From an uncultured Gemmatimonadales bacterium (lineage in GTDB: Bacteria > Gemmatimonadota > Glassbacteria > GWA2-58-10), in NCBI GenBank assembly GCA_964473155.1, contig CAYYNT010000003.1, positions 69,839 through 133,838 on the forward strand: 64,000 bases of DNA. The letters are read 5' to 3'. The translations under genes and the position numbers were made by a program. The notes under the pieces are model-generated. The model saw only the letters and a list, made by a program, of their open reading frames with translations, was not told where the DNA came from and did no database searches. How positions within the stretch are numbered: the first letter of the stretch is position 1; the number at the start of each line of letters is the position of its first letter. This document shows positions 1 to 64,000 of this stretch, one piece after another.

Positions 1-528
1 GTGCGCAGGCGGGTCAGTCCGCACAAGGTTGGCGTCCGCCGCTGGATCGAAGTTCATGAGACCGCGCACCGGATGGGCCTTAAAACCACTGCCACGCTGG
101 TTTACGGGCTGGGTGAGTCTTTCAGGGACATTCTGGTCCACTTGAACAACATCCGTAACCTTCAAGCCAGGACCGGCGGATTCACGGCATTCATCCCCTG
201 GAGCTTCCAGTCTGGAAACACCGGTCTGAAAGCGGCTAAAAGCGGACCGGCGTTGTATCTTCGCGTTATGGCAGTCAGCCGTATCCTGTTGGACAACATC
301 CCCAACTTTCAGGTATCCTGGGTGACCCAGGGGCCGGATATAGCTCAACTGGCGCTGTATTACGGAGCAAACGACTTCGGGAGCACGATGATGGAAGAGA
401 ATGTCGTGCGGGCCGCCGGTTGCAGTTTCAGAATGATGGATGAGAGCGCGATCTCCAGCCTGGTGCGAGGTGCGGGTTTTATCCCGGTGCTGCGGCGTCA
501 GGATTACAGCCGCGTCAGGCAGTTATGA
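1..528 (+). CDS. radical SAM enzyme, MqnC/MqnE (CofH-like) family, C-terminal part; the 5' end lies outside the window
   Basis: Translation contains TGGFTAFIPWSFQ and ...SWVTQGPDIAQLALYYGANDFGSTMMEENVV, the conserved C-terminal region of futalosine-pathway MqnC/MqnE and CofG/H radical SAM enzymes. The ORF starts at the window edge. Confidence 0.6.
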   Translation: MRRRVSPHKVGVRRWIEVHETAHRMGLKTTATLVYGLGESFRDILVHLNNIRNLQARTGGFTAFIPWSFQSGNTGLKAAKSGPALYLRVMAVSRILLDNIPNFQVSWVTQGPDIAQLALYYGANDFGSTMMEENVVRAAGCSFRMMDESAISSLVRGAGFIPVLRRQDYSRVRQL

Positions 529-541
529 CAGGGAGTGCGGC

Positions 542-1474
542 ATGCCTTCTCAAATAAACAAACTGAATATACCGGAAGACTACACCGGGTTCGCCGTGAT
601 CGGCGGCAGCGGAGCATGGAGCTTCTCTCCGGGACAACTGGGGAAAAGGCTTGAAGCATTCAGCGGGATTTGCATCGAGACCCCTTTCGGAGAGGCGGCC
701 GCAATTGATTTTATCAGTCCGGCGGAGGGAGCAGGCTGCTTCGCCTTCATCTCCCGGCACGGGCGTCAGGGTTACCGGATAACGGCATCCGAGGTGAATT
801 ACCGGGCCAATCTCTGGGCGCTCAGAAAAGCAGGCACGACACGCATTTTCGCCTGGAGCGGGCCCGGTGCAATAAACACGCGCTTTATGCCGGGAGAATA
901 TGTTTTGCCGGATGATCTGATCGATCTGACTCGAAACCGGGAAAGCACATTTTTCAAAGGCACGGGTCTCGGGTTTATCCGCCAGAACCCAGTTTTCTGT
1001 CCGCGGATGCGTCCGGTGCTTGCCTCTGCCGTGACTTCGGCCGGATTTGTCGCGCATGACAATGGAGTGTATGCCGTCACCGAGGGACCGCGTCTTGAAA
1101 CCGCCGCGGAGGTGCGCATGATATCCCGCCTGGGCGGCGATCTGGTGGGTATGACTCTCGCGCCGGAGTGTTTCCTGGCCCGCGAGCTGGAGATGTGTTA
1201 CCATCCGCTTTGCTACGTGACCAATTGGGCCGAGGGGGTGCGGGAACTGCCTTACCGCGAGGGAGAATTGTTCGAGGGTATGCTGGAGCCGGAATTGAAA
1301 TCCAGCGTGGAGGCAGCGGTGAACGGGCTGGCAAGCGTGGCCCGCCACGCCGCAATTTCGTTTTCAACACTGGCGAGTGTGAACAGAAATTGCCCTTGTT
1401 CCCGTTCGATGTTGCGTTATCGGAACTCAGGACGCATATCTGGCTCCTGGGAGGAATGGATTCGACCGGAATAA
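542..1474 (+). CDS. MTAP-family purine-nucleoside/5'-methylthioadenosine phosphorylase
   Basis: In-frame ATG at 542 preceded by GGGAG. N-terminal VIGGSGAW, then ISRHGRQGYRITASEVNYRANLWALRKAG and VGMTLAPE, typical of PNP/MTAP-fold phosphorylases. About 311 aa. Confidence 0.7.
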   Translation: MPSQINKLNIPEDYTGFAVIGGSGAWSFSPGQLGKRLEAFSGICIETPFGEAAAIDFISPAEGAGCFAFISRHGRQGYRITASEVNYRANLWALRKAGTTRIFAWSGPGAINTRFMPGEYVLPDDLIDLTRNRESTFFKGTGLGFIRQNPVFCPRMRPVLASAVTSAGFVAHDNGVYAVTEGPRLETAAEVRMISRLGGDLVGMTLAPECFLARELEMCYHPLCYVTNWAEGVRELPYREGELFEGMLEPELKSSVEAAVNGLASVARHAAISFSTLASVNRNCPCSRSMLRYRNSGRISGSWEEWIRPE

Positions 1475-1554
1475 GTTGACAGCCGAAGAAAAATGAGAGA
1501 AAATGTTATATGGCAACATTATCCGGAAATCTCTGAAACTGGAAAGGGATTCGC

Positions 1555-1962
1555 ATGCCGGGCAAAGTTCTTATTCTGATGGGAAGTGAATCTGACCGTG
1601 AGGTCATGTCCAAGGCCGAATCTGTATTGAGCGAGGCGGGAGTGCAGTCAGAAACTCATGTTTCGAGCGCGCACCGTGCTCCAGATGCGACCCGCGAACT
1701 GGTACAGGGCGCCGCGGGCAACGGTTTCAGCGTGATTATCGCCGGAGCGGGACTGGCCGCGGCGCTTCCGGGTTTCTGTGCCTCATTCACCAGGCTGCCG
1801 GTGATCGGAGTGCCTCTTTCTTCCGGCCCGCTCGCCGGTATAGACGCTCTTCTGTCGATTTCTCAGATGCCTCCGGGAGTGCCTGTCGCCACGGTTGGGA
1901 TCAATAATGCAAAGAACGCCGCTTACCTGGCGCTGAGAATTCTGGAGCTGGCGCGTGGTTAA
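1555..1962 (+). CDS. purE: PurE-family (N5-CAIR mutase / AIR carboxylase catalytic subunit)
   Basis: LILMGSESD, SAHRAPD and AGAGLAAALPG...LPVIGVP PurE motifs. RBS GGAAAGGGA. Confidence 0.75.
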   Translation: MPGKVLILMGSESDREVMSKAESVLSEAGVQSETHVSSAHRAPDATRELVQGAAGNGFSVIIAGAGLAAALPGFCASFTRLPVIGVPLSSGPLAGIDALLSISQMPPGVPVATVGINNAKNAAYLALRILELARG

Positions 1963-2650
1963 GCGTTTCCTGTTCATTGACGGCGGCCAGTACCCGGAGG
2001 AATGGATAAGCCTGGCTGCCGAAGAACTTGAACAAGGGGCTGTTGTCGTGCATCCGACCGAGACGGTCCATGGATTCGGTTGCCGTTGGGACTGCCGGGA
2101 AGCCACAGAGCGAATAGTGCGGATTAAAGGAAGAGGCCCGGGGAAATCAATGCTATTCCTTGTCCCGGACCTGGATTGGGTTGAACGCCTGACCACCGGG
2201 TTATCACCTGAATCCATTCGACTTATTGAAATTTTCTGGCCCGGACCGTTGACCCTGGTGTTTAAGGCCTCGGCAGCCGCCAGAAAAGCATGCTCCTGGC
2301 TGGGCGAGACAGTGGCTCTACGGCGCAGCCCTCATGCATTCACCTCCCGGCTCGTCGAACGCCTGAACCGCCCGATGATCTCAACCAGTCTGAACCTGAC
2401 AGGGCAGCCTGTTCCGGAGAATCCTGTCCATTTTCTGAGTGAGGTCCTTCCGTTATCGTCAATCGGGCGGGATTCACTCTCTCTGGAGCTTGCGGTTATC
2501 GACCGTTCGGAACGTGCCGGTCAGAAACATCTTTTGCCATCCAGCGTAGTGCGGCCTGTAAAAAATGGCTATGTTATGCTGCGGGAGGGAGCTGTCAAGG
2601 CGGAGGAAATCGGACGGCTTACCGGGCTTGAACGCATGGAGATTGATTAA
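1955..2650 (+). CDS. tsaC: L-threonylcarbamoyladenylate synthase, TsaC/YrdC/Sua5 family
   Basis: VVVHPTETVHGFGC YrdC signature. GTG start overlaps the purE 3' end by 8 nt. Confidence 0.8.
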   Translation: MVKRFLFIDGGQYPEEWISLAAEELEQGAVVVHPTETVHGFGCRWDCREATERIVRIKGRGPGKSMLFLVPDLDWVERLTTGLSPESIRLIEIFWPGPLTLVFKASAAARKACSWLGETVALRRSPHAFTSRLVERLNRPMISTSLNLTGQPVPENPVHFLSEVLPLSSIGRDSLSLELAVIDRSERAGQKHLLPSSVVRPVKNGYVMLREGAVKAEEIGRLTGLERMEID

Positions 2651-3204
2651 TGTGCGAAAATCACCCGGGAATTGAGAGAAGCGATTCCCGGAAAAAAGTT
2701 TTGTTTGTATGCACCGGCAACACCTGCCGCAGCCCTCTTGCTGAGGCCATACTGAAAAAAAGAATCGCCGGGACGGATATGGAGAACAGATTGGAGGTGT
2801 TCTCTGCCGGTCTCCATGCCCCGGATGGACAACCCGCCACTTTATTGTCGCGTGAAGTGGCGCATGCGCACGGTTTGTATCTGGATGAGCACCGGAGCCG
2901 CGCGCTGACTTGCGAGCTTATCACGTCCGCCGGACTGATAATAGTGATGCAAAAACTTCATAAGGTTATGCTGCAGAAAGAAATATCATCGCAGGGCAAG
3001 GAAATAAGGCTGCTCGGAGAATTCCTGAAGTCAGGCGGAGATAATGCCGATATCCACGACCCGTTCGGCGGAGACCGCCAGACATACGAAAGCTGTTTCG
3101 ATGAAATCAGCCGGGCGGTGGATGGTTTGTTCGAGTATTTAACCGCGGACTGTCAGAATGCGGGAGAAGGTGAAAATGACAGGCCAGGCCCTGTTTTGAA
3201 TTGA
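2650..3204 (+). CDS. low-molecular-weight protein tyrosine (or arginine) phosphatase
   Basis: VLFVCTGNTCRSPLAEA CX5R P-loop; DPFGGD with the general-acid Asp. Start overlaps the tsaC stop (ATTGATTAATG). Confidence 0.85.
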   Translation: MCENHPGIERSDSRKKVLFVCTGNTCRSPLAEAILKKRIAGTDMENRLEVFSAGLHAPDGQPATLLSREVAHAHGLYLDEHRSRALTCELITSAGLIIVMQKLHKVMLQKEISSQGKEIRLLGEFLKSGGDNADIHDPFGGDRQTYESCFDEISRAVDGLFEYLTADCQNAGEGENDRPGPVLN

Positions 3205-3358
3205 CTTAATCCCGGCAGGAACGTACATTACACTGGATCGAACGTCTTAAACAAGTGCCTGCGGGCTTATCTCTGATGGTTTTGATAATCTTTAGAGCAT
3301 GAAACTTTAAGGTCAGGGCGCTTAATCCCTTTTCTCAAGGGGAGAATATACTCGCCAA

Positions 3359-4033
3359 GTGAAAAAGAACCATCTGACCATCATTTTCATGAAAGATACC
3401 CGCAAGCCGGTTACAGTTGAGGTATCGATCAAACTTCTTATAACGGTAGTGGCGTTTATTCTTGTAAGCGCCTCTACGTATGCCTTTTTTATCCGCGGTT
3501 ATCTTAGTCTCAATAATGACAACCAGAAACTCGAACTGATCATACGCTCTCTTAAAACTGATATAGGAAGACTCCAGAACACTATAAACCGTCTTAAATC
3601 CGAGGAGCAGCCCGGCGTAACAAACGGCCCTGTTGCAGATTTGGAGGAGAATCAACAGGACGAAAACGTTGCGGTTGCTCAGGAGTCTATTGCTGTTGAG
3701 AATCTTAACCTCAATAATGATACACTGAGCGGGCAGGCAGATTATTATTTTATCCTTCATAAAATTTCGGAAAATGAGGATGTTGCCCGCGGGTATCTGT
3801 TCCTTGTGCTGAAGGATTCAAAAACAGGCGAAATGAAAGGTTCATTCCCTCCGACAGATTATCGGGGCGGAAAACCGGTCGATTTTCACCGGGGAGACCG
3901 TTTTGCGATCCGTAGATTCAAAGAGTATAAGGGGGTTTTGAAATACTCCAGCCGTCCTGATATTCTGGAAGTGCTGGTCTATTCGGAAATGGGAGAACTG
4001 CTGCTTAATTTCAGAAGAAAGATTCAGAGATAA
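3359..4033 (+). CDS. hypothetical N-terminally membrane-anchored coiled-coil protein, first gene of the bactofilin module
   Basis: Basic N-terminus followed by a TM segment (LLITVVAFILVSASTYAFFI), a heptad-like stretch (LELIIRSLKTDIGRLQNTINRLKSEE) and an unrecognised C-terminal domain of about 120 aa. GC is lower than the flanks. Start is uncertain (GTG 3359 or ATG 3389). Confidence 0.45.
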   Translation: MKKNHLTIIFMKDTRKPVTVEVSIKLLITVVAFILVSASTYAFFIRGYLSLNNDNQKLELIIRSLKTDIGRLQNTINRLKSEEQPGVTNGPVADLEENQQDENVAVAQESIAVENLNLNNDTLSGQADYYFILHKISENEDVARGYLFLVLKDSKTGEMKGSFPPTDYRGGKPVDFHRGDRFAIRRFKEYKGVLKYSSRPDILEVLVYSEMGELLLNFRRKIQR

Positions 4034-4063
4034 AATCAAGATGAGAAATGATGGCGAGGATCA

Positions 4064-4432
4064 ATGTTCAGCAAAAAGGACAAGATAATCATCGACAGCA
4101 TCAGTAGCGTACTGGGAGAATCCACCCGGCTGGATGGGAAACTGGTCTTTTCCGGCACGATGCGGATAGACGGTTCGGTCCAGGGAGAGATAGTCTCCGA
4201 CCAGCAGAAAGGAGTCCACAGTACTTTGATTATCGGAGAAAAAGCCAGGATAAACGGAGATATCCGGGTAGACACGGTAATCAACAGCGGGAAAATATAT
4301 GGTAATGTCACCGCTACTCATCGTGTGGCGATCCATGATCCAGGACTTCTTATCGGCGATGTCGAAACAGCTGAGATCACTGTTGAGGATGGAGTTCTGT
4401 TCAACGGACGCTGTAATATGGTGCGTCATTGA
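4064..4432 (+). CDS. bactofilin (CcmA/DUF583) cytoskeletal protein
   Basis: Repetitive beta-helical pattern VFSGTMRIDGSVQGEIV ... RINGDIRVDTVINSGKIYGNVTA ... IGDVETAEITVEDG, typical of the bactofilin fold. Confidence 0.75.
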   Translation: MFSKKDKIIIDSISSVLGESTRLDGKLVFSGTMRIDGSVQGEIVSDQQKGVHSTLIIGEKARINGDIRVDTVINSGKIYGNVTATHRVAIHDPGLLIGDVETAEITVEDGVLFNGRCNMVRH

Positions 4433-4506
4433 TTAAAATTCACCCCGGCAGCCCGGACACTCAGCGGCATTACGTGCGCCATCCGGCTGTCAAGCAAGGA
4501 GTTCAA

Positions 4507-5232
4507 ATGAGCAGAATTAATCTGGTTCCTGCGCTTTTTCTCGCTGTCCTGATCGCCATAGTTGCAGGTTGCGGGGTTGCACCGCATAAAGAAAAACTGT
4601 CCGAGGTTGAGGACCTTTATCAACAGGGGCAGTATCAGAATGCGATGAGTGTGGCCCGCTATAACCTGAACAACCACGAGAACGAGGCTGCCGCAATAGT
4701 CGTGGTCTGGAAAGTGCAGGTGTTGCAGGGGACGCAGAGTGTCGAATACGTACAGGCCCTGTATAACGAAGCTCAGGCGAGAGTCAAGGAATTCGGACCA
4801 TCCCTGGTCCCTTTCCTTTGCCGCGGTCTGTCCGAGGACCCGTATAACTCGGTCCGGCTGTTCTGCCTTTATGCGCTTTCGGAATTCGAGGATACAACTG
4901 CCGTGAAATGCGTGGCTCAGGTCCTGGACCCGTCCTACGCCCTGGGAGCCAAACCCAGCGACATAACTCTCGAATTCATGCAGACCGAAGCGGCTATGGT
5001 GTTAGGCGCCCGCAAGTACACCGCAGCCTTTGACGGCATTGCCAAGCTGGCTTCCAGCCAGAATCAGGATACGCAGAGTAAAGTAGCCCAAGCTCTCGGC
5101 ATGCTTGGCGATCCGCGGGGAATACCTGTGCTGGAAGTAATAAAAAAGAGTCAGCCACAAACGCGGGAGGGGATGTTTGTGACTGAAATGGCGGATTCCT
5201 CGATCGCCAGGTTGCAGCGCGGCGGGAACTGA
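4507..5232 (+). CDS. lipoprotein with HEAT/PBS-lyase-like repeats
   Basis: ATG 4507 preceded by AAGGAG. Signal peptide with lipobox VAGC. Repeated alpha-solenoid units (...AQVLDPSY..., ...AQALGMLGDPRGIPVL...). Confidence 0.55.
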   Translation: MSRINLVPALFLAVLIAIVAGCGVAPHKEKLSEVEDLYQQGQYQNAMSVARYNLNNHENEAAAIVVVWKVQVLQGTQSVEYVQALYNEAQARVKEFGPSLVPFLCRGLSEDPYNSVRLFCLYALSEFEDTTAVKCVAQVLDPSYALGAKPSDITLEFMQTEAAMVLGARKYTAAFDGIAKLASSQNQDTQSKVAQALGMLGDPRGIPVLEVIKKSQPQTREGMFVTEMADSSIARLQRGGN

Positions 5233-5286
5233 TAAAGAAAGAAGCATTTATGTTGATAAGGGGGCTTCCCGAAGGAAGCCCTTTTT

Positions 5287-6549
5287 TTATTCGGATATTC
5301 TCAGGATATGCGCGCCAAGCCGGGTCAGTTTGGATTCAAGGTTTTCATATCCTCGATCCAGGTGATAGATACGGCTTATCTCACCGCCGCCCTCGGCTAC
5401 CAGTGCGGCCAGAACCAGGGCTGCGCTGGCCCGCAGGTCCGAGGCCATGACCGGTGCGTGGCTCAGATCCGATGGCCCCTGAATGCAAACCTGCTGTCCG
5501 TTTACCTCCATCCGCGCGCCCAGGCGGACAAGCTCGGGAACGTGAAGAAAACGGTTTTCAAATATCGTTTCAGTGAGAGTGCTTTTTCCCTCTGCGCGTG
5601 TCGCCAGAGCGCAGAACTGCGCCTGCATGTCTGTAGGGAAACCAGGGTAGGGGGCTGTACGGATATCAAATGGTTTCAGGCTGCCGGTTCTTGCGACACT
5701 AAGACTGTCCCCTGTGCGCGAGACAGTGACTCCCGTTTTTTCAAGCTCCTGAATCACAGCCTCCATATGTTCAGGAGAACATTCCTCTATCAGTACGTTG
5801 CCGCCCGTTATCGCCGCCGCCACTGCAAAAGTGCCGGCCTCTATTCTGTCCGGAATCACGCGGTGCAAGGCGCCTCCAAGCTCGCTGACGCCGTCAATTA
5901 TTATTTCGCGTTCTCCCGCACCGCTGATCCGGGCTCCCATCTTGTTGAGCAATCCCGCCATATCTTCTATTTCCGGCTCGCGGGCCGCGTTTTCGATTAC
6001 TGTGACTCCCCGGGCCAGGCTCGCGGCTAACATGACATTGATTGTAGCGCCTACGCTTGAACCGCGAGGACCGCTCAGATCGATCCTCGCCCCATTCAAG
6101 CCGCTGGCGCGCGCGTGAATGTAACCGCGCGAGGTGTCGATTCCGGCACCGAGAGCGGCAAGGCCTTTGAGGTGAAGGTCCATGGCGCGTTGCCCGATAG
6201 CGCATCCTCCCGGCAAGCTGACCTCTGCCTGACCTTTGCGCGCCACGAGAGGCCCGAGTACATAGTATGAGGCGCGCATCCGGCGAACCAGCTCATATGG
6301 GGCGGTGACGCCATTGGCATCGGAGGCGTCCAGCTTCATCCAGCCGGGGCCGCGCTCGACAGTCACTCCAAGATTCTGTAGAACCAGGGCCATTGTCCGG
6401 ACATCCATCAGATCCGGGACGTTTGAAAGCTCGACAGGGCTGTCTGTAAGCAGAGAAGCGGCCATCAGCGGCAGGCATGAATTTTTAGCGCCACCTGTGC
6501 GTACTTGTCCTTTGAGCGGTCCTGACTTCTCAATTACGAATTTGTCCAT
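5287..6549 (-). CDS. murA: UDP-N-acetylglucosamine 1-carboxyvinyltransferase
   Basis: Full-length match to the MurA architecture ([17 protein letters not shown] ... active-site Cys in LPGGCAIG ... [10 protein letters not shown]). Confidence 0.95.
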
Positions 6550-6570
6550 TCAATTCACCTTTCACAGTCT

Positions 6571-7461
6571 TCAGTCGTTCAGTCTGCAGGCTGTCACAAA
6601 GCGTTCCCGTCCCGAAAGGTCCCGATGAAACGTGACTGCTGACAGTTTGCCGGCATAGCCGGAAAAGATTTGCGCCAGCGCGGAGTGCTGGTTTTCGCCG
6701 GTTTCCAGGGCCAGCAATCCGCCATTTTTAAGACGAGGCACAGCCTGGGCCACAAGCATATTTATCAGCCCGGTCCCGTCCTCTCCGCCACCGTCCAGGG
6801 CTGAAACTGGTTCGAAAAGCCGAATCTCATCCGGCAGGGAAAGCATTTCGTCCGGACTGACATATGGAGGATTGGCCACAACAAGATCAAAAAGCGGCAT
6901 TTCTCTGAATGCGCTCAACAGATCACAAAGGCAGAACGTGACTTTGACGTTTCCCGATAGAAGCATCCGGCTGTTTTTCACGGCCCAGCCCAGCGCAACC
7001 TGAGATATGTCGCTCAGTGTATATTCAGCTTCAGGATGTTCCAGCGCGAGGGACAGACCAACTGCCCCGCTGCCGCAGCAGAGGTCCAGAACGCGGGGCA
7101 GGGGAGAGGCTGCGTTCCCCCCCGCTTTTTTTTGCAGCCATTCCAGCGCCAGGTCCGCAAGCATCTCTGTTTCAGGCCTGGGTATCAGCACACCGGGTCC
7201 GGTATACAGTTCCAGATGCCGGAACTGGGTGCGCCCGGTTATATACTGCAATGGTTCGTGCGCACCCCGGCGTTTCAGGAGAGCACGGCAGCGATCGAGT
7301 TCCGGTTCTGTCAGCGGCCGCTCGTGGTTGAGATACAGCCCCAGGCGGTCGAGACCGAGTACGTGACAGAGAAGCAGTTCTGCATTCCGTCGCGCGCCGG
7401 AGACTCCACGCTCCGCCAGATAAGATTGCGAGAGTCTCAGTATTTCGATGAGAGTTTTCAA
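6571..7461 (-). CDS. prmC: release-factor glutamine N5-methyltransferase PrmC/HemK
   Basis: LDLCCGSGAVG SAM motif and the NPPY motif (VVANPPYV). Confidence 0.9.
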   Translation of the reverse strand: MKTLIEILRLSQSYLAERGVSGARRNAELLLCHVLGLDRLGLYLNHERPLTEPELDRCRALLKRRGAHEPLQYITGRTQFRHLELYTGPGVLIPRPETEMLADLALEWLQKKAGGNAASPLPRVLDLCCGSGAVGLSLALEHPEAEYTLSDISQVALGWAVKNSRMLLSGNVKVTFCLCDLLSAFREMPLFDLVVANPPYVSPDEMLSLPDEIRLFEPVSALDGGGEDGTGLINMLVAQAVPRLKNGGLLALETGENQHSALAQIFSGYAGKLSAVTFHRDLSGRERFVTACRLND

Positions 7462-7608
7462 TCGCGCATTGGTTTGATTTTCAAGATATTGTGCTATTTA
7501 TTTAAAGCGTTATATAGGGCGCATGCGTTTTCTTTTTATTTGTTCCCGGTAATATATAACTTTAAGTTTTCGTGGGCAATCCGGCTGTAAGCCTGTTCGG
7601 GTTTTGTT

Positions 7609-7637
7609 TTGACACATGACATGCAGTGTATTAGAAT
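7609..7637 (+). promoter_or_regulatory. sigma70-type promoter candidate for leuS (TTGACA-17 nt-TAGAAT)
   Basis: Perfect -35 TTGACA at 7609-7614, 17-nt spacer, TAGAAT at 7632-7637, about 90 nt upstream of the leuS ATG. Confidence 0.4.
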
Positions 7638-7725
7638 AGATTCTTCTATAATCTCTTATTAAATCGCTTTATATAAATCCGGCAAGGCCGGGTGGTTAAA
7701 TAATGACCAGATGGAAGGTGTCTGA

Positions 7726-10257
7726 ATGGAAAAACTGGATCACAAAGCATTAGAAGCCAAGTGGCAGGCCTGGTGGGAAGATAATAGCCTGCATCGCACC
7801 GATCTGTCCAACAATTCGCGCAAATGCTACACTCTGGTGATGTTTATCTATCCATCAGGTGACAAGCTACATATCGGCCACTGGTACAATTACGGGCCTA
7901 CCGACACATGGGCCAGATTCCGCCGCATGCAGGGCTGGAATATATTCGAGCCGATAGGCTACGATGCGTTCGGAATGCCGGCTGAAAACTACGCCATCAA
8001 ACATGGCGTCCATCCCTGGAATTCCACAAACGATAACATCAGCTTTATCCGCAGCCAGCTCAAAGCAATAGGAGCGATGTATGACTGGACGCGCGAGGTG
8101 AACACGAGCGCGCCGGAATACTACAAGTGGACCCAGTGGATATTCTTGCAGCTTTACAAAGCTGGACTGGCCTACCGGTCCAAGGCGCCGGTAAACTGGT
8201 GTCCGAGCTGCCAGACCGTGCTGGCCAACGAACAGGTGCTGCCCGATGGCGCCTGCGAGCGTTGCGAAACTCCGGTTACACGCAAGGACCTGGTCCAATG
8301 GTTTTTCGGGATAACCCGCTATGCCGATCGCCTTCTGGCCGGTCTGGATGGTATCGACTGGCCGGAAAAAACGAAGACCATGCAGCGTAACTGGATTGGC
8401 CGCAGCGAAGGCGCCGAGATCACTTTCAGTTTTGCACCCGGCACACCAGGGGCAGACAGCCTGACCGAAAACGAACTGCGCTTCAAGGTGTTTACCACAA
8501 GGCCGGATACACTGTTCGGTGTGACATATGTGGTAATGGCACCTGAGCATCCTCTGGTTGAGAGGATAACTACTCCTGAGCGCCGTGAAGAGGTTGCGCG
8601 CTATATCGAACTGGCGCGCAGCCAGAACGAAATTCAGCGCACGAGCACGGTTAAGGAAAAAACTGGAGTATTCACCGGAGCTTACGCGGTCAATCCGGCC
8701 AACGGGGAGAAAGTGCCGGTATGGATAGCGGATTATGTCCTGGCCTCATATGGCACGGGAATCGTTATGGCTGTGCCGGCGCACGACGAAAGGGACTTTG
8801 AATTCGCATCGAGGATGAATCTGCCGGTGCGCGAGGTTATCGCTCCTCTATCCGGACCGTCCATCCGGCCGCTTGAGAGCGCGTATGTCGAGCCGGGAAC
8901 TATGATCAACTCCGCTGAGTTCAACGGGCGTGAATCGCGAGCGGGGGGACGGGCGCTGGTTGAAAAACTTAAGTCCGCCGGGCAGGCCGATTTCAGGATC
9001 AATTATAAGCTGCGAGACTGGCTGATCAGCCGTCAGCGCTACTGGGGCGTGCCCATCCCGATAGTCTACTGCGAGGAGCATGGCGAGGTCCCGATTCCCG
9101 AGGACCAGCTCCCGGTGCTTTTGCCTTACGAGGTCGATTTCAAGAAGGCGGTCAAAGGTGTCAGCCCGCTGGCCACGAATGACGGATTTGTCAACGCTGT
9201 CTGTCCGATATGCGGCAAACCGGCGCGCCGCGAGATCGATACGATGGATACGTTCGTGGACTCCTCCTGGTATTTCCTTCGTTACCCGGACCCGTCGGAC
9301 AGCAGCCAACCGTTCAATAAGGAACTGGTCTCCAGGTGGCTGCCCGTGGACCATTATGTGGGTGGCGCCGAACACGCGGTCATGCATCTTCTTTATGCGC
9401 GGTTCGTGACCAAGGTGTTGCACGATCTCGGCCATATCACATTCGAGGAGCCTTTTACGCGTCTCAGCCATCAGGGAACGATCACCAACCAGGGCGCCAA
9501 GATGAGCAAGAGCCGCGGCAACGTGATTAATCCCGAGGTTTTCCTCGATCGTTATGGGGCGGACACATTCCGCTGCTATCTGATGTTCATGGGAGATTAT
9601 TCCCTGGGCGGAGACTGGGACGATACAGGCATACAGGGCATGTCACGGTTCATCAACCGCGTCTGGCGTCTTGTCCAGTTCAATTCAAGCCGGCTGACCG
9701 GCGTGGCCCCGTCGAGGACAACCATCCAGGATATGGCCAGCCTTAACAGCGTCGAGCATGAAATACTGCGCGTGATGCATAATTCTATCCGTGGCGCGAG
9801 TGAGGACCTCGAGCGGATGCATTTCAACACCGCTCTCAGCCGCATCATGGAACTTGTCAACGTTCTGGTGCCTTATGCCGGAGAAGATGCCGGCAACAAT
9901 CAGTTCAATCCGGGTTTGCTTGCAGAGTCCCTGGATGTGCTGGTTAAGCTTCTTGCACCGTTCGCTCCGCACATCTGCGAGGAACTCTGGCAATCTGCTC
10001 TCGGCCGTCAGGGAAGTGTTTTCCAGAGTTCCTGGCCTGGCTGGGACAAAGATATCCTTAAAGAAGATGTCGTTACGGTGGTGGTGCAGGTTAACGGCAA
10101 GCTGAGATCGCATTTAGAAGCTCCGCGAGGTCTGCCGGAAGATAAAGTCAGGGAGATTGCGCTGAAGGACGAAAAAGTGGCTCGTTATATGGAGAATGTC
10201 ACTATCAGAAAAATAATCTATGTGCAGGACAAGCTGATCAATTTTGTCGCAAGCTGA
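7726..10257 (+). CDS. leuS: leucine--tRNA ligase
   Basis: 843 aa with class I HIGH (LHIGH) and KMSKS motifs and the LeuS editing domain. RBS GGAAGGTG. Confidence 0.97.
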   Translation: MEKLDHKALEAKWQAWWEDNSLHRTDLSNNSRKCYTLVMFIYPSGDKLHIGHWYNYGPTDTWARFRRMQGWNIFEPIGYDAFGMPAENYAIKHGVHPWNSTNDNISFIRSQLKAIGAMYDWTREVNTSAPEYYKWTQWIFLQLYKAGLAYRSKAPVNWCPSCQTVLANEQVLPDGACERCETPVTRKDLVQWFFGITRYADRLLAGLDGIDWPEKTKTMQRNWIGRSEGAEITFSFAPGTPGADSLTENELRFKVFTTRPDTLFGVTYVVMAPEHPLVERITTPERREEVARYIELARSQNEIQRTSTVKEKTGVFTGAYAVNPANGEKVPVWIADYVLASYGTGIVMAVPAHDERDFEFASRMNLPVREVIAPLSGPSIRPLESAYVEPGTMINSAEFNGRESRAGGRALVEKLKSAGQADFRINYKLRDWLISRQRYWGVPIPIVYCEEHGEVPIPEDQLPVLLPYEVDFKKAVKGVSPLATNDGFVNAVCPICGKPARREIDTMDTFVDSSWYFLRYPDPSDSSQPFNKELVSRWLPVDHYVGGAEHAVMHLLYARFVTKVLHDLGHITFEEPFTRLSHQGTITNQGAKMSKSRGNVINPEVFLDRYGADTFRCYLMFMGDYSLGGDWDDTGIQGMSRFINRVWRLVQFNSSRLTGVAPSRTTIQDMASLNSVEHEILRVMHNSIRGASEDLERMHFNTALSRIMELVNVLVPYAGEDAGNNQFNPGLLAESLDVLVKLLAPFAPHICEELWQSALGRQGSVFQSSWPGWDKDILKEDVVTVVVQVNGKLRSHLEAPRGLPEDKVREIALKDEKVARYMENVTIRKIIYVQDKLINFVAS

Positions 10258-10283
10258 ATCCCGGCAGACATTAACAGAGACAA

Positions 10284-10321
10284 AACCGGCGAGACTGTTC
10301 AGTTCTCGCCGGTTTCTTTTA
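10284..10321 (+). terminator. rho-independent terminator of leuS
   Basis: AACCGGCGAGA-ctgttcagt-TCTCGCCGGTT followed by TCTTTTA. Confidence 0.7.
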
Positions 10322-10461
10322 TCTCATGGAGCAGAAGCGTGTTAGCGATATAAAAGGAAGACCGCAAAATAATTACATGTCACATAAGATATATTATGTA
10401 AACTTGTCTCTTTGTTTTCTGTCTCGGCTTTCAAATGCTCTCTCTCCCGGCCCCGGCGATT

Positions 10462-10500
10462 AAAAAGCCCTACCGGAGAATCAATCCTCCCCGGCAGGGC
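10462..10500 (-). terminator. rho-independent terminator of the zinc-ribbon membrane protein gene
   Basis: GCCCTGCCGG...CCGGTAGGGC hairpin with one mismatch, followed on the minus strand by TTTTT. Confidence 0.55.
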
Positions 10501-10526
10501 TGCAATGAATACGTTCAAATTTCTTT

Positions 10527-11120
10527 TCAATATCTGTTGCTCGAATACCGGTTTCTGACCACGACGAGCAAAAAGGCAGCAATTCCCAGAGTTATTATTA
10601 TCAGGCCGGCCTGCATATAGAACTCTGAAGATATGTTTTTGGCGAGAAACATTATGTAAGCCGTGGTCAAAATGAGTATCCCGCTCACCACGATAAAGGT
10701 TGCCAGGATTTTGCCTTTTTCCTGACGTTGATAACTCAGGCAGAAATTGCATCTAACCGCGCGGGCATCTATTTCCTCGCCGCAGAAGCAGCACCTTTTC
10801 ATCCCCTCCGACACCGGGACCTTCTCAATCTCTGTTTGTTCGCCACGCTTATTGAACCAGGATAAAAAGGTCCCGATACCATAGACCATGAAGCCTAAAT
10901 ATGCCAGAATGATACCACTGCGCATCAGGGTAATAGTTGTCTGGTTGAAATTGGACAGATACCAGATATAGCTTGCAGCCCCAACCATTATCCCGCAAAG
11001 CATCATGCCTGTCCCCCAGAACTGTCCCTCGTTGATTTTGGGCCGGATATAAGACATGCACCGGGGACATTTGATCGCGTGATCGTTGATCTGCGAATAA
11101 CAAACAGGACATTCTTTCAT
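10527..11120 (-). CDS. membrane protein with two zinc-ribbon modules and four predicted TM helices (internal duplication)
   Basis: CPVC...KCPRC then 2 TM, then CCFCGEE...RCNFC then 2 TM. Lower GC. Located 42 nt downstream of the MotB-like gene. Confidence 0.6.
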   Translation of the reverse strand: MKECPVCYSQINDHAIKCPRCMSYIRPKINEGQFWGTGMMLCGIMVGAASYIWYLSNFNQTTITLMRSGIILAYLGFMVYGIGTFLSWFNKRGEQTEIEKVPVSEGMKRCCFCGEEIDARAVRCNFCLSYQRQEKGKILATFIVVSGILILTTAYIMFLAKNISSEFYMQAGLIIITLGIAAFLLVVVRNRYSSNRY

Positions 11121-11162
11121 ATTCGCTCCGCAGATGGCAGTGGATGGTGCATGGCTTAAAAA

Positions 11163-11873
11163 CTACATCAGAGGATCCTGTGTAATCGCATATTCTATAA
11201 AAATTTCTATTCTTCTGTTTTTCTGGCGGTTTGCCTCGGAGTCGTTCGGGTAAGCAGGACGGTACTCACCATAGGATACGATTGAGAATCTCTTCGGGTC
11301 AAGTTTCGCATAGTTCATGCCGAACCTGGCTACGTTGCGGGCACGGGCATAAGCGAGCTCCCAGTTGGAACTGTACACGCTGTTGCTGATCACCGTATCA
11401 TCGGTGTGGCCGCATACCCGGATAGTGTTTTCCCAGTCCTTTGCCAGTTCGAATATTTTGGCCAGGTATGGCATCCCCTGCGGACGAATCTCGGCGCTGC
11501 CCGGCTCGAAAAGAATGGGAGTCAGAATACGGACTGCAATGCCCTGGCTTGTAATAACTACATTCAGACCGTTCTGCTGCCCCTGAGTCTCGGCGAAATC
11601 CTGCAATGCAGTGACAGCCATGGAAAGTTCGCCGATATTGACGTCACTAACTTTCCATACGATAGCTTCTTTCATCCCGAGCGTCACAGCATTTTCGGTC
11701 AGAACGCCAAGAGAACCCTTTAACGAACCGGTGGCTTTGTTGAATTCGTTGGGGTCCGTGGAGGACATCGATACAATCAGGACGAAGAAACACAAAAGGA
11801 GCGACATCAGGTCACTGTAAGTACAGAGCCAGGGCGGCGCCCCTTCAGGACAGTTGCATTCATCCTTGGCCAT
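11163..11873 (-). CDS. MotB/OmpA-family protein (stator-type N-terminal TM with conserved Asp, C-terminal OmpA-like peptidoglycan-binding domain)
   Basis: PPWLCTYSDLMSLLLCFFVLIV resembles the MotB plug/TM with Asp in YSDLM. C-terminal NWELAYARARNVARF...NRRIEIF OmpA-like motif. No motA/exbB/tolQ-like gene in the window. Confidence 0.7.
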   Translation of the reverse strand: MAKDECNCPEGAPPWLCTYSDLMSLLLCFFVLIVSMSSTDPNEFNKATGSLKGSLGVLTENAVTLGMKEAIVWKVSDVNIGELSMAVTALQDFAETQGQQNGLNVVITSQGIAVRILTPILFEPGSAEIRPQGMPYLAKIFELAKDWENTIRVCGHTDDTVISNSVYSSNWELAYARARNVARFGMNYAKLDPKRFSIVSYGEYRPAYPNDSEANRQKNRRIEIFIEYAITQDPLM

Positions 11874-12152
11874 GGCCGTTGTCCGGTTTAATTATGATCT
11901 AATAAAAAAAGATTCTGAAAAGGATAGTTATCATTTTTAGCAAAAAGTGTGCTACTCTCCAGCTTTTTTCAACCGTATGGGGAGAAAATCGTATTCTTCC
12001 CCTGGTTTGATGATCTGAACTAATATCGTCAGTCGCCTCGTCACTCTGTAACTTATTTATACTTTATCAGTACCAGTCCCGTTTGTCAATAAACCGTGGC
12101 ATGGCGCTTGCCAATTTATCTTCCTGATTCTATATTGAAAGACAAAACTGGA

Positions 12153-12794
12153 ATGGAAGGGCTCATGCCGAACATTCTTATAATTTCAGGCATATTCATC
12201 GTGCTAATTTTCATTATCGCGGTGTTTATTGGCCAGCAATTAAGCAACGTCGAAAAAATGAACCTCAGCCGCAAGCCCAAGACGCTGAGTGATAAATTGC
12301 GTGAAAGCGGCATGGCTCCCCTTGAGACTGAAAGATTCCGCGAGATCGTAATGGCAGGCGGCAATCAGGAAGTTGAACCGCTGACGGAGAATACATTCCC
12401 CGGCGCTTCAGTTGCCGAGTCTCCGGACGACATAGCTTTCCGGAATTATGAACTGACCGGCCACCACGTAAATATCGAAGGCAAAGACTTGCAGACAATC
12501 TATTCAGAATATCTCTCCGCAAAAAATCTCAATCCATTCGATATAGAACCGGAATTCACTCTCGGCATAGCTTACATGCGTTTCGCGCAGTATGATAAGG
12601 CTCAGAGTCAGTTCAAAAAAATTGTTGACTCCAAGCCGGAGTACCCGGGTATATTTTATTATCTTGGAGAATCATTGCGCTGTAACGGTCAATATTACGA
12701 GGCCATGAACGCCTACAAGAAATCGTGGGAAATGGATAAAAAAAACAACACGCGCAATGCTGATAATAGAAACCGCCAGGAATTTTTAAGCTGA
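12153..12794 (+). CDS. membrane-anchored TPR-like protein
   Basis: N-terminal TM (ILIISGIFIVLIFIIAVFIG) and C-terminal TPR-like helices (AYMRFAQYDKAQSQFKK..., YYEAMNAYKKS). ATG at 12153 or 12165; GTG at 12096 is less likely. Confidence 0.5.
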   Translation: MEGLMPNILIISGIFIVLIFIIAVFIGQQLSNVEKMNLSRKPKTLSDKLRESGMAPLETERFREIVMAGGNQEVEPLTENTFPGASVAESPDDIAFRNYELTGHHVNIEGKDLQTIYSEYLSAKNLNPFDIEPEFTLGIAYMRFAQYDKAQSQFKKIVDSKPEYPGIFYYLGESLRCNGQYYEAMNAYKKSWEMDKKNNTRNADNRNRQEFLS

Positions 12795-12847
12795 ATGCTT
12801 CAAAATGCATTTAATAAGTTCAGGTTGGGCCGGGAAAGGATAAATGG

Positions 12848-13558
12848 ATGAATACAAATAAGGAAACTATTTCCTGTTTTAAGACAGTGGTGGTTCTTTC
12901 TGCAGCCCTTTTTTCGTGCGGAGCGTTATTGGCTCAGGCCGGTCCGAAAATCGAAGCATCAGAGAGTCAATACAGTTTCGGTTCCGTATATCAGGGAACT
13001 GTTGTAAAGCATGTCTTCACTCTGCGAAACGCAGGCAAGGACACGCTCCAAATAGAAAATGTGCGCTCCAGTTGTGGTTGCACAGTTGCCATGGTCGATA
13101 AGAAAAACGTTGCACCTGGAGAAAGCACTCTCGTCGAGGCCAGTTTCAATTCGGATCGTTTTGCAGGGCATGTCAGCAAGGACATTTACGTGCAGTCAAA
13201 TGACCCTGCACAGCCGGTGACAAAGCTATCTCTTACGGGGGAAGTAAAGGTCGATCTCAGCATTTCGCCCGGTACAATTTACTTTTCCGGATTGAAAGAG
13301 GGCGCGCAGGTTACTCGCAAGCTCGCTCTGATAAATACTTCGGAGAATACTATTTCAATCCACGAAATATCCTCGACTGTTCCCGATCTGCGGTTCGAAC
13401 TACCCAAGCTTAAGCTCAAACCGGGCGAAAGAACTGAATTGTCTCTGATAGTGGACAAGGTGACCCGTGACACCAGGCTTACGGGCAACCTGACGATTCA
13501 TATCTCCGGCCCGCAGAAAGAAGTCAATGTCAGGTTGTTCGGCGGATCAATCAACTGA
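12848..13558 (+). CDS. DUF1573-family secreted protein
   Basis: Signal peptide; FTLRNAGKDTLQIENVRSSCGCTVA matches the DUF1573 hallmark (SCGCT). Confidence 0.7.
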   Translation: MNTNKETISCFKTVVVLSAALFSCGALLAQAGPKIEASESQYSFGSVYQGTVVKHVFTLRNAGKDTLQIENVRSSCGCTVAMVDKKNVAPGESTLVEASFNSDRFAGHVSKDIYVQSNDPAQPVTKLSLTGEVKVDLSISPGTIYFSGLKEGAQVTRKLALINTSENTISIHEISSTVPDLRFELPKLKLKPGERTELSLIVDKVTRDTRLTGNLTIHISGPQKEVNVRLFGGSIN

Positions 13559-13577
13559 GATATGATATAACAGTCAA

Positions 13578-13622
13578 GGGCGGGCAGACCTTAGCCGGTC
13601 AGCCCGCCCTTTCTTTTATTTT
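13578..13622. terminator. bidirectional rho-independent terminator between convergent genes
   Basis: AGGGCGGGC-loop-GCCCGCCCT, flanked by an A/T tract on both sides. Confidence 0.65.
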
Positions 13623-13643
13623 TGAACTATCTGCTGCACGAGA

Positions 13644-16600
13644 TTATTGCTTCTGCTCTTTGTCCTTCTCAACGTTCAGACGCTCGAAATATTTGCGAAT
13701 AAGGATGTTATAGCTTTCCGGGTAAGTTCCACTCCATTTTTCGAAGAGAGATTCGATCTCGCCTTTTTTCAGGGCCGGGTCCAGAATATCCTTTGGCAAC
13801 GCTGCCGGAGTGACTGCGTTGTATGAGCGCGCAGTTTCGCTTTTTCTCTCGTTATCACCGCTTTCGTTTTTCTTCATCGCACGCTGCGCGCTGAGCATCC
13901 GATCAAGAAGACGCTGCTGCCGTTCAAGGGTTTCGGGGCGCACTCCTTTTTGCAGCATTTCCTGAACAAGATCGTGAGCCTCTTTGTTCATTCCCTCAAG
14001 CGCATCTTTAAGACGGCCGGTTTCACTCGATTGTCCGGCCTGTTCGGCCATACGGGCAAGCTGTTCCTGGATTGCTTTCTGTTCGGCAGCCATCTGACGC
14101 AACATCTCCTGGATCCCCCCAGCCGCCGCCCTTGGAGATGGAAGTCCGGGACCTTCGCCTTGACCGTTCGAGCTCTGCTGACGCGCTTTCCTGTTAAGAT
14201 CTTCCTGATGGCGTGAGAGTTGCTCAAGTTTCTTCAGCATCTGATCCATTCCCACGCCGCTGCCGGATTGCATCATGTTGTCACGGTCTTCAATCAGGCT
14301 GAGCATGCCGGCGTTGATTGCGGCAAGAGCGCCGGACGATGAAAGAAACACCTCCTCCTGGTTACGCTGGTCAGCCGAAAGCTTGTCTACTGTTCCCTCG
14401 CTTCTTGCAACCGCCGCATCCAGTATATCCAGCAACCTTATGCTGATAAAGAAATTGTCTCTTGCCGCGGCGACGATGCCGGACATTACTTTATTCAAGC
14501 CCTCCGAGATTTCCTGCTGAAGGGCAGCCAGCTTGAGAACGTCCGGATGGTTGATATCTGTTTCAACTCGCACCGCTTCTGACAGCTCTTCCTGACGGCG
14601 GGACAGGAAATCCAGATTATCGAAGGCCCTGAGCATCGCCTCGGAGACCTGTTCCCGCCACTTTTTTTTCAGCTCCAGGCTGTAACTTTTCATTTTCCTG
14701 TGGACATTCTCCATTCTGTCGCCCACTTCGCGCTGTCTGCCGACGGCTTTATCGGGACGGGATCCGGACATGTCCCTGCCAATCTCGGAAAAAGCGTTTT
14801 TGAAGAAATCGCGGTCCGGGGAGTTCGACTCTTTCTTCAGACTGTCGGCGAGTTCTTTTTCTCCGGCTTTGTCTAAATTGTTCGCCGCGGACTCCATCCG
14901 CTCGAAGACCTCCGCCGTCATCTCTCTCATCTGTTCATTGGCCTCGCCGGGTTCTTTTCCGGCGAGTTCCATTTCCAGTAAAGATTCTCCCCGCTCTCCA
15001 TTTTCAGACGGCTGTCGCTCCCCCGTCATACTCTCCCCTTCCCCGGAGGGAGATATACTGTCCACCGGGCTTTCCTGCCGAGAGTCCCCTGGACGCGAAT
15101 CAGCTTTTGCTGAATCTGCCTGCTCTATTTGAGCTTGCTTAGCGGAAGAATTTTCATCAGCGCTGTCAGCCAGCATCCGCGCCGCCTCGGCCAACTCACG
15201 GGTCCGGTTGACCAGGAAATCCATCTGTTGCTCGAGCTTGACTTTTTCAAGGACGCTGATTGTCTTGTCGAGTTTATCAAGGAGCTTTTCCTGAGAGTAT
15301 TCCAGCTTGTTCATCTGCTCATTCAGGCTCTTGCGGTCAATCTGTTCGAGTGAACTGTTGATTTTGGAGAGCAGTTCTTTTATCTCATCCGTGGATATTT
15401 CTTCCATCAGTTTCTGCACACGCGAAAGCTTTTCGAGAAGTTCAGGCGAACTCGATTCAGCGCGCTGCAGCCGTTCGATGCTCTCCTTCATCTGACCGGC
15501 CAGCTTCCCAACCTGTTCGGTAATCTGTTTCTGACGTTCCAGGGCCTGGCCCAGACGCTGTTTTTCCTGCCAGTCCATTTCTTTTCCACGTTCCAGCGCC
15601 TCCTGCATCTTCTTGACCTGTTCAAGCGTTTTCTGCCCTTCCTGCCCCAGGTTCTGCAACCGCGAGGCTATCTGTTCCTGCTGCTTTTCACTCTGTTTGA
15701 AAATTTCCTGCATTGAGGGGAAACGCAGACGGTTTTCCGCTGTCGATGCGGCTTTGGGACCGCTGACACGGTCGTTGTCAAGGACCGTAAGACGGTAAAT
15801 GATTGATTCTCCCGGAAGAAGCCGCAGTGCGCTCAAATCCCAGTTATATTGCTCCAGAATATGATCATCGCCTAACGAACCGGACGGCAACAGCAGACTT
15901 TGCTCACTCTCCAGCCTTCCGCCCGCTTTTTCTTTTCTGAAACTCAAGATCACCCGGCTTACTCCGAAATCATCCGCCGCCTCGTACATCAGCGGCTGTA
16001 TCATTTCCTCTCCCAAAGTATAATCAGATTCTGGATAGATCAGCATAACGCGTGGAAGTTCGTCCGGGACAACGATAATCGGATAAGAAAGTGTGTCCCT
16101 GTTGATCAAACCCCAGCGATCGTCAAGCCGAAAACTGTAGCGCGTATCGGCAACCAGATTCAACGTGTCGACAAATTCTCGTTCTCCGCTTAGAGCCAGA
16201 TTACGCATTTCACCGCTTTCAAACCGCAGTTTTGCATGGTTCAGAGGATTGCTTGCTTTTCCATACAGGATCACCCGTGTGCCTCGCAACGCACTTATCG
16301 ACCGGTCACGCGTTGTTTCCCAAGGCGATAGAGCTGAATATTGCGGGTATTCATAGCGCAACCTCAGGTCAGTGACGAAAGGATTGCTGATTACTTTCAC
16401 TTTGAACGTATCGCTGACCGCATTCCATTGTGATACAACATAACTGAGGTCATTCTCTACTGTTCCCAGATCGAGACGGTATTCATACTGGTCACGCCAA
16501 TATTGCATTGTCAGGCTTCGGCTGACCTGCCCGGTCTGCCAGGACTCAAAACGCACAGGCTCGGGGCGGCGCATCGAACCGGCTACCCGCACACAGAGTG

Positions 16601-17267
16601 AATCTCCCCGCATGAGCGTTACGTTGCCGGGACGGACAAAAAGCCTGAAATCCCTTTCCTTCTGGATGAGTCCCATTGGATCGCTCCAGTTCTGCAACAC
16701 CTGCCGCATCATCATGGGATCATAAAGACCAAACGCCAGACAGAGTGTGCCAATCACGATCACTGTCAGGCGACGGCGGCGGGTGCGGTCTGCCTGTAAT
16801 GCCTTGAGTCCCTCGAGAATCATCCGTCGAGAGGTCGGCTCTTTTACAGCCGAGGCTGTGCTTTCAAGAGCCGCCGAGACAAGTTCATTTGAATAAAGCG
16901 TTCCGGATTGGAATGTGCATTGCAGGAATTCAAGAGCGGATTCAAGTCCGTTTCTCAGGCCGGGGGCAACCAGATCGCAACGCCTGGCGACAGAGGAAAG
17001 TCTGCCGTATTTCTTCCAGGCGTTCCAGATGCCGCGCCCGGCAATGGCAACGAAAACAGCAATAAGGGATACGATCAGTGCAAGCCGCCAGAGTCCGGGG
17101 AGCCAAAACAGGCTCTCCAGCATTCCAAACAGAAGCAATGCCGCCCCCGAAACACCTGCCAGGCGCAGCAGAATGGCGATCATCTCAGCGCGAACGAGGC
17201 CTGAGCGGATTTCTTTCAAAGCTTGGTTGATGATCTGCGCGGAATATGTTTTGTCGGATTGAGCCAC
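13644..17267 (-). CDS. large membrane-anchored protein with an acidic coiled-coil C-terminal half; DUF4175-like architecture
   Basis: GTG start. Two N-terminal TM helices, a central region of about 400 aa, then about 600 aa of low-complexity Q/E/K-rich coiled coil. The family name is recalled, not verified. Confidence 0.5.
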   Translation of the reverse strand: MAQSDKTYSAQIINQALKEIRSGLVRAEMIAILLRLAGVSGAALLLFGMLESLFWLPGLWRLALIVSLIAVFVAIAGRGIWNAWKKYGRLSSVARRCDLVAPGLRNGLESALEFLQCTFQSGTLYSNELVSAALESTASAVKEPTSRRMILEGLKALQADRTRRRRLTVIVIGTLCLAFGLYDPMMMRQVLQNWSDPMGLIQKERDFRLFVRPGNVTLMRGDSLCVRVAGSMRRPEPVRFESWQTGQVSRSLTMQYWRDQYEYRLDLGTVENDLSYVVSQWNAVSDTFKVKVISNPFVTDLRLRYEYPQYSALSPWETTRDRSISALRGTRVILYGKASNPLNHAKLRFESGEMRNLALSGEREFVDTLNLVADTRYSFRLDDRWGLINRDTLSYPIIVVPDELPRVMLIYPESDYTLGEEMIQPLMYEAADDFGVSRVILSFRKEKAGGRLESEQSLLLPSGSLGDDHILEQYNWDLSALRLLPGESIIYRLTVLDNDRVSGPKAASTAENRLRFPSMQEIFKQSEKQQEQIASRLQNLGQEGQKTLEQVKKMQEALERGKEMDWQEKQRLGQALERQKQITEQVGKLAGQMKESIERLQRAESSSPELLEKLSRVQKLMEEISTDEIKELLSKINSSLEQIDRKSLNEQMNKLEYSQEKLLDKLDKTISVLEKVKLEQQMDFLVNRTRELAEAARMLADSADENSSAKQAQIEQADSAKADSRPGDSRQESPVDSISPSGEGESMTGERQPSENGERGESLLEMELAGKEPGEANEQMREMTAEVFERMESAANNLDKAGEKELADSLKKESNSPDRDFFKNAFSEIGRDMSGSRPDKAVGRQREVGDRMENVHRKMKSYSLELKKKWREQVSEAMLRAFDNLDFLSRRQEELSEAVRVETDINHPDVLKLAALQQEISEGLNKVMSGIVAAARDNFFISIRLLDILDAAVARSEGTVDKLSADQRNQEEVFLSSSGALAAINAGMLSLIEDRDNMMQSGSGVGMDQMLKKLEQLSRHQEDLNRKARQQSSNGQGEGPGLPSPRAAAGGIQEMLRQMAAEQKAIQEQLARMAEQAGQSSETGRLKDALEGMNKEAHDLVQEMLQKGVRPETLERQQRLLDRMLSAQRAMKKNESGDNERKSETARSYNAVTPAALPKDILDPALKKGEIESLFEKWSGTYPESYNILIRKYFERLNVEKDKEQKQ

Positions 17268-17273
17268 AATCTC

Positions 17274-17984
17274 TCACTCACGGGTCAGGGCATAGAAAAA
17301 AATATTCACTCCCATCCTGAGAGCGCTTTCGCGAATCGGTTCCGGATCCTTGTGCACTTGTGGATCTTCCCAACCGTCACCCAGGTCAGTATTCAGGCTG
17401 TAAAACACAACCAGACGGCCATCGACGAATATTCCGAGACCTTTTGGCGGTCCGCCGTCATGTTCGTGAACTTTGGGCAATCCATCCGGGAAATCAAAGA
17501 CAGAATGATAAATTGGAAAATCAAATGGAATTTCCACAAACTCTTTATCCGGAAACACCTTTTTCATCTCACGGCGGAAACCGGCATCCATCCCGTAATT
17601 GTCATCTGCATGCAGGAAACCGCCTTCGCTGAGATATTTCCTCAACCGGATGGCTTCTTCTTCATCGAATATTATATTCCCGTGGCCGTTCAGGTACAGA
17701 TAAGGGTGACGGAAAAGCTCCGGGCTTTTTAAACGCACTTGAGCCTCTTGCTTGTCGACCTCCAATCCGGTATACTTTCTGATCGCGTCGAGCAGGTTGA
17801 TCAGTGAAGAAGGGTTTGAGTACCAGTCTCCACCGCCCTCGTACATCACTCTCGCGATCGTCATCACCGCCGGGCTGGAGGATGAACGGCCAGGAGACTG
17901 TCCCTCAGCCGGCAGATAAAGCAGCAGTCCGGCGGAAACGATCAATGCGGCGACAGTGTTTTTTATCTTCGTCTTTTTCATCAT
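17274..17984 (-). CDS. secreted protein, DUF4159-like
   Basis: Start taken at the internal MMKKTKIKN... with a signal peptide (the longer ORF would overlap the divergent gene). 6 nt upstream of the large protein's GTG, which suggests an operon. Confidence 0.5.
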   Translation of the reverse strand: MMKKTKIKNTVAALIVSAGLLLYLPAEGQSPGRSSSSPAVMTIARVMYEGGGDWYSNPSSLINLLDAIRKYTGLEVDKQEAQVRLKSPELFRHPYLYLNGHGNIIFDEEEAIRLRKYLSEGGFLHADDNYGMDAGFRREMKKVFPDKEFVEIPFDFPIYHSVFDFPDGLPKVHEHDGGPPKGLGIFVDGRLVVFYSLNTDLGDGWEDPQVHKDPEPIRESALRMGVNIFFYALTRE

Positions 17985-18017
17985 TGTTCTGAAAAGTGCA
18001 GTAATCAACCGGGGTTT

Positions 18018-18497
18018 ATGGTCATGGATGCCGAGGTGCGCCGGAAAATCTATCTGGTCCTTTTTCTGTTTGCCGTCTATACGGCAGTCTGCTTCTGGGT
18101 TCCTTACAGCAAGCTCTGGGTGATGAAAGACCTGATGCAGACTCAATCCCGTATGTTTTTTGCCACCCAGTCAGTCGAACAGGTTCACAAATACTTGAGC
18201 GGCAAAGCGGCTGAACTCGAGCTGGATGTACGGCCCGAGGATATAAAGGTACAGACTATCAACGGGGAAATAATCTATATCGAATTAAGCTGGAAAGCTC
18301 CGGTCAATATACTTCTGTTCCGCACCAGTCTGGATTTCAGTCCCAGGATTTTCGGCCTGATCCGTGGTTTCGAAAACTTTTCAACCGGGAGCGAGTTGCC
18401 GGATAGCCTGGTTTCCGAACTGTCTGACAGCACTACCCGCTTCCTGAAAAACCGGAATGTGCTCGGGCGTTCTATTAAAAATTTCTTTTCCCGCTGA
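18018..18497 (+). CDS. hypothetical membrane-anchored protein
   Basis: N-terminal TM (IYLVLFLFAVYTAVCFWV) with reasonable coding composition. Divergent from the DUF4159-like gene. Confidence 0.4.
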   Translation: MVMDAEVRRKIYLVLFLFAVYTAVCFWVPYSKLWVMKDLMQTQSRMFFATQSVEQVHKYLSGKAAELELDVRPEDIKVQTINGEIIYIELSWKAPVNILLFRTSLDFSPRIFGLIRGFENFSTGSELPDSLVSELSDSTTRFLKNRNVLGRSIKNFFSR

Positions 18498-18579
18498 TCT
18501 CCCCTGCCCTGATGATACACCACATTTTGATTTCTGTTTAAAATAGCTGTCCCGCTTTTATTGTTCAAGGAGCCCGCTT

Positions 18580-19545
18580 TCAGGCAAAATCCCAGTGAGT
18601 ATGCGGCTGGCGATTAAGAACAAGATATCCGTACAGCAGGCGAAGGTAGTTAAACGGCTTCAGACCGTGCCGAAGGTACAGAGGCGTCAGTAGAGCCTGC
18701 AAGCGCGGGAGATTGTAAAACGGAACACCGGGGAAATAATGATGTTCGAGGTGATAATTTGAATTCAGGTATAAAAAGTCCCAGAACCAGTGCCCTGCCA
18801 TCCAGGTAGTCCAGCCCGCCGGATCATCGGGAGTTATGTTATAATGCTGCCCGACCCGGTTGAGGGCAAATACCAGCGGGAACACAAAATAGACCGGCAG
18901 TGCATATGCCCTGAACCAGATTCCGAGCGAGCCCCATACGATAAGCGCAACCTGGAAAGCGAGATGACCGGATATCGAAACCAGACGCTCCCGCCTAATC
19001 TTCTTTCGCAGTTCCAATGGATAGCTCGCCGTCTCCTTTGCCGCTGCCCTGAAATAGATAATAAAGAGGGCCGGGCTGAAATAAAGCAGTTTAATCAGCC
19101 GGGAGTTCTTCCGGGGTGAAAGATGATGCCGTTTAGGATCGAGGACCGGAGAACCGAGCTGAAGATGATGATCCAGATGCCAGCGGGTGAATTGAGAGCT
19201 TGAAATGCCACTCCAGAATGCGTAAAGATGACCAAGCAGCCGGTTGAACAGCGGATGGGGTCTGCTGAAAATCAGGTTGTGAAGCTGTTCATGAAGAAGA
19301 ACCGTGAAATTGAAGACTGTGACTCCTGACAGGAAGGCCGCGAAAACTACTATCCAGCAGTTTTCATATCGTATGAGCGCCCAGGTGGAAAGTCCCAGAA
19401 ATAGAAACTGACGGACAGTTACCATGAAGTGCCGCAATGGCTGCTTGCGCTGCAGCCGGGCTGTTTCATCATGATCGATAGTCCGCTTCAGTTCCTCGCG
19501 CAGATCGCGTGAGGTCTCGGCCCAGAAGTATTTCGACTGATACAC
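18580..19545 (-). CDS. membrane fatty-acid desaturase family protein
   Basis: Three His boxes: HEQLH, HLDHH, HLEHH. Confidence 0.8.
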   Translation of the reverse strand: MYQSKYFWAETSRDLREELKRTIDHDETARLQRKQPLRHFMVTVRQFLFLGLSTWALIRYENCWIVVFAAFLSGVTVFNFTVLLHEQLHNLIFSRPHPLFNRLLGHLYAFWSGISSSQFTRWHLDHHLQLGSPVLDPKRHHLSPRKNSRLIKLLYFSPALFIIYFRAAAKETASYPLELRKKIRRERLVSISGHLAFQVALIVWGSLGIWFRAYALPVYFVFPLVFALNRVGQHYNITPDDPAGWTTWMAGHWFWDFLYLNSNYHLEHHYFPGVPFYNLPRLQALLTPLYLRHGLKPFNYLRLLYGYLVLNRQPHTHWDFA

Positions 19546-19665
19546 TCAAACCGTCCTCAATGACTACCTCGTCAATCCGTCGAACCGATCACCCATCCTG
19601 TAATCTGCACTTTTGTGTATTCAATATAATATCCAGCGTCTCTTGTCAAGCCGGACAAAGCCCTG

Positions 19666-19718
19666 TCCGCAAAAAAAATACGGCATTGCATCCCTTTTGA
19701 AAGGGGCGGCAATGCCGC
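19666..19718 (-). terminator. rho-independent terminator of ssrA
   Basis: CGGCATTGC-loop-GCAATGCCG followed on the minus strand by TATTTTTTTTG. Confidence 0.6.
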
Positions 19719-19721
19719 AAA

Positions 19722-20076
19722 TGGTGGAGGCGGTGGGCATCGAACCCACGTCCGAAGACAGGCCGGATATGACCACTACATGCTTAGCCGCCGTTCAGGT
19801 TGTCGTCCTCAAAAGACTACGTCGGCAAGTCTATCTCGGACCATCCGGTTAAGGTCTCGCCCGGAAGTCACCGGCATACAGCCAGGCCAGCCCGTTTTTG
19901 CGACGTCCGTCACCGCTCCACGGGCGGGGATCCTGTGACGGACGTGGATGCCTTTATCAGGCAGCCAGGGCCAAGTTGTCGTTGGCAGTTGTGTTTTTTC
20001 CCGTTTTTTAACGGGGCACGGGGCCCCGGCATGCTGTCATAACCTCCCTTGTCCCCGTCGAAACCATGTCGCCCCC
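19722..20076 (-). ncRNA. ssrA: tmRNA (SsrA), about 355 nt, tag peptide ANDNLALAA
   Basis: Minus-strand 5' end GGGGGCGACATGGTTTCGACGGGG and 3' end GGACGTGGGTTCGATGCCCACCGCCTCCACCA (tRNA-like domain with a G3:U70 Ala identity pair and encoded CCA). Internal ORF GCC AAC GAC AAC TTG GCC CTG GCT GCC TGA TAA = ANDNLALAA** at plus coordinates 19975-19943. Confidence 0.9.
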
Positions 20077-20099
20077 GTTAGTCTCTTACGGTTATTTTG

Positions 20100-20144
20100 A
20101 ACATATCCCCGCGCATTGACAATGTCAAGTCCGGTGAGTAATTT
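20100..20144. promoter_or_regulatory. overlapping divergent promoters sharing the palindromic -35 element TTGACAATGTCAA (ssrA on minus, cvpA on plus)
   Basis: Plus: TTGACA (20116-21), 17 nt, TAATTT (20139-44). Minus: TTGACA (revcomp of 20123-28), 17 nt, TATGTT (revcomp of 20100-05). Confidence 0.45.
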
Positions 20145-20191
20145 ATTCCTGCGTTTCAAACCCTGAGTACTGTTCGATAAGGAGTGTCTCC

Positions 20192-20680
20192 GTGACCGTG
20201 ATCGACTTCATCGTTGTCCTGTTTCTCGGGTTCTGCCTTTTGCAGGGTTTCTGGAAAGGCGCGGTCCGGGAATCGATTTCCCTGCTGGCTGTCTGTCTTG
20301 GACTGATTACAGCATTCAATTTTTACGGCCTGGCCGGAGAAAAACTGACCTCAATGGCGCATATTCCTCTGCCCGCCGAAACTGTCGGATTTGTTGCGGT
20401 CTATCTGCTGGTCTGGCTGGCGGTGAAGCTCGCGGGCTGGTCATTCAGCCATGGCGAAAAAGAGAAGAAACCCTCCTCAGCCGGCCGCCTTGGCGGAGTC
20501 GCGCTGGGCCTGATACGCGGTGCAATCTTAGCTTCACTCGTTTTCATGTATGCCGAGATTAGTTTCCCGCATAATAAAATCACCGGCCCCAACTATCTCA
20601 CTCCTTATCTTCTGCGCAGCGCCCATTTCTGCCTGGAACATGCGCCGTTCATGCCTCCGCAATTGTTCAGAAAGTCATAA
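20192..20680 (+). CDS. cvpA: CvpA-family membrane protein
   Basis: GTG start with AAGGAG 7 nt upstream. Four TM helices and the conserved CvpA N-terminus (IDFIVVLFLGFCLLQGFWKG). Confidence 0.7.
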   Translation: MTVIDFIVVLFLGFCLLQGFWKGAVRESISLLAVCLGLITAFNFYGLAGEKLTSMAHIPLPAETVGFVAVYLLVWLAVKLAGWSFSHGEKEKKPSSAGRLGGVALGLIRGAILASLVFMYAEISFPHNKITGPNYLTPYLLRSAHFCLEHAPFMPPQLFRKS

Positions 20681-20821
20681 TCTGTTGTATAAGCGCCGCC
20701 CGAGTGTGTCAGTATTCATATGGAGCCCGCCCGTTCATTCGCTTCAATCCGCTTGTAAACAAGAACGCCTGCCCTTTTTACTGATGGCAGGCGCGATTTC
20801 TTTCCATCAACCTGATCTCCG

Positions 20822-21556
20822 TTACATGCTGCCGCCCATGATTCTGGAAGCGTAGCCATTGGACGGATCAAGGCCCACGGAGAGAAGCGAATTAATCGTT
20901 CCGCGCCCGCGATTATATGCAAGCAGCGCCAGCCGAAGATCTCCGCGGAAAAAATGCAGTTGATCCTTTAGATGCTTGATACCTATCCGGATGTTATAGG
21001 CAGGATCGAAAAGCTTTTCAACCGTGGCCCCCGGATCGATTGTCAGAGCCGTCTCAGGACGCACCTGCATCAAACCGATCTCACCCACCTTGCCAACGGC
21101 CTTGGTGTTGAACTGGCTTTCCACGTTGATGACGTTGAATATGAGACCGGGGTCCATGTTTTCATTCTCACTGATTGAGCAGATCAACCGCGCGAGATCC
21201 CAGTCTATGTTAAACCTTTCGGCAAAATGACTCGCGTTCCTGTTCGATTCTACCTGCACGGAACGGGCAAGCGCAACACGCCGCATGGCGCGGGCCTCGG
21301 CTATCAATGGAACCTCATTATCCGGGATTGTCCCGCCAAGATGTATTTTTATCTCGGTCGATGTTGAAACCGGCGACTGATACAACCAGTGTACCACTGA
21401 TGCCGAAAGAGTGACAGCGACAATACCGAACAGAATGTTGGATGAACGTTTGAGCAGCCGCGTAAATCCGTTGCTTCGGAAACGCGCCCCCCTTAATCGA
21501 ACCTTTGTCTTACGGTCTATCTCACTCCATATTCCAGCTTTCTGCATCTTTAACAA
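20822..21556 (-). CDS. lytic transglycosylase (SLT domain) protein, membrane-anchored
   Basis: ENENMDPGLIFNVINVESQFNTKAVGKVGEIGLMQV contains the catalytic Glu and the GLMQ SLT motif. Confidence 0.75.
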   Translation of the reverse strand: MLKMQKAGIWSEIDRKTKVRLRGARFRSNGFTRLLKRSSNILFGIVAVTLSASVVHWLYQSPVSTSTEIKIHLGGTIPDNEVPLIAEARAMRRVALARSVQVESNRNASHFAERFNIDWDLARLICSISENENMDPGLIFNVINVESQFNTKAVGKVGEIGLMQVRPETALTIDPGATVEKLFDPAYNIRIGIKHLKDQLHFFRGDLRLALLAYNRGRGTINSLLSVGLDPSNGYASRIMGGSM

Positions 21557-22099
21557 CCCCTTTTGGACTTAGGCATATGATGCCTGTTACCAAGTTCCGG
21601 CGGCCTTTTTCAGCCGCCAATCCGCTCACATTCCCGATTCCCTCTCCCCGGAGCAGCTTAATACGATCTATTATTAAAAGGATGACTTCTCCTTAAATAA
21701 AGCAATATCTCTGCCCTTGACGATAAAAGTTTAAAATACTGTTTTTACGGACCCCAAAAACAGATACACCATATATAGACCAAACCCTTTTAAGGCCCAC
21801 TAAATATGGGGCGGTAAATGGATTTTGTCAAGATTTTTGTTTGGTTTAACCTTTTGTATTGGACAATTGCTCAATCCGGAGTTATTATCACGCAGATTCC
21901 ATGCCACTTTAAACCTTGACTGGATGAGCGATTAATGCGCAACGAAAGACTTGACGATTTTTCCTTCTATGCCGGTGAGGCTTTCAACTGGTTTCTTAAC
22001 GCAGCCATTTTCGCGCTGCTCTATCTTATCGCCTCAAAAGTGCTAATAAACATTTCCTCGCTTCTTAACCTGATTTCGCTCTGAGCCTGTCTGACTTTT

Positions 22100-24430
22100 T
22101 TACTTCGTAATTAGGAATGTCGCGTCTTTTGCCACCTGCCTGCCGGCCACAGTGTCCGACACTGTCACCATTACATTGTACCTTCCAGGAGGATAGCTCG
22201 CAGCATCTATCGACAAATAGATTGGATCGATATTGCCGGGGCGTTCCCAGTCACGTTCAAACGTTGAAACCACCTTGCCCGTCTCATCTTTGACGCCGAT
22301 CAGTCGACCCAGAGTGCGGATGATCTTCTGTGCAGCACTCAACTCCCCCGCCGTAGAGCTTACCGTATATTCAACACGGATATGCTTGCCGCCCGCAGAA
22401 TCGGGTTTGACATTATACAACTCATAGTAGATGAAAACAGGCTGATCTTTCTTGAACGACGAGGACGGCATCGGCATTATCCGATGCCCTCGTATATTGA
22501 ATTTCCCTGGAGTCTTGTCTTCGACCACATCCGCCGCAAGAAGCAGATCGCTAACGTACAGGCTGTCCGGAGAGCGGAACGAAGGGACCGAATAATTGCT
22601 TTTATATATCTGCATCAGATTGCTCTTGACCTGCTTCATCCTGACAACCAGGTGATAATTCCCGGGTTTAAGCTGCATCCCGATCAGGTCCGGGATCATC
22701 TGGTCTTTTGAAGACACGAAGTTGTTGAGACGGTATGTTTTAGACTGTTTCGCCCTGGTCACCTCATTCCACCAGCTGTCATATACCACTATCTCCAGAT
22801 CGACTGGAATATCTACTGCCCCGAACGGATCCGGCACCTTGATCTGGTCCGTCGGGAGGGCAAAGAACACTCCCATGGCGCTAAGGGTGTCCTGACCTTT
22901 GAGCGAAACCGGGTAGTAGTAAAAATTCATGGGATCTTCCTCGGGCTTGTACTCGAATGTCTCAGTAACTTCTCCCTCGGTGAACCCCCGCTCTGTAAGC
23001 ATCTCCTCTTCCGCGAAAAGGTCCATCAGGCTGCCGTGACGGGCCTGTTCGATGTTGCCCTGAAAATTGCTGAGCTCGTTGGCCAACTGGTCATATTTGG
23101 GATGTATCTCTCCACGTGAGCGGAACAGGGCCACTATATTGCTTCCGCCCATGTTGATTTCTGTCTGAATGTCTGGTACGAGCGCCTCCTCCAGGCGGTA
23201 GACCATACGGTAGACGTTGTTCCGAGCAACAAAATTGTAAAGAAGCGGCTGGGAGCGGTTCTTACTGTAAAGCCAGGTCTCGTTGTCACGGATAGCCCAG
23301 TTGCCGTTAAGGCTTATTTTCTGGTCCGGCTCGCCGTGTTTGATATACACTCGGCCGCGCTCGTCATACCCTGGTTTAAGGGGGCTGTAAAACTTCTTCT
23401 TCACTTCCTCAATCCGGCGGTAATGTTCCACCAGCCGCTCATTTGTCATGGTAGTTACAGTTGGGTCCTTGCGGTTCCAGAATGAGATAAGAAACAGCCC
23501 TTTATGCCCGGAAGGAGTCAGCTTGAACTCCCGTCTCTCGTCACTGGTGGTGATGTCTCGGATATCCTCCAGAGCTTCCTCGGCCAGTTGATCATCCATT
23601 TCTCGCGCGGCGCTGAAATAGGCCTCGCAGGCCAGCTCATTTTCTTCAAGATGCAACAGTTCCTTCGACATCAGAAAACGCTGACGGGCAGTAAGGCTGT
23701 CCAATCCGGCTTTTTCGATGCGGTAAAAAATATCTTTGGCCAGGTCTTTATCGCCGGAGTTGGTATAAATACGGGCAAGCTGGAACAGGAATTCCGGCTT
23801 GTCGTTGTGTAATTCGGACATTTCGTTCAGGAACAGTATCCCGCGTTCGTGGAACTTATCATCGATATAAGCGTCACACAGAGTGTTCAATGTTTTAATA
23901 TCATTGATGTCTTCGCGCACAAGCTGCTCGAGCGAATCCCAGAACAAGGCGTCATCACCGCCTTTTTTCTTGAACCTGTCGCTCACCATGGCGCGCCAGT
24001 ATCTTACTCTGCGGCTCTCTCCATCAATCGCACCAAGGTTTTTAAGACATTCCTGCGCTTCTTTCTCCTTGTTGCGGATCAAGCTTACCTCAACCAGCCC
24101 CTCCCATGCATCCGGAAGATGCTTGTTCATTTCGAGTGCTTTGCGGAAGGTCTTTTCCGCATCCTTATCGTCCTTCCGGTACAACTGTGATCGACCCAGA
24201 TCGACAAGTATCTCGGGGGTCGGCTTGTTGTCTTTAAGATATTTGGATATGGCGTCTCCCGCTTCCTCCCAGCCGCTGTTCTGCACCGCCATGCGGGCAT
24301 ACTCCAGCAGCGCCTGCCCGCTCAAGGTGTCCACCGGAGCGCTCTGCGCCAGGAGCATACCGGACGGAGAAAGGAGGCAGATGATTAATAAAGCCGTGAT
24401 AGCCGAGCCAGTATTATATCTTGACATCAA
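22100..24430 (-). CDS. secreted TPR-repeat plus GWxTD-domain protein
   Basis: Signal peptide and N-terminal TPR-like helices. Central ...FYSPLKPGYDERGRVYIKHGEPD corresponds to the GWxTD-domain core (GW-TDRGR-YI--G-PD) with GW replaced by GY. Confidence 0.6.
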   Translation of the reverse strand: MMSRYNTGSAITALLIICLLSPSGMLLAQSAPVDTLSGQALLEYARMAVQNSGWEEAGDAISKYLKDNKPTPEILVDLGRSQLYRKDDKDAEKTFRKALEMNKHLPDAWEGLVEVSLIRNKEKEAQECLKNLGAIDGESRRVRYWRAMVSDRFKKKGGDDALFWDSLEQLVREDINDIKTLNTLCDAYIDDKFHERGILFLNEMSELHNDKPEFLFQLARIYTNSGDKDLAKDIFYRIEKAGLDSLTARQRFLMSKELLHLEENELACEAYFSAAREMDDQLAEEALEDIRDITTSDERREFKLTPSGHKGLFLISFWNRKDPTVTTMTNERLVEHYRRIEEVKKKFYSPLKPGYDERGRVYIKHGEPDQKISLNGNWAIRDNETWLYSKNRSQPLLYNFVARNNVYRMVYRLEEALVPDIQTEINMGGSNIVALFRSRGEIHPKYDQLANELSNFQGNIEQARHGSLMDLFAEEEMLTERGFTEGEVTETFEYKPEEDPMNFYYYPVSLKGQDTLSAMGVFFALPTDQIKVPDPFGAVDIPVDLEIVVYDSWWNEVTRAKQSKTYRLNNFVSSKDQMIPDLIGMQLKPGNYHLVVRMKQVKSNLMQIYKSNYSVPSFRSPDSLYVSDLLLAADVVEDKTPGKFNIRGHRIMPMPSSSFKKDQPVFIYYELYNVKPDSAGGKHIRVEYTVSSTAGELSAAQKIIRTLGRLIGVKDETGKVVSTFERDWERPGNIDPIYLSIDAASYPPGRYNVMVTVSDTVAGRQVAKDATFLITK

Positions 24431-24861
24431 AGCCCCACGCTCAAGCAGCAGTTGTCTTGAAACAACTCTTAAATTTTACACCAGAGAGCCGAATGTGTTC
24501 AGATTCCAAATTGCAACCGCCATTCTAAATTATAACTTTAAAACAACGCCACAATTGGTTCATTTTAAACAAGTAACGATGTTCAAAGCCTGGCAATTGA
24601 ATGGATGAAAACAGAATTGGAACCCGAGCGATGGTAAAATCGGCGACTGCGCACTCGACAGTTCAGTATTATCCAACTATCGAAATACGGCCCTGTAAAG
24701 GTCAGTAAAAAAACGCGTCAGAATGCTGCCAACGGCCATGCCTGAAACATGATTTACTCGACAGGGCTTGAGGGATGGAGTACAAAAATAAAGCTCCGTC
24801 CCGGCGCTGTCAAGCTATTCCTGACTTAACAGCCCGGTACGGAGCTATAACTAAAGTCTTA

Positions 24862-25785
24862 TCAGAAGCTTTTCGAAACACTTAGCGCCATTCCAGGACC
24901 ATCTTTCGGATCAACCGCGCGCGGCAATAGCACCAGGCTCAGGCTGTTGTTCCGCATGCCGCGGGTCTGGTTGATCTTCTCCATGACCAGCATGTCGATG
25001 GCGCTGATAATATGATTGGCAAGCAGCACCGCCGTGAACTTGTTCCGTCTGCGGTAAGAATCCTCGGCGCTGTTAAACACTTTGTGATACAGAGTCTCGC
25101 TGCTTTCCAGTCCGGTCCAGTCCCAGTTGTACTGGAGAGGGTAAACCGCCTCGCTATAGGCCGCGAGGGCGCGGGCCTCCTCCTCGGCGCTTTGAGCCAC
25201 CGGGATGCCGCCATTGGTGCCGGAATAATTATTGATCCTGGCAATCTGCCACTGATGGCCGTTATAAGTGCGGGTGTCGGTTTCGGGTTGAATGCCCTCA
25301 CGCGACGGGTCATTGTCGTAATCGCCGCTGGAGGTCCACTTGGTCAGGTCCTCGTAGTATTCACCGAAACCTCCGGACATCTCTTCCGGGACTTCTTCCG
25401 GGTTGTTGCGCAGCCCGCCAAGCACGAAATTGCGCCTCGCCTGCCGCGAGATTTCATGATACCGGTCCACGCGATCGTGGGCCTGAGCGTTGAAGAAAAC
25501 CATACCGGTTATCGCGGCGCCCTCGGCCGCGAAATAAGCCCAGCCTCGCCACTGCCCTTCCAGATACTGAGGCAGCCCTGGAACGAGCGCGCCAAGAGCG
25601 ATACGTATCCCGGGATGCAGGTCGCGAACAAATTCAGACCCGCTTTTTTTGAATTCTCCCTCAACAGACCGGCCTGCTGCAATCGGTGACTGTTGCCCTG
25701 TAACCGGATTAACCTGGGCAACCAGAGACGAAGAGCAAAGGAACACGGCCAGCAGAAAAGTCGGCCTCATTATCTCCCCTGTCAT
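24862..25785 (-). CDS. hypothetical secreted protein (N-terminal region DUF5683-like: ALVPGLPQY...)
   Basis: Signal peptide. Resemblance to DUF5683 is limited to the PGLPQ-containing N-terminal segment and is recalled from memory. Confidence 0.45.
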   Translation of the reverse strand: MTGEIMRPTFLLAVFLCSSSLVAQVNPVTGQQSPIAAGRSVEGEFKKSGSEFVRDLHPGIRIALGALVPGLPQYLEGQWRGWAYFAAEGAAITGMVFFNAQAHDRVDRYHEISRQARRNFVLGGLRNNPEEVPEEMSGGFGEYYEDLTKWTSSGDYDNDPSREGIQPETDTRTYNGHQWQIARINNYSGTNGGIPVAQSAEEEARALAAYSEAVYPLQYNWDWTGLESSETLYHKVFNSAEDSYRRRNKFTAVLLANHIISAIDMLVMEKINQTRGMRNNSLSLVLLPRAVDPKDGPGMALSVSKSF

Positions 25786-25874
25786 AAGAAGCCCCTGGAG
25801 TCCCCTCCGGTCCGGAAGAGATCCCAGGGGCTGTTTCAGATTGGACAGTCCTGCTTTTCAGTAACGCTCAAAGA

Positions 25875-26879
25875 TTAAAAATGGGCGGTCAGGGCGAAAA
25901 ACGTACGGTCGCTCAACGGATTGACCCCCAGTTCCCGCGCCAGGTCGAAAGCATAGCCGCGCCAGTTGACGCCGAAACCTATCAGCGCTCCGCTCAGGTC
26001 GCCCTCTTCGCTCAGATAACCGCTGCGCATGGCCAGAATCAGGTCTTCCTTCGGCTCCACAGAGAACTCGGCGCCCACGAAAGCCCCGTCATTGGCCGGG
26101 CTGCCGACCAGGAAACGCTCATAGTCAGCGGCCAGCAGAAGGTTGAACTTATCCTGGTCCAAAAGGTGCTTCAGCACGTTGTAGCCAAAACCTACGCGCA
26201 CGCGGCGCGGCAGACGGTCGGACTGGTATTCGTTTTTGTGCTGCATGTCGGTTCCAACATCCAGTATCGACATTCCAAGCTGCAGCGGAACATCGGTCAA
26301 CGGGCGGTACAGAACCCCCATGTCAACCGCCACGCTCGTACCCACTCCGCCGTCCGCGCTCGACAGCTTTTCCCGGATGTACTTCATAGAGACGCCGACA
26401 TCTATTTTCTTGCTCAGGCGGGTGGCGAACGAGCCGTACATCATAAGCACGCTCTGGCTGTCCAGTCCCTGAGAGCTCTGACCGGTGCCAACAAGCTCGT
26501 TGCTTCCCAGGTCCCAGAGATTGGCCGAAACCGCAATCACTCCAATGTCCTTGATCGGCACGCCGACATTGAACAGGTTGAAACTGATCTGGTCCTCGGT
26601 CTCCTGTCCCATGTTGTCGCTGACAGTGAAGCTGAAACCGTTGTAGCGGGAGAAATAAACCTCGGTGCGGCTAAGCGAGGCCAACCCGGCCGGGTTCCAG
26701 AGGACAGTGGGCATTCCCTCAGCCACACCGGTGTAAGCATGCCCCATACCGATCGCGCGGGCGCCGTTTCTTTCAGTAAACTCGGCTTTGATCCCCTTGC
26801 TTTCCGCGGCATGCAGACGGACGACAAAAGAGAAGGCCAGACAAGCGACCATCGCAAAAAATAGAAGCTTCCTCAGCAT
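25875..26879 (-). CDS. PorV/LptO-like outer-membrane beta-barrel protein (paralog 1)
   Basis: Signal peptide, then GARAIGMGHAYTGVAEGMPTVLWNPAGLA; the same motif occurs in the ORF at 55157-56305. Ends with aromatic F. 49 nt downstream of the PorU-like gene. Confidence 0.55.
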   Translation of the reverse strand: MLRKLLFFAMVACLAFSFVVRLHAAESKGIKAEFTERNGARAIGMGHAYTGVAEGMPTVLWNPAGLASLSRTEVYFSRYNGFSFTVSDNMGQETEDQISFNLFNVGVPIKDIGVIAVSANLWDLGSNELVGTGQSSQGLDSQSVLMMYGSFATRLSKKIDVGVSMKYIREKLSSADGGVGTSVAVDMGVLYRPLTDVPLQLGMSILDVGTDMQHKNEYQSDRLPRRVRVGFGYNVLKHLLDQDKFNLLLAADYERFLVGSPANDGAFVGAEFSVEPKEDLILAMRSGYLSEEGDLSGALIGFGVNWRGYAFDLARELGVNPLSDRTFFALTAHF

Positions 26880-26928
26880 CCTGGTAATCTCCTTGATGAA
26901 TATAAAAGAAAAAGAGAATCAATAATTT

Positions 26929-29900
26929 TCAGCGACTAAGTAAGGCTTTGCCTGTGGCCTCCACCTCCTCGGTGTTATCGAATGCCTCATTAACAGGCCT
27001 GCAGATAATCTTATATAAATATACTCCGTTTGCAACCTTTTCCTGATATTCATCCCGCCCGTCCCAGCGGACCCGGTTGAAACCCGCGGATGCTCCAAAC
27101 ATTCGAAGCTCGCGCACCGGACGTCCGGCCACGCTGAATATCCGGATCAGCACATCCGCCGGGGAACCGAGGTCGAAACATATATCTGTCTCATCGCGGA
27201 ACGGATTGGGATAGTTCAAAACGTTGGCCAGACTCAGCGAGGTTCCGGACTGGCTGACATACAGCATTATTTCTGTCCGGCTCGCATTCAGCGCATTGTC
27301 CGCCGCTCTGAACCTGAAACTGTGCAATCCCTCACTCACCGGATTCAGGCTGACTTCCAGACTGCCCTCCTGATAACTGTCCGTATTGTAGCGGAAATAC
27401 GGTGTAAGATCGGTCGAATAAGATGTTCCCGCATCCACCTCAAGGGCTACCTGATAACCGGGGCTTCCCGTGGTGTTGATCCCGCTCTCGTCTTTCAGGG
27501 CCAGGATCAGCGGACTTCCTTTTGAGATACGGTCCCCGTCGCGCAGCTCACGGCCTTTATAAAGAACGCGTATTTCAGGGCCCGCGCTGTCTGAAAGCTC
27601 AGCGTTCCGCCCTGAAACCTGCATCCTCTGGCCGGCTCCTGAAGCATCGATGCTCTCACTGGTTGAATAACCGATGAACCGTCCGCTGCCAGCGGCCAGA
27701 CTGTCCGAAACTGTCGCCGAAGAAAGGTTCAAGGGCATAATGAACGCCCCGCTGAACCGTCCTCCACTGACTGTCACCCCCCCGTCAAAAAGAACCGACC
27801 CCGCTGGAACGAATTGCACTGCCCGATCAGTTGTGACACCGTACCAGTAACACTGGTACGGGATTGTTACTTTCCTGGAATCACTAAGGAATTTAATCTG
27901 CGCCACGCCTGAAAAACCTGTCTCTATCTGTCCTCCGTTATTCAACACGCTCCCGCTGAACTCTGCCTTTCCGCCGGGTTTAAGCTGTCCGGCTCCGTCA
28001 AGGCTGATACTCATACGGCCTGCCGGTGAATGCAGCAGAAGGGCCGGGTCGCCGAACACCGTGTACTGAGCCGAATTGCTGTACTCGGCGCTTCCCATTC
28101 CCAGGCGGGCCTGAAGCGCCGCCTCACCCAGTGTAACCGCCTCCGTGCCGAACAGTTTCTGCACCAGGAGACGGTTGAGGGCCAGGTTCTGCCCGGCGTA
28201 TGTCACCCGAGTCCCTGCGTATACCGCAATCGCTCCGCCGCCGGAGGCTGTCAGCAAACGCTCTGCCATCGCATCCGTACGATAGCTGTCGAAATAGCCT
28301 ATCGAGCAGGATGAATTAAGCACGAGCGGCAACTTGTATCCGTTGGTCAATAACGGCAAATCCCGTTCCACATCGAACAAAAGCTCCTGAGACCACTGTG
28401 TCGGTCCGCCGTGTCCGATATAGTTGACAAGCAGCGCCCCGCGGTTCCACCATTCCACCAGCTCGCGCGATGCAGACGGTTTCCGCGAGCCGATTTCCGG
28501 CGGATCGAAAGGATAGCTGTCAAGGTACACTTTTTTCCGCACCAATTCCTCGGGTAAAAGCGAATCGATCGATTCGCTGCCCGCGACATGGCCGGAGACG
28601 TCATCGCATGCGCCGCCGGATACATAACCGTCATCCGCGGACAGGATTACGCGACGCACCCAGTCGCCTCGCTCACCGCCCTGTTCGTAACGCGCGACCT
28701 TGTCCGCCACAACCGACGCATCAGCCGCTTTCTGCACCGGGATGCGGCCCAGAGAAATCTGAGGCAGACCGCCGCTTTCGAACCTGACGAACCATTCATC
28801 GTAGGCGACATCTCCGCTGCTGATATATGGGATGATATGATTCGGCCTCGCACGGCCCTCCCCGGTCCAGCCCCTGAAATCATTGTGCCCGTCGCCGAAC
28901 AGCACGGCGAATCGCGGCCGCACGGGCCAGGCATCGAAAGCGTAATGAAGGAAATTCCTGACTGCGGCCGGATCTTTCTGCCCCAGGCCGAATTCATCGT
29001 AAATATCTTCAACAGTGACTACCTGCGTGGAAAAACGCGCCGCGCGCGAAGCCGCAAGCGAACCTGCCTGCGTGGAAAGGGCGCGCGGCGTGATGACCAC
29101 ATATTCAGCGCCGGACATACGTCGCAGGCCGGGAGGATCAAAAAGAGCTATAGAGGCCGGGGCAGCGTAAGCCGAATCAGTCAGCACCACAAAAGAGCGT
29201 AACGGACTGGCGGAGGATGGCAGCGAAAACCTCACCCCGGCGCTGTTCCGTTCGAGGCCTGTCAACAGGACAGGATTCCCGGGGCGGGTGATGTCATAGA
29301 CCTCGGTTTCCCGCGGCTGCGCCTCGGAAATCTGATACACGGACTGACCTTCCGGCCTGACATGATACTCCACTTGGCCTTTGCCATCCATCACGAGAGC
29401 GGTGTTCATGCGCAATTCCACGAATCCCGTGATCCAGTTCAATCCTGAAAGGATAAACCGGTTGCCGCCCTCTATCAAGCAGTTCTCCGGAAGGTTAAGC
29501 CAGTCAGTTGTGAAAATTCTGGCGTCAAATGTGTTGCCGAATCCCAGTTGCATACCGTTAAGGTTTGCATTCCAGTAAACGCTTGCATAACGGGCCTTCC
29601 CGTAAAACTGGCAGCGCAGTTTATTGCCGTTTGAAAGCGGGACGGCCGGGACATTCAGCGTGCGTTCGCGAATGTCCGGACTGTCCCCCGTTTCCACCCA
29701 GGCCCAGAAATCCGGCGACAGATTAAATTTGGACTCCTCACCCTGGAGATCGCTTAAATAGATGTTGTTGCGTTCGAAATGGAACCAGCGCTCTCCGGAT
29801 GTCACTGCCGGCGCTGCGGCGTCAGGGATCGCCGCAATCTCTTGCATGCGCAAACCGGAAGCGCCCGGGTCTCCCCAGGACAGCCAGTAAACAGCCCGGT

Positions 29901-30960
29901 TGTCATAGCGATGGACCAGGCTGCTCACCGCTCCGGTGTCATCCACGCTGAACCGGTCAAGCCCCTGGCCGTAGAAAATCACGCGGTCTCCCTGACCAAA
30001 AGAACCATCGGCCACTCCAGTCACCCGTATCGCCACCTCATGAAGATCCGGCATATCGGCTGACGGGTCTTCGTCCTGCATTTTCCCGCCGCTGAAATAG
30101 AGGCGAAGGCTGGAGGGAGCGATTCCGGAAATTTCTACGCCCGAGGCCAGAAGAGCGGCCCCGCTGATTGAATAAACACCGGAGGAATCGATTCGAACCG
30201 CGGCCCAGTGCGGCGCGCGGTCGAAAGGCGATGCGGAGGATGCTGCAAGACGGGTGCGCGGAGTAAGCCAGGCCCCGGCGCTCCGCCAGTTCAGAAAAGC
30301 CCCCCTGACAAAAGGGTCCGCAAGGCCATCGGGGCGATCGGATGGGCTGTTCGATTCCGCTGAAAGCTGACCGCTGAAAGAGATATCGATATCCATACGG
30401 CGGCGGATCGTGAGCCTGCCGTTTGACGGGTCATAACTGAAGGGATAGACCGTAAGCTGAAGAACTCTGTATTCGCGGAACTGGAAAGGACCGGACAGAA
30501 CGAGCGGTTCTTCCGGGTGTTCCCCACCCTGAAGATATTCCTGCCCAAAAGCCGGAAGGGAAAGCGATTCCCGGCTTTCATTCTCATCTCCCGGCGGGGC
30601 AAGGGCCGGAAAAAGCGCGCCGGTTCTTGCAAAAGTCCTGTCCTCTCCGGATATGGAACCTCTTGCCGCACAACCGGGAGGGACAACCAGCGCCACGCTG
30701 TAACACGGCATGGAGGGATAGCCCGGACGGCTGATCACCTCGGCCCCATCCGCCTCAATCCTCGTGTAGTCTGCGCCGCGCCATGAGAAAGGTTCGAGCG
30801 ACCATGCGGGAAGCTCGAATGTCAGACGCACGCCATCCTGTCCGGAGGACAGCAGGGAAAACGGTTGCTCCCCGGCTCTCAGCACAACCGGAAATGAGGC
30901 GAGGACCATGATCAATGCAGCCCCGAGGGCTGCCAACAGTTTAATCCGTCCGGCTCTCAA
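26929..30960 (-). CDS. peptidase C25 (gingipain/PorU-like) protein with a T9SS C-terminal sorting domain; candidate T9SS C-terminal signal peptidase
   Basis: Catalytic-domain start YVVITPRAL...VEDIYDEFG...AVRNFLHYA...FAVLFGDG. Clan CD His/Cys dyad in NYIGHGGPTQW and LNSSCSIGYFD. CTD: NVLNYPNPFRDETDICFDL...VLIRIFSVAGRPV...WDGRD...GVYLYKI. Confidence 0.7.
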   Translation of the reverse strand: MRAGRIKLLAALGAALIMVLASFPVVLRAGEQPFSLLSSGQDGVRLTFELPAWSLEPFSWRGADYTRIEADGAEVISRPGYPSMPCYSVALVVPPGCAARGSISGEDRTFARTGALFPALAPPGDENESRESLSLPAFGQEYLQGGEHPEEPLVLSGPFQFREYRVLQLTVYPFSYDPSNGRLTIRRRMDIDISFSGQLSAESNSPSDRPDGLADPFVRGAFLNWRSAGAWLTPRTRLAASSASPFDRAPHWAAVRIDSSGVYSISGAALLASGVEISGIAPSSLRLYFSGGKMQDEDPSADMPDLHEVAIRVTGVADGSFGQGDRVIFYGQGLDRFSVDDTGAVSSLVHRYDNRAVYWLSWGDPGASGLRMQEIAAIPDAAAPAVTSGERWFHFERNNIYLSDLQGEESKFNLSPDFWAWVETGDSPDIRERTLNVPAVPLSNGNKLRCQFYGKARYASVYWNANLNGMQLGFGNTFDARIFTTDWLNLPENCLIEGGNRFILSGLNWITGFVELRMNTALVMDGKGQVEYHVRPEGQSVYQISEAQPRETEVYDITRPGNPVLLTGLERNSAGVRFSLPSSASPLRSFVVLTDSAYAAPASIALFDPPGLRRMSGAEYVVITPRALSTQAGSLAASRAARFSTQVVTVEDIYDEFGLGQKDPAAVRNFLHYAFDAWPVRPRFAVLFGDGHNDFRGWTGEGRARPNHIIPYISSGDVAYDEWFVRFESGGLPQISLGRIPVQKAADASVVADKVARYEQGGERGDWVRRVILSADDGYVSGGACDDVSGHVAGSESIDSLLPEELVRKKVYLDSYPFDPPEIGSRKPSASRELVEWWNRGALLVNYIGHGGPTQWSQELLFDVERDLPLLTNGYKLPLVLNSSCSIGYFDSYRTDAMAERLLTASGGGAIAVYAGTRVTYAGQNLALNRLLVQKLFGTEAVTLGEAALQARLGMGSAEYSNSAQYTVFGDPALLLHSPAGRMSISLDGAGQLKPGGKAEFSGSVLNNGGQIETGFSGVAQIKFLSDSRKVTIPYQCYWYGVTTDRAVQFVPAGSVLFDGGVTVSGGRFSGAFIMPLNLSSATVSDSLAAGSGRFIGYSTSESIDASGAGQRMQVSGRNAELSDSAGPEIRVLYKGRELRDGDRISKGSPLILALKDESGINTTGSPGYQVALEVDAGTSYSTDLTPYFRYNTDSYQEGSLEVSLNPVSEGLHSFRFRAADNALNASRTEIMLYVSQSGTSLSLANVLNYPNPFRDETDICFDLGSPADVLIRIFSVAGRPVRELRMFGASAGFNRVRWDGRDEYQEKVANGVYLYKIICRPVNEAFDNTEEVEATGKALLSR

Positions 30961-30974
30961 GACATCCCCGGGGC

Positions 30975-31157
30975 TTAGAATGACCTGGCCTCATCGATCA
31001 GCATGATCGGTATGTCATCCTTGATATCATAAATCAGGCGGCAGGCGTGACAGACCAGCTCATTCTGGTCCTGACGGTATTCGAGGTCCCCTTTGCATTT
31101 AGGACAAACCAGGATTTCAAGCAGTTTCGGGTCCAGCATCCTGTCCTCCGTTTGCAA
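30975..31157 (-). CDS. Trm112/YcaR-like small zinc-ribbon protein
   Basis: [14 protein letters not shown]...[25 protein letters not shown] matches the Trm112 (DUF343) pattern. Confidence 0.6.
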
Positions 31158-31165
31158 CTTGGTTT

Positions 31166-32089
31166 TTAATTGTCAGGCGTGTAGCCGACCATTTTGAGAA
31201 AGGAATCGTTCTTGCGCCAGTTTTCCCTGACTTTTACCCACAGGTCGAGATATACGCTCGAGCCTGCCAGTTCCTCGATTTTGACTCTCGCCTCCCGCCC
31301 CAGTTTTTTCAACTGTTCTCCGCCCCGTCCGATAAGAATGGCTTTCTGCCCCTCTCGCTCGACATATATCACGGCTTTGATATATGCCTTGTTTCCAGGC
31401 CGCTCCTGATACTCTTCAACCATCACCGCCGCGGCGTACGGCAGCTCCTGGCGGAGCTGTTCGAATATCGTCTCGCGGATCAGCTCGGCGGCGAAAAAAC
31501 GCATCGGCTGGGTGGCTATCTGTTCCTCGGAGTACATGAAATCACCGGCGGGGAGACGCTTGACCACCTGGGCCAGAAGCTCCTCGAGACCATCACCGCC
31601 GAGCGCGCTTACCGGAACTATCTCCTCGAACAGATTTTCTTTCGCGTACCCGGCGATAAGCGGCAGCAGACGTTCCTTCTCGATAAGATCGATCTTGTTC
31701 AGCGCGAGTATGAGAGGAATTTTAAGGGAACGCAGACGGCCGCCGAGTTCCTGTTCCAGCGATGCATCATTCTGCGAGGCATCCAGAATGTAGATGACTA
31801 TGTCCGCGCCGCTGACCGCCTTGAAACTTGTCTGGATCATCATTTTCTGCATGCGGTCGCGCGGCTGGATCACCCCCGGAGTATCGATAAACAACGCCTG
31901 GTACCCAGGTCCGCTCATAATTCCAAACACCTGCTGCCGGGTTGTCTGCGCCTTTGAGCTGACAATCGAGATTTTTTGTCCCAGCAGATTATTCATCAGC
32001 GTGCTCTTGCCGACATTGGGCTTTCCGGCGATAGCAACCACTCCGCTGCGTTTATTAATTGTTAAACTCTGTCCCTTTTCTGCGCTCAA
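31166..32089 (-). CDS. era: GTPase Era
   Basis: [11 protein letters not shown]1 motif, DTPG G3 motif, NKID G4 motif, and a C-terminal KH domain. Confidence 0.95.
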
Positions 32090-32235
32090 TTTCTGTTCAC
32101 CCGGATAGAATTTGGTTTAAACGCCCTGACAATTCATGTTAGCAACAGTTCGCCGCTTAGGCTGAATATAATCTATATTCAGTTAAGGGCCAAGTGTGCA
32201 GAGATGCCTGCCAGATTCAGTTTTTCGGAGAAAAT

Positions 32236-32312
<77 letters not shown>

Positions 32313-32491
32313 ACTGCAATCGAACGAAGCTTGGTTTGGATGGGACCTCGCTGAAGAAATGTCGGCTTTGTCAGCGCGAACAGATGAAATATATACCGAA
32401 AAGCCGTATCAGGCAAGAAAAAACCATTGACATTATTACGTGACATTCCAGATGCGGAAACAGAAAGGTTTGAAAAGCCTCCTCTTCCAAA

Positions 32492-32632
32492 TCAGAAGGC
32501 TTTCCTTTCCTTGCGCGGACGTATTGAGATCGTGGTCTTGCAGGCTATGCAGTTGAAGAGGTACAGAAAACGGTCCGCTTTCAGCGTGACCGGCTGCTTG
32601 CCCAGATAGACCAGATTCTTGTGTTTGCACAT
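32492..32632 (-). CDS. small (46 aa) zinc-ribbon protein
   Basis: Strong SD GGGAGAAGGAAA before the ATG. MCKHKNLVYLGKQPVTLKADRFLYLFNCIACKTTISIRPRKERKAF (CxxH...CxxC). Confidence 0.4.
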   Translation of the reverse strand: MCKHKNLVYLGKQPVTLKADRFLYLFNCIACKTTISIRPRKERKAF

Positions 32633-32903
32633 TTTCCTTCTCCCAGTAACTGACATATTTACCTCTTCTGCTGTATTCGAATTAAATAGCAATAATTGTA
32701 CCATATATTACAGTACACTCCGCCTGTTGTTTCATTTCTTTAAAATTCTTTACCTGATTGCTGACGAGGGAAAATCACTGCTTCCGTTCCACGCAATATA
32801 AACGAGATATGATTCTCTTTTACTGAAACATTGGAAAAAACCGCCGGGTGAGCAGATACCGGGGGATTGGTCTGATGGATTTAAGGGAAGAGGATGGAGG
32901 CTT

Positions 32904-33800
32904 TCATTTGCCTGAACGCCGGGTGCTGGCCCGATCCAGGATATTTTTTTCCGAGCGGCTCAGGCTGTGGATGCCCTGCGCATTTATCTTGTCCAGGATG
33001 CGGTTGACCTCATCCTGCTCGTTCTTCTCCTGTTCAATCTCGCGCGTGACGAGACGGATCTGGCGGCGGCGCTTTCGGTCGTGCCAGGCGGCGGCAAGCC
33101 TGGTAAACTGCCACTCTTTTTTCAGATAAAGATAACCGATCAGCATCCCGCTCAGGTGCGCGAAATGAGCTATCCCTGAGGGAGTCCAGCTCAGCCAGAA
33201 CTCTATCGCCGCAAGTATCAGAACGAAATATTTCGCCTTGAGCGGAAAGATCAGCATGAACAGAATCTGACGTTCCGGGAACAGAAGGCCATAGGCGGCC
33301 AGAAGGCCGAAAATAGCTCCGCTGGAGCCGATCAGGGCCTGTCCTGGAAGGCCGGCGCGGATCGGCAGTGACCAGTCCGAGGCGAATATCCAGTACAGCA
33401 GGCCCGCTCCCGCCCCGGTGATGAAGAAGAAAATCAGAAATTCCCGGCTGCCCCAGGTGCGCTCCAGTTCCGAGCCGAACATCCAGAGCGCGAACATGTT
33501 GAACAGAAGATGCCACAGGCTGCCGTGAACGAAGATGTAAGTGACGAACTGCCAGAGGAAGAACCGCTCGTTGACAAGTTGAGGGGTCAACCCGAAAACA
33601 GTCACCCATAGTGAGCTGCCCGCCGCCATCCGCAACATGCCATCGACAATGAACGAGCCGGCACAGGCAATCAGCAGGTATTTTACCGAGGGGCTGACGC
33701 CACCGCCCAGAATATAGCCCGGCTGTTCGTAATAAGTGTTGTAGCGCAAGCTGTCGCTCTCCTGATCCGGTTTCTCACCAGCGGCGGCCGAAACGCGCAC
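32904..33800 (-). CDS. rhomboid-family intramembrane serine protease
   Basis: GxSG active site (GSSGAIFGLLAAYG) and the catalytic His in AHFAHLSGMLIGY. The 5' end overlaps the upstream gene by 26 nt, so the true start may be internal. Confidence 0.75.
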   Translation of the reverse strand: MRVSAAAGEKPDQESDSLRYNTYYEQPGYILGGGVSPSVKYLLIACAGSFIVDGMLRMAAGSSLWVTVFGLTPQLVNERFFLWQFVTYIFVHGSLWHLLFNMFALWMFGSELERTWGSREFLIFFFITGAGAGLLYWIFASDWSLPIRAGLPGQALIGSSGAIFGLLAAYGLLFPERQILFMLIFPLKAKYFVLILAAIEFWLSWTPSGIAHFAHLSGMLIGYLYLKKEWQFTRLAAAWHDRKRRRQIRLVTREIEQEKNEQDEVNRILDKINAQGIHSLSRSEKNILDRASTRRSGK

Positions 33801-36132
33801 TCAACAACGCAAGCACGGCCAGCGCGACCGCTGCAACCAGGCTGACAATAACGCCGAGCCTGAAAGAATCAGAAACATAGGCGAAATGCACAATATGGTT
33901 TCCTGCTTCAAGAGCTACACCGCGCAGAGCATAATCGGTCCGGAGAACGGCTACCGGCGTTCCATCCACCCAGGCTTTCCAGGCCGGGTACTCCCACTCG
34001 CTCAGGACCAGTATGCCAGCCGCGGGGCTCTTTGTCTCCACCGTTATTTCATTCTGTGCATAACTTTTAATCACAGCTTCAGATTCAATATGCTCCTGCG
34101 TGGAGGGGGTGTCAATGCCGGGTTCTGTCTCCAGAACGGCCTCGCTGCGGTGGTCGAATGACGGGTCGTTCAGGGTGGCGAGAATTGAAGCGTCATCCTT
34201 GAGCACTCTCCATCTGTGAAGCAGGAACGCCCGCGGAAGGTAGGCGCCGTGGGCGGCAAGCCCCACGCTGCGGGATTCATAATTGATTGCGATTTTATAC
34301 TTCACATTAAGAAGGTCGAACTGGCGATCAACCTGCACCTCGCCAAGACGGCGCTTGAGTTGCAAGGGATTGTATCCCTCGAGCAGAAACAGACGGGCGA
34401 TGCTGCCCTGGTTCCGCGGCAGCACCATCACACCAGGGTTTTCGAGGCTGCGCGCGTTCACCCGGAACAATTCTCTATCCAGGTCTTTTTTCAGTTCTTT
34501 GACCATGGGAGTGTCGGCATAGTAGACCGCCGGATCTGTATCACCGGCCAGGAACGGCCGCCCGAACGAGGCCAACTCCACGAACGTGCACAATACTATC
34601 GACCCGGCCCAGGCAAAGGTAAATCTTCCGGATCGTCCGGCCGGCCACAGAATCAACGCCGCAAGGGCAGTCCACATTATCGATTCAAGCACTGCACCCG
34701 AGGCCATGGCTTTGACCTCCGGACGCAACAGCGCTCCATCGCAAAGCCCGTTCAACGCACCGGCTTTCAACAGCACGAACAGAACCAGGAGAACTCCTCC
34801 GGAACCCGCGGCCAAGAACATAGGACCGTGTATGGCCCTCCCCTCCCCGGATTTCGTTTTTCTTAAAAGCGCCTCGCAGCCATACGCGGCAAGCATGGCT
34901 AGGGCGAAGGAAACCAGAGCTGCAAACCGTCCCGGTATGCGGAACCGTCCGAAACCAGGCGCGAACTCGAAAAACAGACGGTACAGTCCGCCGTACTTGC
35001 CCAGGGCCAGCAGAAGGCTCGATGCAGCCAGCACGGCATGGAACCGCACGCTCCTGTCCCGTCGAATGCCGCTCAACGCCCAAAGCGCAAGCGTGAGGGG
35101 CAAAACTCCAACAAACAGGCATGTCTCCCAGAATGCGCTGTAACCACCGGCCCAGTAAGTATTTGCTGTCGGGAGCTGACGGCCGAAAAATCCCGGACTG
35201 AGGAGCTTGACAAGGAAAAGAGGATGCAGCGAATGCTCCGCCGAGGCCTCCCAGGTCATACTGCTGCGCGGGGTATAACGGGCCAGTTCGGCTGCGGGCA
35301 ACCAGTTGAACGCGTTGAGCCCCACCCCGAACGCCGCCACGGCCACGAGCACAGCCAGTCGTTTAATCGTGCCTGACAAGCTCCAGCCGTTCTCCCGGTG
35401 CACCTCCAGCTCGTGACAAAGCCACTGGAGTCCCAGTACATAGCAGATATAAAGCGTGTACTGCGGATACCCCCCCATTGTGCTTACACCCAGCGCCAAA
35501 GCGCAAAGCACGGCCCAGCGGTGACGGCCCGTGTCAAGAGCGCGCTGGAACATTTCCAGGATCAGCGGCAACCAGACAAACACGTTGATGAAATTAAGGT
35601 GTATCGCATGGGTGACCAGAAAACCGCTGAAAGCGAAAATCACTGCGCCCAGAAGGCTGGATTCTGCGGATAGCTTGAGATATCGGAGGTAGCGGAAACT
35701 GAACCAGGCCGCCAGGAAAAAATGGAACACGAGGAAGAACTGCACGACCCGCGGGCTGAGACTGTCCGGCCCGGCGAACAGGGTCTGCAAAAGGTTGAAT
35801 GGATAGAGCACCGCGGTCTGAATGTCGGCGAAAAAGGGCATTCCCCCGAAAACATAGGGATTCCAGAACGGAAACTCTCCCCTGATTATCGAGGTGGCGG
35901 CGAAGAAACGCACCGGGTATGTGAACTGTATGAAATCCTCCCAGAGCCAGGCGCGTCCAGATTTCAGGGGAGTGAGATATTGCCAGAAAAACACCGCCGC
36001 CAGCCCGGCAAGAATCACTAACGGATAGCTCCGCTCAAGATTGAACGCGCGGCGCCCTGCAGTGCTGTCTGACTGTCCCCGTCTCGGGCTATCTTGATTG
36101 GCTCGCTGCCTGTCAGTCTTTCTGGAGGTCAT
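33775..36132 (-). CDS. polytopic membrane protein, YfhO-like (GT-C fold glycosyltransferase candidate)
   Basis: More than 10 TM helices. N-terminal DFIQFTYPVRFF...GEFPFWNPYVFGGMPFFADIQTAVLYP resembles the YfhO family. 4-nt overlap with the upstream GT2 gene. Confidence 0.55.
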   Translation of the reverse strand: MTSRKTDRQRANQDSPRRGQSDSTAGRRAFNLERSYPLVILAGLAAVFFWQYLTPLKSGRAWLWEDFIQFTYPVRFFAATSIIRGEFPFWNPYVFGGMPFFADIQTAVLYPFNLLQTLFAGPDSLSPRVVQFFLVFHFFLAAWFSFRYLRYLKLSAESSLLGAVIFAFSGFLVTHAIHLNFINVFVWLPLILEMFQRALDTGRHRWAVLCALALGVSTMGGYPQYTLYICYVLGLQWLCHELEVHRENGWSLSGTIKRLAVLVAVAAFGVGLNAFNWLPAAELARYTPRSSMTWEASAEHSLHPLFLVKLLSPGFFGRQLPTANTYWAGGYSAFWETCLFVGVLPLTLALWALSGIRRDRSVRFHAVLAASSLLLALGKYGGLYRLFFEFAPGFGRFRIPGRFAALVSFALAMLAAYGCEALLRKTKSGEGRAIHGPMFLAAGSGGVLLVLFVLLKAGALNGLCDGALLRPEVKAMASGAVLESIMWTALAALILWPAGRSGRFTFAWAGSIVLCTFVELASFGRPFLAGDTDPAVYYADTPMVKELKKDLDRELFRVNARSLENPGVMVLPRNQGSIARLFLLEGYNPLQLKRRLGEVQVDRQFDLLNVKYKIAINYESRSVGLAAHGAYLPRAFLLHRWRVLKDDASILATLNDPSFDHRSEAVLETEPGIDTPSTQEHIESEAVIKSYAQNEITVETKSPAAGILVLSEWEYPAWKAWVDGTPVAVLRTDYALRGVALEAGNHIVHFAYVSDSFRLGVIVSLVAAVALAVLALLSARFGRRW

Positions 36133-36908
36133 CGGCTGTACAATCCACGGCGGTCGTTCAACCAGATGGCAAAAAGCTCGGAAAAGCAGGTGAAAACATT
36201 TTTAAGCAGGCGAACCCGAGTGGCCTCGTCATTGGCCCACTCCACCGGGACTTCCTGCACCGCGAATCCCTGCCGGTCGGCAATCACGATTATCTCTGTG
36301 TCGTAGCTCCAGCCGCTTATCCGCTGGCTGCCGAATACGGGTCCGATGCTGCGCCGGCTGAAACATTTGAAACCGCAGGTGAAATCGCTGATTTTTAAAC
36401 CGAAAATTGCATTGCTCAACCAGGTGAACACCTTGCCCATATTTTCACGATATTTAGGCTGATGTTTGACAATCCTGGCTGAATCCACCTTGCGCGTACC
36501 GATTATCACATCCTTCCCGGCCTCTATCAGCGGCTGGAAACGTTCGAGCATCTCAATCGGCGTTGACAGATCGGCGTCCATGAAAACGGCGTACTGCCCG
36601 CGCGAGGCCAGCATACCGGTCTTTACAGCAAAGCCCTTACCGGAGTTACGGCCATAGCCCTCCAGCCGAACGTTCACATCGGGGTTCTGGAACGACCCGG
36701 CCACCTGGCGGGTGCCGTCCCGGCTCCCGTCATCCACCACCACTATCTCGCTGGAATAACTCTGGCCCCGCAAATATCGAATGACCGCCTCCAGCGTCCC
36801 GCCGATACGTTTTTCCTCATTATAGGCCGGGATCACCACACTCAGAAAAACTGTCCCCTGCTCCAAGTCATTCTCCCCAGTCATCTCGATTCCGTTCATG
36901 CGAAACAA
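36129..36908 (-). CDS. GT2-family polyprenyl-phosphate glycosyltransferase (DPM1/GtrB/CsbB-like)
   Basis: LSVVIPAYNEEKRI...EIVVVDDGSRDGT...MDADLSTP motifs. Confidence 0.8.
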   Translation of the reverse strand: MFRMNGIEMTGENDLEQGTVFLSVVIPAYNEEKRIGGTLEAVIRYLRGQSYSSEIVVVDDGSRDGTRQVAGSFQNPDVNVRLEGYGRNSGKGFAVKTGMLASRGQYAVFMDADLSTPIEMLERFQPLIEAGKDVIIGTRKVDSARIVKHQPKYRENMGKVFTWLSNAIFGLKISDFTCGFKCFSRRSIGPVFGSQRISGWSYDTEIIVIADRQGFAVQEVPVEWANDEATRVRLLKNVFTCFSELFAIWLNDRRGLYSR

Positions 36909-36933
36909 TCCCGGCGCTCTCAGAGCGGCCAGT

Positions 36934-37674
36934 CTAATCCGGACGGGTGCAAAGACAGATCAGCGACTTGCCGAACGGGAAGCCGGGCCGCGGCAGAAAA
37001 TGTCTCTCAAAACTGAAGATGCGGTGAAAAATCCAGTTCAAGGGCCTGTTGAAATCCGGATAACAGTTCTTTTCTTTCAACGGAGCGCGAAAACGGTCAA
37101 GAACTATGTCGATCAGCGCCAGAGGAAACAGTATGGAATTGAAATGCGTGATGAAATCCAGGCGGAACCCGGCCCCCTGAAGCAGTTTACTCAGCGAGCG
37201 AGTCGTATAGCGTCGGTAATGCCCGAATACTACATCCCGGCTGGTCCATTGCCAGCGGTCGGCAGGAACCGAGAGCAGCAGTTTTCCGTGTCCTGGTTTG
37301 AGCATGCGCAGGAGTTCTTTCGCCACCTGTCTGTCATCCTCGATATGTTCCGCCACATCCAGGCAGAGGAGAGCATCGAAACCACTATCACGGAAGGGCA
37401 GCCGAAGACTGTCTCCACGGACCAGTTGTTTCAGTCCCCTGTTTCTCGTGAACTGGAGGGCTTCAAGGGAAAAATCGAAGCTCACGGCCTCGACGCCCAG
37501 GGATTCTGCCAGACGGCTTGTGGCTCCGGGGCCACAACCGACATTCAGCAGCCGGCCGCCTTCATGCAGAAACCCGCGCAACAGTCGCTCCAGGATCACC
37601 AGACGGCCGCTGTAAAGCCAGTAACTGTCCTCGCGGCTGTCAAACTCCTGCATGATCTGTTCATTGTCTTTCAT
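36934..37674 (-). CDS. class I SAM-dependent methyltransferase
   Basis: LLNVGCGPGATS motif I, followed by D-x-F-D and an acidic loop. Confidence 0.75.
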   Translation of the reverse strand: MKDNEQIMQEFDSREDSYWLYSGRLVILERLLRGFLHEGGRLLNVGCGPGATSRLAESLGVEAVSFDFSLEALQFTRNRGLKQLVRGDSLRLPFRDSGFDALLCLDVAEHIEDDRQVAKELLRMLKPGHGKLLLSVPADRWQWTSRDVVFGHYRRYTTRSLSKLLQGAGFRLDFITHFNSILFPLALIDIVLDRFRAPLKEKNCYPDFNRPLNWIFHRIFSFERHFLPRPGFPFGKSLICLCTRPD

Positions 37675-39194
37675 CGGGCATCCCCGGCGCCTGGATCAGC
37701 CTTCCGTATCCCCGAGGAATCAGGAACGGTCGCGCCGCTGTCCGCGGCCGGGGGAACCTGCGCCGGGACTATCTCTCCCCTGCGGATCTCAAGAATGTAT
37801 GTCTTACGCTCCACCCGGCCATCCGCGGCCACAGAGTATTGACCGTAAGCCCCGCGCATACCGGATACGCTTGTCAGCGCTTTTGCCAGACCTTTGCGGC
37901 TGACCGGGAAAGCTCCGGCTGCTTCAAGGATCATCTCGGCGGAATCGTAGCCGAGAGCTGAAAACCTGTTCACCGGACGGTTGTATTTCTGTTCGTATTC
38001 AGATTTGAAACTCTCCCAGGACAGTTCCCTGGCGCCCTCGTAGAAAGGAGAGGCGATAATAACACCCTCCACATACTCCCCGCCCATGCGCAGGACACGC
38101 TCGCTGCGCCACGCCTCTGTCCCTATGATACGCGATTGCTCCAGACCGTAATAATGGATCTGCGAGGCGATCTGTGTTATATCGTTTAAATCCGCCGGGA
38201 TGAAAATCGCATCCGGAAGGTAACGCTGAAGAAAAGTCATCTGGCTGTCAAATTTATTATTATCTCCGCTGTAACGAAGATTCGCCACTACTGAACCGCC
38301 GCTTTTATGTACTGCATCTCTGAAACCCGCGGCCAGCATCGCGCCCCTTTCAGTCTCAGGGGCAAGAATGGCGAAAATCTGCAATCCCAGGTCCCGCACG
38401 GCGAAAGAAGTCAGACGGAGCAACTCGGCTGGATCGGCGCGATTTATGGCATGCACCAGCGGACCCAGGCCGATAAGCGACGGGGAATCGGCGGTCGGGC
38501 AAACCAGCGGCAGCCCGAGGCTCGATGCCGCCATTGCCAGGGACAGAGTCGCCTCATCCTGGTGCGATCCGATCAAGGCGGCCACAAGGCTGTCCTTTGC
38601 CAGTTCACGCCCGGCCGTGGCGGCGATCACCGGGTCGGACTGGTCATCCCGAAACAGCAGCTCGATCCGGCTTCCCTCCCCGTGTCCAGAGTTGTAACGG
38701 TCAACCGCTATCTGGATGCCTTCCTGAATCGCCTTGCCGAAATCGGCGTAACGGCCGCTGAGCGGAAGTATCACTCCAATCTTTCTGCAACTGCCCGGGA
38801 TATTATCATCAACGGCAATATCCGTTCGGGATTCCGTATGTCCCAGAACAGCAAGAAGCTCGGCTGTCTGAGCCTGAGGTATTCTGGTTCTGAGTGCGAC
38901 ATAAAGTGAATCCGCCGCCTCCCGGCGGCCGAGAGCAAGACGGGCCCGCATTCCGTAGTACAGTCCGAGGAAAGCCATCTGGCTGTCCGCGGGTGACAGT
39001 CCGGCAATGAGCCGGTCGAAGCTGTAAATCGACTGTTCAAACCTTCCTCCGCCGAACTGCTCCAGTCCGTTCGTGAAGTCGGCATAGACAGCTTGCTGCC
39101 TGCGGTCCGGCTTGTCCGGGCCAGCCAGAACAAAACACGGCAGGAGGATTGAGATTAAAGCCGTAGCAATAATTAGTGACGGCGCTGATTTCAT
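37671..39194 (-). CDS. secreted protein with type I periplasmic-binding fold (LivJ/LpoA-like) and an N-terminal helical region
   Basis: Signal peptide. KIGVILPLSGRYADFGKAIQEGIQIAVDRYN...IGSHQDEATLSLAMAA resembles Peripla_BP_6. Confidence 0.55.
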   Translation of the reverse strand: MKSAPSLIIATALISILLPCFVLAGPDKPDRRQQAVYADFTNGLEQFGGGRFEQSIYSFDRLIAGLSPADSQMAFLGLYYGMRARLALGRREAADSLYVALRTRIPQAQTAELLAVLGHTESRTDIAVDDNIPGSCRKIGVILPLSGRYADFGKAIQEGIQIAVDRYNSGHGEGSRIELLFRDDQSDPVIAATAGRELAKDSLVAALIGSHQDEATLSLAMAASSLGLPLVCPTADSPSLIGLGPLVHAINRADPAELLRLTSFAVRDLGLQIFAILAPETERGAMLAAGFRDAVHKSGGSVVANLRYSGDNNKFDSQMTFLQRYLPDAIFIPADLNDITQIASQIHYYGLEQSRIIGTEAWRSERVLRMGGEYVEGVIIASPFYEGARELSWESFKSEYEQKYNRPVNRFSALGYDSAEMILEAAGAFPVSRKGLAKALTSVSGMRGAYGQYSVAADGRVERKTYILEIRRGEIVPAQVPPAADSGATVPDSSGIRKADPGAGDAR

Positions 39195-39295
39195 GTGCTC
39201 CGAACCTTCCGGTACGCAGGAAACAGTGATAATGAATGATTGAAAACTAAAAATATTCTGAAACAGACACTATTTCAACTCTAAACTTATCGATT

Positions 39296-39328
39296 CAAAA
39301 AGAATGGGCGCACCGGAAGCGCGCCCAT
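39296..39328 (-). terminator. rho-independent terminator of rpsA
   Basis: ATGGGCGC-loop-GCGCCCAT followed on the minus strand by TCTTTTTG. Confidence 0.6.
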
Positions 39329-39397
39329 CACAGCAAACGAGTGGAACAAACTTAATCTGACGCTGAATCGACCGTAATCGCCTGACGTTCACTCCGC

Positions 39398-41386
39398 TTA
39401 TTCGGCCGCTTCAGTCCCTTTCTCATCCTTAACCTGTTCCTCAACCTCAACTGCACCCTCATTCTCCTCAGCCGCCTTCTTCCTCTTCTTCGGCTCGCTC
39501 TTCTTTTCCTCTGCCGGAGCCTCAACTTCAGCCTGACCCTCTTCAACCACTGCCACTTCAGGCTCATCATCCTGTGTCTTAAGCTGTTCCTTGGCGTAAC
39601 GCTTGGCCTCCGCCATGTCACGCACCGCCAGGACAATGCGGTGGTTCTGCGGGTCGTTCTCGATGATCTTGAGTTTCAGTTCATCCTCGATCTTGTAAAC
39701 ATCAGCCGGGTTGCTGACCGTACCCTTGAGACCGAGCTGAGAGATGGGAACGAACCCCTCGATGTCATCGCCGAGATCGACAACGACACCCTTTTCCAGC
39801 AGACGCACGATAGGCGAATCAACCTCGGTGCCGACCGGATACTTCTCTCCGATCTGCTCCCACGGATTATCGGCAAGCTGCTTCATGCCCAGGCTGATAC
39901 GCTTGTTGTCGATATCCATGTTGAGCACCACCACCTTGACCTTGTCGCCCTTCTTGACAATCTCGCTGGGGTGATGGATACGCTTGGTCCAGGACATATC
40001 GGAGATGTGCACCAGCCCGTCGATACCCTCCTCGATCTCGACAAAAGCTCCGTAGGAGGTAAGGTTGCGCACACGGCCCTCGATGACTGTGCCGACCGGG
40101 TATTTCTGGTTGAGAGTCTGCCACGGATCGGCCTCGGTCTGCTTGATGCCGAGCGATATCTTCTCTTCCTCCGGGTTGATCGAGAGGACGACAGCCTCGA
40201 CGATGTCCCCGATGGCCACGACTTTGCTGGGGTGGCGGATATGACGGGTCCAGCTCATCTCGGAGATGTGCACCAGGCCCTCGATACCCTTCTCCAACTC
40301 CACGAAAGCGCCGTAATTGGTGATCGAGACAACCTTGCCCTTCACTCTGGAGCCGACCGGATACTTGGCCGCGGCGTTCTCCCAAGGATAAGGAGTAAGC
40401 TGCTTGTGGCCAAGGCTGATACGGCCGTTCTCGAAATCGAGGTCCAGTATCTTGACATTGATCTTGTCGCCCAGGGCCACCATCTCGCTCGGGTGCGCCA
40501 CACGGCCCCAGGACATATCCGTGATATGCAGGAGCCCATCCACGCCGCCCAGATCGATGAACGCGCCGAAATCCGTGATATTCTTGACCACGCCCTCGCG
40601 GGTCTGACCGACTTCCAGTTCCTGAAGCAGTTTCTCTTTCTTTTCCTCGCGCTCGCTTTCGAGGATCACGCGACGGCTGATCACGATGTTGCGGCGGCGC
40701 TTGTTAATCTTGATGATCTTGAACTTGAAGGTCTGTCCCATCAGCTCGTCAAGGTTCGGAATACGGCGCAGGGCGATCTGGCTGCCGGGCAGGAACGCAT
40801 CCACTCCCAGCAGGTCGACCACCACGCCGCCCTTGATCCGGCGGACCAAGGTGCCCTCGACCAGCTCGTCATTCTCGTGCGCAGTGCGTATATGGTCCCA
40901 GACACGAATGAAATCGGCCTTCTTCTTGGACAGGACGATGATGCCATCCTCATCCTCGAGGCTCTCCAGGAACACCTCGACCTCATCGCCTACATGAACT
41001 TCATCCAGAGTTTTGAACTCATCGAGGGAGATCGTCCCCTCGCTCTTGAAGCCTATATCCAGGACCGCCTGAGTCTCGGTGATACGCAACACACGGCCCT
41101 TGATCACCTGGCCTTCCTCGATGCTGGACATCGTGGACTCGTACATCCCCATCATGCGATTGTACTCGTCCTTGCTGTACTCGATGCCCTCATCCAGCAT
41201 CTGCCAGTACTCTTCGTCCTCCTCAACCGGCTTCTTGGCAGCGGATGAAGCCTTCACTTCAGCTTCTTTCACATCCTCGGCAACGGCTTCGGCAGCCGCC
41301 TCGACCGGCATTTCCGCACTTGTCACTTCAGCCTCGGACTGGACATCCGCCTGAGGGTTATCGGGGTTTTTTCCCAACTCCGCCAT
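39398..41386 (-). CDS. rpsA: 30S ribosomal protein S1 (six S1 domains) with an acidic/lysine-rich C-terminal extension
   Basis: Six repeats of the S1 OB fold. RBS AAGGAGATACCC before the ATG. Confidence 0.95.
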   Translation of the reverse strand: MAELGKNPDNPQADVQSEAEVTSAEMPVEAAAEAVAEDVKEAEVKASSAAKKPVEEDEEYWQMLDEGIEYSKDEYNRMMGMYESTMSSIEEGQVIKGRVLRITETQAVLDIGFKSEGTISLDEFKTLDEVHVGDEVEVFLESLEDEDGIIVLSKKKADFIRVWDHIRTAHENDELVEGTLVRRIKGGVVVDLLGVDAFLPGSQIALRRIPNLDELMGQTFKFKIIKINKRRRNIVISRRVILESEREEKKEKLLQELEVGQTREGVVKNITDFGAFIDLGGVDGLLHITDMSWGRVAHPSEMVALGDKINVKILDLDFENGRISLGHKQLTPYPWENAAAKYPVGSRVKGKVVSITNYGAFVELEKGIEGLVHISEMSWTRHIRHPSKVVAIGDIVEAVVLSINPEEEKISLGIKQTEADPWQTLNQKYPVGTVIEGRVRNLTSYGAFVEIEEGIDGLVHISDMSWTKRIHHPSEIVKKGDKVKVVVLNMDIDNKRISLGMKQLADNPWEQIGEKYPVGTEVDSPIVRLLEKGVVVDLGDDIEGFVPISQLGLKGTVSNPADVYKIEDELKLKIIENDPQNHRIVLAVRDMAEAKRYAKEQLKTQDDEPEVAVVEEGQAEVEAPAEEKKSEPKKRKKAAEENEGAVEVEEQVKDEKGTEAAE

Positions 41387-41408
41387 ATGAAGGGTATCTC
41401 CTTAAAAA

Positions 41409-41437
41409 GAATAAAAAGCCCCTTGTCTTCAGGGGGT
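41409..41437 (-). terminator. short GC-rich hairpin plus U tract after plsC
   Basis: CCCCT-gaagaca-AGGGG followed by CTTTTTATTC on the minus strand. Confidence 0.4.
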
Positions 41438-41513
41438 TAAGGGTTAGTAAATACAGCCAAAGTATAAAGTTAAAGAACTTTTGTTCTAAAGTCAATAATA
41501 ATCGGTCAGGCAT

Positions 41514-42200
41514 TCATTGCTTGCCGGACTTTTCGTTATCCAAGCAGTTTTTCTGGAGTTCAGCAATGCGCTGCATCACCATTTCAGCAATGGCGATCTG
41601 CCCTTTGGGATTGTGCTCAAAAGATTCATATTCAGCAGGCGGGATCGGGCGTCCATACAGCACCCGCATCGGACGGCGGCGCAGGAAAGCCTCCTTGAGG
41701 CGGGCGGTGCCGCGCAGGAAAGCCGGCACTATCGTCGCTCCGGTCTCCTGAGCCAGCATCCCCACGCCGAATTTGGGTTGCCTCAGGCTGTCCTCCGGTC
41801 CGCGGGTGCCCTCCGGGAAAAGGATCACCACGCCCTCCCGGGCCAGGATGTCCTTGAGCGATGCAATGGCAGTCCAGTCCATCACTCCCCGGCGGATGGG
41901 GACGGTGTTGTAGAAACGGATCAGTCCACCGAAGAAAAAATTCCGGAACAGCTCACGCTTTCCAAGGAAAAATATCTCCCGCGGCACTGAGCAGCCCACG
42001 GCGGGTGGATCGAAATAGCTGACATGGTTCGAGGCGATTATAACCGGTCCATCCGCCGGAAACTTCTCCTGATGAATGAACCGCGCTCCAAAAAACAGCC
42101 GGAGAAAAAATCGCACCAGCATCTGAGAGAACCTGTAAACATTACGGTATTTAATTTTGCCTGGCTTTTCATGGCTCATGACTGTACATTCCTGTGTCAT
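41514..42200 (-). CDS. plsC: 1-acyl-sn-glycerol-3-phosphate acyltransferase
   Basis: NHVSYFD (HX4D) and FPEGTRG motifs. Confidence 0.85.
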   Translation of the reverse strand: MTQECTVMSHEKPGKIKYRNVYRFSQMLVRFFLRLFFGARFIHQEKFPADGPVIIASNHVSYFDPPAVGCSVPREIFFLGKRELFRNFFFGGLIRFYNTVPIRRGVMDWTAIASLKDILAREGVVILFPEGTRGPEDSLRQPKFGVGMLAQETGATIVPAFLRGTARLKEAFLRRRPMRVLYGRPIPPAEYESFEHNPKGQIAIAEMVMQRIAELQKNCLDNEKSGKQ

Positions 42201-42251
42201 CTTTTGAGTTTGAAATCCATTTCCCCTGCGGCGGGGTCAATTTAGTCCGAA

Positions 42252-43790
42252 ATGCGTCTTCGAGCAATACATATCGCCCCGCTGTCAAGCGGCCTGCTGC
42301 TTGTGTTGAGTTTCCCGCCATTTAATCTCTATTTGCCGCCTTTCATCGCCCTGACACCTCTGTTCGCTTTTCTGGAGCAGGAGCGCTCGTCATACCGGGC
42401 CGTCGCCGGCGCGTTCGCCTGCGGACTGGTGTTCTGGGGCGGCCTTCTCTACTGGGTCACCCTGTTCACGGATGCCGGGTTCGTGGTGCTGATCATTATC
42501 ATGTCGGCAAACCTGGCGTTGTTCACCCTCATCACCCGCCGTCTGCAAAGCCGTTTCGGCCTGTCCCTCTGCCTGAGCGCCCCGTTTGTCTGGACCGCAA
42601 TCGACTACATCCACGCACATGGCGACCTGGCGTTCACCTGGGGCCAGCCGGTTTACAGTCTGACCGGATTCCCTCTTATCATCCAGTTTGCCTCTCTCTG
42701 TGGGCCTTATGGAGTCACTTTCTGGCTGGTTGCAGTAAACGCCGCTTTTTATGAAACTATCAAGCGCCGCGCCGGAGGGGTCTCCATTCGCAGACCTCTG
42801 GCCGCTGCAGCCCTGCTGTTCGCCCTGCCGCTGTCCTTCGGCATGGTGTCATACCTGAATTCAGCCAGGATAGAAAAAGCCGCCCCCACAATGCGTATCA
42901 GCTATGTGCAGCCCAGCATCCCCCAGGACCTTAAATGGTCGGAGGGAATGCGCGACACCACTTTCCAGATTCTTAGCCAGCTTTCATTGTCCCAGGCCGG
43001 CTCCAAACCGGACCTGGTGGTCTGGCCCGAGGCCGCAGCGCCTGCATACCTTCGCACAGACCGCCGCTGGCGTGAGTATGTGGGCGGCGTTGCCGGCAGT
43101 CTTGGCTGCAACCTTATCACCGGCGCTCCGGAGTACCATTTCCACGAAAACCGCAAGGATTACGATTCATTCAACTCGGCTTTTCTTTTCGGACCGGAAG
43201 GGGCAATCCGGGGGAAATACGATAAAATTCACATGGTCCCGATGAGCGAAAAGATTCCTTTCGAAGGCTATCTTCCGAGCCTGAGAAAAATCGATGTGGG
43301 AGGATCGCATTTCGTGCCTGGAGACAGCCTGGTGGTTTTCCGGACTGAGAAGGGAGATTTCGGCGCGCTGATCTGTTTCGAATCGATATTCCCGGAAATA
43401 AGCCGCGGGATGGTTATAAAAGGAGCGCAATGTATCCTTAACATCACCAACGACGCATGGTTCGAGCGCACCAGCGCCGCATATCAGCACAGCGCTTTCC
43501 TCGTCCTGCGGGCGATTGAAAACCGACGTGAAATAGTCCGCTCGGCCAACACCGGAGTGAGCGCGTTCTACGACCGCCTCGGGCGGCGGCGCGCCGCAAC
43601 GAAACTTTACGAGCGCACCGCTTCGACATCCGAGATACATCTGTTCAACTGCCGCACCCTTTACAACCGTCTGAGTGACTGGCCGGCCCACATCTGCTGG
43701 CTACTGACCCTTGCCGCGCTGATCCTGAGTTTCTTCCGTCCTCCTGTCAGAACCTGCGGTCCCGGAGAAGAGCTATTTAAGCAACTCTGA
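42252..43790 (+). CDS. lnt: apolipoprotein N-acyltransferase
   Basis: N-terminal multi-TM region and C-terminal CN-hydrolase domain (WPE...K...LICFESIFPE catalytic Cys). Confidence 0.85.
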   Translation: MRLRAIHIAPLSSGLLLVLSFPPFNLYLPPFIALTPLFAFLEQERSSYRAVAGAFACGLVFWGGLLYWVTLFTDAGFVVLIIIMSANLALFTLITRRLQSRFGLSLCLSAPFVWTAIDYIHAHGDLAFTWGQPVYSLTGFPLIIQFASLCGPYGVTFWLVAVNAAFYETIKRRAGGVSIRRPLAAAALLFALPLSFGMVSYLNSARIEKAAPTMRISYVQPSIPQDLKWSEGMRDTTFQILSQLSLSQAGSKPDLVVWPEAAAPAYLRTDRRWREYVGGVAGSLGCNLITGAPEYHFHENRKDYDSFNSAFLFGPEGAIRGKYDKIHMVPMSEKIPFEGYLPSLRKIDVGGSHFVPGDSLVVFRTEKGDFGALICFESIFPEISRGMVIKGAQCILNITNDAWFERTSAAYQHSAFLVLRAIENRREIVRSANTGVSAFYDRLGRRRAATKLYERTASTSEIHLFNCRTLYNRLSDWPAHICWLLTLAALILSFFRPPVRTCGPGEELFKQL

Positions 43791-44537
43791 AGAAAACTCT
43801 ATCTCGCCGAAACGATCCGGATCATGGAAAGATCCGCCGGAAATGGGCGACCAGGCGTAATACTCGCCACGGACTCCAGCGCCCTGCGGCAGGTCAATGC
43901 GGTAAAGGTTCAGCCGCCAGCGGTCACCGGATTTTGGCGGGGTGTCGCGTCCGTCGACTATATCCTCCAGCGGCACGGCGATCTCCACGCTCCAGCCACC
44001 ATCGCTATCCGATTTGTCGTTCAGTGTTCCATCCACGAACACAGCACGCTTTATGCCCAGGCTGTTCCAGGCCAGCATCCCGTCCCGGCGCTCGCCTTTT
44101 CTCAGAATGAAACCGTCCCACAGCGTGTTGAGCGGATTCACTTCAAGTTCCAGATACGATTCCCTGTCGCCATCGGGATTGATAAATGCCTCAACCACTT
44201 CCTCGTTGTAAATCGGAAGGTCGCGTTCAGTCATCGTGGACCAGATATGGGTGTCCCGGCATTCAAAAGATATGTACAGGAAACGGTCATCCCACATCAG
44301 GCGCGCCGTGGTTTTCTGGCTGGCTTTCTCTCCCTCCCGCGCCGCGTTCATCTCGATTGGAGCGCAAGCTTTCCAGGCCGCCTCGTTTACTATACCGTCG
44401 ATAACCGGCGGGTATGCCGCGCGCTTGACGGCATAGTGTTTTGTCGGCGGATCGGCCTGTTCGGCCCGTAAAGGAGCAAGACAAACAAAGACCGACATTA
44501 CGGCGAACAAAAAAGGAAACGGCTTGCCAGATAACAA
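43773..44537 (-). CDS. secreted CBM9-like / DOMON-like carbohydrate-binding domain protein
   Basis: Signal peptide. PVIDGIVNEAAWKACAPIEM...DDRFLYISFECRD... matches the family-9 CBM-like pattern. Confidence 0.45.
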   Translation of the reverse strand: MLSGKPFPFLFAVMSVFVCLAPLRAEQADPPTKHYAVKRAAYPPVIDGIVNEAAWKACAPIEMNAAREGEKASQKTTARLMWDDRFLYISFECRDTHIWSTMTERDLPIYNEEVVEAFINPDGDRESYLELEVNPLNTLWDGFILRKGERRDGMLAWNSLGIKRAVFVDGTLNDKSDSDGGWSVEIAVPLEDIVDGRDTPPKSGDRWRLNLYRIDLPQGAGVRGEYYAWSPISGGSFHDPDRFGEIEFSSELLK

Positions 44538-44590
44538 GAAACACCTCTCTGGTTAAAGTTGTATGTCATGTCCGGACAGAGACGGGACTA

Positions 44591-45037
44591 TCATTCATGG
44601 TCCGCCGAGGCGCGGCATTTGGTGCAATATCCGTAAATGTCGAGCTTATGGTTTGTGATGTTGAAGTCGTGTTCACGGGCCACTTTCAACTGGAGTTCCT
44701 CAATCGCGTCGTTCTTGAACTCAAGCACCTTTCCGCAACGCGTGCAGATAAGATGATCGTGGTGCCTGTCCTTCAGCACAGCCTCGAACCTCTTGAACCG
44801 TTTACCGAAACGGTGCTGCACCACCAGGTTGCTCTTGATCAGAACATCCAGCGTCCGGTAGATCGAGGCGATGGAGGCCGCAATCTTTTTCTGGCGCAGA
44901 AGATTCTGAATGTCTTCCACGCTGAGGTGTCCGGTTGAGCTGAAAATTATCTCCGCAATCCTGCGGCGCTGTCGAGTAATCAGATAGCCGTTGTCCCGCA
45001 GGTATTTGATAAATTGTTCAGTAAGGTCCTCAGACAT
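44591..45037 (-). CDS. fur: Fur-family metalloregulator
   Basis: DNA-binding helix region and HHDHLICTRCGKVLEF ... GYCTKC metal sites. Confidence 0.85.
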   Translation of the reverse strand: MSEDLTEQFIKYLRDNGYLITRQRRRIAEIIFSSTGHLSVEDIQNLLRQKKIAASIASIYRTLDVLIKSNLVVQHRFGKRFKRFEAVLKDRHHDHLICTRCGKVLEFKNDAIEELQLKVAREHDFNITNHKLDIYGYCTKCRASADHE

Positions 45038-45070
45038 AATGCCTCCTCTGGCTGTCTACGCCGCGGTCCG

Positions 45071-45886
45071 TTACCGCGGACCGCCGACATCCTGTTTTAG
45101 TTTTTCAGCCGCTGCTCTTATCTTCTGTTCAAAATCGGTCCCGTTCCCCGCAAAAATCACGCTGCGCGAGGCATTGACGATCACACCCGGGCTGCCCCCC
45201 CGCCGGGCCGCCGCCTCCACGCTCTCCAGGCTGCCTCCCTGCGCCCCGATGCCTGGAAGAAGGAACGGCATTCCCGGAGCGGCTTCACGCACAAGCAAAA
45301 CCTGCTCAGGGTGTGTGGCGCCAACCACCAGTCCAATACAGTCCCGGCCCTCGTTCCATTCCCTGGCCTTTTCAGCCACCCTCATATAAAGCGGTTGCTG
45401 TCCGGAGGACTGGAAATCGGCTGAGGATGGGTTGCTGGTAAGACAAAGCAGAAATAAACCTTTCCCTTCGTATTTCAAATACGGCGCTATCGAATCCCAT
45501 CCCATGTATGGATTCACCGTAAGGGCATCCGCGCCCAGCCATTCGAATGCAGCCCGGGCGTATTTCTCAGCCGTATTGCCGATATCGCCACGCTTGGCGT
45601 CCAGGATCACCGGCACGCGGCCATTTATATGCCGGATCGTTTTTTCGAGAGCTTCCAGTCCACGAATGCCCTCGGCCTCGTAAAACGCCATATTGGGCTT
45701 GTAGCAGCAGACCAGATCGAGAGTGGCATCCACAACGGCGCAACCGAACCGGTACAGCGGATCAACACCATCTCTCACATGTTCCGGGATTTTTGCCAAC
45801 TCGATATCAAGCCCGACACACGCCAGGCTCCCGTTTCTCGCAGCCGCCCCGGCAATCCTTTCCCAGCAGCCCGGCTTACCATTCAT
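45071..45886 (-). CDS. pyrF: orotidine 5'-phosphate decarboxylase (type 2, long form)
   Basis: LACVGLDIE...CYKPNMAFYE...VILDAKRGDIGNT motifs. Confidence 0.85.
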   Translation of the reverse strand: MNGKPGCWERIAGAAARNGSLACVGLDIELAKIPEHVRDGVDPLYRFGCAVVDATLDLVCCYKPNMAFYEAEGIRGLEALEKTIRHINGRVPVILDAKRGDIGNTAEKYARAAFEWLGADALTVNPYMGWDSIAPYLKYEGKGLFLLCLTSNPSSADFQSSGQQPLYMRVAEKAREWNEGRDCIGLVVGATHPEQVLLVREAAPGMPFLLPGIGAQGGSLESVEAAARRGGSPGVIVNASRSVIFAGNGTDFEQKIRAAAEKLKQDVGGPR

Positions 45887-45943
45887 TTAAGCGCCCCATC
45901 TGCATTAATGGTTTTCGTTTCTACAAATACTTTGTCTTTTAAA

Positions 45944-45972
45944 TATCTAAACAGATTGAGAATAATTGTCAA
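45944..45972 (-). promoter_or_regulatory. candidate promoter of pyrF-fur with an overlapping Fur-box-like element
   Basis: Minus strand TTGACA-17 nt-TAGATA. GACAATTATTCTCAATC overlaps the -35/spacer and matches about 12 of 19 positions of the classical Fur box. Confidence 0.3.
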
Positions 45973-46069
45973 CATAAATTTACTACGATCCTTTTAACAG
46001 TTCGAGCAGTTCAGAAGAACCGTCGATGGAAGAGAAAACAGTAAGGGCAAATAATGATCACCTGAGCTT

Positions 46070-48319
46070 TCAGAAAGAACACCCGGCTGTTAACCGCTCC
46101 CGCAGCAACGCGGCCAGCCGGGTATAACGAACAGACATACGGGCGTTGCCCACTGCCACGGCTACAGCTTTCGGGTCTCCGGCCAGGACCACCACCTTAC
46201 GGCCGCGTGAAATTGCCGTGTACAGAAGGTTCCGCTGAAGCATCACATAATGCTCGCTCAGCAGTACAACGATCACCGCCGGATACTCGCTGCCCTGGCT
46301 TTTATGGACTGTGACGGCATAAGCCAGCTCAAGATCGTCGAGTTCCAATCCGGCGTATCCAACCAGCCGCCCGTCGAAATCAACCCGAAGATTCTGTTCC
46401 TCGCTGTCAAACGATACTATCCGCCCCACATCCCCGTTGAATACGTCCTTCTCGTAATCGTTCCTCAGTTGCATCACCCGGTCCCCGATACGCAGGTCGC
46501 GGGCGGTAAAGGTCACCTTTCTTCCCTCGGGATTCAGGGCCTGCTGAAGCAACTGGTTAAGCGCGCGAGTGCCGCAAAGGCCTTTGTTCATCGGGGTGAT
46601 AACCTGGAGGCCGGAGGCCGGGTCCACACCGAAAGCCGGTTCGAGGCGTTCGGTGATCAGCCGGACTATCTGCTCTCGCAGAGTATCCGGATCATTCTGC
46701 GGCATTAAGAAAAAGTCGCGGCGGCCCGGCTCCCCCTCGACTGACAAGTTTCCCGTATCAAGCTCCGGGTCACGCTCCAGCGGGACCATTCCCCGCCTTA
46801 TGCGATGGGCGTTGCGTATGATCAAGCTCTGTCCGGCCTGACGGAATATTTCATCGAGACGGTAGACCGGCAGAACTCCACTTTCTATTAGGTCCTTCAG
46901 AACCGTTCCAGGACCGATAGATGGGAGCTGATCCACATCCCCGACGAGGATCAGCGCCGCGCCGTAAGGGATGGCATCCAGAAAGCTGGCAAAAAGAGGC
47001 AGATCAACCATCGAAACCTCATCCAGCACAAATATCTCGCCCTCCAGCGGACGGATGCGGTTATGAAGGAACTGACCGTCCTGAAAGCTCCAGCCCAGCA
47101 GACGGTGGATGGTGGATGCGGCCCGGCCGCCCGATGTCTCGCTCATACGCTTGGCGGCCCGCCCCGTTGGAGCGGCTAACACCACCCGAATCCGCGCTTT
47201 TTCCGCGACATCGATCAAAGCGGCGACGACTGTCGTCTTACCTGTGCCCGGCCCGCCTGTAATCACCGCAATCCGGTCGCGCAGGGCGCCGCGGATCGCC
47301 TCCATTTGTCCGGAGGAAAGACACAGTCCGTTCTCCTGCTCGAATGTTTTCAGTTCTTTATCCCAGCCTGCCAGGCCATAATCCGGAAGCAACTCCTTGC
47401 CAGTGTTTAAAATCGATTCTATACGGCTGACAGCATTTTCCTCTGCATGATAGCAGCGCGAGGAGTAAATAAATACAGCGCCTGAGACGAGATCATTCCG
47501 TACAATCAACCGCCCGGCCTGAACGAGATTTTCCAGCGCCGGACGCAAGGTCTCGATATTAACTCCCAGGAGCCGGGAGCCTTCATCGAGCATGCGGTCA
47601 AGCGGCGCACAGGTATGTCCCCGGCCCTCGAATGTCTCGATCGAGTATTCCAGTCCGCTTGCCAGACGGAGAGGGCTGTCCGGCAACACTCCGAGGTTCC
47701 CGGCGATACGGTCGGCAGTGGCAAAACCGATGCCCTGAATATCGTCCACCAGACAGTACGGGTTCTGCGAGACAAGCTCCACTGTTTTCTCTCGGTAGAC
47801 TTTCCAAATCCTGGCGGCCAGAGATCCGCCCAGGCCGTGACCCTGCAGGAACACCATCGCCCGGCGGATGCCTCGCTGTTCCTGCCAGGCATCCCGGATC
47901 AGCGCAATACGTTTCGCGCCCAGGCCTGGAACCTCGGACAAGCGCTCCGGCTCACGATCGATGACCTCAAGTGTCTTTCCCCCGAAAGCACTCACGATCC
48001 GCTCTGCTGTCACCGGACCCACCCCGCGTATCAGTCCGGAGGCAAGGTATTTTTCGATCCCTTCCACAGTCTCGGGATGGATAAACTCATAACTTTCCAC
48101 CTGGAACTGACGGCCGAAACGCGGATGGTTTTTCCAGACTCCGGTCAGTCTCAAATGCTCGCCCTCATTGACTCCGGCAAGGTGTCCGACCACGGTCAGG
48201 CTCTCGCCGCCGCTTTGCTCGACAAAACGGGCCACCGTGTAGTCGTTTTCCTCGTTACGGTAACTGATGTAGTCGAGCAGTCCGCTGATATATTCCCTTA
48301 CGCCGGCAGCACGGTTCAT
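46070..48319 (-). CDS. recD2: RecD-like SF1 DNA helicase (RecD2 architecture)
   Basis: N-terminal OB/HhH region. Walker A VITGGPGTGKTT and SF1 motifs through to the C-terminal SH3-like end. Confidence 0.9.
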   Translation of the reverse strand: MNRAAGVREYISGLLDYISYRNEENDYTVARFVEQSGGESLTVVGHLAGVNEGEHLRLTGVWKNHPRFGRQFQVESYEFIHPETVEGIEKYLASGLIRGVGPVTAERIVSAFGGKTLEVIDREPERLSEVPGLGAKRIALIRDAWQEQRGIRRAMVFLQGHGLGGSLAARIWKVYREKTVELVSQNPYCLVDDIQGIGFATADRIAGNLGVLPDSPLRLASGLEYSIETFEGRGHTCAPLDRMLDEGSRLLGVNIETLRPALENLVQAGRLIVRNDLVSGAVFIYSSRCYHAEENAVSRIESILNTGKELLPDYGLAGWDKELKTFEQENGLCLSSGQMEAIRGALRDRIAVITGGPGTGKTTVVAALIDVAEKARIRVVLAAPTGRAAKRMSETSGGRAASTIHRLLGWSFQDGQFLHNRIRPLEGEIFVLDEVSMVDLPLFASFLDAIPYGAALILVGDVDQLPSIGPGTVLKDLIESGVLPVYRLDEIFRQAGQSLIIRNAHRIRRGMVPLERDPELDTGNLSVEGEPGRRDFFLMPQNDPDTLREQIVRLITERLEPAFGVDPASGLQVITPMNKGLCGTRALNQLLQQALNPEGRKVTFTARDLRIGDRVMQLRNDYEKDVFNGDVGRIVSFDSEEQNLRVDFDGRLVGYAGLELDDLELAYAVTVHKSQGSEYPAVIVVLLSEHYVMLQRNLLYTAISRGRKVVVLAGDPKAVAVAVGNARMSVRYTRLAALLRERLTAGCSF

Positions 48320-48368
48320 TCTGTCGCTTCCGTTATGGTTTCAGGATTGAGAATTTTTATCATCAACA

Positions 48369-48410
48369 GGCAAAATAACGGCCCGTTGCCTGAATATCAA
48401 GCCACGGGCC
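48369..48410 (-). terminator. rho-independent terminator of tpx
   Basis: CGGCCCGT-loop-ACGGGCCG then TTATTTTG on the minus strand. Confidence 0.6.
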
Positions 48411-48473
48411 GAAATGAAACCAATAAGAACAGAATTGTCTTTATTACCCTTTTTCGAACAAGTCAATCAATAA

Positions 48474-48986
48474 TCAGGCCAGCTTTTTCAATTGAGCCAG
48501 TATTTCATCATAGTTAGGCTCATCGGCGACTTCCTTCACCAGTTGCACGTAGCGCACCACCCCTGACTTGTCCAGCACGAACACTGTCCTGGCGAGAAGG
48601 CTCAATTCCTGTATCAGAATCCCATAAGCCCGGCCGAAATCACCCGTTCGGAAATCCGATAGGAATACCATGTTCTCTATGCATTCCGTGTTCGCCCAGC
48701 GCTTTATCGCAAAGGGCGTGTCGCGGCTTATGGTTACGAACTTGACATCCCCCAGCCGTGATGCCTCCTTGCTGAACCGTTTCGTTTCCAGGTTGCAAAC
48801 AGGAGTGTCAAGCGATGGCACCGCGCTGATTACAGTAAGGCTGCCCTTGAAATCTGAAATTTTTGTTTCCTGTAGATCAGTATTCCAGAGACTCACCTCG
48901 GGAGCCTTGTCCCCGGCTTTAACCTCATTTCCTGATAGAGTAAGAGGATTGCCCTTGAATGTGACCACTCCTTTTCTTTCACTCAT
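48474..48986 (-). CDS. tpx: thiol peroxidase (atypical 2-Cys peroxiredoxin)
   Basis: SAVPSLDTPVC peroxidatic Cys motif and the resolving Cys in NTECIEN. Confidence 0.9.
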   Translation of the reverse strand: MSERKGVVTFKGNPLTLSGNEVKAGDKAPEVSLWNTDLQETKISDFKGSLTVISAVPSLDTPVCNLETKRFSKEASRLGDVKFVTISRDTPFAIKRWANTECIENMVFLSDFRTGDFGRAYGILIQELSLLARTVFVLDKSGVVRYVQLVKEVADEPNYDEILAQLKKLA

Positions 48987-49194
48987 GTCAGTCTCCTGTC
49001 AACGTGATAGTTCAGGCCGTCCAGGCCTTATAGACCGATCCAAATTGCTTCGAGACCTCTCCGCATTGTCCCGGCCCTCCGGGAAAACGCTTGTCTCACT
49101 ATCAACTCTATGCGGCGGATATCCTTCTGTCAAGAAAGGAGGGGGATATTTTACTTTTTTATCAACATTAACGCGCAATCTTAAGAGATCTGCT

Positions 49195-50013
49195 TCATTT
49201 CTGGCATTCCGCACAGAAAAAAGTGCTGCGCTGCTGCTGCACGATCCGATCTATTATCCGGCCGCAAGCGCGGCAAGGCTGGCCTTCCCTGCCGTATACC
49301 GCCAGAAAATTCTGGAATGAACCGCTTTCACCTCGCGAGTCCTGAAAATCTGAAAAGGTCGTCCCGCAATGCTCTATCGCCTGTTTCAGGATTCTTATAG
49401 TGGAAGAATGCAGACGGGCTGTTTCTTCCGTGTCTAGAGAAGCGGGAGAGCGCCGGGGATGGATACGGCAATCAAACAATATTTCTGAAGCGTAAATATT
49501 CCCTATCCCTGCTATCCGGTCCTGGCGGAGGAGCCAGGGTTTTATTTCACCCCGCGCGCTGGCAGTAAGAGCAGCAAGGGCCTCGACCGTGAAAGCCTTA
49601 GTCAGCGGATCGATCCCCCCGGGAACAGCTGCCGACGGCGAGTTCACCACTCGCATCAAGCCGAAACGCCTCAGGTCGTAGAAATGAAGCGCTCCATCGT
49701 CCAGAATCAATCTGGCGCGCAGATGTTTTTCCTGCTGGCCGCCCTGGCAACCATCCATGATCAGGCGGCCGGACATGCGAAGATGAAAACAGAGCCAGAG
49801 CTTTTTCGCAGGAGAGACGCCGACGGACAACTCAATCATCAACTGTTTGCCCATGCGCAGCACCGAGACAATCCGGCCGCCTTTTATCCGGGCCAGGTCC
49901 GGATGCTCAAGCTTGCGATCCAGAATCTCAACGCCGCGGATGGTTTTTCCCATAAGATGAGGAGCAAGCTGACGCGCAACAGTCTCAACCTCCGGAAGTT
50001 CAGGCACATTCAC
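49195..50013 (-). CDS. mutM: formamidopyrimidine-DNA glycosylase
   Basis: N-terminal MPELPEVE and C-terminal zinc finger CRACGRII...FFCAECQ. Confidence 0.9.
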   Translation of the reverse strand: MNVPELPEVETVARQLAPHLMGKTIRGVEILDRKLEHPDLARIKGGRIVSVLRMGKQLMIELSVGVSPAKKLWLCFHLRMSGRLIMDGCQGGQQEKHLRARLILDDGALHFYDLRRFGLMRVVNSPSAAVPGGIDPLTKAFTVEALAALTASARGEIKPWLLRQDRIAGIGNIYASEILFDCRIHPRRSPASLDTEETARLHSSTIRILKQAIEHCGTTFSDFQDSRGESGSFQNFLAVYGREGQPCRACGRIIDRIVQQQRSTFFCAECQK

Positions 50014-50094
50014 CTCTCAATCAGTCTGATAACAAAAGCGCCCGCAGGCCTCGGGCGCTTAGCGGACAGAATATATGAGCCGGGTTTAATGCTG

Positions 50095-51261
50095 TCAGGC
50101 CCCTTTCTGCACGAATGGAGATATTTCACGCAACCGCTCTACGATGCCAGGAGCACGTTCAAGAACCAGGTTGATATCTTCATCCATTGTGTAGCGGCTA
50201 AGGCTGAACCGGATAGAGCCGTGAACCGCGGTGAAAGGGATGCCCATTGCGCGAAGCACATAAGAAGGCTCCAGCGAGCCGCTGGCGCAGGCCGAGCCGC
50301 TCGAGGCGCAAATGCCGAACTCATCAAGCATCAGCAGGATCGATTCACCCTCGATGAACTCAAAACTGATATTGAGAGTATTGGGCAGACGGTTTTTACC
50401 GTTGACACGGGAATCCCTGCAGGTAGCCAGAAGGCCCGCTTCAAGCCGGTCGCGCAGAGTGCGGATCCGTTCGCTCTCCTCTTCCATGCCGTCAAGCGCA
50501 AGTTCCGCCGCGCGTCCAAGTCCGATGATGCCGGGTACGTTCTCTGTGCCGGCGCGTTTACCGCTCTCCTGATGGCCACCGTGAATCAACGGCATGATTT
50601 TGGTGCCTTCACGTACATATAACGCGCCTATTCCCTTGGGGGCGTGAATTTTGTGTCCGGACATGGAAAGAAGGTCAACCGGCGTCTTTTTCAAGTCTAT
50701 CGGCAACTTGCCAGCAACCTGCACTGCGTCTGTATGGAAAAGCACCCCTTTGGATTTGACTATCTGCGCAATTTTTTCAATGGGGAATATCACACCGGTT
50801 TCGTTATTGGCCCACATGATGCTGACCAGGCCGGTATCATCGTTGATAGAGTTCGCCAGAAGGTCAAGGTCCAGCGCCCCGTTGCCGTCCACCGGCAGTT
50901 CGGTGAGACGGTAACCTTTCTTGTCCCGAAGGTAATGCCCCACCTCACGCACCGCAGGGTGTTCAACACGAGTGGTGATGAAATGACGTTTATTCGAAGG
51001 CAGCAGCTCAAGAGTACCCAGAATGGCCTGGTTATCTCCCTCCGAACCGCCTGCGGTGAAAATAATTTCACCCGGAGAAGCATTGAAAAGAGATGCCACG
51101 CTCGCGCGGGCCTGCTCGACCTGCTTGCGCACTCCTCCGCCGAATGAATGCATGCTGGAGGGGTTGCCGTAATAATCGGTCAGGTATGGCTGCATGGCCG
51201 CCACGACTTCCGGGGCGATCATGGTAGTTGCATTGTTGTCGAGATAGACTGTCCGGCTCAC
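50095..51261 (-). CDS. nifS: cysteine desulfurase (NifS/IscS family)
   Basis: GTG start overlapping the nifU stop (GTGA), with GGAGGA 5 nt upstream. PLP-Lys in SMSGHKIHAPKG and catalytic Cys in SSGSACAS. Confidence 0.9.
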   Translation of the reverse strand: MSRTVYLDNNATTMIAPEVVAAMQPYLTDYYGNPSSMHSFGGGVRKQVEQARASVASLFNASPGEIIFTAGGSEGDNQAILGTLELLPSNKRHFITTRVEHPAVREVGHYLRDKKGYRLTELPVDGNGALDLDLLANSINDDTGLVSIMWANNETGVIFPIEKIAQIVKSKGVLFHTDAVQVAGKLPIDLKKTPVDLLSMSGHKIHAPKGIGALYVREGTKIMPLIHGGHQESGKRAGTENVPGIIGLGRAAELALDGMEEESERIRTLRDRLEAGLLATCRDSRVNGKNRLPNTLNISFEFIEGESILLMLDEFGICASSGSACASGSLEPSYVLRAMGIPFTAVHGSIRFSLSRYTMDEDINLVLERAPGIVERLREISPFVQKGA

Positions 51262-52109
51262 TTTTCCTCCACCACGACCAGGTCCTCGGACACGAAAGCC
51301 TTGAGTTTCGGTTCGACCAGGGTTTTCAGGGTAAACTGGGAAACACGGCACTCCACGCAGCTTCCACGCAGCGAAAGAATCACCCGGTCCCCGTCAACAT
51401 CCACCAGTTCCACGTCTCCCCCGTCCTTCTTGAGCTCGGGACGGATCTCGCGGTCGATGGTTTCCTGGATAAGCTGTATTTTCTGGATGTTGGTCAGCTT
51501 TCGCCTGGGCTTAAGTTCCTCTACGGGGGCAACATAAGCTTTCGAGGGGCCGTTGATACGTTCCAGTATCTGTGCGATTTCGTCCTTGCAACCGCCACAG
51601 CCGCCGCCGGCTTTCGTGTAGTTGGTGACCTGATCGACCGTGGCCAGACCGTTTTCACGGATCGCCCGCTCGATTTTTTCCTCTGTGACGCCGAAACAGA
51701 CACACACGACCCGGCCCTCGAGCTGCACCTGGCCGGTCGTCCCATCGCGGTAGTTGCCGATGGCCGCTTCCAAAGCCTCGCGTCCCAGGACGGAACAGTG
51801 CATTTTCTGCTCCGGCAGACCGCCAAGGAATTCAGCGATATCCTGGTTCGTGATCTTCTCCGCCTCTTCAATGGTCTTGCCTTTGATCATTTCAGTCAGA
51901 GCGGATGCCGAGGCGATGGCGCTTCCGCAGCCGAAAGTCTGGAATTTCACATCCTCGATACGGCCCTGGCTGTCCAGCTTGAACATCAGACGAAGAGCAT
52001 CTCCGCAGGCCATGGAACCCACTTCCCCCACGCCATCCGCATCCTTGATGAATCCGACGTTGCGAGGGCGCCGGAAATGGTCCATCACCTTGTCAGTGTA
52101 ATCCCACAT
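51258..52109 (-). CDS. nifU: full-length NifU scaffold (IscU-like N-domain, central BFD-like [2Fe-2S], C-terminal Nfu domain)
   Basis: GSMACGD...FQTFGCGSAIASAS; central CVCFGV...GGCGGC; C-terminal LRGSCVEC. Confidence 0.9.
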   Translation of the reverse strand: MWDYTDKVMDHFRRPRNVGFIKDADGVGEVGSMACGDALRLMFKLDSQGRIEDVKFQTFGCGSAIASASALTEMIKGKTIEEAEKITNQDIAEFLGGLPEQKMHCSVLGREALEAAIGNYRDGTTGQVQLEGRVVCVCFGVTEEKIERAIRENGLATVDQVTNYTKAGGGCGGCKDEIAQILERINGPSKAYVAPVEELKPRRKLTNIQKIQLIQETIDREIRPELKKDGGDVELVDVDGDRVILSLRGSCVECRVSQFTLKTLVEPKLKAFVSEDLVVVEEK

Positions 52110-52237
52110 CTATCGCCTCCGTCATGCACGTTATATTTCAGGAAAGCTGCAATAATCCAGTATAATATAACGTGCAGGTTTTGAAAAGCCCTGCAAAATA
52201 ATTTTCAAAATAAAATTCAAGCGAACAGTGTCAACGG

Positions 52238-53434
52238 TCAGGATTTCTCCCAGTCAGGACATATCTCAGCATGCCTTCTGGCAATAGAGGCCGCCAGCAT
52301 ATCCAGCGAAACGAAATCCTTTTCTGTCGGCTTACCGCGGGTCATAACGGTCTCAAGCATCTCGACTTTCATGCCCTTTAGCATGGACTGAAGCTGCTCC
52401 TCCATCTTCACTCCCCAGCCGTACGAGCCGTACATCGAAACAAAGCGCGCCTTTGGACGCAGCGCGTTTGTAAGGTACGCGGCATAAACCACTTTCGGGT
52501 GCATGCCGTTGAGGATATTCGGTGAACCGAAAACCACCGTTGCGGCATCCACCAGAGCCATGGACAGACGTCCCATGTCGGTCTCGGCCAGGTTAAAAAA
52601 CTCGACCCGGACGCCGCGGGAAACGAGCGACTCTATGAAATACCCGGTCATCTGTTTGGTGCTGCCGTGCATCGAGACATACGGAATGACCACCAGGTTT
52701 TTGGGTGTTTCACCAGCCCAGTCGCGGTAAGCGTCGAGGATAAAATCCGGCTCGCGGTGAAGCGGGCCATGGCTGGGGGCGATCAGACTGATTTTCAGAT
52801 CGCCGATCTTCTCCATGTTGCGGCGGACCGGACCGGAAAACGGCATCATTACCTCTGCGTAGTAACGCCTGGCGGAATCAAGCAAACGCCCCTTGTCCAT
52901 CACATACAGATCGTTTGTCGCCATATGCGACCCGAAAAGGTCACATGAGAAAAGTATCCCGTCCTCACGCAGATATGTGAACATGGTTTCCGGCCAGTGC
53001 ACCCAGGGAGCGTGAATGAACTCCAGGGTCCTTCCACCCAGGTCCAGGGTCTGCCCGTCCTCCACTGTTTCAATCCGCTCCGCATCCAGTGTCAACAGGT
53101 CAAGCAGCATGCTGCGGCCTTTTGGAGTGGCCAGGACTTTAGCACCAGGGAAGCGATCGAGAGCATCCGGCAGGGAGCCAGAATGGTCCTGTTCGGCATG
53201 GTTAGAGACGATATAATCGATTTTTTTCACTCCCGCGTTCTCGATGCGGGCAAAAAGAACCGTCTTGAACTCGGGTTCCACGGTATCTATAAGAACAGTC
53301 TTTTCCCTGCCCTGCACGAGGTATGAATTGTAACTCGTGCCATCCGGCAAAGGAGTTATTTCCTCGAAAAGCCTACGGTCCGGATCGATTACTCCGACCC
53401 AGTGCACGCCTTCTGTAATCCTGCGAGCCTGCAT
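52238..53434 (-). CDS. flavodiiron protein (FprA-type: metallo-beta-lactamase-like diiron domain plus flavodoxin domain)
   Basis: SNHAEQDHSG (H-x-E-x-D-H) diiron motif and a C-terminal flavodoxin-like domain. Confidence 0.85.
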   Translation of the reverse strand: MQARRITEGVHWVGVIDPDRRLFEEITPLPDGTSYNSYLVQGREKTVLIDTVEPEFKTVLFARIENAGVKKIDYIVSNHAEQDHSGSLPDALDRFPGAKVLATPKGRSMLLDLLTLDAERIETVEDGQTLDLGGRTLEFIHAPWVHWPETMFTYLREDGILFSCDLFGSHMATNDLYVMDKGRLLDSARRYYAEVMMPFSGPVRRNMEKIGDLKISLIAPSHGPLHREPDFILDAYRDWAGETPKNLVVIPYVSMHGSTKQMTGYFIESLVSRGVRVEFFNLAETDMGRLSMALVDAATVVFGSPNILNGMHPKVVYAAYLTNALRPKARFVSMYGSYGWGVKMEEQLQSMLKGMKVEMLETVMTRGKPTEKDFVSLDMLAASIARRHAEICPDWEKS

Positions 53435-53573
53435 AAACCAATTCCTTATTAAATCAGGTTAATTCTGCATTTATCGGAGCACATCTCTTGCCGTGCTGAA
53501 AAAGAAAAAGTGAGAATAAATATTATTATAAATCACTGTTCGCTGCAAGCTCCATTCTGAGGCGAAACGCCTG

Positions 53574-54098
53574 TTAATGCTTTTGTGGCCTGCATTTGAT
53601 CCGGTTCATTTCCTGTTTCATCAGATCGAGGATCGCCCGCAGTTTGTTTTCATGCTCCTGCTCCTGAGCCGCAAGCATCTCGAACAGCTTGCGGGTCAAA
53701 TCGCGGCTGGAAAACGCCGCCGTGCTTGAATACAATTCTGCTGCGGCATGTTCCTTCGGTATCATCCGCATGACAATTTCAAGCACTTTCTCGACATCCC
53801 TGCATTTTTCTTCCTCGGACAAATCTTCCTCATGGATGGCCAGCGATTCCTCGCCCACGGACATTGTCTTGCCGCGCGCCTCGTTCAGCTCCTGTTGAAG
53901 GATTTCCAGCGCGGCCCTGAGCTTGGCCTCATGCTGCTCCTCCTGCTCAGCCAGCCTGGAGAACAGCACCCGGACCATCTCCGACCGGGCCTCCTGCGCC
54001 GTGGTCAGGAAAGCGTCGTGCGCCTGGCGCTCCTTGGGGATGCTGCGCACCACCACCTCGATCATGCGCTCCAGTTGTTTGACAATTTCCTTATCCAT
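53574..54098 (-). CDS. ferritin-like diiron protein built from two homologous half-bundles (rubrerythrin-like)
   Basis: Internal duplication: ...SRLAEQEEQHEAKLRAAL... and ...EMLAAQEQEHENKLRAIL..., each half carrying an E...ExxH pair. Confidence 0.55.
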   Translation of the reverse strand: MDKEIVKQLERMIEVVVRSIPKERQAHDAFLTTAQEARSEMVRVLFSRLAEQEEQHEAKLRAALEILQQELNEARGKTMSVGEESLAIHEEDLSEEEKCRDVEKVLEIVMRMIPKEHAAAELYSSTAAFSSRDLTRKLFEMLAAQEQEHENKLRAILDLMKQEMNRIKCRPQKH

Positions 54099-54111
54099 TT
54101 ATGGCTCCGGT

Positions 54112-54819
54112 TCAGGAGGGGAATGTTATCTTGCCGCCGAAATATCCGAGTCCAATCACTGTCGGGGCCAAGGCCAGGACAGCCATGGAGTACGTCCAGT
54201 ACCAGGAGCCGCTTCCGGCCATCACTGCTTCGGTCTTTGCGAAAAGAATTGCAAAAGCGGCGAGCAGCAACACTGCCAGCAGAATAGACAGATAGGTTTT
54301 CACGCGATAGATATGCGTCCAGATACCGCTGTAATTGTAGTACCAGCTCAACAGTCCCGTGGTAATGGATACCGGAGTCACGAGTGCGGCGACAATCAGG
54401 TTGTAATAAGCAGCCTCTGTCATATGGGGCAGTGGCGTAACCATACCGAGGAAAGTGAAAAGCGAAGCCGAAATACACAGGGCTATCGGAAAATGAACGG
54501 AGATCGGGTGCGGGTGCCGGTCCAGTATTTTCGACACCAGCCGCGACGGCGTTTTCAGCGCGGTCTGCATGGCCGGGGATTTTTCCCCGGGACCGATCTC
54601 GGCTACAACCGCAAACTTATCCAGCACCTCTGCGCCGTGCGGAGCGGCTTTAATGGACTCAGTCAGGTCCCTTCCGGCCTGGTGTGTCTTGAAATGCTTT
54701 CCGTTCCGCCATAACCGGCTCGTGGAGACATCATAAATTTTGCCCTCGAAAGCCACATAGGATTTTTTTCCATCAACACCATCGTGTTTCTGAAGTTCAT
54801 CCTGTTCCATGCGGTCCAT
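54112..54819 (-). CDS. cytochrome-b5-like domain fused to a DUF2231-like 4-TM membrane domain
   Basis: N-terminal KSYVAFEGKIYDVSTSRLWRNGKH...HQAGRDLTE (cyt b5/steroid-binding-like fold) followed by four TM helices. Confidence 0.45.
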   Translation of the reverse strand: MDRMEQDELQKHDGVDGKKSYVAFEGKIYDVSTSRLWRNGKHFKTHQAGRDLTESIKAAPHGAEVLDKFAVVAEIGPGEKSPAMQTALKTPSRLVSKILDRHPHPISVHFPIALCISASLFTFLGMVTPLPHMTEAAYYNLIVAALVTPVSITTGLLSWYYNYSGIWTHIYRVKTYLSILLAVLLLAAFAILFAKTEAVMAGSGSWYWTYSMAVLALAPTVIGLGYFGGKITFPS

Positions 54820-54982
54820 TGAAAGGGCTCCCTCTGAAACCGGCTGATTTGATACAAGACTCAGTGGGGATTAGATCGGCTAAAGAATTTGAACCTAAAG
54901 ACTTCTTCCAGGTTTTATACGAGTTATTTCTTATCCATCCCGAAGCTTGACTCAATAATCCGAAATTCAAAGTAAAGATAGC

Positions 54983-54999
54983 CTTGATAGAGTATCAAG
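54983..54999. promoter_or_regulatory. CRP/FNR-family-like palindrome TTGATA-gag-TATCAA, about 165 nt upstream of the O2-detox operon
   Basis: Perfect 6+6 inverted repeat. The spacing is one nucleotide longer than the canonical FNR box TTGAT-N4-ATCAA. Confidence 0.3.
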
Positions 55000-55090
55000 T
55001 CAATGCCAGGACCGGTTTTCGCGGATTATCAATAAGAGGCGAAACTTTGAATGAACTTAATCCTGCAAAGATTTGTTTCACGCATCAGGA

Positions 55091-55131
55091 CAAGCAAAAG
55101 CCGGGGTTCCCGGACAATCGGGAACCCCGGC
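55091..55131 (-). terminator. strong rho-independent terminator after the PorV-like gene
   Basis: GCCGGGGTTCCCG-attgtc-CGGGAACCCCGGC followed by TTTTGCTTG on the minus strand. Confidence 0.8.
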
Positions 55132-55156
55132 CTTCAGGAAATCAGACCGCAGTGCT

Positions 55157-56305
55157 CTACTGCATTTTCCAGGACAGCGTGAAAACATGGTTCTGGGTCA
55201 GACGGCCCCAGTCGCGGTAGGCGTAATCCACGGCCAAGCTGATGTCCTTGTAGATGCGGTAATCGATGCCGCCGCCTGCGCTTAAACCGCGCATCTGATC
55301 TGAACCATCCAATCCCACCTCATCACGCTCGATGCTCCAACCCCAGCGCAACGCGCCGGAGAAACGGGAACTCAGCGTGCGGGCCAGCTCGGTGCCGAAG
55401 GCGAAAGAAGTCGGCATGTAGTTATTCTCCGAGAACTGACCCGCAACAGTCCAGCGCATGTCGCTGTCGCTGTAAACATCCATGGCTATGCCGGCCATGA
55501 AACTGACCGGCAGGCTGAAACGCGAAGTGGAGTAATAGGCGTTACGGTTGTCACGGTCGAACAGCCGGTTGCCTGCCCCGTCCATCAATCGATCGCTGTA
55601 AAGCTCCTGGGGATCGGTCTGGATGAACAGGTTTTCCCCGAACAGACGGACATTGCTGCCCAGGTTTGAGATGACAAACGAAACCCGGATCGGCTTCTCG
55701 AAAAGGTTGGTGTGATAATTCGTACCCATGTCGAAAGCGATGGCATTGCCGCTCATCTGGTATATCGACTCGCGCACGCCCTTGACATTGAAACCGGCTG
55801 AAAAACGGTCACTGAAATTGAACGAGACCGTGGCCCCGTACTGCAGGCTGTAACCATCGTAGAATGCCCCGGTTCCGTCCGGCGATTCGATGGTGGTTAT
55901 TTCCTCCTCGGCGATGTTCAGAATGCCGAAAAACCCGCCCAGCACCAGACGGCCATCCAGGAAAGGCATGGCGCCGGCTGTGTAATCAAGCGAAAAATCG
56001 AGCGGCATGTCCACATGGTTGAAAAACACCTGCGGCCCCTCGATAAATGCCACTCCGGCCGGGTTCCAGTAGATCGCTGAAATGTCATCCGCCTGGGCCG
56101 CGAACGCGCCGCCCATCGCAATGCCCCTGGCGCCGACCGGCAGAGTCAGAAACTCGGCCGCGCGGTTGCCGACACTCGAAAAGTCAGCCACCCGTCCGCG
56201 CAGCGGGTTGGTGATCGATGACCCGCTGCCGGCGTACAGAGCCGCCGGTAGGACGAGGGCCGCCACCAGGCTGAGGATATAGCCTTTATTTATGTTAAAT
56301 CGCAT
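55157..56305 (-). CDS. PorV/LptO-like outer-membrane beta-barrel protein (paralog 2)
   Basis: Start taken at MRFNINK (GGAGGAG RBS). Signal peptide, then GARGIAMGGAFAAQADDISAIYWNPAGVA. About 383 aa, the size of PorV. 50 nt downstream of the 1191-aa CTD protein. Confidence 0.6.
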   Translation of the reverse strand: MRFNINKGYILSLVAALVLPAALYAGSGSSITNPLRGRVADFSSVGNRAAEFLTLPVGARGIAMGGAFAAQADDISAIYWNPAGVAFIEGPQVFFNHVDMPLDFSLDYTAGAMPFLDGRLVLGGFFGILNIAEEEITTIESPDGTGAFYDGYSLQYGATVSFNFSDRFSAGFNVKGVRESIYQMSGNAIAFDMGTNYHTNLFEKPIRVSFVISNLGSNVRLFGENLFIQTDPQELYSDRLMDGAGNRLFDRDNRNAYYSTSRFSLPVSFMAGIAMDVYSDSDMRWTVAGQFSENNYMPTSFAFGTELARTLSSRFSGALRWGWSIERDEVGLDGSDQMRGLSAGGGIDYRIYKDISLAVDYAYRDWGRLTQNHVFTLSWKMQ

Positions 56306-56355
56306 CTTCTCCTCCATCATGCTGGCAATTTACAGTCCGTACCTGCCGGACGGGC

Positions 56356-59300
56356 TCAGTGGATAATCGCGAACTTGCCCATGTGTTTCAAGCCAGTTTC
56401 ATGATCCTCAACATGGTAGATGTAGTACCCGCTGGCGATCTTCTGGTTGAAACGGGAGCGTATATTCCAGATTGCATCCCCGGTGCCGTCATTATGCTCG
56501 ATAATATCGACCAGATGGCCGGCCACCGTATAAATCCGGATTGTACAATCACCGGGCAGGTTCGTGAAATGCAGTTCCACATCGGAAGTCGTCAGGTCCA
56601 GCGGACTGGAGGCGACGTAAGGATTCGGCACTACCTTGATGCGTTTCAGGTCCCGCGCGGCGAGGTTCAGCGTGTCCGGCTTGAGCGAAACCAGCCAGCG
56701 GCTGCCCGCCACGGGCTTGCGATGCCCGTACTCAAAAGCTCCGGGGAAGCTGGAGCCGCCACGGAATGGATTCTGAGTGGCGCCCACTCCCTGACGCATC
56801 CTGATTTTCCAGACATCACCGGCCGCGGGCGGAGTGGTGATTCCGTTGATCTGGAACATGATGCCGCAGACATACAGGTCGAGGTCCTGGGTTCCGGTGA
56901 AATCAGCGACTCTATCCCCCATCTCGTCGATCACTTCTCCGGACTCGGGATCCGTGATCTCTCGTCCAGCCTCATCGAAATCAGAGGGCTTGATCGCCTG
57001 ACTCAGCTTGCTCACCAGATAGAGGTTGCGGCGGATACCGTCATCCACGGCATAGGGCTTCTTGCTCCCATCGGCCAGGGTGACTTCCTGGGCGATCAGG
57101 TCGGCGCCGGAATTCACGCTGCCGAAAAACACGTCGAACATCTCATGCGCTGTCTGGTGGTCGATCTGGATATCCAGCGCGGTCCTGTCTTTCGGTACGA
57201 ATCCCCAGCCGTCATTAGGCAACTGGTTGAAACGCACCGGGACCTTGTTGGACAGGTCGTAGACTTCCAGGGTCAGGTCGCCGCCGCCGGCGTCCACCCA
57301 TTTGACCTCGATGTCGGCAGTGCGTGTGCCGGCATAAATATGCCCTATATTGCGGGCATTGGCTAACATCGACATGGCTTCCATTTCCATGTCGCCGTAA
57401 TCGTAAGCGTACGACAGGAAGCCGTAGTTGTAGAAGAAATAATTAGTGATTTCAGTGCGCTGACGGCCATGGCGGATGTTCTCATAAGCCATGCGCCCGG
57501 CCACCTGTATCGGCTGGCAGACAAATCCGTTCCATTCATCGGCCCAGAGGGAGAAATCAATTCCCGCCACGATATTGCCGTTGACCTTGACCGGGATCGA
57601 ACCCTCAAGTTCTACACTGACGCCCCAGGGATCATATTTGCCCATGGTGCTGATCATGGTCGAGCCGATCACGCTGTGGCTGCCGTCCTCTATATGAATG
57701 TGAGCATCCCACTGCGCATCGTGATAAAATCCCATCGCGGGATCGAAATCCTCAGGTGTGTTCACCACGCTGTCAACTACGAAATACAAGTTCTTCGGCA
57801 GAAGAGACGGGTCGCCGTTGGCAATGGTTATATTGTTGATCGACAGCCCGTTTGTCGCCGCCGGCTGCACGGCTCCAGCCTCAAGCATGCCACTGGCATC
57901 CAGGTTGATCGTGCCAGCCTCGTCAATCTCCGAACCGTCAGGATAAATCTGGCTGGTACCCTGCACGCTGGCCGGAATATAACCATTGGCCGAGGTGCGT
58001 GGAATGCCCTCACGCGTATTGTTCCCGTTGTTGTCCAGCGAAATCAGTTGCAAACCCGATTCCAGGGATTCCTGGCCGGTGTTGGTCGGCTGGTAGTCGA
58101 AAGCCGTGACCGAATAATAGTAGCGGACTCCATTGAATAACCCGGTCCGGTTGCTCAGGCCCTGGCCCTGATCCACGAAAAGGTATTTCAGGCCGGTGTC
58201 CTTGACATCGTCATCGCCCTTGAAACCGGCATCGAACGGATCGAATGTGGTGCTCGGAAAATCCGGGACCCCGTCACCATTGACATCCGCACCCTGCTGT
58301 GTGACATAAGACGCTGAAGACGTTGTGACTCCATCGGCTTTGTCGAACTGCGCCACCAGGACCGCATTCTTGGAATCCGAGGTCAGGGAACGGTAGACCC
58401 TGTAGCCCTGGAAATCATACTGCAGGTAATCCGGGTTGTAGGTAGCCGCCGGTGTGCCGTCCGGGTTGGTCGGAATCTGGCTGACTGGATAGAAAGGATC
58501 GGGAGTTCTTTCAGCGATGTCATCCCAGGTCACCACTATAGAACCGTCGCGCTCGATCAGCCGCATGTTCGGGCTGACCGGCGGAGCGGGCAGGTTGAAA
58601 TTCGTGTCGAAGGTGTTCTGCACGGTCTGGGCCAGACCGATCAGAGGCTTCAGCTCGCCCTCGAACGTAATGTCATCTACGTTTGGCGGGTTGCGCAGAG
58701 GCTCGGAAAGGAAATAAGCTACTTCAACCTTCTGGAATTTCCCGTCCGCCGGGAGATCGAACGGCCCGGTGAGCAGACGGGCGCGAAGGTCATCCTGGAA
58801 ATCCGAGATAATCAGGTCCGCATTCGGGTCCCACTGCGGCTCGGTCACCTCGCCCGGAGCATTGATCATGATCCGGTACGCCTCGGCGTCGGTGTTCGGG
58901 TCCTCACGCGGGCCGCCGCGGTTGGTGGTGATGGTGAATCCGGTCAGGCCGATACGGTTGGCCTCGCCTTCCTCATCCACCGAGCCGTTGCCGTCGTTGT
59001 CGATTCCGTCTGGCGGACGGCCTACCTGGGTTGGGCTGTCCAGGAATTTGATACTGAAAAAGCCAACCGGATTGGTAAAATTGGCTTCCGAAAAATCACT
59101 GTCCCAGTAGATCGACATGTTGAACTTGGGTGAAACGCCGGCTCGGTCATCAGTCGCCTCGCCGATGTCGAAATCGGTGTTGACGCCTGCGAGCATGTCC
59201 TTGATGAGGTAAGGCCCGGCAACATCCACCGAACCGTCGCCGTTGACATCCTCGTTGACATACTCGGTGGCGTTCCTGAAACGCCATTCGACATACATGA

Positions 59301-59931
59301 TATCTTTCTGCGAGGTCACCGAGAACAGCTTGACCCGCTGGAAAGTCTCCACTCCAAGACGGTAAGCTCCGGCCGCGGGATTGACCGGCCCGCCGATATC
59401 AGTGTAGAAAGTGACTATATCCTGCTGTCCGTACACCTTTGGCTCGCCGTTTTCATCGCAGAATTCGGCCGGCCATGCCGCCAGGTCGGCCGCCACAGTG
59501 CTGGAATACAGACGGTTGGCGGGATCATCCTGGCTGTTCGAGGCTCTACCCTCACGCCATTCCTCATCATATACTGCTTCTGTTTCCACCGTGTCCTGGA
59601 ATATGCCGTCACCGTCGGAATCAAAAATGCCGGCCACGTGCAGACCTGACTGAAACACGTACTGATCCGTACGGGCACGCCAGAATCCGCCGCCTGTCGT
59701 GGAACTGCCTCCGGGATCCTTGCCCAGATTGCCCCGGTTGTCCAATCCGAAAATGATACTATTTGTAGTCGTAAACATCCGGCTGATGACGGATAAATCC
59801 GTATCGCCCGAACGTTTGGCCTTACCGGTGTCACCCGGCTTCCTTGCGCCGGCCATCTGCGGCAGCGCCAGAGACAGAACGACCGTCGCGAGGGCGATCG
59901 TTCTGAGGATTCTGCTGAAACCTTTCTGCAT
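56356..59931 (-). CDS. large secreted protein (1191 aa) with a T9SS C-terminal sorting domain; function unknown
   Basis: Signal peptide. Asp-rich Ca-binding-like DGIDNDGNGSVDEEGE. C-terminus KVVPNPY...CTIRIYTVAGHLV...ASGYYIYHV...GKFAIIH matches the T9SS CTD. Confidence 0.7.
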   Translation of the reverse strand: MQKGFSRILRTIALATVVLSLALPQMAGARKPGDTGKAKRSGDTDLSVISRMFTTTNSIIFGLDNRGNLGKDPGGSSTTGGGFWRARTDQYVFQSGLHVAGIFDSDGDGIFQDTVETEAVYDEEWREGRASNSQDDPANRLYSSTVAADLAAWPAEFCDENGEPKVYGQQDIVTFYTDIGGPVNPAAGAYRLGVETFQRVKLFSVTSQKDIMYVEWRFRNATEYVNEDVNGDGSVDVAGPYLIKDMLAGVNTDFDIGEATDDRAGVSPKFNMSIYWDSDFSEANFTNPVGFFSIKFLDSPTQVGRPPDGIDNDGNGSVDEEGEANRIGLTGFTITTNRGGPREDPNTDAEAYRIMINAPGEVTEPQWDPNADLIISDFQDDLRARLLTGPFDLPADGKFQKVEVAYFLSEPLRNPPNVDDITFEGELKPLIGLAQTVQNTFDTNFNLPAPPVSPNMRLIERDGSIVVTWDDIAERTPDPFYPVSQIPTNPDGTPAATYNPDYLQYDFQGYRVYRSLTSDSKNAVLVAQFDKADGVTTSSASYVTQQGADVNGDGVPDFPSTTFDPFDAGFKGDDDVKDTGLKYLFVDQGQGLSNRTGLFNGVRYYYSVTAFDYQPTNTGQESLESGLQLISLDNNGNNTREGIPRTSANGYIPASVQGTSQIYPDGSEIDEAGTINLDASGMLEAGAVQPAATNGLSINNITIANGDPSLLPKNLYFVVDSVVNTPEDFDPAMGFYHDAQWDAHIHIEDGSHSVIGSTMISTMGKYDPWGVSVELEGSIPVKVNGNIVAGIDFSLWADEWNGFVCQPIQVAGRMAYENIRHGRQRTEITNYFFYNYGFLSYAYDYGDMEMEAMSMLANARNIGHIYAGTRTADIEVKWVDAGGGDLTLEVYDLSNKVPVRFNQLPNDGWGFVPKDRTALDIQIDHQTAHEMFDVFFGSVNSGADLIAQEVTLADGSKKPYAVDDGIRRNLYLVSKLSQAIKPSDFDEAGREITDPESGEVIDEMGDRVADFTGTQDLDLYVCGIMFQINGITTPPAAGDVWKIRMRQGVGATQNPFRGGSSFPGAFEYGHRKPVAGSRWLVSLKPDTLNLAARDLKRIKVVPNPYVASSPLDLTTSDVELHFTNLPGDCTIRIYTVAGHLVDIIEHNDGTGDAIWNIRSRFNQKIASGYYIYHVEDHETGLKHMGKFAIIH

Positions 59932-60034
59932 TGAGTTCTCCTTTGGCTGATCCTGATCTCTAATTCAGGTTTATGCCATCAGCAACCTGGCAGCCCGGGA
60001 ACGGTCGTCGCCGTCACCGGGAGAATCTCGATTA

Positions 60035-63000
60035 TTAGAAGTTATACTCGATTCCCAGACGGACCTCACGCGGATTGAGCCAGAAAAGCGGATCCATGTC
60101 CTGGGCGCGCCCCTTGGCATACGAAGCCGCCGCGGCCTCAGACTTGGTAACGTATCCATCCTTGTTTATATCGCGGATCATCTGGGCTTCGTTCGTTACA
60201 GTTACAGCCTGCGAGCTGGGGAGGAGTTCTCCCAGGAAATACTTGTCCACACCCACCTGACCCGTGGTCGGGTCAATGCCCTGTTGACCGTAATTCACGC
60301 TTTCGAACAGGTTCATGATCGTCGCAAACAACGTGATACGGTCCTTACCCAGATTGAAAGACTTGTTCAACCGCAGGTCGGCGCAGAAATAACCCGGCAT
60401 GCGGGCGCTGTTCGCCGTGGTGATGAAGTTGCCCTGTTCGTCCACGGGAGTGTAGGGTGCGCCTGAATTGTAGGTCACGTCAAAATAGGCGCCGAAATCT
60501 CGCAGGACTTTGCCCAGTGTCGTGCCTTTCTGGAAATCATCCGGGAACAGCACGTTGAACATGACATTGACCTGATGGGTGCGGTCATTGTCTGTCGGCG
60601 CCGGGTCTGACGGAGGCGGCGGGCTCTGGTTGGTGAACGGGTCGAGCTGACGGGCCAGGGTGCGAACATACTCCTGCGGATCGCTCTGGGTCGAACGGGC
60701 GAACATAAGTGAGTATGTGGTGCGCAACCCGAAATACCTGGAATAACGTTTGTCCAGGGTCAGGTCGAAGCCGCGCACGTTCCCGTTATCCTGGTTCGAG
60801 GCGACCTGAAGGTTGCCCTGACCGCGTATGACATAATTAGGATCAACCAGCGCCAGACGGCGAAGATCATCGGCCGTGGCCAGGCGCAAGCCGAAATTGC
60901 CGCGAATTTCACGGTTGTAACCCACGAAATCAAGGACCATGTCCTCAGTCAGAAGCGTGGTGAAACCGGCCTCGAACTGAATGGTCTGTCCCATGTCCAG
61001 CCAGCCGTTGCCGAAATTCTGGTTCGGGTTGGACAGCGCATCGGTGGCAAAGTCGCGCTCGACCATCGCATACATCAGTTCGAACGGCGGGGTCTGATAG
61101 AAATGCCCGTAAGACAGACGCACCTGGGTGCGATCCGTGATCGGATGAGCCACTCCGATTCGCGGGCTGAAATGGCCGACCGGTTCGGGAACCTCGGTGA
61201 CATCGTTGAAATCAGGATTGTTCTGGCCGACGATTATCGGGAACGCCTTGTTCACGTTAAAACGGTCATAACGCACGCCCACGTCGATGACCAGGTCTCC
61301 GAAATCCAGACGGTCCTGGGCATAGACGCCCAGAAGGCGCGGTTTGGCCCTGTACTGATCATCCGTGAATTCACCGTAGTAGAAACGGGTGACCTCAGTC
61401 ACATCCCACCAGTAGTTCTCGAACCCGATCTTTACACGGTTATAACGGTCAAGCTGGCTGTCCATGTCGAGCTTCAGGCCGAGACGTTTTTCCGTGTCAT
61501 TGCGTAATGGCAGGGACATTCCGTTGTTGACGAACTGTCGCGGGTACATGCGGTCACCGCGCTCGCCCTTGCGGCTGGGAGTCGTGGCGCCGAAAATATT
61601 GCTCGCCGTAACCTGGTCGGTCGGCCAGTGGTAGGTGCGGTCGAGGTCGGCATGCGTGGCATCCGGCTCGATAGGGTCGTTGGCAAACCCGTCGGACGAT
61701 ATAGCCGAATACAGCATGTAGCGGTTGAGTTCATCCTCGTTGTAGAAACCTATGCTGCTGCCCACGCCCATGAACGTGTTCCGGTCGACAAACTCCTGCA
61801 GCAGAAGGCCGCCATCCAAGTCGTTTTTGAAATAAGACAACCGCAACTGGCTGTTGATCGAGCGGTTGCTGTCGCGGAAGAAAGTCCAGTCCAGCCCTGC
61901 CATTCCCATTTCAGTTGTCAGACGCTGGGCCTGGTTGTTGCGGTACGAGTTGTTGAACAGATAGGAATGATCGTAGTATTGACGCTGGTCACGGCTGCGA
62001 TGGTAAACTCCGATGAATTTCATCCAGTCAGTGGCCGTGTAGGTGGATTTAAAGGACGTCGTGTAAAGGTCCTTCCAGTTGCCGGGCAGTCTCACCGGGT
62101 TGCTGTTGGAATACGGACCGGAGTACAACGGATTCTTTACTGCCACTCCCCTGGCGAACGCAGAAGCGATGGCGTCCGGAGAAGTCGTGGCCTTGCCGTC
62201 CTCATCGAATGTCCACAGGTTGCCGGTAGTCGGATCGATCTGTATGATCGGCTGAGCCCCGGACCTGAGCGTTCCATCGGAGGTTACATCCGCCGGATCG
62301 GCGATAACCTGAGGCTGGGTCAGAAGACGGAACGCCAGACCGTCTTCGCGGCTGAATCCGCGGGTATAGGTCCCATCCTCATTTACCACTCCGTAACCGA
62401 GGTCCGGAGACTTGGTGACTCTGCTATACTCGGCAAAAGAGTTGACTGTCAGAGGGTCAGTTGCATCGTCTCTGTCCGCCACTCCATCGCTGACAACTCC
62501 GATAGAACCGAGGTCGCGGTTCAAGGAATTGATGAAACTCTGGGTCACCCCGCGGAATCCACCCTTGTCTCCGCTGAGGCGCGGGGTGGCATCCGCCATG
62601 CCGCGCATCATCCCGGAAACGAAGAAATTCAGCTTGTCACCGTACAACGGTCCGCCGATACTGCCTTCCAGATTGTTGTATCCATAATCCATCGTGCGCG
62701 GATTGGCCTGATCGGTGATATAGCGCAGGCTCCCCATTATCTGGGTCCCGCCTTCCTTGGTAACGATATTGATCATGCCGGACTGGGCGTTGCCGTATTC
62801 GGCCTGGAAGCCTCCGGTGATCAGGTTCACTTCCTCGATCGCGTCTCCCGAAACAACCAGGGGGTTGATGACGCCGCCGGCATCCGTGTCGACTCCGCCG
62901 CGATCCTCCGTGCCCTGCTGTTCGTTCTGGGCCTTGACCAGCACTCCGTCAACGTACATCGCCTCCTCACCCTCGCGTCCGCCGCGCAGTGAGAAATTGC

Positions 63001-63496
63001 CTGAATAGTCAACCACCACGCCGGCCTGGAGGTTCATTACATCCTCGATCTGCGTGGCCGGCATTCTATCCAGATCCTCGGCCCTGAGATTCTGACGGGT
63101 CTGGACATTGTCGCGCGCGACCAGTGGATCGCTCTCGCCCTCGATAACGATCGCTTCCAGACCGATCACCTGGGAGGAAAGCTCCGCGTTCACAGTAATG
63201 GTGTTGCCAGCCGGAACGCGGACATCCACCACTTCCACCGGTTTGTAACCGGTGAATGTGAATTTAACTGAGCGATTGCCCACCGGAACGTTCAGAATAA
63301 AATAGTAACCGTCCTGGTTCGTCACATTACCAAGGCGTGTCCCCATAACGGTCACCTGCACGCCGGGCATGGCGTTGCCTGTGTCCTTGTCCCTGACCAC
63401 GCCCTCCAGCTTGCCCGTAGTCTGTGCAAAAGACTGCGCGGCAAAAAACATCAGGGTCAGGCTTGTCAGCAAAAGCAGCTTACATAGTTTGTGCAT
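60035..63496 (-). CDS. TonB-dependent outer-membrane receptor with an N-terminal carboxypeptidase-regulatory-like domain
   Basis: Signal peptide; CarbopepD_reg-like GKLEGVVRDKDTGNAMPGVQV; plug domain; long barrel ending ...RLGIEYNF. Confidence 0.85.
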   Translation of the reverse strand: MHKLCKLLLLTSLTLMFFAAQSFAQTTGKLEGVVRDKDTGNAMPGVQVTVMGTRLGNVTNQDGYYFILNVPVGNRSVKFTFTGYKPVEVVDVRVPAGNTITVNAELSSQVIGLEAIVIEGESDPLVARDNVQTRQNLRAEDLDRMPATQIEDVMNLQAGVVVDYSGNFSLRGGREGEEAMYVDGVLVKAQNEQQGTEDRGGVDTDAGGVINPLVVSGDAIEEVNLITGGFQAEYGNAQSGMINIVTKEGGTQIMGSLRYITDQANPRTMDYGYNNLEGSIGGPLYGDKLNFFVSGMMRGMADATPRLSGDKGGFRGVTQSFINSLNRDLGSIGVVSDGVADRDDATDPLTVNSFAEYSRVTKSPDLGYGVVNEDGTYTRGFSREDGLAFRLLTQPQVIADPADVTSDGTLRSGAQPIIQIDPTTGNLWTFDEDGKATTSPDAIASAFARGVAVKNPLYSGPYSNSNPVRLPGNWKDLYTTSFKSTYTATDWMKFIGVYHRSRDQRQYYDHSYLFNNSYRNNQAQRLTTEMGMAGLDWTFFRDSNRSINSQLRLSYFKNDLDGGLLLQEFVDRNTFMGVGSSIGFYNEDELNRYMLYSAISSDGFANDPIEPDATHADLDRTYHWPTDQVTASNIFGATTPSRKGERGDRMYPRQFVNNGMSLPLRNDTEKRLGLKLDMDSQLDRYNRVKIGFENYWWDVTEVTRFYYGEFTDDQYRAKPRLLGVYAQDRLDFGDLVIDVGVRYDRFNVNKAFPIIVGQNNPDFNDVTEVPEPVGHFSPRIGVAHPITDRTQVRLSYGHFYQTPPFELMYAMVERDFATDALSNPNQNFGNGWLDMGQTIQFEAGFTTLLTEDMVLDFVGYNREIRGNFGLRLATADDLRRLALVDPNYVIRGQGNLQVASNQDNGNVRGFDLTLDKRYSRYFGLRTTYSLMFARSTQSDPQEYVRTLARQLDPFTNQSPPPPSDPAPTDNDRTHQVNVMFNVLFPDDFQKGTTLGKVLRDFGAYFDVTYNSGAPYTPVDEQGNFITTANSARMPGYFCADLRLNKSFNLGKDRITLFATIMNLFESVNYGQQGIDPTTGQVGVDKYFLGELLPSSQAVTVTNEAQMIRDINKDGYVTKSEAAAASYAKGRAQDMDPLFWLNPREVRLGIEYNF

Positions 63497-63630
63497 AGAA
63501 CTCTCCTGTCGTTAAAGTAAGAGTGCTCTACTCGATGAAAAACCGAGTTCACAACGATGTTATTTCATCCTCCCTCCTCTCCTAAGTGTATCTAAAATAA
63601 CGGATTGAATGGACGGCGATTATAAATTTT

Positions 63631-63661
63631 ATTATAACATCCGCGTAGTGTAACCTGTCAA
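63631..63661 (-). promoter_or_regulatory. candidate sigma70 promoter of the TBDR operon within an ATAAAT-rich region
   Basis: Minus strand TTGACA, 18-19 nt, TATAAT. The surrounding region has tandem ATAAAT-like repeats. Confidence 0.3.
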
Positions 63662-64000
63662 GATATAAATCAATATAAATTATAAATCCGCGTCGAACTC
63701 AGGACATTCTCATGAAAATGATATCAGAATGCCAAAATTCAGAGGGTTTTCAGGACTTAAGAATGGTTTTTCGGGCTGGATTTGAATACAGGGGGGAATT
63801 AAGATTTATTTTGTTTCTGCCTTTGAAAAATCGCCCAAACAAGTCTCTTCCCATCGCGATCCCCTGGGCTGACTATCAAGAGCGGTTTAAGTTGACATTT
63901 AAGTCCTACATAAAAATTAAATTGTTCGATTTTCAAACAAAAGTCAAGCTGATTTTTCAGCCGTCTTTTTGCGTGCTCTTCTCAAGAATCTCCCAGGCGT

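Follow-up and report, generated by a model that had tools for sequence, protein, structure and literature searches.

In the known stators the transmembrane (TM) helix of MotB is enclosed by the A subunit, and stators in which one MotA is combined with two MotBs are, to our knowledge, known from very few organisms. In Aquifex aeolicus, one MotA serves two MotBs, and chimeras of both MotBs function with it (Takekawa et al. 2015, PMC4525482). Dual stators have been described for Bacillus (MotAB and MotPS), Pseudomonas (MotAB and MotCD) and Vibrio fischeri (MotA1B1 and MotA2B2) (PMC3948606). The described stator accessories include FliL, MotK and MotE of Cereibacter (PMC10954123) and the PilZ tetramer FlgX of Campylobacter (PMC11725899). 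In the literature, the terms 'MotB', 'zinc ribbon' and 'stator' were not found together in any paper.

Here we describe a two-gene module from an uncultured Gemmatimonadales bacterium of the Glassbacteria, located within a 64-kb stretch of DNA (hereafter the window, that is, the whole stretch analysed), which most likely encodes an alternative and separately regulated stator B-subunit, MotB2, together with a new accessory membrane protein of putative role, a zinc-ribbon protein with four TM helices (ZnR-4TM). Since MotB2 likely shares the ordinary flagellar MotA, ZnR-4TM probably does not represent a novel type of channel partner. The features of the locus (positions in the window, with the basis of each assignment in parentheses) are as follows:

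11163-11873, minus strand: motB2, alternative stator B-subunit of 236 aa (Pfam MotB_plug and OmpA; best NCBIfam matches MotB/MotS/MotD; 48 orthologue clusters)
11763-11837, minus strand: residues 13-37 of MotB2, forming the TM helix that carries the channel Asp21 (alignment, identity to MotB1)
11694-11762, minus strand: residues 38-60 of MotB2, comprising the plug and proximal linker, which have diverged from those of MotB1 (identity by region)
11214-11513, minus strand: OmpA-like peptidoglycan-binding domain of MotB2, residues 121-220 (Pfam OmpA)
11121-11162, minus strand: 42-nt spacer separating motB2 from the ZnR-4TM gene and containing GGAG at 11126-11129 (sequence)
10527-11120, minus strand: ZnR-4TM, zinc-ribbon 4-TM protein of 197 aa, lineage-specific accessory (homologues, 19 of 19 loci)
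10824-11120, minus strand: ZnR-4TM repeat 1, Cys4 ribbon C4/C7/C18/C21, NEGQFWGT motif and TM1-TM2 (alignment, AF2 helices)
10527-10823, minus strand: ZnR-4TM repeat 2, Cys4 ribbon C110/C113/C124/C127, QE(R/K)GK motif and TM3-TM4 (hhalign, AF2 helices)
10456-10501, minus strand: intrinsic terminator ending the two-gene unit (hairpin and T tract)
11874-12095, no strand assigned: divergent intergenic region 5' of motB2, the site of a Crp/Fnr-like cNMP-binding gene in most relatives (sequence)
12096-12794, plus strand: TM-anchored TPR protein, divergent conserved neighbour, context gene (Pfam TPR_2)
12848-13558, plus strand: secreted DUF1573/Ig-like protein, conserved neighbour, context gene (Pfam DUF1573, 116 bits)

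MotB2 is a genuine flagellar-type stator B protein. Its residues 5-54 match Pfam MotB_plug (PF13677) with 61.5 bits (cut-off 24), and residues 121-220 match OmpA (PF00691) with 62.9 bits (cut-off 27.2) over profile positions 1-98 of 98. Among 24 aligned MotBs, Asp21 within the sequence TYSDLM is invariant, as are G155, D158, N170, L173, R177 and A178 of the OmpA domain, and the plug-region residues F44, A47, G49, L51, G53 and G56 are conserved in both MotB2 and its paralogue MotB1. An initial annotation made from the sequence had described a MotB-like protein with the plug/TM segment, the invariant Asp and an OmpA-like domain, and the Pfam matches and the invariance of Asp21 agree well with this description. 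The best NCBIfam score, 180.9 bits for PRK08944, lies under its cut-off of 259, and the MotS, MotD and MotB equivalogs gave 105-142 bits, none reaching its cut-off (264-312). The orthologues of MotB2 form 48 clusters of 61-100% identity. Also in line with the initial annotation, no MotA/ExbB/TolQ-type partner was found among the multi-TM ORFs of the window by a hydropathy screen with Pfam analysis of the ten likeliest ORFs; a 3-TM ORF at 54112-54819 was considered as an A subunit and rejected, as it encodes a Cyt-b5/DUF2231 protein. MotA is not located 5' of motB2 in any of the 19 orthologous loci; at the other MotB loci having enough upstream DNA, it lies directly 5' in 70 of 71.

The ORF of ZnR-4TM starts 42 nt past the MotB2 stop, with GGAG 5 nt ahead of its ATG, and no credible terminator was detected between the two genes in the window sequence. 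The terminator, a strong one, begins 25 nt past the ZnR-4TM stop, and its hairpin (10501-10466, minus strand), built of a 15-bp stem in which 9 pairs are G-C, closed by a loop of 6 nt, is followed by the T tract TTTTTAATCG. The motB2 and ZnR-4TM genes are probably co-transcribed. Promoter-like sites were noted on the minus strand 5' of motB2 at 12089-12061 and 11919-11891, and an Rfam scan of the locus, riboswitch and leader families included, gave no credible match. All 19 related loci have the two genes side by side in the same orientation and separated by tens of nt, it being noted that adjacency inside a strongly syntenic clade is weaker functional evidence than adjacency across distant phyla. 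The two-gene unit with a 42-nt gap and its own terminator, as initially annotated, is thus present in the sequence, and the conservation of the pair, proposed at that time as a check, was found at every locus. The pair is intact where either flank has been rearranged or where the Crp-like gene has been lost; at one locus (L001), the downstream flank is replaced and a transposase fragment adjoins the intact pair. In Glassbacteria, the pair is flanked by LeuRS at one end and by the TPR and DUF1573 genes at the other. LeuRS, PrmC and AroA are syntenic in several loci, the TPR gene adjoins the module at every locus of sufficient length, and the DUF1573 gene stands beside the TPR gene in all loci reaching that far.

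In most relatives, a gene for a Crp/Fnr-like cNMP-binding protein is located directly 5' of motB2. Residues 8-185 of this upstream protein align to Crp/Fnr regulators, and an extra C-terminal region of about 150 aa is present; the protein might act on proteins rather than on DNA. No remnant of the gene was found in the 222-bp upstream spacer or in the rest of the window, and the lineage of the window has lost it.

No other 2.5-kb stretch of the window is as poor in GC as the region of 10.3-12.8 kb (46.2% vs 54.0%, 0.5th percentile). The lower GC than that of the flanks, from which the initial annotation had suggested acquisition, is therefore real, while the annotated interval itself, 10462-11873, is only at the 10th GC percentile. 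The GC3 values of motB2 and the ZnR-4TM gene, 0.59 and 0.60, are within the distribution of the window genes (0.62, sd 0.06), and the same GC dip is present at the orthologous loci of other lineages. Because GC3 is host-like and the dip is common to the orthologous loci, the low GC reflects amino-acid composition and AT-rich spacers. The suggested acquisition did not hold, since the synteny conserved across Glassbacteria, together with the host-like GC3, indicates that the module was not recently acquired. It is vertically inherited.

These bacteria are flagellated, and their canonical stator is encoded elsewhere. Operons of the order FlbD-MotA-MotB1-FliL-FliM-FliN were found in three loci (L007, L008 and L010), and motB2 lies outside the motA operon, at a locus of its own bounded by the TPR gene and LeuRS. 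MotB1 (L011) and MotB2 (L013) were both obtained from sample SRR6476076, and MotB1 (L008) and MotB2 (L004) both from sample 3300031949, the presumed same-genome origin of the two being judged by shared samples and matching database sources. Identity by region was computed over 42 MotB2, 31 MotB1 and 36 other MotBs. For the TM residues 13-37, it is 0.92 between MotB2 and MotB1, 0.91 and 0.94 within the groups, and 0.59-0.61 to the other MotBs. For the periplasmic regions, the identity between MotB2 and MotB1 falls to 0.31 (plug), 0.26 (linker) and 0.47 (OmpA domain), and the plug and proximal linker show 77% identity inside the MotB2 group vs 31% to MotB1. Since the TM helix of MotB2 is held identical to that of MotB1, the flagellar MotA is indicated as its partner. 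The initial annotation had counted a motA-like gene elsewhere, as the conserved partner of this MotB-like gene, against its own proposal, and this is largely the situation found: the canonical MotA stands beside MotB1, whose TM helix MotB2 retains.

Recent gene conversion as the source of the shared TM segment was rejected, about a third of the identical codons differing synonymously. In the first 40 codons of MotB2 and MotB1, 10-13 synonymous differences were counted among 33-35 identical residues, and on this codon evidence the TM identity appears to be selected and not recently copied. An older conversion tract may cover codons 5-15 in the lineage of the window. In 4 of 5 same-sample pairs, lineage-specific N-terminal states are common to both paralogues, and for some of these states the source could be old gene conversion and not a common partner.

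A single Glassbacteria MotA group (69-99% identity) was detected among the top 120 matches, the copy number being judged within these matches, so that a second, divergent MotA with less than about 55% identity may exist. The next MotA matches within the same 120, at 60% identity or less, belong, where named, to Calditrichota or KSB1. The longest-contig sizes listed for the MotA clusters match those of the MotB1 clusters and never those of the MotB2 clusters. Tandems of MotA-MotB-MotB were observed at two loci (L059 and L081). In a neighbour-joining analysis of the periplasmic region with 100 bootstraps, MotB2 formed a clade in 100/100 and MotB2 plus MotB1 were separated from the others in 93/100, but these others are one tight group, and such a three-clade split, which does not prove that MotB1 and MotB2 are sisters, was not relied on. 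The distances (1.08 vs 1.22-1.26) only mildly favour duplication within the lineage. The closest paralogue of MotB2 is the lineage's own flagellar MotB1.

For ZnR-4TM, C4, C7, C18, C21, C110, C113, C124 and C127 are invariant in 33 homologues, as is the segment E31-G36, and TM3 is almost invariant. The two halves of the protein align with each other by hhalign (probability 98.3%, E 2e-14, 32% identity over 73 columns), and the AF2 model consists of four long helices, H31-56, H60-99, H135-159 and H165-192. The architecture initially annotated, a duplicated unit of one Cys4 zinc ribbon plus two TM helices, was confirmed by the internal duplication, the eight invariant Cys and the four helices. 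The K and R residues are concentrated on the N-terminus (5), the middle loop (10) and the C-terminus (2), the two short loops having 0 and 1, and on this basis an N-in/C-in topology is assigned, with both predicted zinc ribbons in the cytoplasm. With its four TM helices, N-in orientation and cytoplasmic TM2-TM3 loop, ZnR-4TM does resemble MotA in helix positions and charge distribution, as had been proposed, but the likeness is superficial, as the proposal itself had it. The protein has almost no periplasmic surface, and its cytoplasmic loop is only about 45 residues long; no match to the cytoplasmic loop of MotA was found in ZnR-4TM.

A total of 38 homologues share one architecture, all the named ones being from Glassbacteria-type MAGs. 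Among 1.8 billion representatives, we found one full-length ZnR-4TM cluster at 50% identity, and a profile search of the same set gave, beyond this family, generic zinc-ribbon matches only. Against PDB sequences, the profile found L40e ribbons alone, at E 0.2. The matches in Pfam and NCBIfam were no more than noise below threshold, from zinc ribbons or TM segments (DZR and Zn_ribbon models 13.5-15.5 bits, under their cut-offs), and PADLOC gave nothing for ZnR-4TM. Identity as PqiA/LetA was rejected, the NCBIfam PqiA score being 16.9 bits against a cut-off of 562 and confined to the ribbon at residues 2-50. As for A subunits, PF01618 (MotA_ExbB) gave no match at E up to 0.1, hhalign of the ZnR-4TM profile against the profile of the lineage's MotA gave a probability of 0.26% over 14 columns, and Foldseek against PDB gave no match below E 0.3, MotA, ExbB, TolQ, GldL and ZorA being absent from the best 50. 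The MotA-like partnership considered in the initial annotation, with such a profile comparison as its check, thus found no A-type likeness by Pfam, hhalign or Foldseek. ZnR-4TM is a new, lineage-specific membrane protein and a putative accessory.

With moderate confidence, we propose that the module encodes an alternative stator B-subunit that shares MotA but is encoded at its own locus, together with ZnR-4TM as an accessory controlling its assembly or activity. MotB2 would be expressed from its own locus and assemble with the ordinary flagellar MotA of the FlbD-MotA-MotB1-FliL-FliM operon, most likely giving a second, MotA5-MotB2 type of stator with the channel and axle of the MotB1 stator but another plug, linker and peptidoglycan-binding domain. 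The ancestral operon would have consisted of the Crp/Fnr-like cNMP-binding gene, motB2 and the ZnR-4TM gene, the regulator gene having been lost from the operon in the lineage of the window. Because a Crp/Fnr-like gene belongs to this presumed ancestral three-gene operon, conditional use dependent on a cyclic nucleotide is suggested, presumably through transcriptional control by the Crp-like protein. ZnR-4TM is pictured as a four-helix bundle of the inner membrane, showing two Cys4 zinc ribbons to the cytoplasm, and would most likely contact and join the MotB2 stator or its assembly intermediates, thereby controlling assembly or activity, without replacing MotA.

Other readings of the same data were weighed. 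If ZnR-4TM itself were the A-type partner, with its helices round the MotB2 dimer in a MotA-independent, peptidoglycan-anchored complex for ion conduction or signalling, then the strict adjacency in all 19 loci with probable co-transcription, the four TM helices in MotA-like N-in/C-in topology with a cytoplasmic middle loop, the almost invariant TM3 and the absence of motA from the 64-kb window would all be accounted for. We regard this as improbable, however, as there is no A-subunit likeness by Pfam, profile comparison (0.26%) or Foldseek (best 50, E 0.3 or worse), the periplasmic surface is scant and the loop of about 45 residues has no MotA loop match, and the TM segment of MotB2 is identical to that of the MotA-adjoining MotB1, a constraint that another partner should release or redirect. 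The non-canonical complex proposed in the initial annotation is thus unlikely, given the shared MotB1-type TM and the lack of A-type similarity. It is likewise very unlikely that ZnR-4TM, as a duplicated zinc-ribbon hairpin, forms a non-MotA membrane ring round MotB2, or that it is an obligatory third subunit of MotA-MotB2 whose zinc ribbons couple the motor to a cyclic-nucleotide or redox signal in the cytoplasm. Still less can be said for the module being an island gained by horizontal transfer or a defence element of the Zorya kind, a reading effectively refuted by synteny and codon data: the low GC of the 2.5-kb stretch and the weak matches of MotB2 to ZorB models (57 bits or less) point that way, but the synteny is class-wide and the GC3 host-like, flagellar MotB models score far higher (130-181 bits), flagellar MotB1 of the lineage is the closest paralogue, no ZorA, ZorC or ZorD genes are present, and neither neighbour matches ZorA.

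The shared TM segment would also permit competition for MotA, and together with the strongly diverged plug and linker (0.26-0.31) and the cNMP-binding protein encoded directly 5' in most lineages, this is consistent with a regulated brake or decoy, in which MotB2 and ZnR-4TM compete with MotB1 for MotA, or lock stators, on a cyclic-nucleotide signal; cytoplasmic regulators that bind stators have been described, among them the PilZ tetramer FlgX of Campylobacter (PMC11725899). We consider such a brake unlikely, and its outcome, a motor remodelled or stopped instead of torque generation, doubtful to the same degree, because MotB2 keeps Asp21, the plug motif and all the peptidoglycan-binding residues and so has the look of a functional stator subunit and not of a dead decoy, and because the pair is retained in lineages without the cNMP-binding gene. 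ZnR-4TM might instead be functionally untied to MotB2, a spare MotB, and be kept beside it by clade synteny, since LeuRS, PrmC and AroA (several loci) and the TPR and DUF1573 genes (nearly all loci extending to them) are syntenic as well, making adjacency alone weak, and the combination of zinc ribbon and TM hairpin is a widespread generic building block. This is also rather unlikely in view of the same strand and short gaps at every locus checked, the one terminator shared by both genes in the window, the retention of the pair at the locus with the replaced flank and where the upstream gene is lost, and the finding of ZnR-4TM only in Glassbacteria-type loci and always beside MotB2.

On the reading that we prefer, with MotB2 sharing the flagellar MotA, a second MotB has moved to its own locus with its MotA-facing helix unchanged and its periplasmic half rebuilt, and has gained two companion proteins of its own, one a Crp-like protein that binds cNMP and the other a membrane protein with zinc ribbons. 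If true, nature would here provide a compact case of a stator remodelled by exchange of the B-subunit only, under signal control, and a new protein family would join the stator accessories. A set of three or four proteins from an uncultured lineage is thereby offered for structural and heterologous tests. Should ZnR-4TM itself form the ring in direct contact with MotB2, this would constitute a 5:2-type motor of a new class, which the evidence makes unlikely.

In comparison with the known systems, the generic proteins with zinc ribbon plus TM helices (DZR/zinc_ribbon_2, TcaA and PqiA/LetA) share with ZnR-4TM the N-terminal ribbon MKxCPxC...AxKCxxC followed by TM helices, their weak profile matches being confined to the ribbon; specific to the ZnR-4TM lineage are the duplicated ribbon-hairpin, the NEGQFWGT and QERGK junction motifs and the linkage to MotB. 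The A subunits (MotA/ExbB/TolQ/ZorA/GldL, PMC9389320) resemble it superficially in being polytopic and N-in, with two TM hairpins, a cytoplasmic loop and a gene beside that of the B subunit, but ZnR-4TM is half the size of MotA, duplicated and zinc-ribboned, and its gene lies 3' rather than 5' of the B gene. The known stator accessories are likewise small proteins whose genes accompany those of one particular stator or which act on it, and fliL lies directly 3' of motB1 just as the ZnR-4TM gene lies 3' of motB2; no relation in sequence or fold was found, however, between these accessories and ZnR-4TM, which is polytopic with cytoplasmic ribbons and almost no periplasmic part, and whose contact with the stator is putative. 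The dual stators agree in that a single flagellar system possesses a further B-subunit whose properties differ, but they duplicate A and B together, whereas here B alone is duplicated. The reading of MotB2 as sharing MotA matches Aquifex, the TM identity being kept and the periplasmic part having diverged: both have two MotBs with near-identical N-terminal and TM parts and divergent periplasmic parts (here 92% and 26-47%, against 97% and 23% in Aquifex), and one detectable MotA (here one group among the top 120 matches). Both motBs of Aquifex, however, are in the motA operon, while here motB2 stands elsewhere, with a dedicated ZnR-4TM gene on its 3' side and, ancestrally, a Crp/Fnr-like gene on its 5' side.

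The MotB gene of the window (motB2, encoding the second MotB of its lineage) is followed on the same strand by the gene of a four-transmembrane protein with duplicated zinc ribbons (ZnR-4TM). The features of this unit are as follows.

11163-11873 (-), motB2, 236 amino acids, a MotB by its Pfam MotB_plug and OmpA domains
11850-11858 (-), CxC motif of MotB2 (residues 6-8), also present in the paralogous MotB1 of three flagellar operons (L007, L008, L010)
10527-11120 (-), ZnR-4TM gene, 197 amino acids, starting 42 nt after the motB2 stop codon and preceded by GGAG
10501-10466 (-), terminator of the two-gene unit, a 15-bp hairpin plus T tract 3' of the ZnR-4TM gene

The MotB-like protein with plug, channel Asp and OmpA-like domain described in the initial annotation was confirmed by Pfam (MotB_plug, 61.5 bits; OmpA, 62.9 bits; both well above the cut-offs) and by the transmembrane helix, PPWLCTYSDLMSLLLCFFVLIVSMS, in which position 21 is the channel Asp. 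The top NCBIfam models are MotB, MotS and MotD (105-181 bits), every one scoring under its equivalog cut-off. In this lineage the short cytoplasmic N-terminal tail of both MotB paralogues carries a CxC motif (KCEC or ECNC), which was not found in the related MotBs from other phyla within an alignment of 24 MotBs; in a MotB dimer, four cysteines could be brought together as a metal or redox site.

ZnR-4TM consists of a Cys4 zinc ribbon plus two transmembrane helices, repeated twice, with all 8 cysteines invariant among 33 homologues. The two halves match each other in hhalign (probability 98.3%, E 2e-14). Both the two-gene unit (with its 42-nt gap and own terminator) and the internal duplication proposed at the outset hold. 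The AlphaFold2 model from the family alignment (mean pLDDT 75.5) has long helices at 31-56, 60-99, 135-159 and 165-192 plus two small beta ribbons, and the K+R distribution places both termini and both ribbons on the predicted cytoplasmic side. The helices have no acidic residues and abundant Gly, Ser and Thr, and the periplasmic loops are of 8-9 residues, so that any contact with MotB2 must be in the membrane or cytoplasm. The homologues form 38 clusters, each full length and of the same architecture; when 1.8 billion 50%-identity representatives were searched with a profile, one cluster was full length and the rest were generic 'MKKCPFCAEEI...' zinc-ribbon matches. All named homologues belong to Candidatus Glassbacteria, treated as a class of Gemmatimonadota in comparative genomics (PMC11596202), except for one MAG labelled 'archaeon', and MAGs titled Gemmatimonadales are also among the related loci. 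The 'archaeon' MAG (L018, DATKXY010000273.1; proteins P0006, P0100, P0354) holds bacterial flagellar MotA and MotB genes together with the Glassbacteria-specific module, and its bin is evidently mislabelled.

With respect to the A subunit, the hydropathy screen and Pfam scan of multi-TM ORFs detected no MotA, ExbB or TolQ gene in the 64 kb, in agreement with the initial annotation [note that within 53574-54819 (-) a 3-TM protein, adjoining rubrerythrin, was considered as ExbB-like and rejected as a Cyt-b5/DUF2231 membrane fusion]. MotA was found upstream of motB2 in 0/19 related loci, and upstream of MotB in 70 of the 71 other MotB loci with enough upstream DNA from the same metagenome scan. 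The lack of an adjacent partner therefore stands, but a canonical MotA exists elsewhere, beside MotB1. The MotB search separated a first tier of MotB2 orthologues (61-100% identity) from a second tier, MotB1 (42-46%), which includes Glassbacteria-labelled proteins and lies in a canonical flagellar operon, FlgE-FlbD-MotA-MotB1-FliL-FliM-FliN (L007, L008, L010). Both paralogues occur in sample SRR6476076 (MotB1 in L011, MotB2 in L013), in sample 3300031949 (L008, L004) and in the sample of the Ga0272442 contigs (L033, L029). For the window's lineage, MotA and MotB1 are on a 228-kb contig and MotB2 and ZnR-4TM on a 150-kb contig, NCBI being among the recorded sources of both; the assignment of both paralogues to one genome rests on these shared samples and database sources. 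Among the matches listed for the lineage's MotA, those from Glassbacteria form a single group of about 62 clusters at 69-99% identity, below which identity is 60% or less and the named matches are Calditrichota or KSB1. The listed longest-contig sizes of the MotA clusters equal those of MotB1 clusters, never those of MotB2 clusters. Another flagellar MotB apart from its MotA is that of L039:3929-6898, where a MotB-FliL-FliM-FliN operon lies directly 3' of an ABC-transporter gene and no MotA was detected in about 3.9 kb upstream.

The two paralogues were then compared by region.

Regional identity of MotB2 and MotB1 (42 MotB2, 31 MotB1 and 36 other MotBs; a smaller set agrees)
Transmembrane 13-37: MotB2 vs MotB1 0.92; within MotB2 0.91, within MotB1 0.94; vs other MotBs, MotB2 0.59, MotB1 0.61
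Plug 38-60: MotB2 vs MotB1 0.31; within MotB2 0.77, within MotB1 0.74; vs other MotBs, MotB2 0.36, MotB1 0.38
Linker 61-100: MotB2 vs MotB1 0.26; within MotB2 0.72, within MotB1 0.73; vs other MotBs, MotB2 0.16, MotB1 0.16
OmpA domain 101-236: MotB2 vs MotB1 0.47; within MotB2 0.73, within MotB1 0.73; vs other MotBs, MotB2 0.44, MotB1 0.43

Two same-sample pairs were compared over their first 40 codons: 33-35 residues are identical, with 10-13 synonymous differences, which rule out a recent copy event and indicate that the helix identity is kept by selection at the protein level. Lineage-specific N-terminal states [ECNCPEGAPPW..TYSD in the window lineage, GSPAWM in the Ga0272442 sample, a KCPEC insertion in another] are common to both paralogues in 4 of 5 same-sample pairs. 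Since the A-subunit ring surrounds the B-subunit helix in solved stators (reviewed in PMC9389320), the tracking of MotB1 by the MotB2 helix is best explained by a common MotA. A neighbour-joining tree built from the periplasmic region has one tight clade as its outgroup, for which reason it cannot fix the origin of MotB2.

The initial annotation had likened the topology of ZnR-4TM, superficially, to that of MotA-type partners, and a protein substituting for MotA would fit the missing neighbour. This is a quite improbable reading, as Pfam gave no PF01618 match, hhalign comparison with the MotA of the lineage and its relatives (18 aligned sequences) gave a probability of 0.26%, and MotA, ExbB, TolQ, GldL, ZorA and LetA are all missing from the top 50 Foldseek matches in PDB (best E 0.34); the profile search of PDB sequences hit ribosomal L40e ribbons alone (E 0.2). 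An acquired island or Zorya-like element is hardly conceivable: PADLOC assigned no defence system, and MotB2 scores 57 bits or less with ZorB models, far below its flagellar MotB scores. GC does drop at 10.3-12.8 kb, as first noted, and no other 2.5-kb stretch of the window is as low (46.2% vs 54.0%), but the acquisition suggested from it did not survive, because synteny is conserved, GC3 of the two genes (0.59-0.60) is within about 0.5 sd of that of window genes (0.62, sd 0.06), and in three other lineages the pair is likewise poorer in GC than LeuRS or a different gene of the flank. It follows that the dip is a conserved trait of these membrane-protein genes and spacers.

That the two genes are mere syntenic neighbours is unlikely. 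The expected conservation of the pair was borne out, the ZnR-4TM gene lying directly 3' of motB2 in 19/19 related loci (13 distinct from genomes and assemblies, 6 from the MotB2-seeded metagenome scan), and the pair is intact even in L001, where the downstream flank was replaced beside a transposase fragment; the pairing is real. This Transposase_mut fragment (L001:6664-6942), immediately 3' of the ZnR-4TM gene, marks the break in LeuRS synteny. The common order, DUF1573 <- TPR <- / -> (Crp-like) -> motB2 -> ZnR-4TM / <- LeuRS, holds in relatives with ZnR-4TM identity of just 49-60%; LeuRS is downstream in most loci of sufficient extent, with PrmC and AroA next where annotation reaches. In L023 the LeuRS gene (8736-11257) matches as three separate pieces, so that frameshifts or errors of assembly seem likely in this contig. 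Divergent from the module are the genes of a TM-anchored TPR protein (12096-12794, +), its TPR domain probably cytoplasmic from the charge distribution, and of a secreted DUF1573/Ig-like protein (12848-13558, +); both are present in every locus reaching them, even with differing outer flanks, and might be part of the functional block. Beyond them, 13644-18146 (-) encodes a 1207-aa protein with a long Glu/Lys/Gln-rich centre and a weak DUF4175 match only, followed by a DUF4159 protein; homologues of the former adjoin the module in L001 and L005.

In most relatives a gene of 325-344 amino acids lies directly 5' of motB2 on the same strand (L003:4186-5190, L005:4148-5182, L018:3455-4456, L019:4153-5154 and others). 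Its product has a cNMP-binding domain (81 bits), aligns over residues 8-185 to Crp/Fnr regulators (e.g. 3D0S, 4CYD; E ~4e-14), and ends in a C-terminal extension (about 150 residues, conserved) that matches no family. The gene is missing from L017, L023 and the window, whose 222-bp spacer (11874-12095) shows no trace of it; in L001 a remnant of 69 codons is left. This distribution indicates an ancestral unit of Crp-like gene, motB2 and ZnR-4TM gene, of which the window's lineage therefore retains just the last two.

Taken together, the observations of the initial annotation were upheld in every particular and its interpretation only in part. MotB2 probably uses the flagellar MotA, as an alternative B subunit in common with MotB1. 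The second kind of stator so formed would keep the channel and differ in its plug, linker and wall-anchoring parts. motB2 would have a promoter of its own, and its ancestral unit also held the gene of a Crp/Fnr-like sensor of cyclic nucleotides, whose Crp-like architecture suggests transcriptional control. ZnR-4TM would be an accessory protein of the inner membrane, specific to the lineage and co-expressed with MotB2, with its two zinc ribbons in the cytoplasm; more tentatively than the shared MotA, we propose for it a role in the assembly or activity of stators that contain MotB2. As an alternative to such a second stator, a regulated brake or a decoy is doubtful. None of the papers searched links MotB, stator and zinc ribbon. 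The module probably represents a stator system with one MotA and two MotBs, where the second MotB is encoded at a separate locus together with dedicated companions; ZnR-4TM is a new, uncharacterised protein family. Two other metagenomic lineages (L059:2332-4687, L081:3306-5369) carry MotA followed by two tandem MotB genes, of Aquifex type. Aquifex aeolicus shows exactly the pattern of MotB1 and MotB2, alike in the transmembrane helix and diverged in the periplasm, and its single MotA works with chimeras of either MotB (PMC4525482).

Follow-up and report, generated by a model that had tools for sequence, protein, structure and literature searches.

Type IX secretion (T9SS) has been described by a model in which PorV shuttles cargo, and PorU and PorZ keep their C-terminal domains (CTDs) to bind PorV and PorQ (PMC10202324). 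In a 2016 TXSScan survey the complete system was restricted to Bacteroidetes (PMC4793230), and a 2024 paper has Gemmatimonadetes among the FCB phyla in which a T9SS may be present (PMC11285876). The closest described counterparts of the genes analysed here are P. gingivalis PorU (PG0026; PDB 6ZA2), PorV (Fjoh_1555/PG0027, LptO; PDB 6H3I and 8GL6 chain F; NF033710), the PorZ-PorQ sub-complex of the P. gingivalis attachment complex, and the YcaR/Trm112 family (Pfam PF03966), for which no bacterial function is known (PMC5372719). The host is a Candidatus Glassbacteria MAG, Glassbacteria being a class of Gemmatimonadota in GTDB. The original prediction had put forward a T9SS core outside classical Bacteroidetes; since the phylum is already listed (PMC11285876) and close homologs are already labelled 'PorV/PorQ family protein [Candidatus Glassbacteria bacterium]' by NCBI, this is not new. 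The single unusual feature of the porU-porV pair is its tight, evolutionarily conserved linkage behind era and trm112.

The window, that is, the whole 64-kb stretch of DNA that was analysed, carries four minus-strand genes at 25875..32089, all of them present as predicted:

31166..32089, minus strand: era, first in the string, GTPase Era of 30S ribosome maturation, 307 aa (NCBIfam and Pfam)
30975..31139, minus strand: trm112, Trm112/YcaR-like zinc ribbon of 54 aa with CPKC...CHAC motifs (Pfam PF03966)
26929..30960, minus strand: porU, predicted T9SS C-terminal signal peptidase/sortase, 1343 aa (NF033707, Pfam, PDB 6ZA2)
25875..26879, minus strand: PorV-type outer-membrane barrel, 334 aa (NF033709, AF2, Foldseek)

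We consider PorU and the barrel, from a Candidatus Glassbacteria (Gemmatimonadota) bacterium, to be the likely cell-surface processing pair of a T9SS.

Era passes NCBIfam NF000908 with 347.6 bits (cut-off 237), scores 269.6 bits with TIGR00436 and contains the Pfam domains MMR_HSR1 and KH_2. The zinc ribbon has the single Zn-knuckle domain of the YcaR/Trm112 family, about 54-60 residues with a CxxC...CxxC pattern, and passes the Pfam Trm112p model (57.8 bits; cut-off 22), but differs from E. coli YcaR in falling under the NCBIfam YcaR equivalog cut-off (53.7 vs 126) and in the place of its gene between era and porU. The E. coli gene stands between lpxK and kdsB. The longest open reading frame of trm112 is 30975..31157, and gene callers take the ATG at 31139, behind GGAGGA, which is the more likely start.

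The peptidase consists of a signal peptide, a Propeptide_C25-like region (residues 35-226), a C25 catalytic domain (620-975) and a CTD (about 1240-1343). Its TTG start at 30960 is backed by homologs; one caller begins 8 codons later (1335 aa). The following elements lie within it:

28405..28419, minus strand: IGHGG motif, residues 848-852, with predicted catalytic His850; aligns with NYAGHGG of P. gingivalis PorU
28297..28317, minus strand: NSSCSIG motif, residues 882-888, with predicted catalytic Cys885; the Cys aligns with that of P. gingivalis PorU
26929..27240, minus strand: PorU CTD, about 105 aa, starting near LSLANVLNYPNPF; aligns with CTD residues 1053-1137 of 6ZA2

Both motifs that had been reported are thus present, and their His and Cys do not vary across 9 homologs. 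The prediction that the protein is PorU also held when profiles were searched: the NCBIfam PorU model NF033707 gave 572.3 bits (cut-off 420) over residues 251-1321, about 1070 residues, and Pfam Peptidase_C25 gave 256.9 bits. In the PDB search, E was 6.5e-56 for P. gingivalis PorU 6ZA2, whose catalytic motifs and CTD align with those of the protein, against 6e-7 for gingipain R. Like P. gingivalis PorU, the protein thus combines a C25 domain and an aligned His/Cys dyad, is colinear over about 1070 residues, ends in a long CTD that aligns with the uncleaved CTD of 6ZA2, and is encoded directly 5' of a PorV-type barrel gene. It differs in its Glassbacteria/Gemmatimonadota host, in being strung with era and trm112, in its low similarity (192.8 bits over roughly the C-terminal 730 residues) and in about 220 extra N-terminal residues of the gingipain propeptide family (Pfam PF08126) that neither the NCBIfam PorU model nor the 6ZA2 alignment covers.

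The CTD claimed for the peptidase is borne out by NYPNPF at residues 1249-1254, by the alignment with the PorU CTD and by a Pfam FlgD_ig match at residues 1261-1317, although a TIGR04183 scan of the protein did not detect it at E<=0.01. When an HMM of the CTD region was run on the window, it matched only PorU and p1191, a large protein encoded near 58 kb, and this second CTD protein shows that the CTD signal is in use here.

The extra N-terminus is what might recommend a different reading, in which the 1343-aa protein would itself be cargo, a secreted gingipain-like protease ending in a T9SS CTD, the barrel would be a generic FadL-type transporter, and the two would not act as sortase and shuttle: a gingipain-type Propeptide_C25 (42 bits) occupies a region left without a counterpart in the alignment to solved P. 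gingivalis PorU. However, environmental PorUs preceding PorV-type barrels are colinear with the 1343-aa protein from residues about 37-150 on, so they commonly share the long N-terminus; the match that passes the PorU model spans some 1070 residues, PorU leads gingipain by about 50 orders of magnitude in the PDB search, and porU-porV adjacency is found in many lineages. FadL and TodX structures do match the barrel fold strongly, but they rank behind PorV in Foldseek, PorV supplies the two best matches, and the barrel passes the PorV/PorQ family model. We regard the cargo protease as highly improbable; judged by its sequence, the peptidase is PorU and not a cargo gingipain.

The 334-aa barrel has a signal peptide, an N-terminal GARAIGMG...WNPAGLA motif and a C-terminal Phe. 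It scores 115.7 bits with the PorV/PorQ family model NF033709 (cut-off 90), and its AF2 model (pLDDT 86.3) has 14 strands, with F. johnsoniae PorV 8gl6_F and 6h3i_F as the top two Foldseek matches (best E 2e-14, TM 0.69). It resembles PorV in the 14-strand FadL-fold barrel, in the GARAxGMG...WNPAG segment, in having solved PorV as its best fold match and in a gene directly behind porU. It differs in length (334 aa against 402 residues in the solved PorV sequence), in an identity of about 20%, and in relatives from other lineages that sit behind era and/or trm112 without porU. The PorV-like assignment of the original prediction stands for family and fold, but membership is at family level only: the barrel stays under both equivalogs (PorV NF033710, 52.9 vs 250; PorQ, 33.7 vs 220). 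Missing the PorV equivalog so widely and being shorter than the solved PorV chain by about 60 residues, it may differ functionally.

The missed PorV cut-off would also fit PorU and the barrel belonging to a reduced or alternative CTD sorting system that lacks the PorKLMN motor/ring and the SprA translocon, comparable to the 'PorU2/PorV2' type, for which NCBI keeps models of its own, and both barrels of the window have weak PorV2 matches. PorK/L/M/N, SprA/Sov, PorT, PorP and PorW were not found among the ORFs scanned in the 64-kb window, which fits a reduced system, as does the restriction of complete T9SS to Bacteroidetes in the TXSScan survey (PMC4793230). However, the peptidase is far under the PorU2 cut-off (137 vs 450) while passing canonical PorU, T9SS genes are normally scattered across several loci, which makes one window uninformative, and the later paper has Gemmatimonadetes among phyla that may have T9SS (PMC11285876). 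A reduced system thus appears quite improbable, and under the canonical reading the rest of the T9SS would be encoded elsewhere in the genome.

Which of two PorV-like paralogs is the true PorV had been left open. The second barrel and its neighbor are:

56356..59931, minus strand: p1191, 1191-aa beta-rich protein with T9SS-type CTD, partner of the second barrel (CTD alignment)
55157..56320, minus strand: second PorV/PorQ-family barrel, 387 aa, PorQ-leaning (NF033709)

The 387-aa barrel scores 140.8 bits with NF033709, 60.7 with PorQ, 41.6 with PorV2 and 31.6 with PorV. By sequence against PDB PorV, the 334-aa barrel reaches E 1.2e-4 and its paralog E 0.07. Among 80 metagenome loci, the 334-aa type lies behind PorU in 7 and never behind a p1191-like gene; the 387-aa type lies directly behind a p1191-like gene in 32 and never behind PorU. 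The question is therefore largely answerable: the barrel next to porU is the stronger candidate for PorV, and the PorQ-like 387-aa barrel belongs with p1191, a large CTD protein, in a pair of its own that is widespread. The CTD of p1191 aligns with those of PorU homologs and has weak PorZ/PorU CTD matches, one p1191 homolog matches Pfam Por_Secre_tail, and the CTD part of the p1191 model matches the T9SS substrate CTD 8glk_D. The pair, a large CTD protein and then a PorQ-leaning barrel, parallels PorZ-PorQ, in which a CTD protein likewise has a barrel of its own to hold it. The genes porZ and porQ of P. gingivalis, however, are not known to be adjacent. Moreover, p1191 has no PorZ similarity beyond the CTD (NCBIfam 23 bits vs 260), its model is poor (pLDDT 60) with a global TM to PorZ of about 0.1, and the 387-aa barrel misses the PorQ cut-off (60.7 vs 220).

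The four genes are closely spaced: porU follows trm112 by 14 nt and the barrel follows porU by 49 nt, each as predicted, whereas the predicted 8 nt between era and trm112 holds for longest-ORF starts and is likely 26 nt from the ATG at 31139. SD sites are present and no hairpins were found between the four genes. Downstream lie:

25790..25832, minus strand: GC-rich hairpin followed by UUCUUAU, directly 3' of the barrel (101-nt fold, -38.7 kcal/mol, z -3.06)
24862..25785, minus strand: p307, 307 aa, signal peptide and hydrophobic segments, distantly DUF5683-like (synteny and family search)
24782..24846, minus strand: strong hairpin and UUUAUUUUUG, 15 nt after the p307 stop (181-nt fold, -63.9 kcal/mol, z -4.16)

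The first hairpin is likely an intrinsic terminator or attenuator; a GC-rich hairpin and U-tract stand directly 3' of the barrel in 6/6 Glassbacteria loci, with differing hairpin sequences. The second is likely an intrinsic terminator. The last gene of the conserved string is p307, one gene past 25875..32089; its family has 258 representatives at E<=1e-3, and Pfam DUF5683 is recognized in 15 of 31 members (best E 2e-7). Judged from spacing, absent hairpins and consensus scans, whose consensus may not fit the promoter types of this phylum, era, trm112, porU and the barrel look like one transcription unit, in agreement with the transcriptional joining originally proposed.

The order era-trm112-porU-porV-p307 is kept in every Glassbacteria locus long enough for each gene. 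The era link of the original prediction and the gene order recur in 9/9 non-identical Glassbacteria loci as far as the contigs reach, with PorU 44-65% identical across loci; p307 is 3' of the barrel wherever a Glassbacteria locus reaches far enough. Farther away, trm112-porU-porV-p307like is seen in L095 and trm112-porU-porV in P0006. The barrel also occurs without an adjacent porU: as era-trm112-barrel in L033, L034 (again with p307) and L101, as era-barrel without trm112 in L099/L100, and as trm112-barrel in L024. The tie of the barrel family to era is thus not one of the sortase pair as such, given the related barrel behind era without adjacent porU in L033, L034, L099 and L101. With the barrel behind era and/or trm112 in distant lineages as well, the link is most likely an old inherited gene neighborhood into which porU was placed, and a mechanistic tie of ribosome maturation to secretion is less likely. 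The neighborhoods in the distant lineages are otherwise housekeeping (era, RNase R, prfB, an aminoacyl-tRNA synthetase).

Alternatively, the Trm112/YcaR-like protein, and perhaps p307, might not be passive neighbors but work together with PorU and the PorV-type barrel; the zinc ribbon might, for example, have a cytoplasmic role in expression or modification linked to the biogenesis of the outer membrane or a surface coat, and p307 could serve the attachment module as a membrane accessory. Indeed, trm112 directly precedes porU or the barrel in Glassbacteria, L095-L097, the P0006 contig, L024, L033, L034 and L101; across the deep divergence of these lineages (Era 38-44%, barrel 27-35% and PorU 33% identical), the Trm112 copies adjoining the barrel stay 68-74% identical to the Glassbacteria copy, and p307-like genes lie behind the barrel in Glassbacteria, L095 and L034. 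However, Trm112 lacks a signal peptide, and its family is linked to methyltransferases of the translation machinery; trm112 is absent upstream of PorU-PorV in L015, L031, L032, L040 and L058, 5 loci with enough upstream sequence, and from the era-barrel loci L099/L100. The contigs involved may all belong to one phylum, and inherited order amid housekeeping surroundings can account for the pattern. A functional partnership is accordingly unlikely, and inherited neighborhood is the reading we adopt.

In operation, era-trm112-porU-porV would be transcribed jointly, with the hairpin and U-tract past the barrel ending or attenuating transcription before the DUF5683-like p307. Export of PorU would pass first through Sec and then, by means of its own CTD, through the T9SS; PorU would retain this CTD and dock with it on the 14-strand PorV-type barrel, whose gene lies 49 nt downstream. 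Its Cys885/His850 dyad is predicted to remove the C-terminal sorting domain from cargo brought from the translocon by PorV, and PorU may also pass cargo to a surface glycolipid.

The organism had been called GC-rich, but its GC content is moderate, not high, with 54% across the window and 57% across the locus. As to the strong Shine-Dalgarno use predicted, clear sites do precede trm112, the barrel, rpsA and p1191; general use is backed by a simple count, SD-like cores standing ahead of 17 of the 42 longest-ORF starts vs 18% of internal in-frame start codons. One tRNA gene lies on the era strand, 147 nt 5' of era:

32237..32312, minus strand: tRNA-Lys(CTT) (ARAGORN; Rfam RF00005, 70.2 bits)

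Four co-directional genes lie on the minus strand between positions 25875 and 32089, and the ORFs of the window confirm this arrangement as originally described:

31166..32089, minus strand, 307-aa protein (Era)
30975..31157, minus strand, small Trm112-like protein (longest ORF)
26929..30960, minus strand, 1343-aa protein (PorU)
25875..26879, minus strand, 334-aa barrel

The first protein passes both NCBIfam Era models (347.6 bits against a cut-off of 237 for NF000908) and has the GTPase and KH domains (Pfam MMR_HSR1 and KH_2) expected of Era. The intergenic gaps of 8, 14 and 49 nt in the original prediction hold for the longest ORFs. More plausibly, however, the Trm112-like gene starts at the ATG at 31139, which has GGAGGA 5 bases before it and is the start shared by the public gene calls (54 aa), and the first gap is then 26 nt. 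The barrel gene has AAGGAG 8 bases before its ATG. In a simple count, Shine-Dalgarno-like cores precede 17 of the 42 longest-ORF starts, compared with 18% of internal in-frame start codons, in agreement with the proposed use of Shine-Dalgarno sites. The lineage had also been described as high-GC, which it is not: with 54% in the window and 57% in the locus, its G+C content is moderate.

The 1343-aa protein is assigned to PorU. It scores 572.3 bits against the PorU model NF033707 (cut-off 420), with residues 251-1321 covering positions 6-1078 of the 1095 in the model, and 256.9 bits against Pfam Peptidase_C25. The motifs first reported for it are all present (IGHGG at residues 848-852, NSSCSIG at 882-888 and NYPNPF at 1249-1254). 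Its best sequence match among all solved structures is Porphyromonas gingivalis PorU (6ZA2, E = 6.5e-56), far ahead of gingipain R (E = 5.8e-7). In the alignment to 6ZA2, NYIGHGG pairs with NYAGHGG and the Cys of NSSCSIG with the PorU Cys; His850 and Cys885, which align with these motifs, are invariant in 9 homologs. The alternative that the peptidase is a cargo gingipain was rejected on the profile scores and the search of solved structures, both of which favor PorU. A PorU2/PorV2 reading (NF052324/NF052325) was also discarded: the peptidase scores 137.1 bits on PorU2 (cut-off 450), and the 334-aa barrel and a second, 387-aa barrel of the window score 24.0 and 41.6 bits on PorV2 (cut-off 325).

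As predicted, this PorU carries its own type IX secretion system (T9SS) C-terminal domain (CTD). Over its last ~105 residues it aligns with the PorU CTD, and the FlgD_ig and PorZ-CTD models match. As a PorU, it would keep this CTD, cut CTDs from cargo and transfer the cargo to a glycolipid. TIGR04183 gave no score at E<=0.01 on the window CTD and is passed by the CTD of the PorU ortholog on L095, a contig from a distant lineage. At the other end, residues 35-226 match Propeptide_C25 (42 bits), the propeptide family that serves gingipains as an inhibitory prodomain. Unlike the window protein, P. gingivalis PorU in its aligned part is without such an N-terminal domain, and so is the NCBIfam PorU model. 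Environmental PorUs from other lineages that are about as long align colinearly with the window protein once residues about 37-150 are reached, so the long form is common rather than peculiar to this locus; judging from the alignments, these PorUs probably share the Propeptide_C25-like region. A 1143-aa C25 protein among the homologs (P0012), which is without PorV or Trm112 neighbors, is probably not a PorU.

The 334-aa barrel passes the PorV/PorQ family model NF033709 (115.7 bits, cut-off 90) and Pfam PF19572 (28.4, cut-off 27). Profile searches thus place it within the family, but it stays below the thresholds of both the PorV equivalog NF033710 (52.9 bits, cut-off 250) and the PorQ equivalog (33.7, cut-off 220). 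Its AlphaFold (AF2) model, built with 41 homologs, has 14 long strands (pLDDT 86.3, pTM 0.81), and the best Foldseek matches are the Flavobacterium johnsoniae PorV chains 8gl6_F (E = 2e-14) and 6h3i_F (E = 1.4e-11), with TM scores of 0.68-0.69 and with FadL and TodX behind. As modeled, the protein is a 14-strand FadL-type outer-membrane barrel that resembles the PorV solved with the T9SS translocon (8GL6 and 6H3I). The order of porU and the barrel gene, 49 nt apart in the window, is kept in all Glassbacteria loci, in the distant contigs L095-L097, in the contig of the PorU homolog P0006 and in 7 metagenome loci. An identical barrel sequence is carried by a metagenome contig from JGI and by three short contigs from Logan; the PorU sequence, called from a later start, is on an NCBI contig of 150,576 bp.

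Which of the two barrels is the true PorV had been left open. The 387-aa barrel (55157..56320, minus strand) scores 60.7 bits on the PorQ model, below its cut-off of 220, 41.6 on PorV2 and 31.6 on PorV, and its match to solved PorV is weaker (E = 0.07, compared with 1.2e-4 for the 334-aa barrel). Its gene starts 35 nt downstream of that for p1191, a 1191-aa beta-rich protein (56356..59931; the pair spans 55157..59931, minus strand). The two types of barrel differ in their upstream partners:

Upstream partners of barrel genes in 80 metagenome loci
Nearer the 334-aa barrel: after PorU, 7; after era with trm112 between, 2; after p1191-like, 0
Nearer the 387-aa barrel: after PorU, 0; after era with trm112 between, 0; after p1191-like, 32

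These counts single out the 334-aa barrel, short as it is, as the PorV candidate, a choice that the match to solved PorV favors as well, although the protein stays below the PorV equivalog cut-off. As PorV, it would bind SprA/Sov and the CTDs of cargo. As a practical rule, the PorV/PorQ-family paralogs can be separated by the gene before them, which encodes either PorU or a CTD protein like p1191. p1191 and the 387-aa barrel are a separate, widespread pair (32 of the 80 loci).

The last ~100 residues of p1191 align with the CTDs of PorU homologs and match the PorU and PorZ CTDs weakly. Pfam Por_Secre_tail is present in one p1191 homolog, and the CTD part of the p1191 structure model matches the T9SS substrate CTD 8glk_D. 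The genome therefore contains a CTD-bearing protein of the kind sought as cargo. Outside the CTD, p1191 has no Pfam or NCBIfam family match. In P. gingivalis, PorU and PorZ retain their CTDs for binding PorV and PorQ (PMC10202324), which makes a PorZ/PorQ-like role for the p1191 pair attractive. By this analogy the pair may be a PorZ/PorQ-like analog, the likeness lying in the CTD alone; the PorZ model gives 23.1 bits (cut-off 260), all of it from the CTD. The structure model gives a PorZ assignment no support, as it is poor (pLDDT 60, pTM 0.41) and its PorZ/PorU fold matches have TM ~0.1. Immediately upstream of the pair, and co-directional with it, is a gene for a 1153-aa TonB-dependent-receptor-like protein that has CarboxypepD_reg at its N terminus and also a Plug domain (60035..63496, minus strand; public gene calls use another start codon).

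The link of the PorU-PorV pair to the housekeeping GTPase, claimed from a single locus, turns out to be a conserved gene order. A scan of a species-representative genome collection with a narrowed PorU alignment reached only Glassbacteria-level relatives, 6 in number and titled Candidatus Glassbacteria (3), 'uncultured Gemmatimonadales' (2) and 'archaeon' (1). All non-identical related Glassbacteria loci (L005-L013) have, as far as the contigs reach, the order era-trm112-porU-barrel-p307, where p307 is the gene that follows the barrel in the window (24862..25785, minus strand). PorU identity is 44-65%, and the gaps are similarly short, 24-39 nt (era-trm112), 14-18 nt (trm112-porU) and 49-54 nt (porU-barrel).

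Synteny beyond Glassbacteria was followed by scanning metagenome contigs with a barrel alignment and looking up gene contexts. L095-L097 have trm112-porU-porV followed by a p307-like gene, with a PorU that reaches 615 bits on NF033707, and the P0006 contig has trm112-porU-porV with a PorU only 26% identical. Other distant contigs have era-trm112-barrel (L033, L034 and L101), era-barrel (L099 and L100) or trm112-barrel (L024). The lineages are widely separated: compared with the window, they are 38-44% identical in Era, 27-35% in the barrel and 33% in PorU, whereas the Trm112-like protein stays at 68-74%. The downstream genes of L034, L099 and L101 include those for a GGDEF-domain protein, a zinc-ribbon protein and a peptide-chain release factor, which in L034 is RF2; L099 and L101 add RNase R and an aminoacyl-tRNA synthetase. 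Both era and trm112 are absent upstream of the PorU-barrel pair in five other loci with enough upstream sequence (L015, L031, L032, L040 and L058). In our reading, a PorV-type barrel has long stood behind era/trm112 in a housekeeping neighborhood of one broad clade, some branches of which, including Glassbacteria, have porU between trm112 and the barrel gene. Inheritance of gene order is the most economical explanation of the link to era.

On L095, the region following trm112-porU-porV (10001..17224) encodes a p307-like protein, one with NHL repeats, one of 1074 aa whose local SprA match (23.6 bits) falls far short of the cut-off, and a BamA-like Omp85 protein.

No hairpins were found in the three internal gaps of era-trm112-porU-barrel. 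One follows the barrel gene, and it has counterparts in other Glassbacteria loci:

25790..25832, minus strand, GC-rich hairpin with U-tract, immediately behind the barrel gene and shortly ahead of the p307 ribosome-binding site
L005 ~6492..6534 and L006 ~6426..6466, its counterparts; also in L009, L010 and L011

The 101-nt stretch that includes this hairpin folds with -38.7 kcal/mol (z -3.06). A hairpin with U-tract stands at this position in each of the 6 Glassbacteria loci compared, and the stems are unrelated in the more distant ones. Constant placement with unrelated stems is the pattern of intrinsic terminators, and on this basis we infer that era-trm112-porU-porV would form a transcription unit that is terminated or attenuated after porV. 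p307 would then be expressed by read-through or separately. The hairpin is likely a leaky terminator giving porV and p307 different expression levels, as far as can be told from sequence. A second, stronger hairpin with UUUAUUUUUG begins 15 nt past the p307 stop codon; a promoter-like site at 24813..24785 was discounted, as it lies inside this terminator hairpin.

PorK/L/M/N (GldK/L/M/N), SprA/Sov, PorT, PorP and PorW were not found among the window ORFs of at least 150 aa scanned with NCBIfam. A full T9SS is presumed for the organism on the strength of PorU, both barrels and p1191 with its CTD. In GTDB, Glassbacteria is a class of Gemmatimonadota (PMC11316326, PMC11596202). The TXSScan survey of 2016 found complete T9SS in Bacteroidetes only (PMC4793230), and in 2024 Gemmatimonadetes was listed among the FCB phyla where T9SS 'may also be present' (PMC11285876). 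At NCBI, near homologs of the barrel already carry the name 'PorV/PorQ family protein [Candidatus Glassbacteria bacterium]'. A literature search on DUF5683, GWxTD and T9SS in Gemmatimonas/Gemmatimonadota yielded no useful papers. The original PorU/PorV-type identification holds at the family level. Because that listing and the NCBI labels precede the proposal of a T9SS core outside classical Bacteroidetes, such genes outside Bacteroidota are not new in kind. These results leave the understanding of T9SS unchanged. They add a well-supported PorU/PorV-type pair for a barely studied class of Gemmatimonadota, a phylum where, by the literature found, T9SS only 'may' occur. They also provide two gene-context leads, the deeply conserved era/trm112-barrel neighborhood and the widespread pair of large CTD protein and PorQ-like barrel, either of which could steer experiments on function-unknown proteins (bacterial Trm112, DUF5683-like p307 and p1191).

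The Trm112-like protein matches Pfam PF03966 with 57.8 bits (cut-off 22) and scores 53.7 bits on NF008806, the equivalog of Escherichia coli YcaR (cut-off 126). In p307 there are hydrophobic segments and a signal peptide, and its gene comes after that of the barrel in Glassbacteria as well as in L095 and L034. Among 1.84 billion proteins, about 258 representatives (clusters at 50% identity) make up the p307 family, and half of the sampled members match DUF5683 (Pfam) weakly. The probability that trm112 and/or p307 take part in barrel or PorU function is low. In particular, it seems improbable that the Trm112/YcaR-like zinc ribbon and p307, with its likeness to DUF5683, serve as conserved accessory parts or dedicated regulators of the PorV-type barrel module in Gemmatimonadota-related lineages. 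If they did, bacterial Trm112 would gain its first functional context, and assembly of the outer membrane or surface coat would be connected with a translation-linked operon (era, trm112, rnr, prfB).

Downstream of the cluster, and conserved there in Glassbacteria, is a gene for a 776-aa protein with TPR and GWxTD domains (22100..24430, minus strand). On the metagenome contigs L081 and L090, GWxTD-like genes directly follow barrel genes of the 387-aa type. These positions are a hint that GWxTD proteins and barrels of the PorV/PorQ family are linked. Three further features of the window are:

32494..32654, minus strand, 53-aa ORF with two cysteine pairs (46 aa by gene callers), upstream of the tRNA gene; no match in a family search
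32237..32312, minus strand, tRNA-Lys(CTT); era, on the same strand, begins 147 nt downstream
19722..20076, minus strand, tmRNA with tag peptide ANDNLALAA (ARAGORN; Rfam 190.7 bits)

At 13644..18146 (minus strand), unconnected with the PorU-PorV finding, a 1207-aa protein with a weak DUF4175 match adjoins a DUF4159 protein, a pairing known from BatA-D/aerotolerance-type operons.

Follow-up and report, generated by a model that had tools for sequence, protein, structure and literature searches.

To our knowledge, GT-C glycosyltransferases of the YfhO type have been characterized only in Firmicutes, where they act on teichoic acids and surface proteins. Elsewhere, GT-C enzymes receive monophosphoryl lipid-linked sugars from ALG5/DPM1-type synthases and from PpgS; these are GT2 enzymes of ∼230–260 aa that lack, or nearly lack, membrane anchors, and the mycobacterial PpgS works with the GT-C enzyme Rv3779. 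Glycans that are still lipid-linked can also be methylated, as done by Haloferax AglP at the cytoplasmic face of the membrane, SAM being present only in the cytoplasm. As for the Firmicutes, YfhO enzymes act there together with a GT2 partner, and the acceptors are teichoic acids and Ser/Thr-rich protein regions (PMC5836110, PMC8035078, PMC12041528). The closest described examples are the three-component CsbB/GtcA/YfhO systems of Bacillus subtilis, Staphylococcus aureus, and Listeria, which are responsible for the GlcNAc glycosylation of LTA or WTA (PMC5836110, PMC8035078).

The DNA considered here, referred to as the window, is a stretch of 64,000 nucleotides from an uncultured Glassbacteria member of the Gemmatimonadota. 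It contains a minus-strand cluster of five ORFs, in the order binding-fold protein, methyltransferase, GT2, YfhO, and rhomboid, which is presented below together with its candidate transcription signals.

39303–39329, minus strand: intrinsic terminator of rpsA (12-bp G+C-rich stem with 7 G-C pairs, 3-nt loop, then CTTTTTGAAT)
39250–39278, minus strand: candidate promoter of the sigma-70 type (TTGAAA-17-TATTTT), located past the rpsA terminator and ahead of the binding-protein gene
37671–39194, minus strand: secreted binding-fold protein, 507 aa (Peripla_BP_6, E 1.3e-47)
36934–37674, minus strand: class I SAM methyltransferase, 246 aa (Methyltransf_11/23/25 matches)
36129–36899, minus strand: GT2 with a GT-A fold and no TM helix (Glycos_transf_2, PF00535, E 5e-30)
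33775–36132, minus strand: YfhO-family GT-C glycosyltransferase, 785 aa (PF09586, fold model, alignment, TM scan)
32904–33749, minus strand: rhomboid intramembrane serine protease with a C-terminal DUF6576 (PF01694, E 4.4e-32; DUF6576, E 2.6e-10)
32841–32855, minus strand: weak terminator-like hairpin (5-bp stem) and T run, ∼50 nt past the rhomboid stop

The first-pass annotation of this DNA had listed a binding-fold protein with a signal peptide, a class I methyltransferase, a GT2, a YfhO-like protein, and a rhomboid, and profile searches confirmed this gene list. The 4-nt overlaps that it described between consecutive genes are found at two of the three junctions of the first four genes: an ATGA start/stop overlap joins the binding protein to the methyltransferase and another joins the GT2 to YfhO, whereas the methyltransferase and the GT2 are separated by a gap of 25–34 nt. 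Two starts are available for the GT2, a TTG at 36908 (259 aa) and an ATG at 36899 (256 aa), the latter being more likely. The start of the rhomboid was revised. Its ORF, if read from a GTG at 33800 (32904–33800), would overlap YfhO by 26 nt, while the TTG at 33749 is preceded by AGGAG, lies 25 nt past the YfhO stop, and yields a protein of 281 aa, a choice that fits the length of the homologues (276–285 aa). By inspection of this translation, the GxSG serine and the downstream histidine of rhomboids are found in GSSGAIFG and AHLSGMLIG.

The placement of the cluster behind the rpsA terminator was also correct, as a hairpin and a T run (39329–39303) occur ∼70 nt downstream of the rpsA stop at 39398. 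Since a sigma-70-like site comes next, the cluster probably has its own promoter and is probably an operon; the promoter candidate matches the consensus at 9 of 12 positions, and sigma-70 may not be the type of consensus used in the host phylum. The weak hairpin past the rhomboid is a possible operon end. No regulatory RNA was found by Rfam in or around the cluster.

The identity of the 785-aa protein is central to any interpretation of the locus. It scores 62.6 bits against YfhO PF09586 (cutoff 28.5, E 3.2e-17), a domain carried by almost all of its 322 homologues, and its structure model (pLDDT 91, pTM 0.91) has a GT-C fold. All 22 PDB matches returned by Foldseek at E≤1e-3 are GT-C enzymes with a probability of 1.0 (STT3, AftD, EmbA/B, AglB, AftA, ArnT, PglB, Pmt4, and ALG12), and the transporter matches all have E>0.05 and a probability <0.2. 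Profile and fold thus uphold the YfhO assignment proposed from the first reading and identify a GT-C enzyme rather than an unrelated transporter. By sequence, the PDB returned no YfhO structure at E≤1. About 13 TM helices are predicted by the TM scan, the final one at residues 755–781, and a periplasmic β-sandwich domain is located at about 610–752. A polytopic N-terminal part followed by an extracytoplasmic C-terminal domain and a last TM helix is also the layout of YfhO in the CsbB/GtcA/YfhO systems, although the similarity to the Firmicute proteins is remote, with the Pfam match spanning only residues 84–427. YfhO-family GT-C enzymes are expected to keep an acidic residue in their first loop outside the cytoplasm. 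Here it is D66, part of a W-E-D motif placed directly after TM1 (residues 38–56), which in turn follows a strongly basic N-terminus. D66 is invariant in an alignment of 30 sequences from several phyla, and it may have a catalytic role. A further motif, FWNPYVFGGMPFFAD, occupies residues 89–103.

The GT2 had been regarded as GtrB/CsbB-like, which applies to its motifs and not to its architecture. When aligned to residues 10–187 of GtrB, its GT-A catalytic domain displays NEE, DDGSxD, RNxGK, DAD, and DF(K/R), the motifs of polyprenyl-phosphate sugar synthases such as GtrB, DPMS, and ArnC. However, the two C-terminal TM helices by which GtrB/CsbB enzymes are anchored are missing: the TM scan detected no hydrophobic or TM segment in the 259 aa, and the protein ends at ∼256, against the 341 aa of GtrB and the 374 aa of DPMS. 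Its best NCBIfam and PDB matches are PgfS, PpgS, Dol-P hexose transferase, AglJ, ArnC, GtrB, and DPMS; the top characterized ones are all polyprenyl-phosphate glycosyltransferases, and no NCBIfam equivalog cutoff is reached (best 76 bits versus 500). Members of the family are 240–280 aa long and bear the name dolichyl-phosphate beta-glucosyltransferase in the source databases, a label that comes from annotation and not from assays. Orthologues with 34–44% identity, from Desulfobacteria and other lineages, are likewise TM-less, and they neighbor YfhO, GT87, TMEM260-like, PMT_2, and MptA/B genes.

The lack of membrane helices makes this enzyme ALG5/DPM1-like rather than GtrB/CsbB-like. Its alignments with PpgS and with the haloarchaeal Dol-P hexose transferase are nearly full-length; all of its NCBIfam scores stay far short of the equivalog cutoffs (61 versus 370 bits). 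The sequence points to a putative polyprenyl-phosphate hexose synthase resembling ALG5 and DPM1 and, given the missing GtrB/CsbB helices, its association with the membrane is an assumption. A literature search on bacterial ALG5 gave nothing relevant in the paper collection covered.

How could these two enzymes act together? The best explanation for the whole, to which we assign a probability of about 0.7, is that the GT2 and YfhO form the core of a lipid-carrier-dependent pathway for periplasmic glycosylation. The first-pass annotation had advanced a two-step logic, with the GT2 producing a lipid-linked sugar and the YfhO-type GT-C transferring it outside the cytoplasm, and the data support it. 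This predicted logic, based on a polyprenyl-phosphate sugar, is shared with the CsbB/GtcA/YfhO systems, and in both cases the gene of the sugar-activating GT2 adjoins that of the YfhO-family enzyme. Against this explanation, about half of 80 YfhO loci from other genomes have no GT2 within 10 kb, and the closest YfhO homologues outside the clade, those of WOR-3 and Fibrobacterota, have neighbors that differ from the ones at this locus. The pathway would start at the cytoplasmic face of the inner membrane, where the TM-less GT2, judging from homology and context, would use a nucleotide sugar to produce a polyprenyl-monophosphate-hexose. In this sub-lineage only, the methyltransferase might then modify the lipid-linked sugar with SAM prior to export, most likely by O-methylation, although the choice of this substrate is a guess. 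A flippase encoded elsewhere would carry the glycolipid across the membrane. Last, YfhO, whose conserved acidic loop faces the periplasm, would transfer the sugar to an envelope acceptor, a predicted chemistry that stands beside an observed fold, topology, and set of conserved residues, and its C-terminal β-sandwich domain may help to bind the acceptor. The binding-fold lipoprotein may serve as the acceptor or as a partner in acceptor recognition; it and the rhomboid would be co-transcribed with the core and are conserved in the clade.

The differences from the Firmicute systems are equally instructive. The host here is a diderm organism of the Glassbacteria/Gemmatimonadota type without teichoic acids; the methyltransferase, the binding-fold lipoprotein, and the rhomboid are extra genes; and no GtrA/GtcA is encoded nearby. 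The check for a GtrA-like flippase that the first reading had called for was negative: an HMM built from four GtrA proteins of related loci, run against every ORF of 70 aa or more in the 64-kb window, gave no match at E<1. The scan covered this window, and a flippase may be encoded elsewhere in the genome.

The binding-fold protein consists of a signal peptide, a five-helix N-terminal domain (residues 31–116), a LivJ-type class I fold (138–477), and a disordered tail rich in Pro/Ala/Ser (483–507). Its model (pLDDT 77) is matched by Foldseek to 3hut with a TMt of 0.90, and a profile search of the PDB gives 3td9 with E 1.7e-44. In the alignment, most orthologues are lipoproteins with an A-C-G lipobox. 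The succession of a helical N-terminal domain and a class I periplasmic-binding fold, along with the lack of a transporter partner, recalls LpoA, the outer-membrane lipoprotein that activates PBP1A. Unlike LpoA, however, the N-terminal domain has only ∼90 residues, and the resemblance is limited to the order of the domains. The identification as LpoA was rejected: LppC PF04348 is not matched at E≤0.01, and LpoA is absent from both the PDB profile search (E≤1) and the best 50 fold matches. The nearest relatives of the binding protein outside the clade have TPR and weak LppC matches.

Do the lipoprotein and the rhomboid belong to the pathway? The order binding protein–GT2–YfhO–rhomboid is kept in all seven Glassbacteria loci examined, with the rhomboid always following YfhO, so that the genes are indeed syntenic in relatives. 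Co-occurrence of the four genes named in the first-pass annotation holds for the binding protein, the GT2, and YfhO (7/7 loci) and fails for the methyltransferase, missing in five of the seven (L001, L009, L042, L172, and L173). The region past the rhomboid varies between genomes while these four, rhomboid included, stay together. The binding protein is followed very closely by the next gene, with the ATGA overlap here and in L003 and ∼20 nt in the other loci. Neither the syntenic loci nor the annotated window ORFs include an ABC permease or ATPase that could partner the binding protein. These three observations weigh against the strongest alternative, in which the GT2 and YfhO are the only functional pair, while the lipoprotein and the rhomboid have independent housekeeping roles in the envelope and merely happen to lie in the same conserved chromosomal block and transcript.

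Other observations favor that alternative. The conserved block is larger, Lnt–acyltransferase–rpsA–binding protein–GT2–YfhO–rhomboid, and since Lnt, the acyltransferase, and rpsA are equally conserved, the four genes do not stand out by their synteny, which may stem from common descent and not from a joint function. The binding protein has orthologues in Glassbacteria only, and its fold is of the ordinary LivJ type. In the 80 YfhO loci outside the clade, there is no homologue of the binding protein and no adjacent homologue of the rhomboid; a linkage of rhomboid and YfhO beyond the clade was discarded, the single rhomboid encountered being 8 kb away on the opposite strand. A distant relative with TPR and the binding fold follows hrcA-grpE-dnaK, with no glycosylation genes nearby. 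On balance, restricting the pathway to the GT2–YfhO pair has only slightly less than an even chance of being right, in which case the lipoprotein might bind or sense amino acids as an orphan protein, or act as a scaffold of LpoA-like architecture. Membership of the binding protein and the rhomboid in the module is unproven, as they are linked to the GT2–YfhO core in a single clade only.

Another question concerns the nature of the acceptor in the proposed GT2–YfhO pathway. Instead of a glycan or a lipid, YfhO might decorate proteins of the periplasm or the membrane at disordered regions rich in Ser, Thr, and Pro, the tail of the lipoprotein included, by an O-glycosylation resembling that of the streptococcal GtrB/PgtC2 or PgfS/PgfM1. 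Those systems also combine a GT2 with a YfhO-family GT-C, and the targets that PgtC2 and PgfM1 O-glycosylate are disordered, Ser/Thr-rich stretches in lipoproteins and membrane proteins (PMC12041528). In NCBIfam, the GT2 scores best against PgfS, and YfhO has weak matches to PgfM2 and PgfM1, with scores far under the cutoffs (27 versus 1500 bits). The co-encoded lipoprotein offers a conceivable acceptor, as a disordered Pro/Ala/Ser tail of 25–45 residues occurs in every orthologue, and 11 of 21 tails contain a D-(S/T)-(A/I/L/V/M/T) triplet. However, the tails have only 1–13 Ser/Thr residues, and the one in the window is devoid of the triplet; in addition, no poly-Ser/Thr tract, epimerase, or second GT-C is present here. 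We regard protein O-glycosylation as rather unlikely, with the proviso that the sequence here does not separate a protein from a glycan or lipid acceptor. The related idea that the tail is a Bacteroidota-type D-(S/T)-(A/I/L/V/M/T) site was retained as no more than a weak lead, for want of the triplet in the window's own tail and given the modest Ser/Thr content. A literature search on a Bacteroidota O-oligosaccharyltransferase gave nothing relevant in the paper collection covered.

The methyltransferase deserves separate consideration. Within Glassbacteria it occurs only in this genome and its closest relative, where it sits precisely at the junction of the binding protein with the GT2; it is a recent insertion and an accessory gene of this sub-lineage. 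Its inclusion in the module by the first reading is therefore not justified for the Glassbacteria core, but finds an echo in other lineages, where the family recurs beside GT2 and GT-C genes. Full-length homologues with 30–36% identity abut YfhO in Kapabacteria, Desulfobacteria, and Chloroflexi, and in locus L091 one overlaps an ALG5-like GT2, with six GT-C-like genes around. A reciprocal scan of metagenomes, run with an alignment of seven sequences, gave 54 loci. In 36 of them a GT2, a large polytopic protein, or both are encoded no more than three genes away from the methyltransferase; the other 18 have no glycosylation gene nearby. The polytopic neighbors with Pfam matches are mostly YfhO, PMT_2/PMT, DUF2079, PIG-V, PTPS_related, and GT87. 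The C-terminal extension of the protein is conserved and contains a hydrophobic segment (residues 174–192). Assignment to the DVU_1556 family, or to the UbiE/MenG/BioC families, was rejected as the scores are far below the cutoffs. AglP provides a parallel by role, being a class I SAM-dependent methyltransferase encoded with lipid-carrier glycosylation genes; in contrast to AglP, the enzyme here would act on just one sugar, borne by a monophosphate carrier, and the role is suggested by gene neighborhoods only. A literature search on YfhO and methyltransferases gave nothing relevant in the paper collection covered.

A bolder proposal can be built on these neighborhoods: this conserved membrane-associated family would be an undescribed fourth component of lipid-carrier glycosylation in many phyla. 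It would methylate the polyprenyl-phosphate sugar before export from the cytoplasmic side, and YfhO or another GT-C would then add the methylated sugar to targets in the envelope; the Glassbacteria version of the pathway would also be tied to the binding-fold lipoprotein, as acceptor or adaptor, and to the rhomboid. We consider this proposal speculative and, taken in full, unlikely; if true, it would give the first functional assignment for a YfhO enzyme of a diderm.

By far the least probable reading makes the GT2 and the methyltransferase soluble cytoplasmic enzymes for a methylated glycoside or polysaccharide precursor (e.g., of the glucosyl-3-phosphoglycerate or methylglucose type), mechanistically uncoupled from YfhO: the missing TM helix and secondary GT2 matches to glucosyl- and mannosyl-3-phosphoglycerate synthases agree with it, but these matches are weaker than the polyprenyl-phosphate ones and cover the N-terminal half only, the C-terminal part aligns with the acceptor-loop region of GtrB, the GT2 gene overlaps that of YfhO, and both families recur next to GT-C genes in unrelated phyla.

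With the GT2–YfhO pathway as the preferred reading, the kind of pathway is already known, and what is unusual is the methyltransferase partner, which recurs in other phyla. The YfhO family is widespread in diderm phyla (Glassbacteria/Gemmatimonadota, Fibrobacterota, Ignavibacteria/Kapabacteria, and Desulfobacteria), and in Chloroflexi too. Its partner in these phyla is a TM-less synthase of the ALG5/DPM1 type, often joined by a methyltransferase of one particular family. Should this last partnership be functional, it would represent an undescribed route to methylated envelope sugars, and the locus provides a concrete gene set for heterologous hosts; for the window alone, the gain is mainly a better annotation.

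Known systems of this kind work in three steps: a GT-A enzyme loads a sugar onto polyprenyl phosphate, a flippase carries the product across the membrane, and a polytopic glycosyltransferase of the GT-C fold transfers the sugar. The cluster of five minus-strand genes that follows rpsA probably encodes a variant of this type of glycosylation and not something categorically new; the finding of the first-pass annotation, a GT2 and YfhO glycosylation module behind rpsA, is real and was largely correctly read. The window comes from a Glassbacteria-like organism and covers a stretch of chromosome with housekeeping genes; the nearest homologues are in assemblies labelled Candidatus Glassbacteria or Gemmatimonadota. 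The features are, in order from rpsA:

39398-41386, minus strand: rpsA, ending ∼70 nt before the hairpin
39329-39303, minus strand: terminator hairpin, 12 bp, G+C-rich, with a T run, 3' of rpsA
39278-39250, minus strand: sigma-70-like site between the rpsA hairpin and the first cluster gene
37671-39194, minus strand: Peripla_BP_6 protein (binding protein), 507 aa, with an N-terminal signal sequence
36934-37674, minus strand: class I methyltransferase, 246 aa
36129-36899, minus strand: GT2 from the first ATG (to 36908 if an upstream TTG is used)
33775-36132, minus strand: YfhO-family protein, 785 aa
32904-33749 (alternative end 33800), minus strand: rhomboid protease with a DUF6576 tail
32855-32841, minus strand: weak hairpin downstream of the rhomboid gene
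32237-32312: tRNA-Lys, beyond the weak hairpin

The hairpin and T run at 39329-39303 confirm that the cluster lies behind an rpsA terminator. The 4-nt overlaps previously described are present, as ATGA, at the binding protein/methyltransferase and GT2/YfhO junctions, but the middle junction, methyltransferase/GT2, is a gap of 25-34 nt; with this exception the observation is correct. An AGGAG precedes a TTG 25 nt past the YfhO stop, and this TTG (33749) is the most likely start of the rhomboid gene. Beyond it, the weak hairpin and tRNA-Lys are followed by Era, a Trm112-like zinc ribbon, and type IX secretion genes resembling PorU and PorV.

The identity of the YfhO protein is borne out by both its family and its fold. 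It scores 62.6 bits against PF09586 (cutoff 28.5), a domain found in nearly all of the 322 homologues detected. A sequence search detected no YfhO structure in the PDB; an AlphaFold model (pLDDT 91, pTM 0.91), compared with the PDB by Foldseek, matched at E≤1e-3 only GT-C enzymes (STT3, AftD, EmbA/B, AglB, AftA, ArnT, PglB); Pmt4 and ALG12 narrowly missed this limit, and all of these matches had probability 1.0. Transporters appeared only at E>0.05 and with low probability, and the protein does not come out as an unrelated transporter. A hydropathy scan places TM1 at 38-56, a dozen more segments up to ∼495, and the final helix at 759-777, and the model has a beta-sandwich domain at residues 610-752. 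An alignment of 30 homologues (27-68% identity) shows no variation at D66, part of a W-E-D triplet; the block FWNPYVFGGMPFFAD (residues 89-103) is also strongly conserved, and W90, N91, P92, G97, and P99 in it never vary. In the model, D66 opens the first loop helix past TM1; this loop probably faces the periplasm, because the N-terminus is strongly basic (positive-inside rule).

The GT2 had been described as GtrB/CsbB-like, and this holds for its catalytic part: it aligns with GtrB over residues 10-187 of 341, with the NEE, DDGSxD, RNxGK, DAD, and DF(K/R) motifs present. It does not hold for the architecture, since the protein ends at ∼256 residues and a TM scan found no hydrophobic segment, so that the membrane anchor of GtrB/CsbB is absent. 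Its best characterized matches, in NCBIfam (PgfS, PpgS, haloarchaeal Dol-P hexose transferase, AglJ, ArnC; all scores far under the equivalog cutoffs) and in the PDB (GtrB, DPMS, ArnC), are without exception enzymes that put a sugar on a polyprenyl monophosphate. The family is large, with members of 240-280 aa and 45-53% identity across Chloroflexia, Omnitrophica, and Elusimicrobiota; its name in several source databases, by annotation only, is dolichyl-phosphate beta-glucosyltransferase. Independent gene context supports a role as putative donor synthase for GT-C enzymes. One Desulfobacteria locus reads methyltransferase, YfhO, GT87, second methyltransferase, short (TM-less) GT2, B12 radical SAM, YdjC, and another TMEM260-like, short GT2, SGNH/AlgX-like, YfhO, YfhO. 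Among three GT2 homologues looked up, one (49% identical) lies between an MptA/B-family and a PMT_2 gene, one (44%) lies amid three PMT_2, one PMT, one YfhO, and one PTPS_related gene, and one has no GT-C-type neighbors.

How, then, does the cluster differ from the known systems? The host, unlike theirs, is a diderm and has no teichoic acids; the synthase lacks TM helices and resembles ALG5/DPM1; a search of the 64-kb window found no GtrA flippase; the methyltransferase is an optional extra; and a lipoprotein (the binding protein) and a rhomboid are co-transcribed. Candidate acceptors of the sugar are LPS, peptidoglycan, a protein, or secretion cargo.

The order binding protein, GT2, YfhO is kept, as far as the contigs reach, in all seven Glassbacteria loci compared (L001, L002, L003, L009, L042, L172, L173; YfhO identity 48-68%), and contigs of matching length, hit in the three protein searches, suggest that the adjacency extends to a dozen more contigs. 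Where the sequence is longer, Lnt, an acyltransferase, and rpsA are upstream and the rhomboid downstream, after which the genomes vary (DUF362/DUF6599, a sulfatase, or Era directly). Since the housekeeping genes upstream are conserved to the same degree, the synteny denotes a stable block and gives neither the binding protein nor the rhomboid a specific functional link. In the window, the PlsC-type acyltransferase (-) and the apolipoprotein N-acyltransferase Lnt (+) are a divergent pair at 41514-43790, directly upstream of rpsA, a pair kept in every Glassbacteria locus examined.

Outside this clade the block dissolves: among 80 loci from other genomes, none has a binding-protein homologue and about half lack a GT2 within 10 kb. 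In WOR-3, YfhO adjoins UbiA and LpxB; in Fibrobacterota it follows a TMEM260-like GT-C, at times with GtrA, GT4, a TM-bearing GT2, and GT9. In two Fibrobacterota/Chitinispirillaceae loci (L006 4663-14506, L007 5110-10346) YfhO always follows this GT-C, which is of ∼930 aa with TPR repeats, and the pair lies downstream of riboflavin genes and nusB; L006 also has GtrA, GT4, LPG_synthase_TM, GT2, and GT9.

The most interesting element is that one methyltransferase family is found across phyla as a partner of polyprenyl-phosphate GT2 and GT-C genes, a pairing that is testable. Within Glassbacteria the methyltransferase occurs only in the window and its closest relative, L003 (73% identity); in five other loci the binding protein is followed directly by the GT2, and the simplest reading is a recent insertion. 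Elsewhere, homologues of full length (30-36% identity, 235-250 aa) are immediate neighbors of YfhO genes in Kapabacteria/Bacteroidota (L008, L029, L031, L034, L048), Desulfobacteria (L046, L052), and Chloroflexi (L058), and others lie ≤6 kb from YfhO in four more loci. In L091 (GCA_040960215.1), a 33%-identical homologue overlaps an ALG5-like GT2 by 4 nt; this coupled pair, homologous to that of the window, is surrounded by a dense GT-C-like island (1-12729: three PMT_2, one PMT, one YfhO, one PTPS_related).

The reciprocal scan, in which metagenome contigs were searched with the family profile, yielded 54 loci that have two or more flanking genes. As raw counts, 23 of the 54 have a GT2 no more than three genes away from the methyltransferase; in the same range, 28 have a polytopic protein (≥400 aa, six or more hydrophobic segments), 36 have a GT2 or a polytopic protein, and 15 have both, while the YfhO and GtrA profiles matched in 8 and 7 loci, respectively. 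Of the 40 polytopic neighbors, Pfam assigned 7 to YfhO, 5 to PMT_2, 3 to PMT, 2 to DUF2079, 2 to PIG-V-like, 1 to PTPS_related, and 1 to GT87, and only three were transporter-type. The family shares a SAM-binding GCG.G motif and a conserved C-terminal extension with H.RRY, a hydrophobic stretch (174-192 in the window protein), and PFG.S. SAM is cytoplasmic and the enzyme has no signal peptide; therefore, the most economical role would be to modify the lipid-linked sugar before export. A literature search for YfhO systems linked with a methyltransferase found no paper, and the partnership across phyla appears undescribed.

Another question concerns the binding protein, whose orthologues (41-82% identity) all come from the Glassbacteria clade. 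Most have an A-C-G lipobox, the window's signal sequence being less canonical. In the model, a five-helix N-domain (31-116, pLDDT 70-88) precedes a LivJ-type fold (TMt 0.90 to 3hut), and the tail is disordered; a profile search of the PDB returned LivJ/LivK-type proteins (3td9, E 1.7e-44) and not LpoA, and no transporter genes are near it in the window. The next relatives (25-28% identity) are TPR and binding-fold proteins of 600-690 aa, one of which follows hrcA-grpE-dnaK. The protein may act as an acceptor or acceptor adaptor, in line with a speculation on small GT-C systems (PMC8035078). The sole supports for such a role are the tight gene spacing and the Pro/Ala/Ser tail; a D-(S/T)-(aliphatic/T) triplet occurs in this tail in 11 of 21 orthologues and is absent from the window protein.

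Downstream, the 590-nt gap between the rhomboid and tRNA-Lys holds an unannotated candidate, a small Cys/His ORF (CKHK...NCIAC; 32492-32704, minus strand). The zinc-ribbon ORF between Era and the PorU-like gene (60 aa, Trm112/UPF0434-like, CPKC...CHAC; 30975-31157, minus strand) matches the Trm112p genes of L001 and L003, which are called at 54 aa. The type IX components, ∼2 kb downstream of the cluster and syntenic in relatives, span 25875-30960 (minus strand): a 1343-aa PorU-like protein of the Peptidase_C25 family, which carries a propeptide and, at its C-terminus, a FlgD_ig-like domain, and then a PorV-like outer-membrane protein. Two very large minus-strand ORFs, 13644-17267 (1207 aa, preceding a DUF4159 gene) and 56356-59931 (1191 aa), match no Pfam family at E≤1e-4. 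A tmRNA gene (19722-20076, minus strand) encodes the tag peptide ANDNLALAA. AT skew is strongly negative (-0.23) at 14001-16000 and strongly positive (0.18) at 34001-36000, over the YfhO gene, the latter being consistent with the T-rich coding strand of a minus-strand membrane protein.
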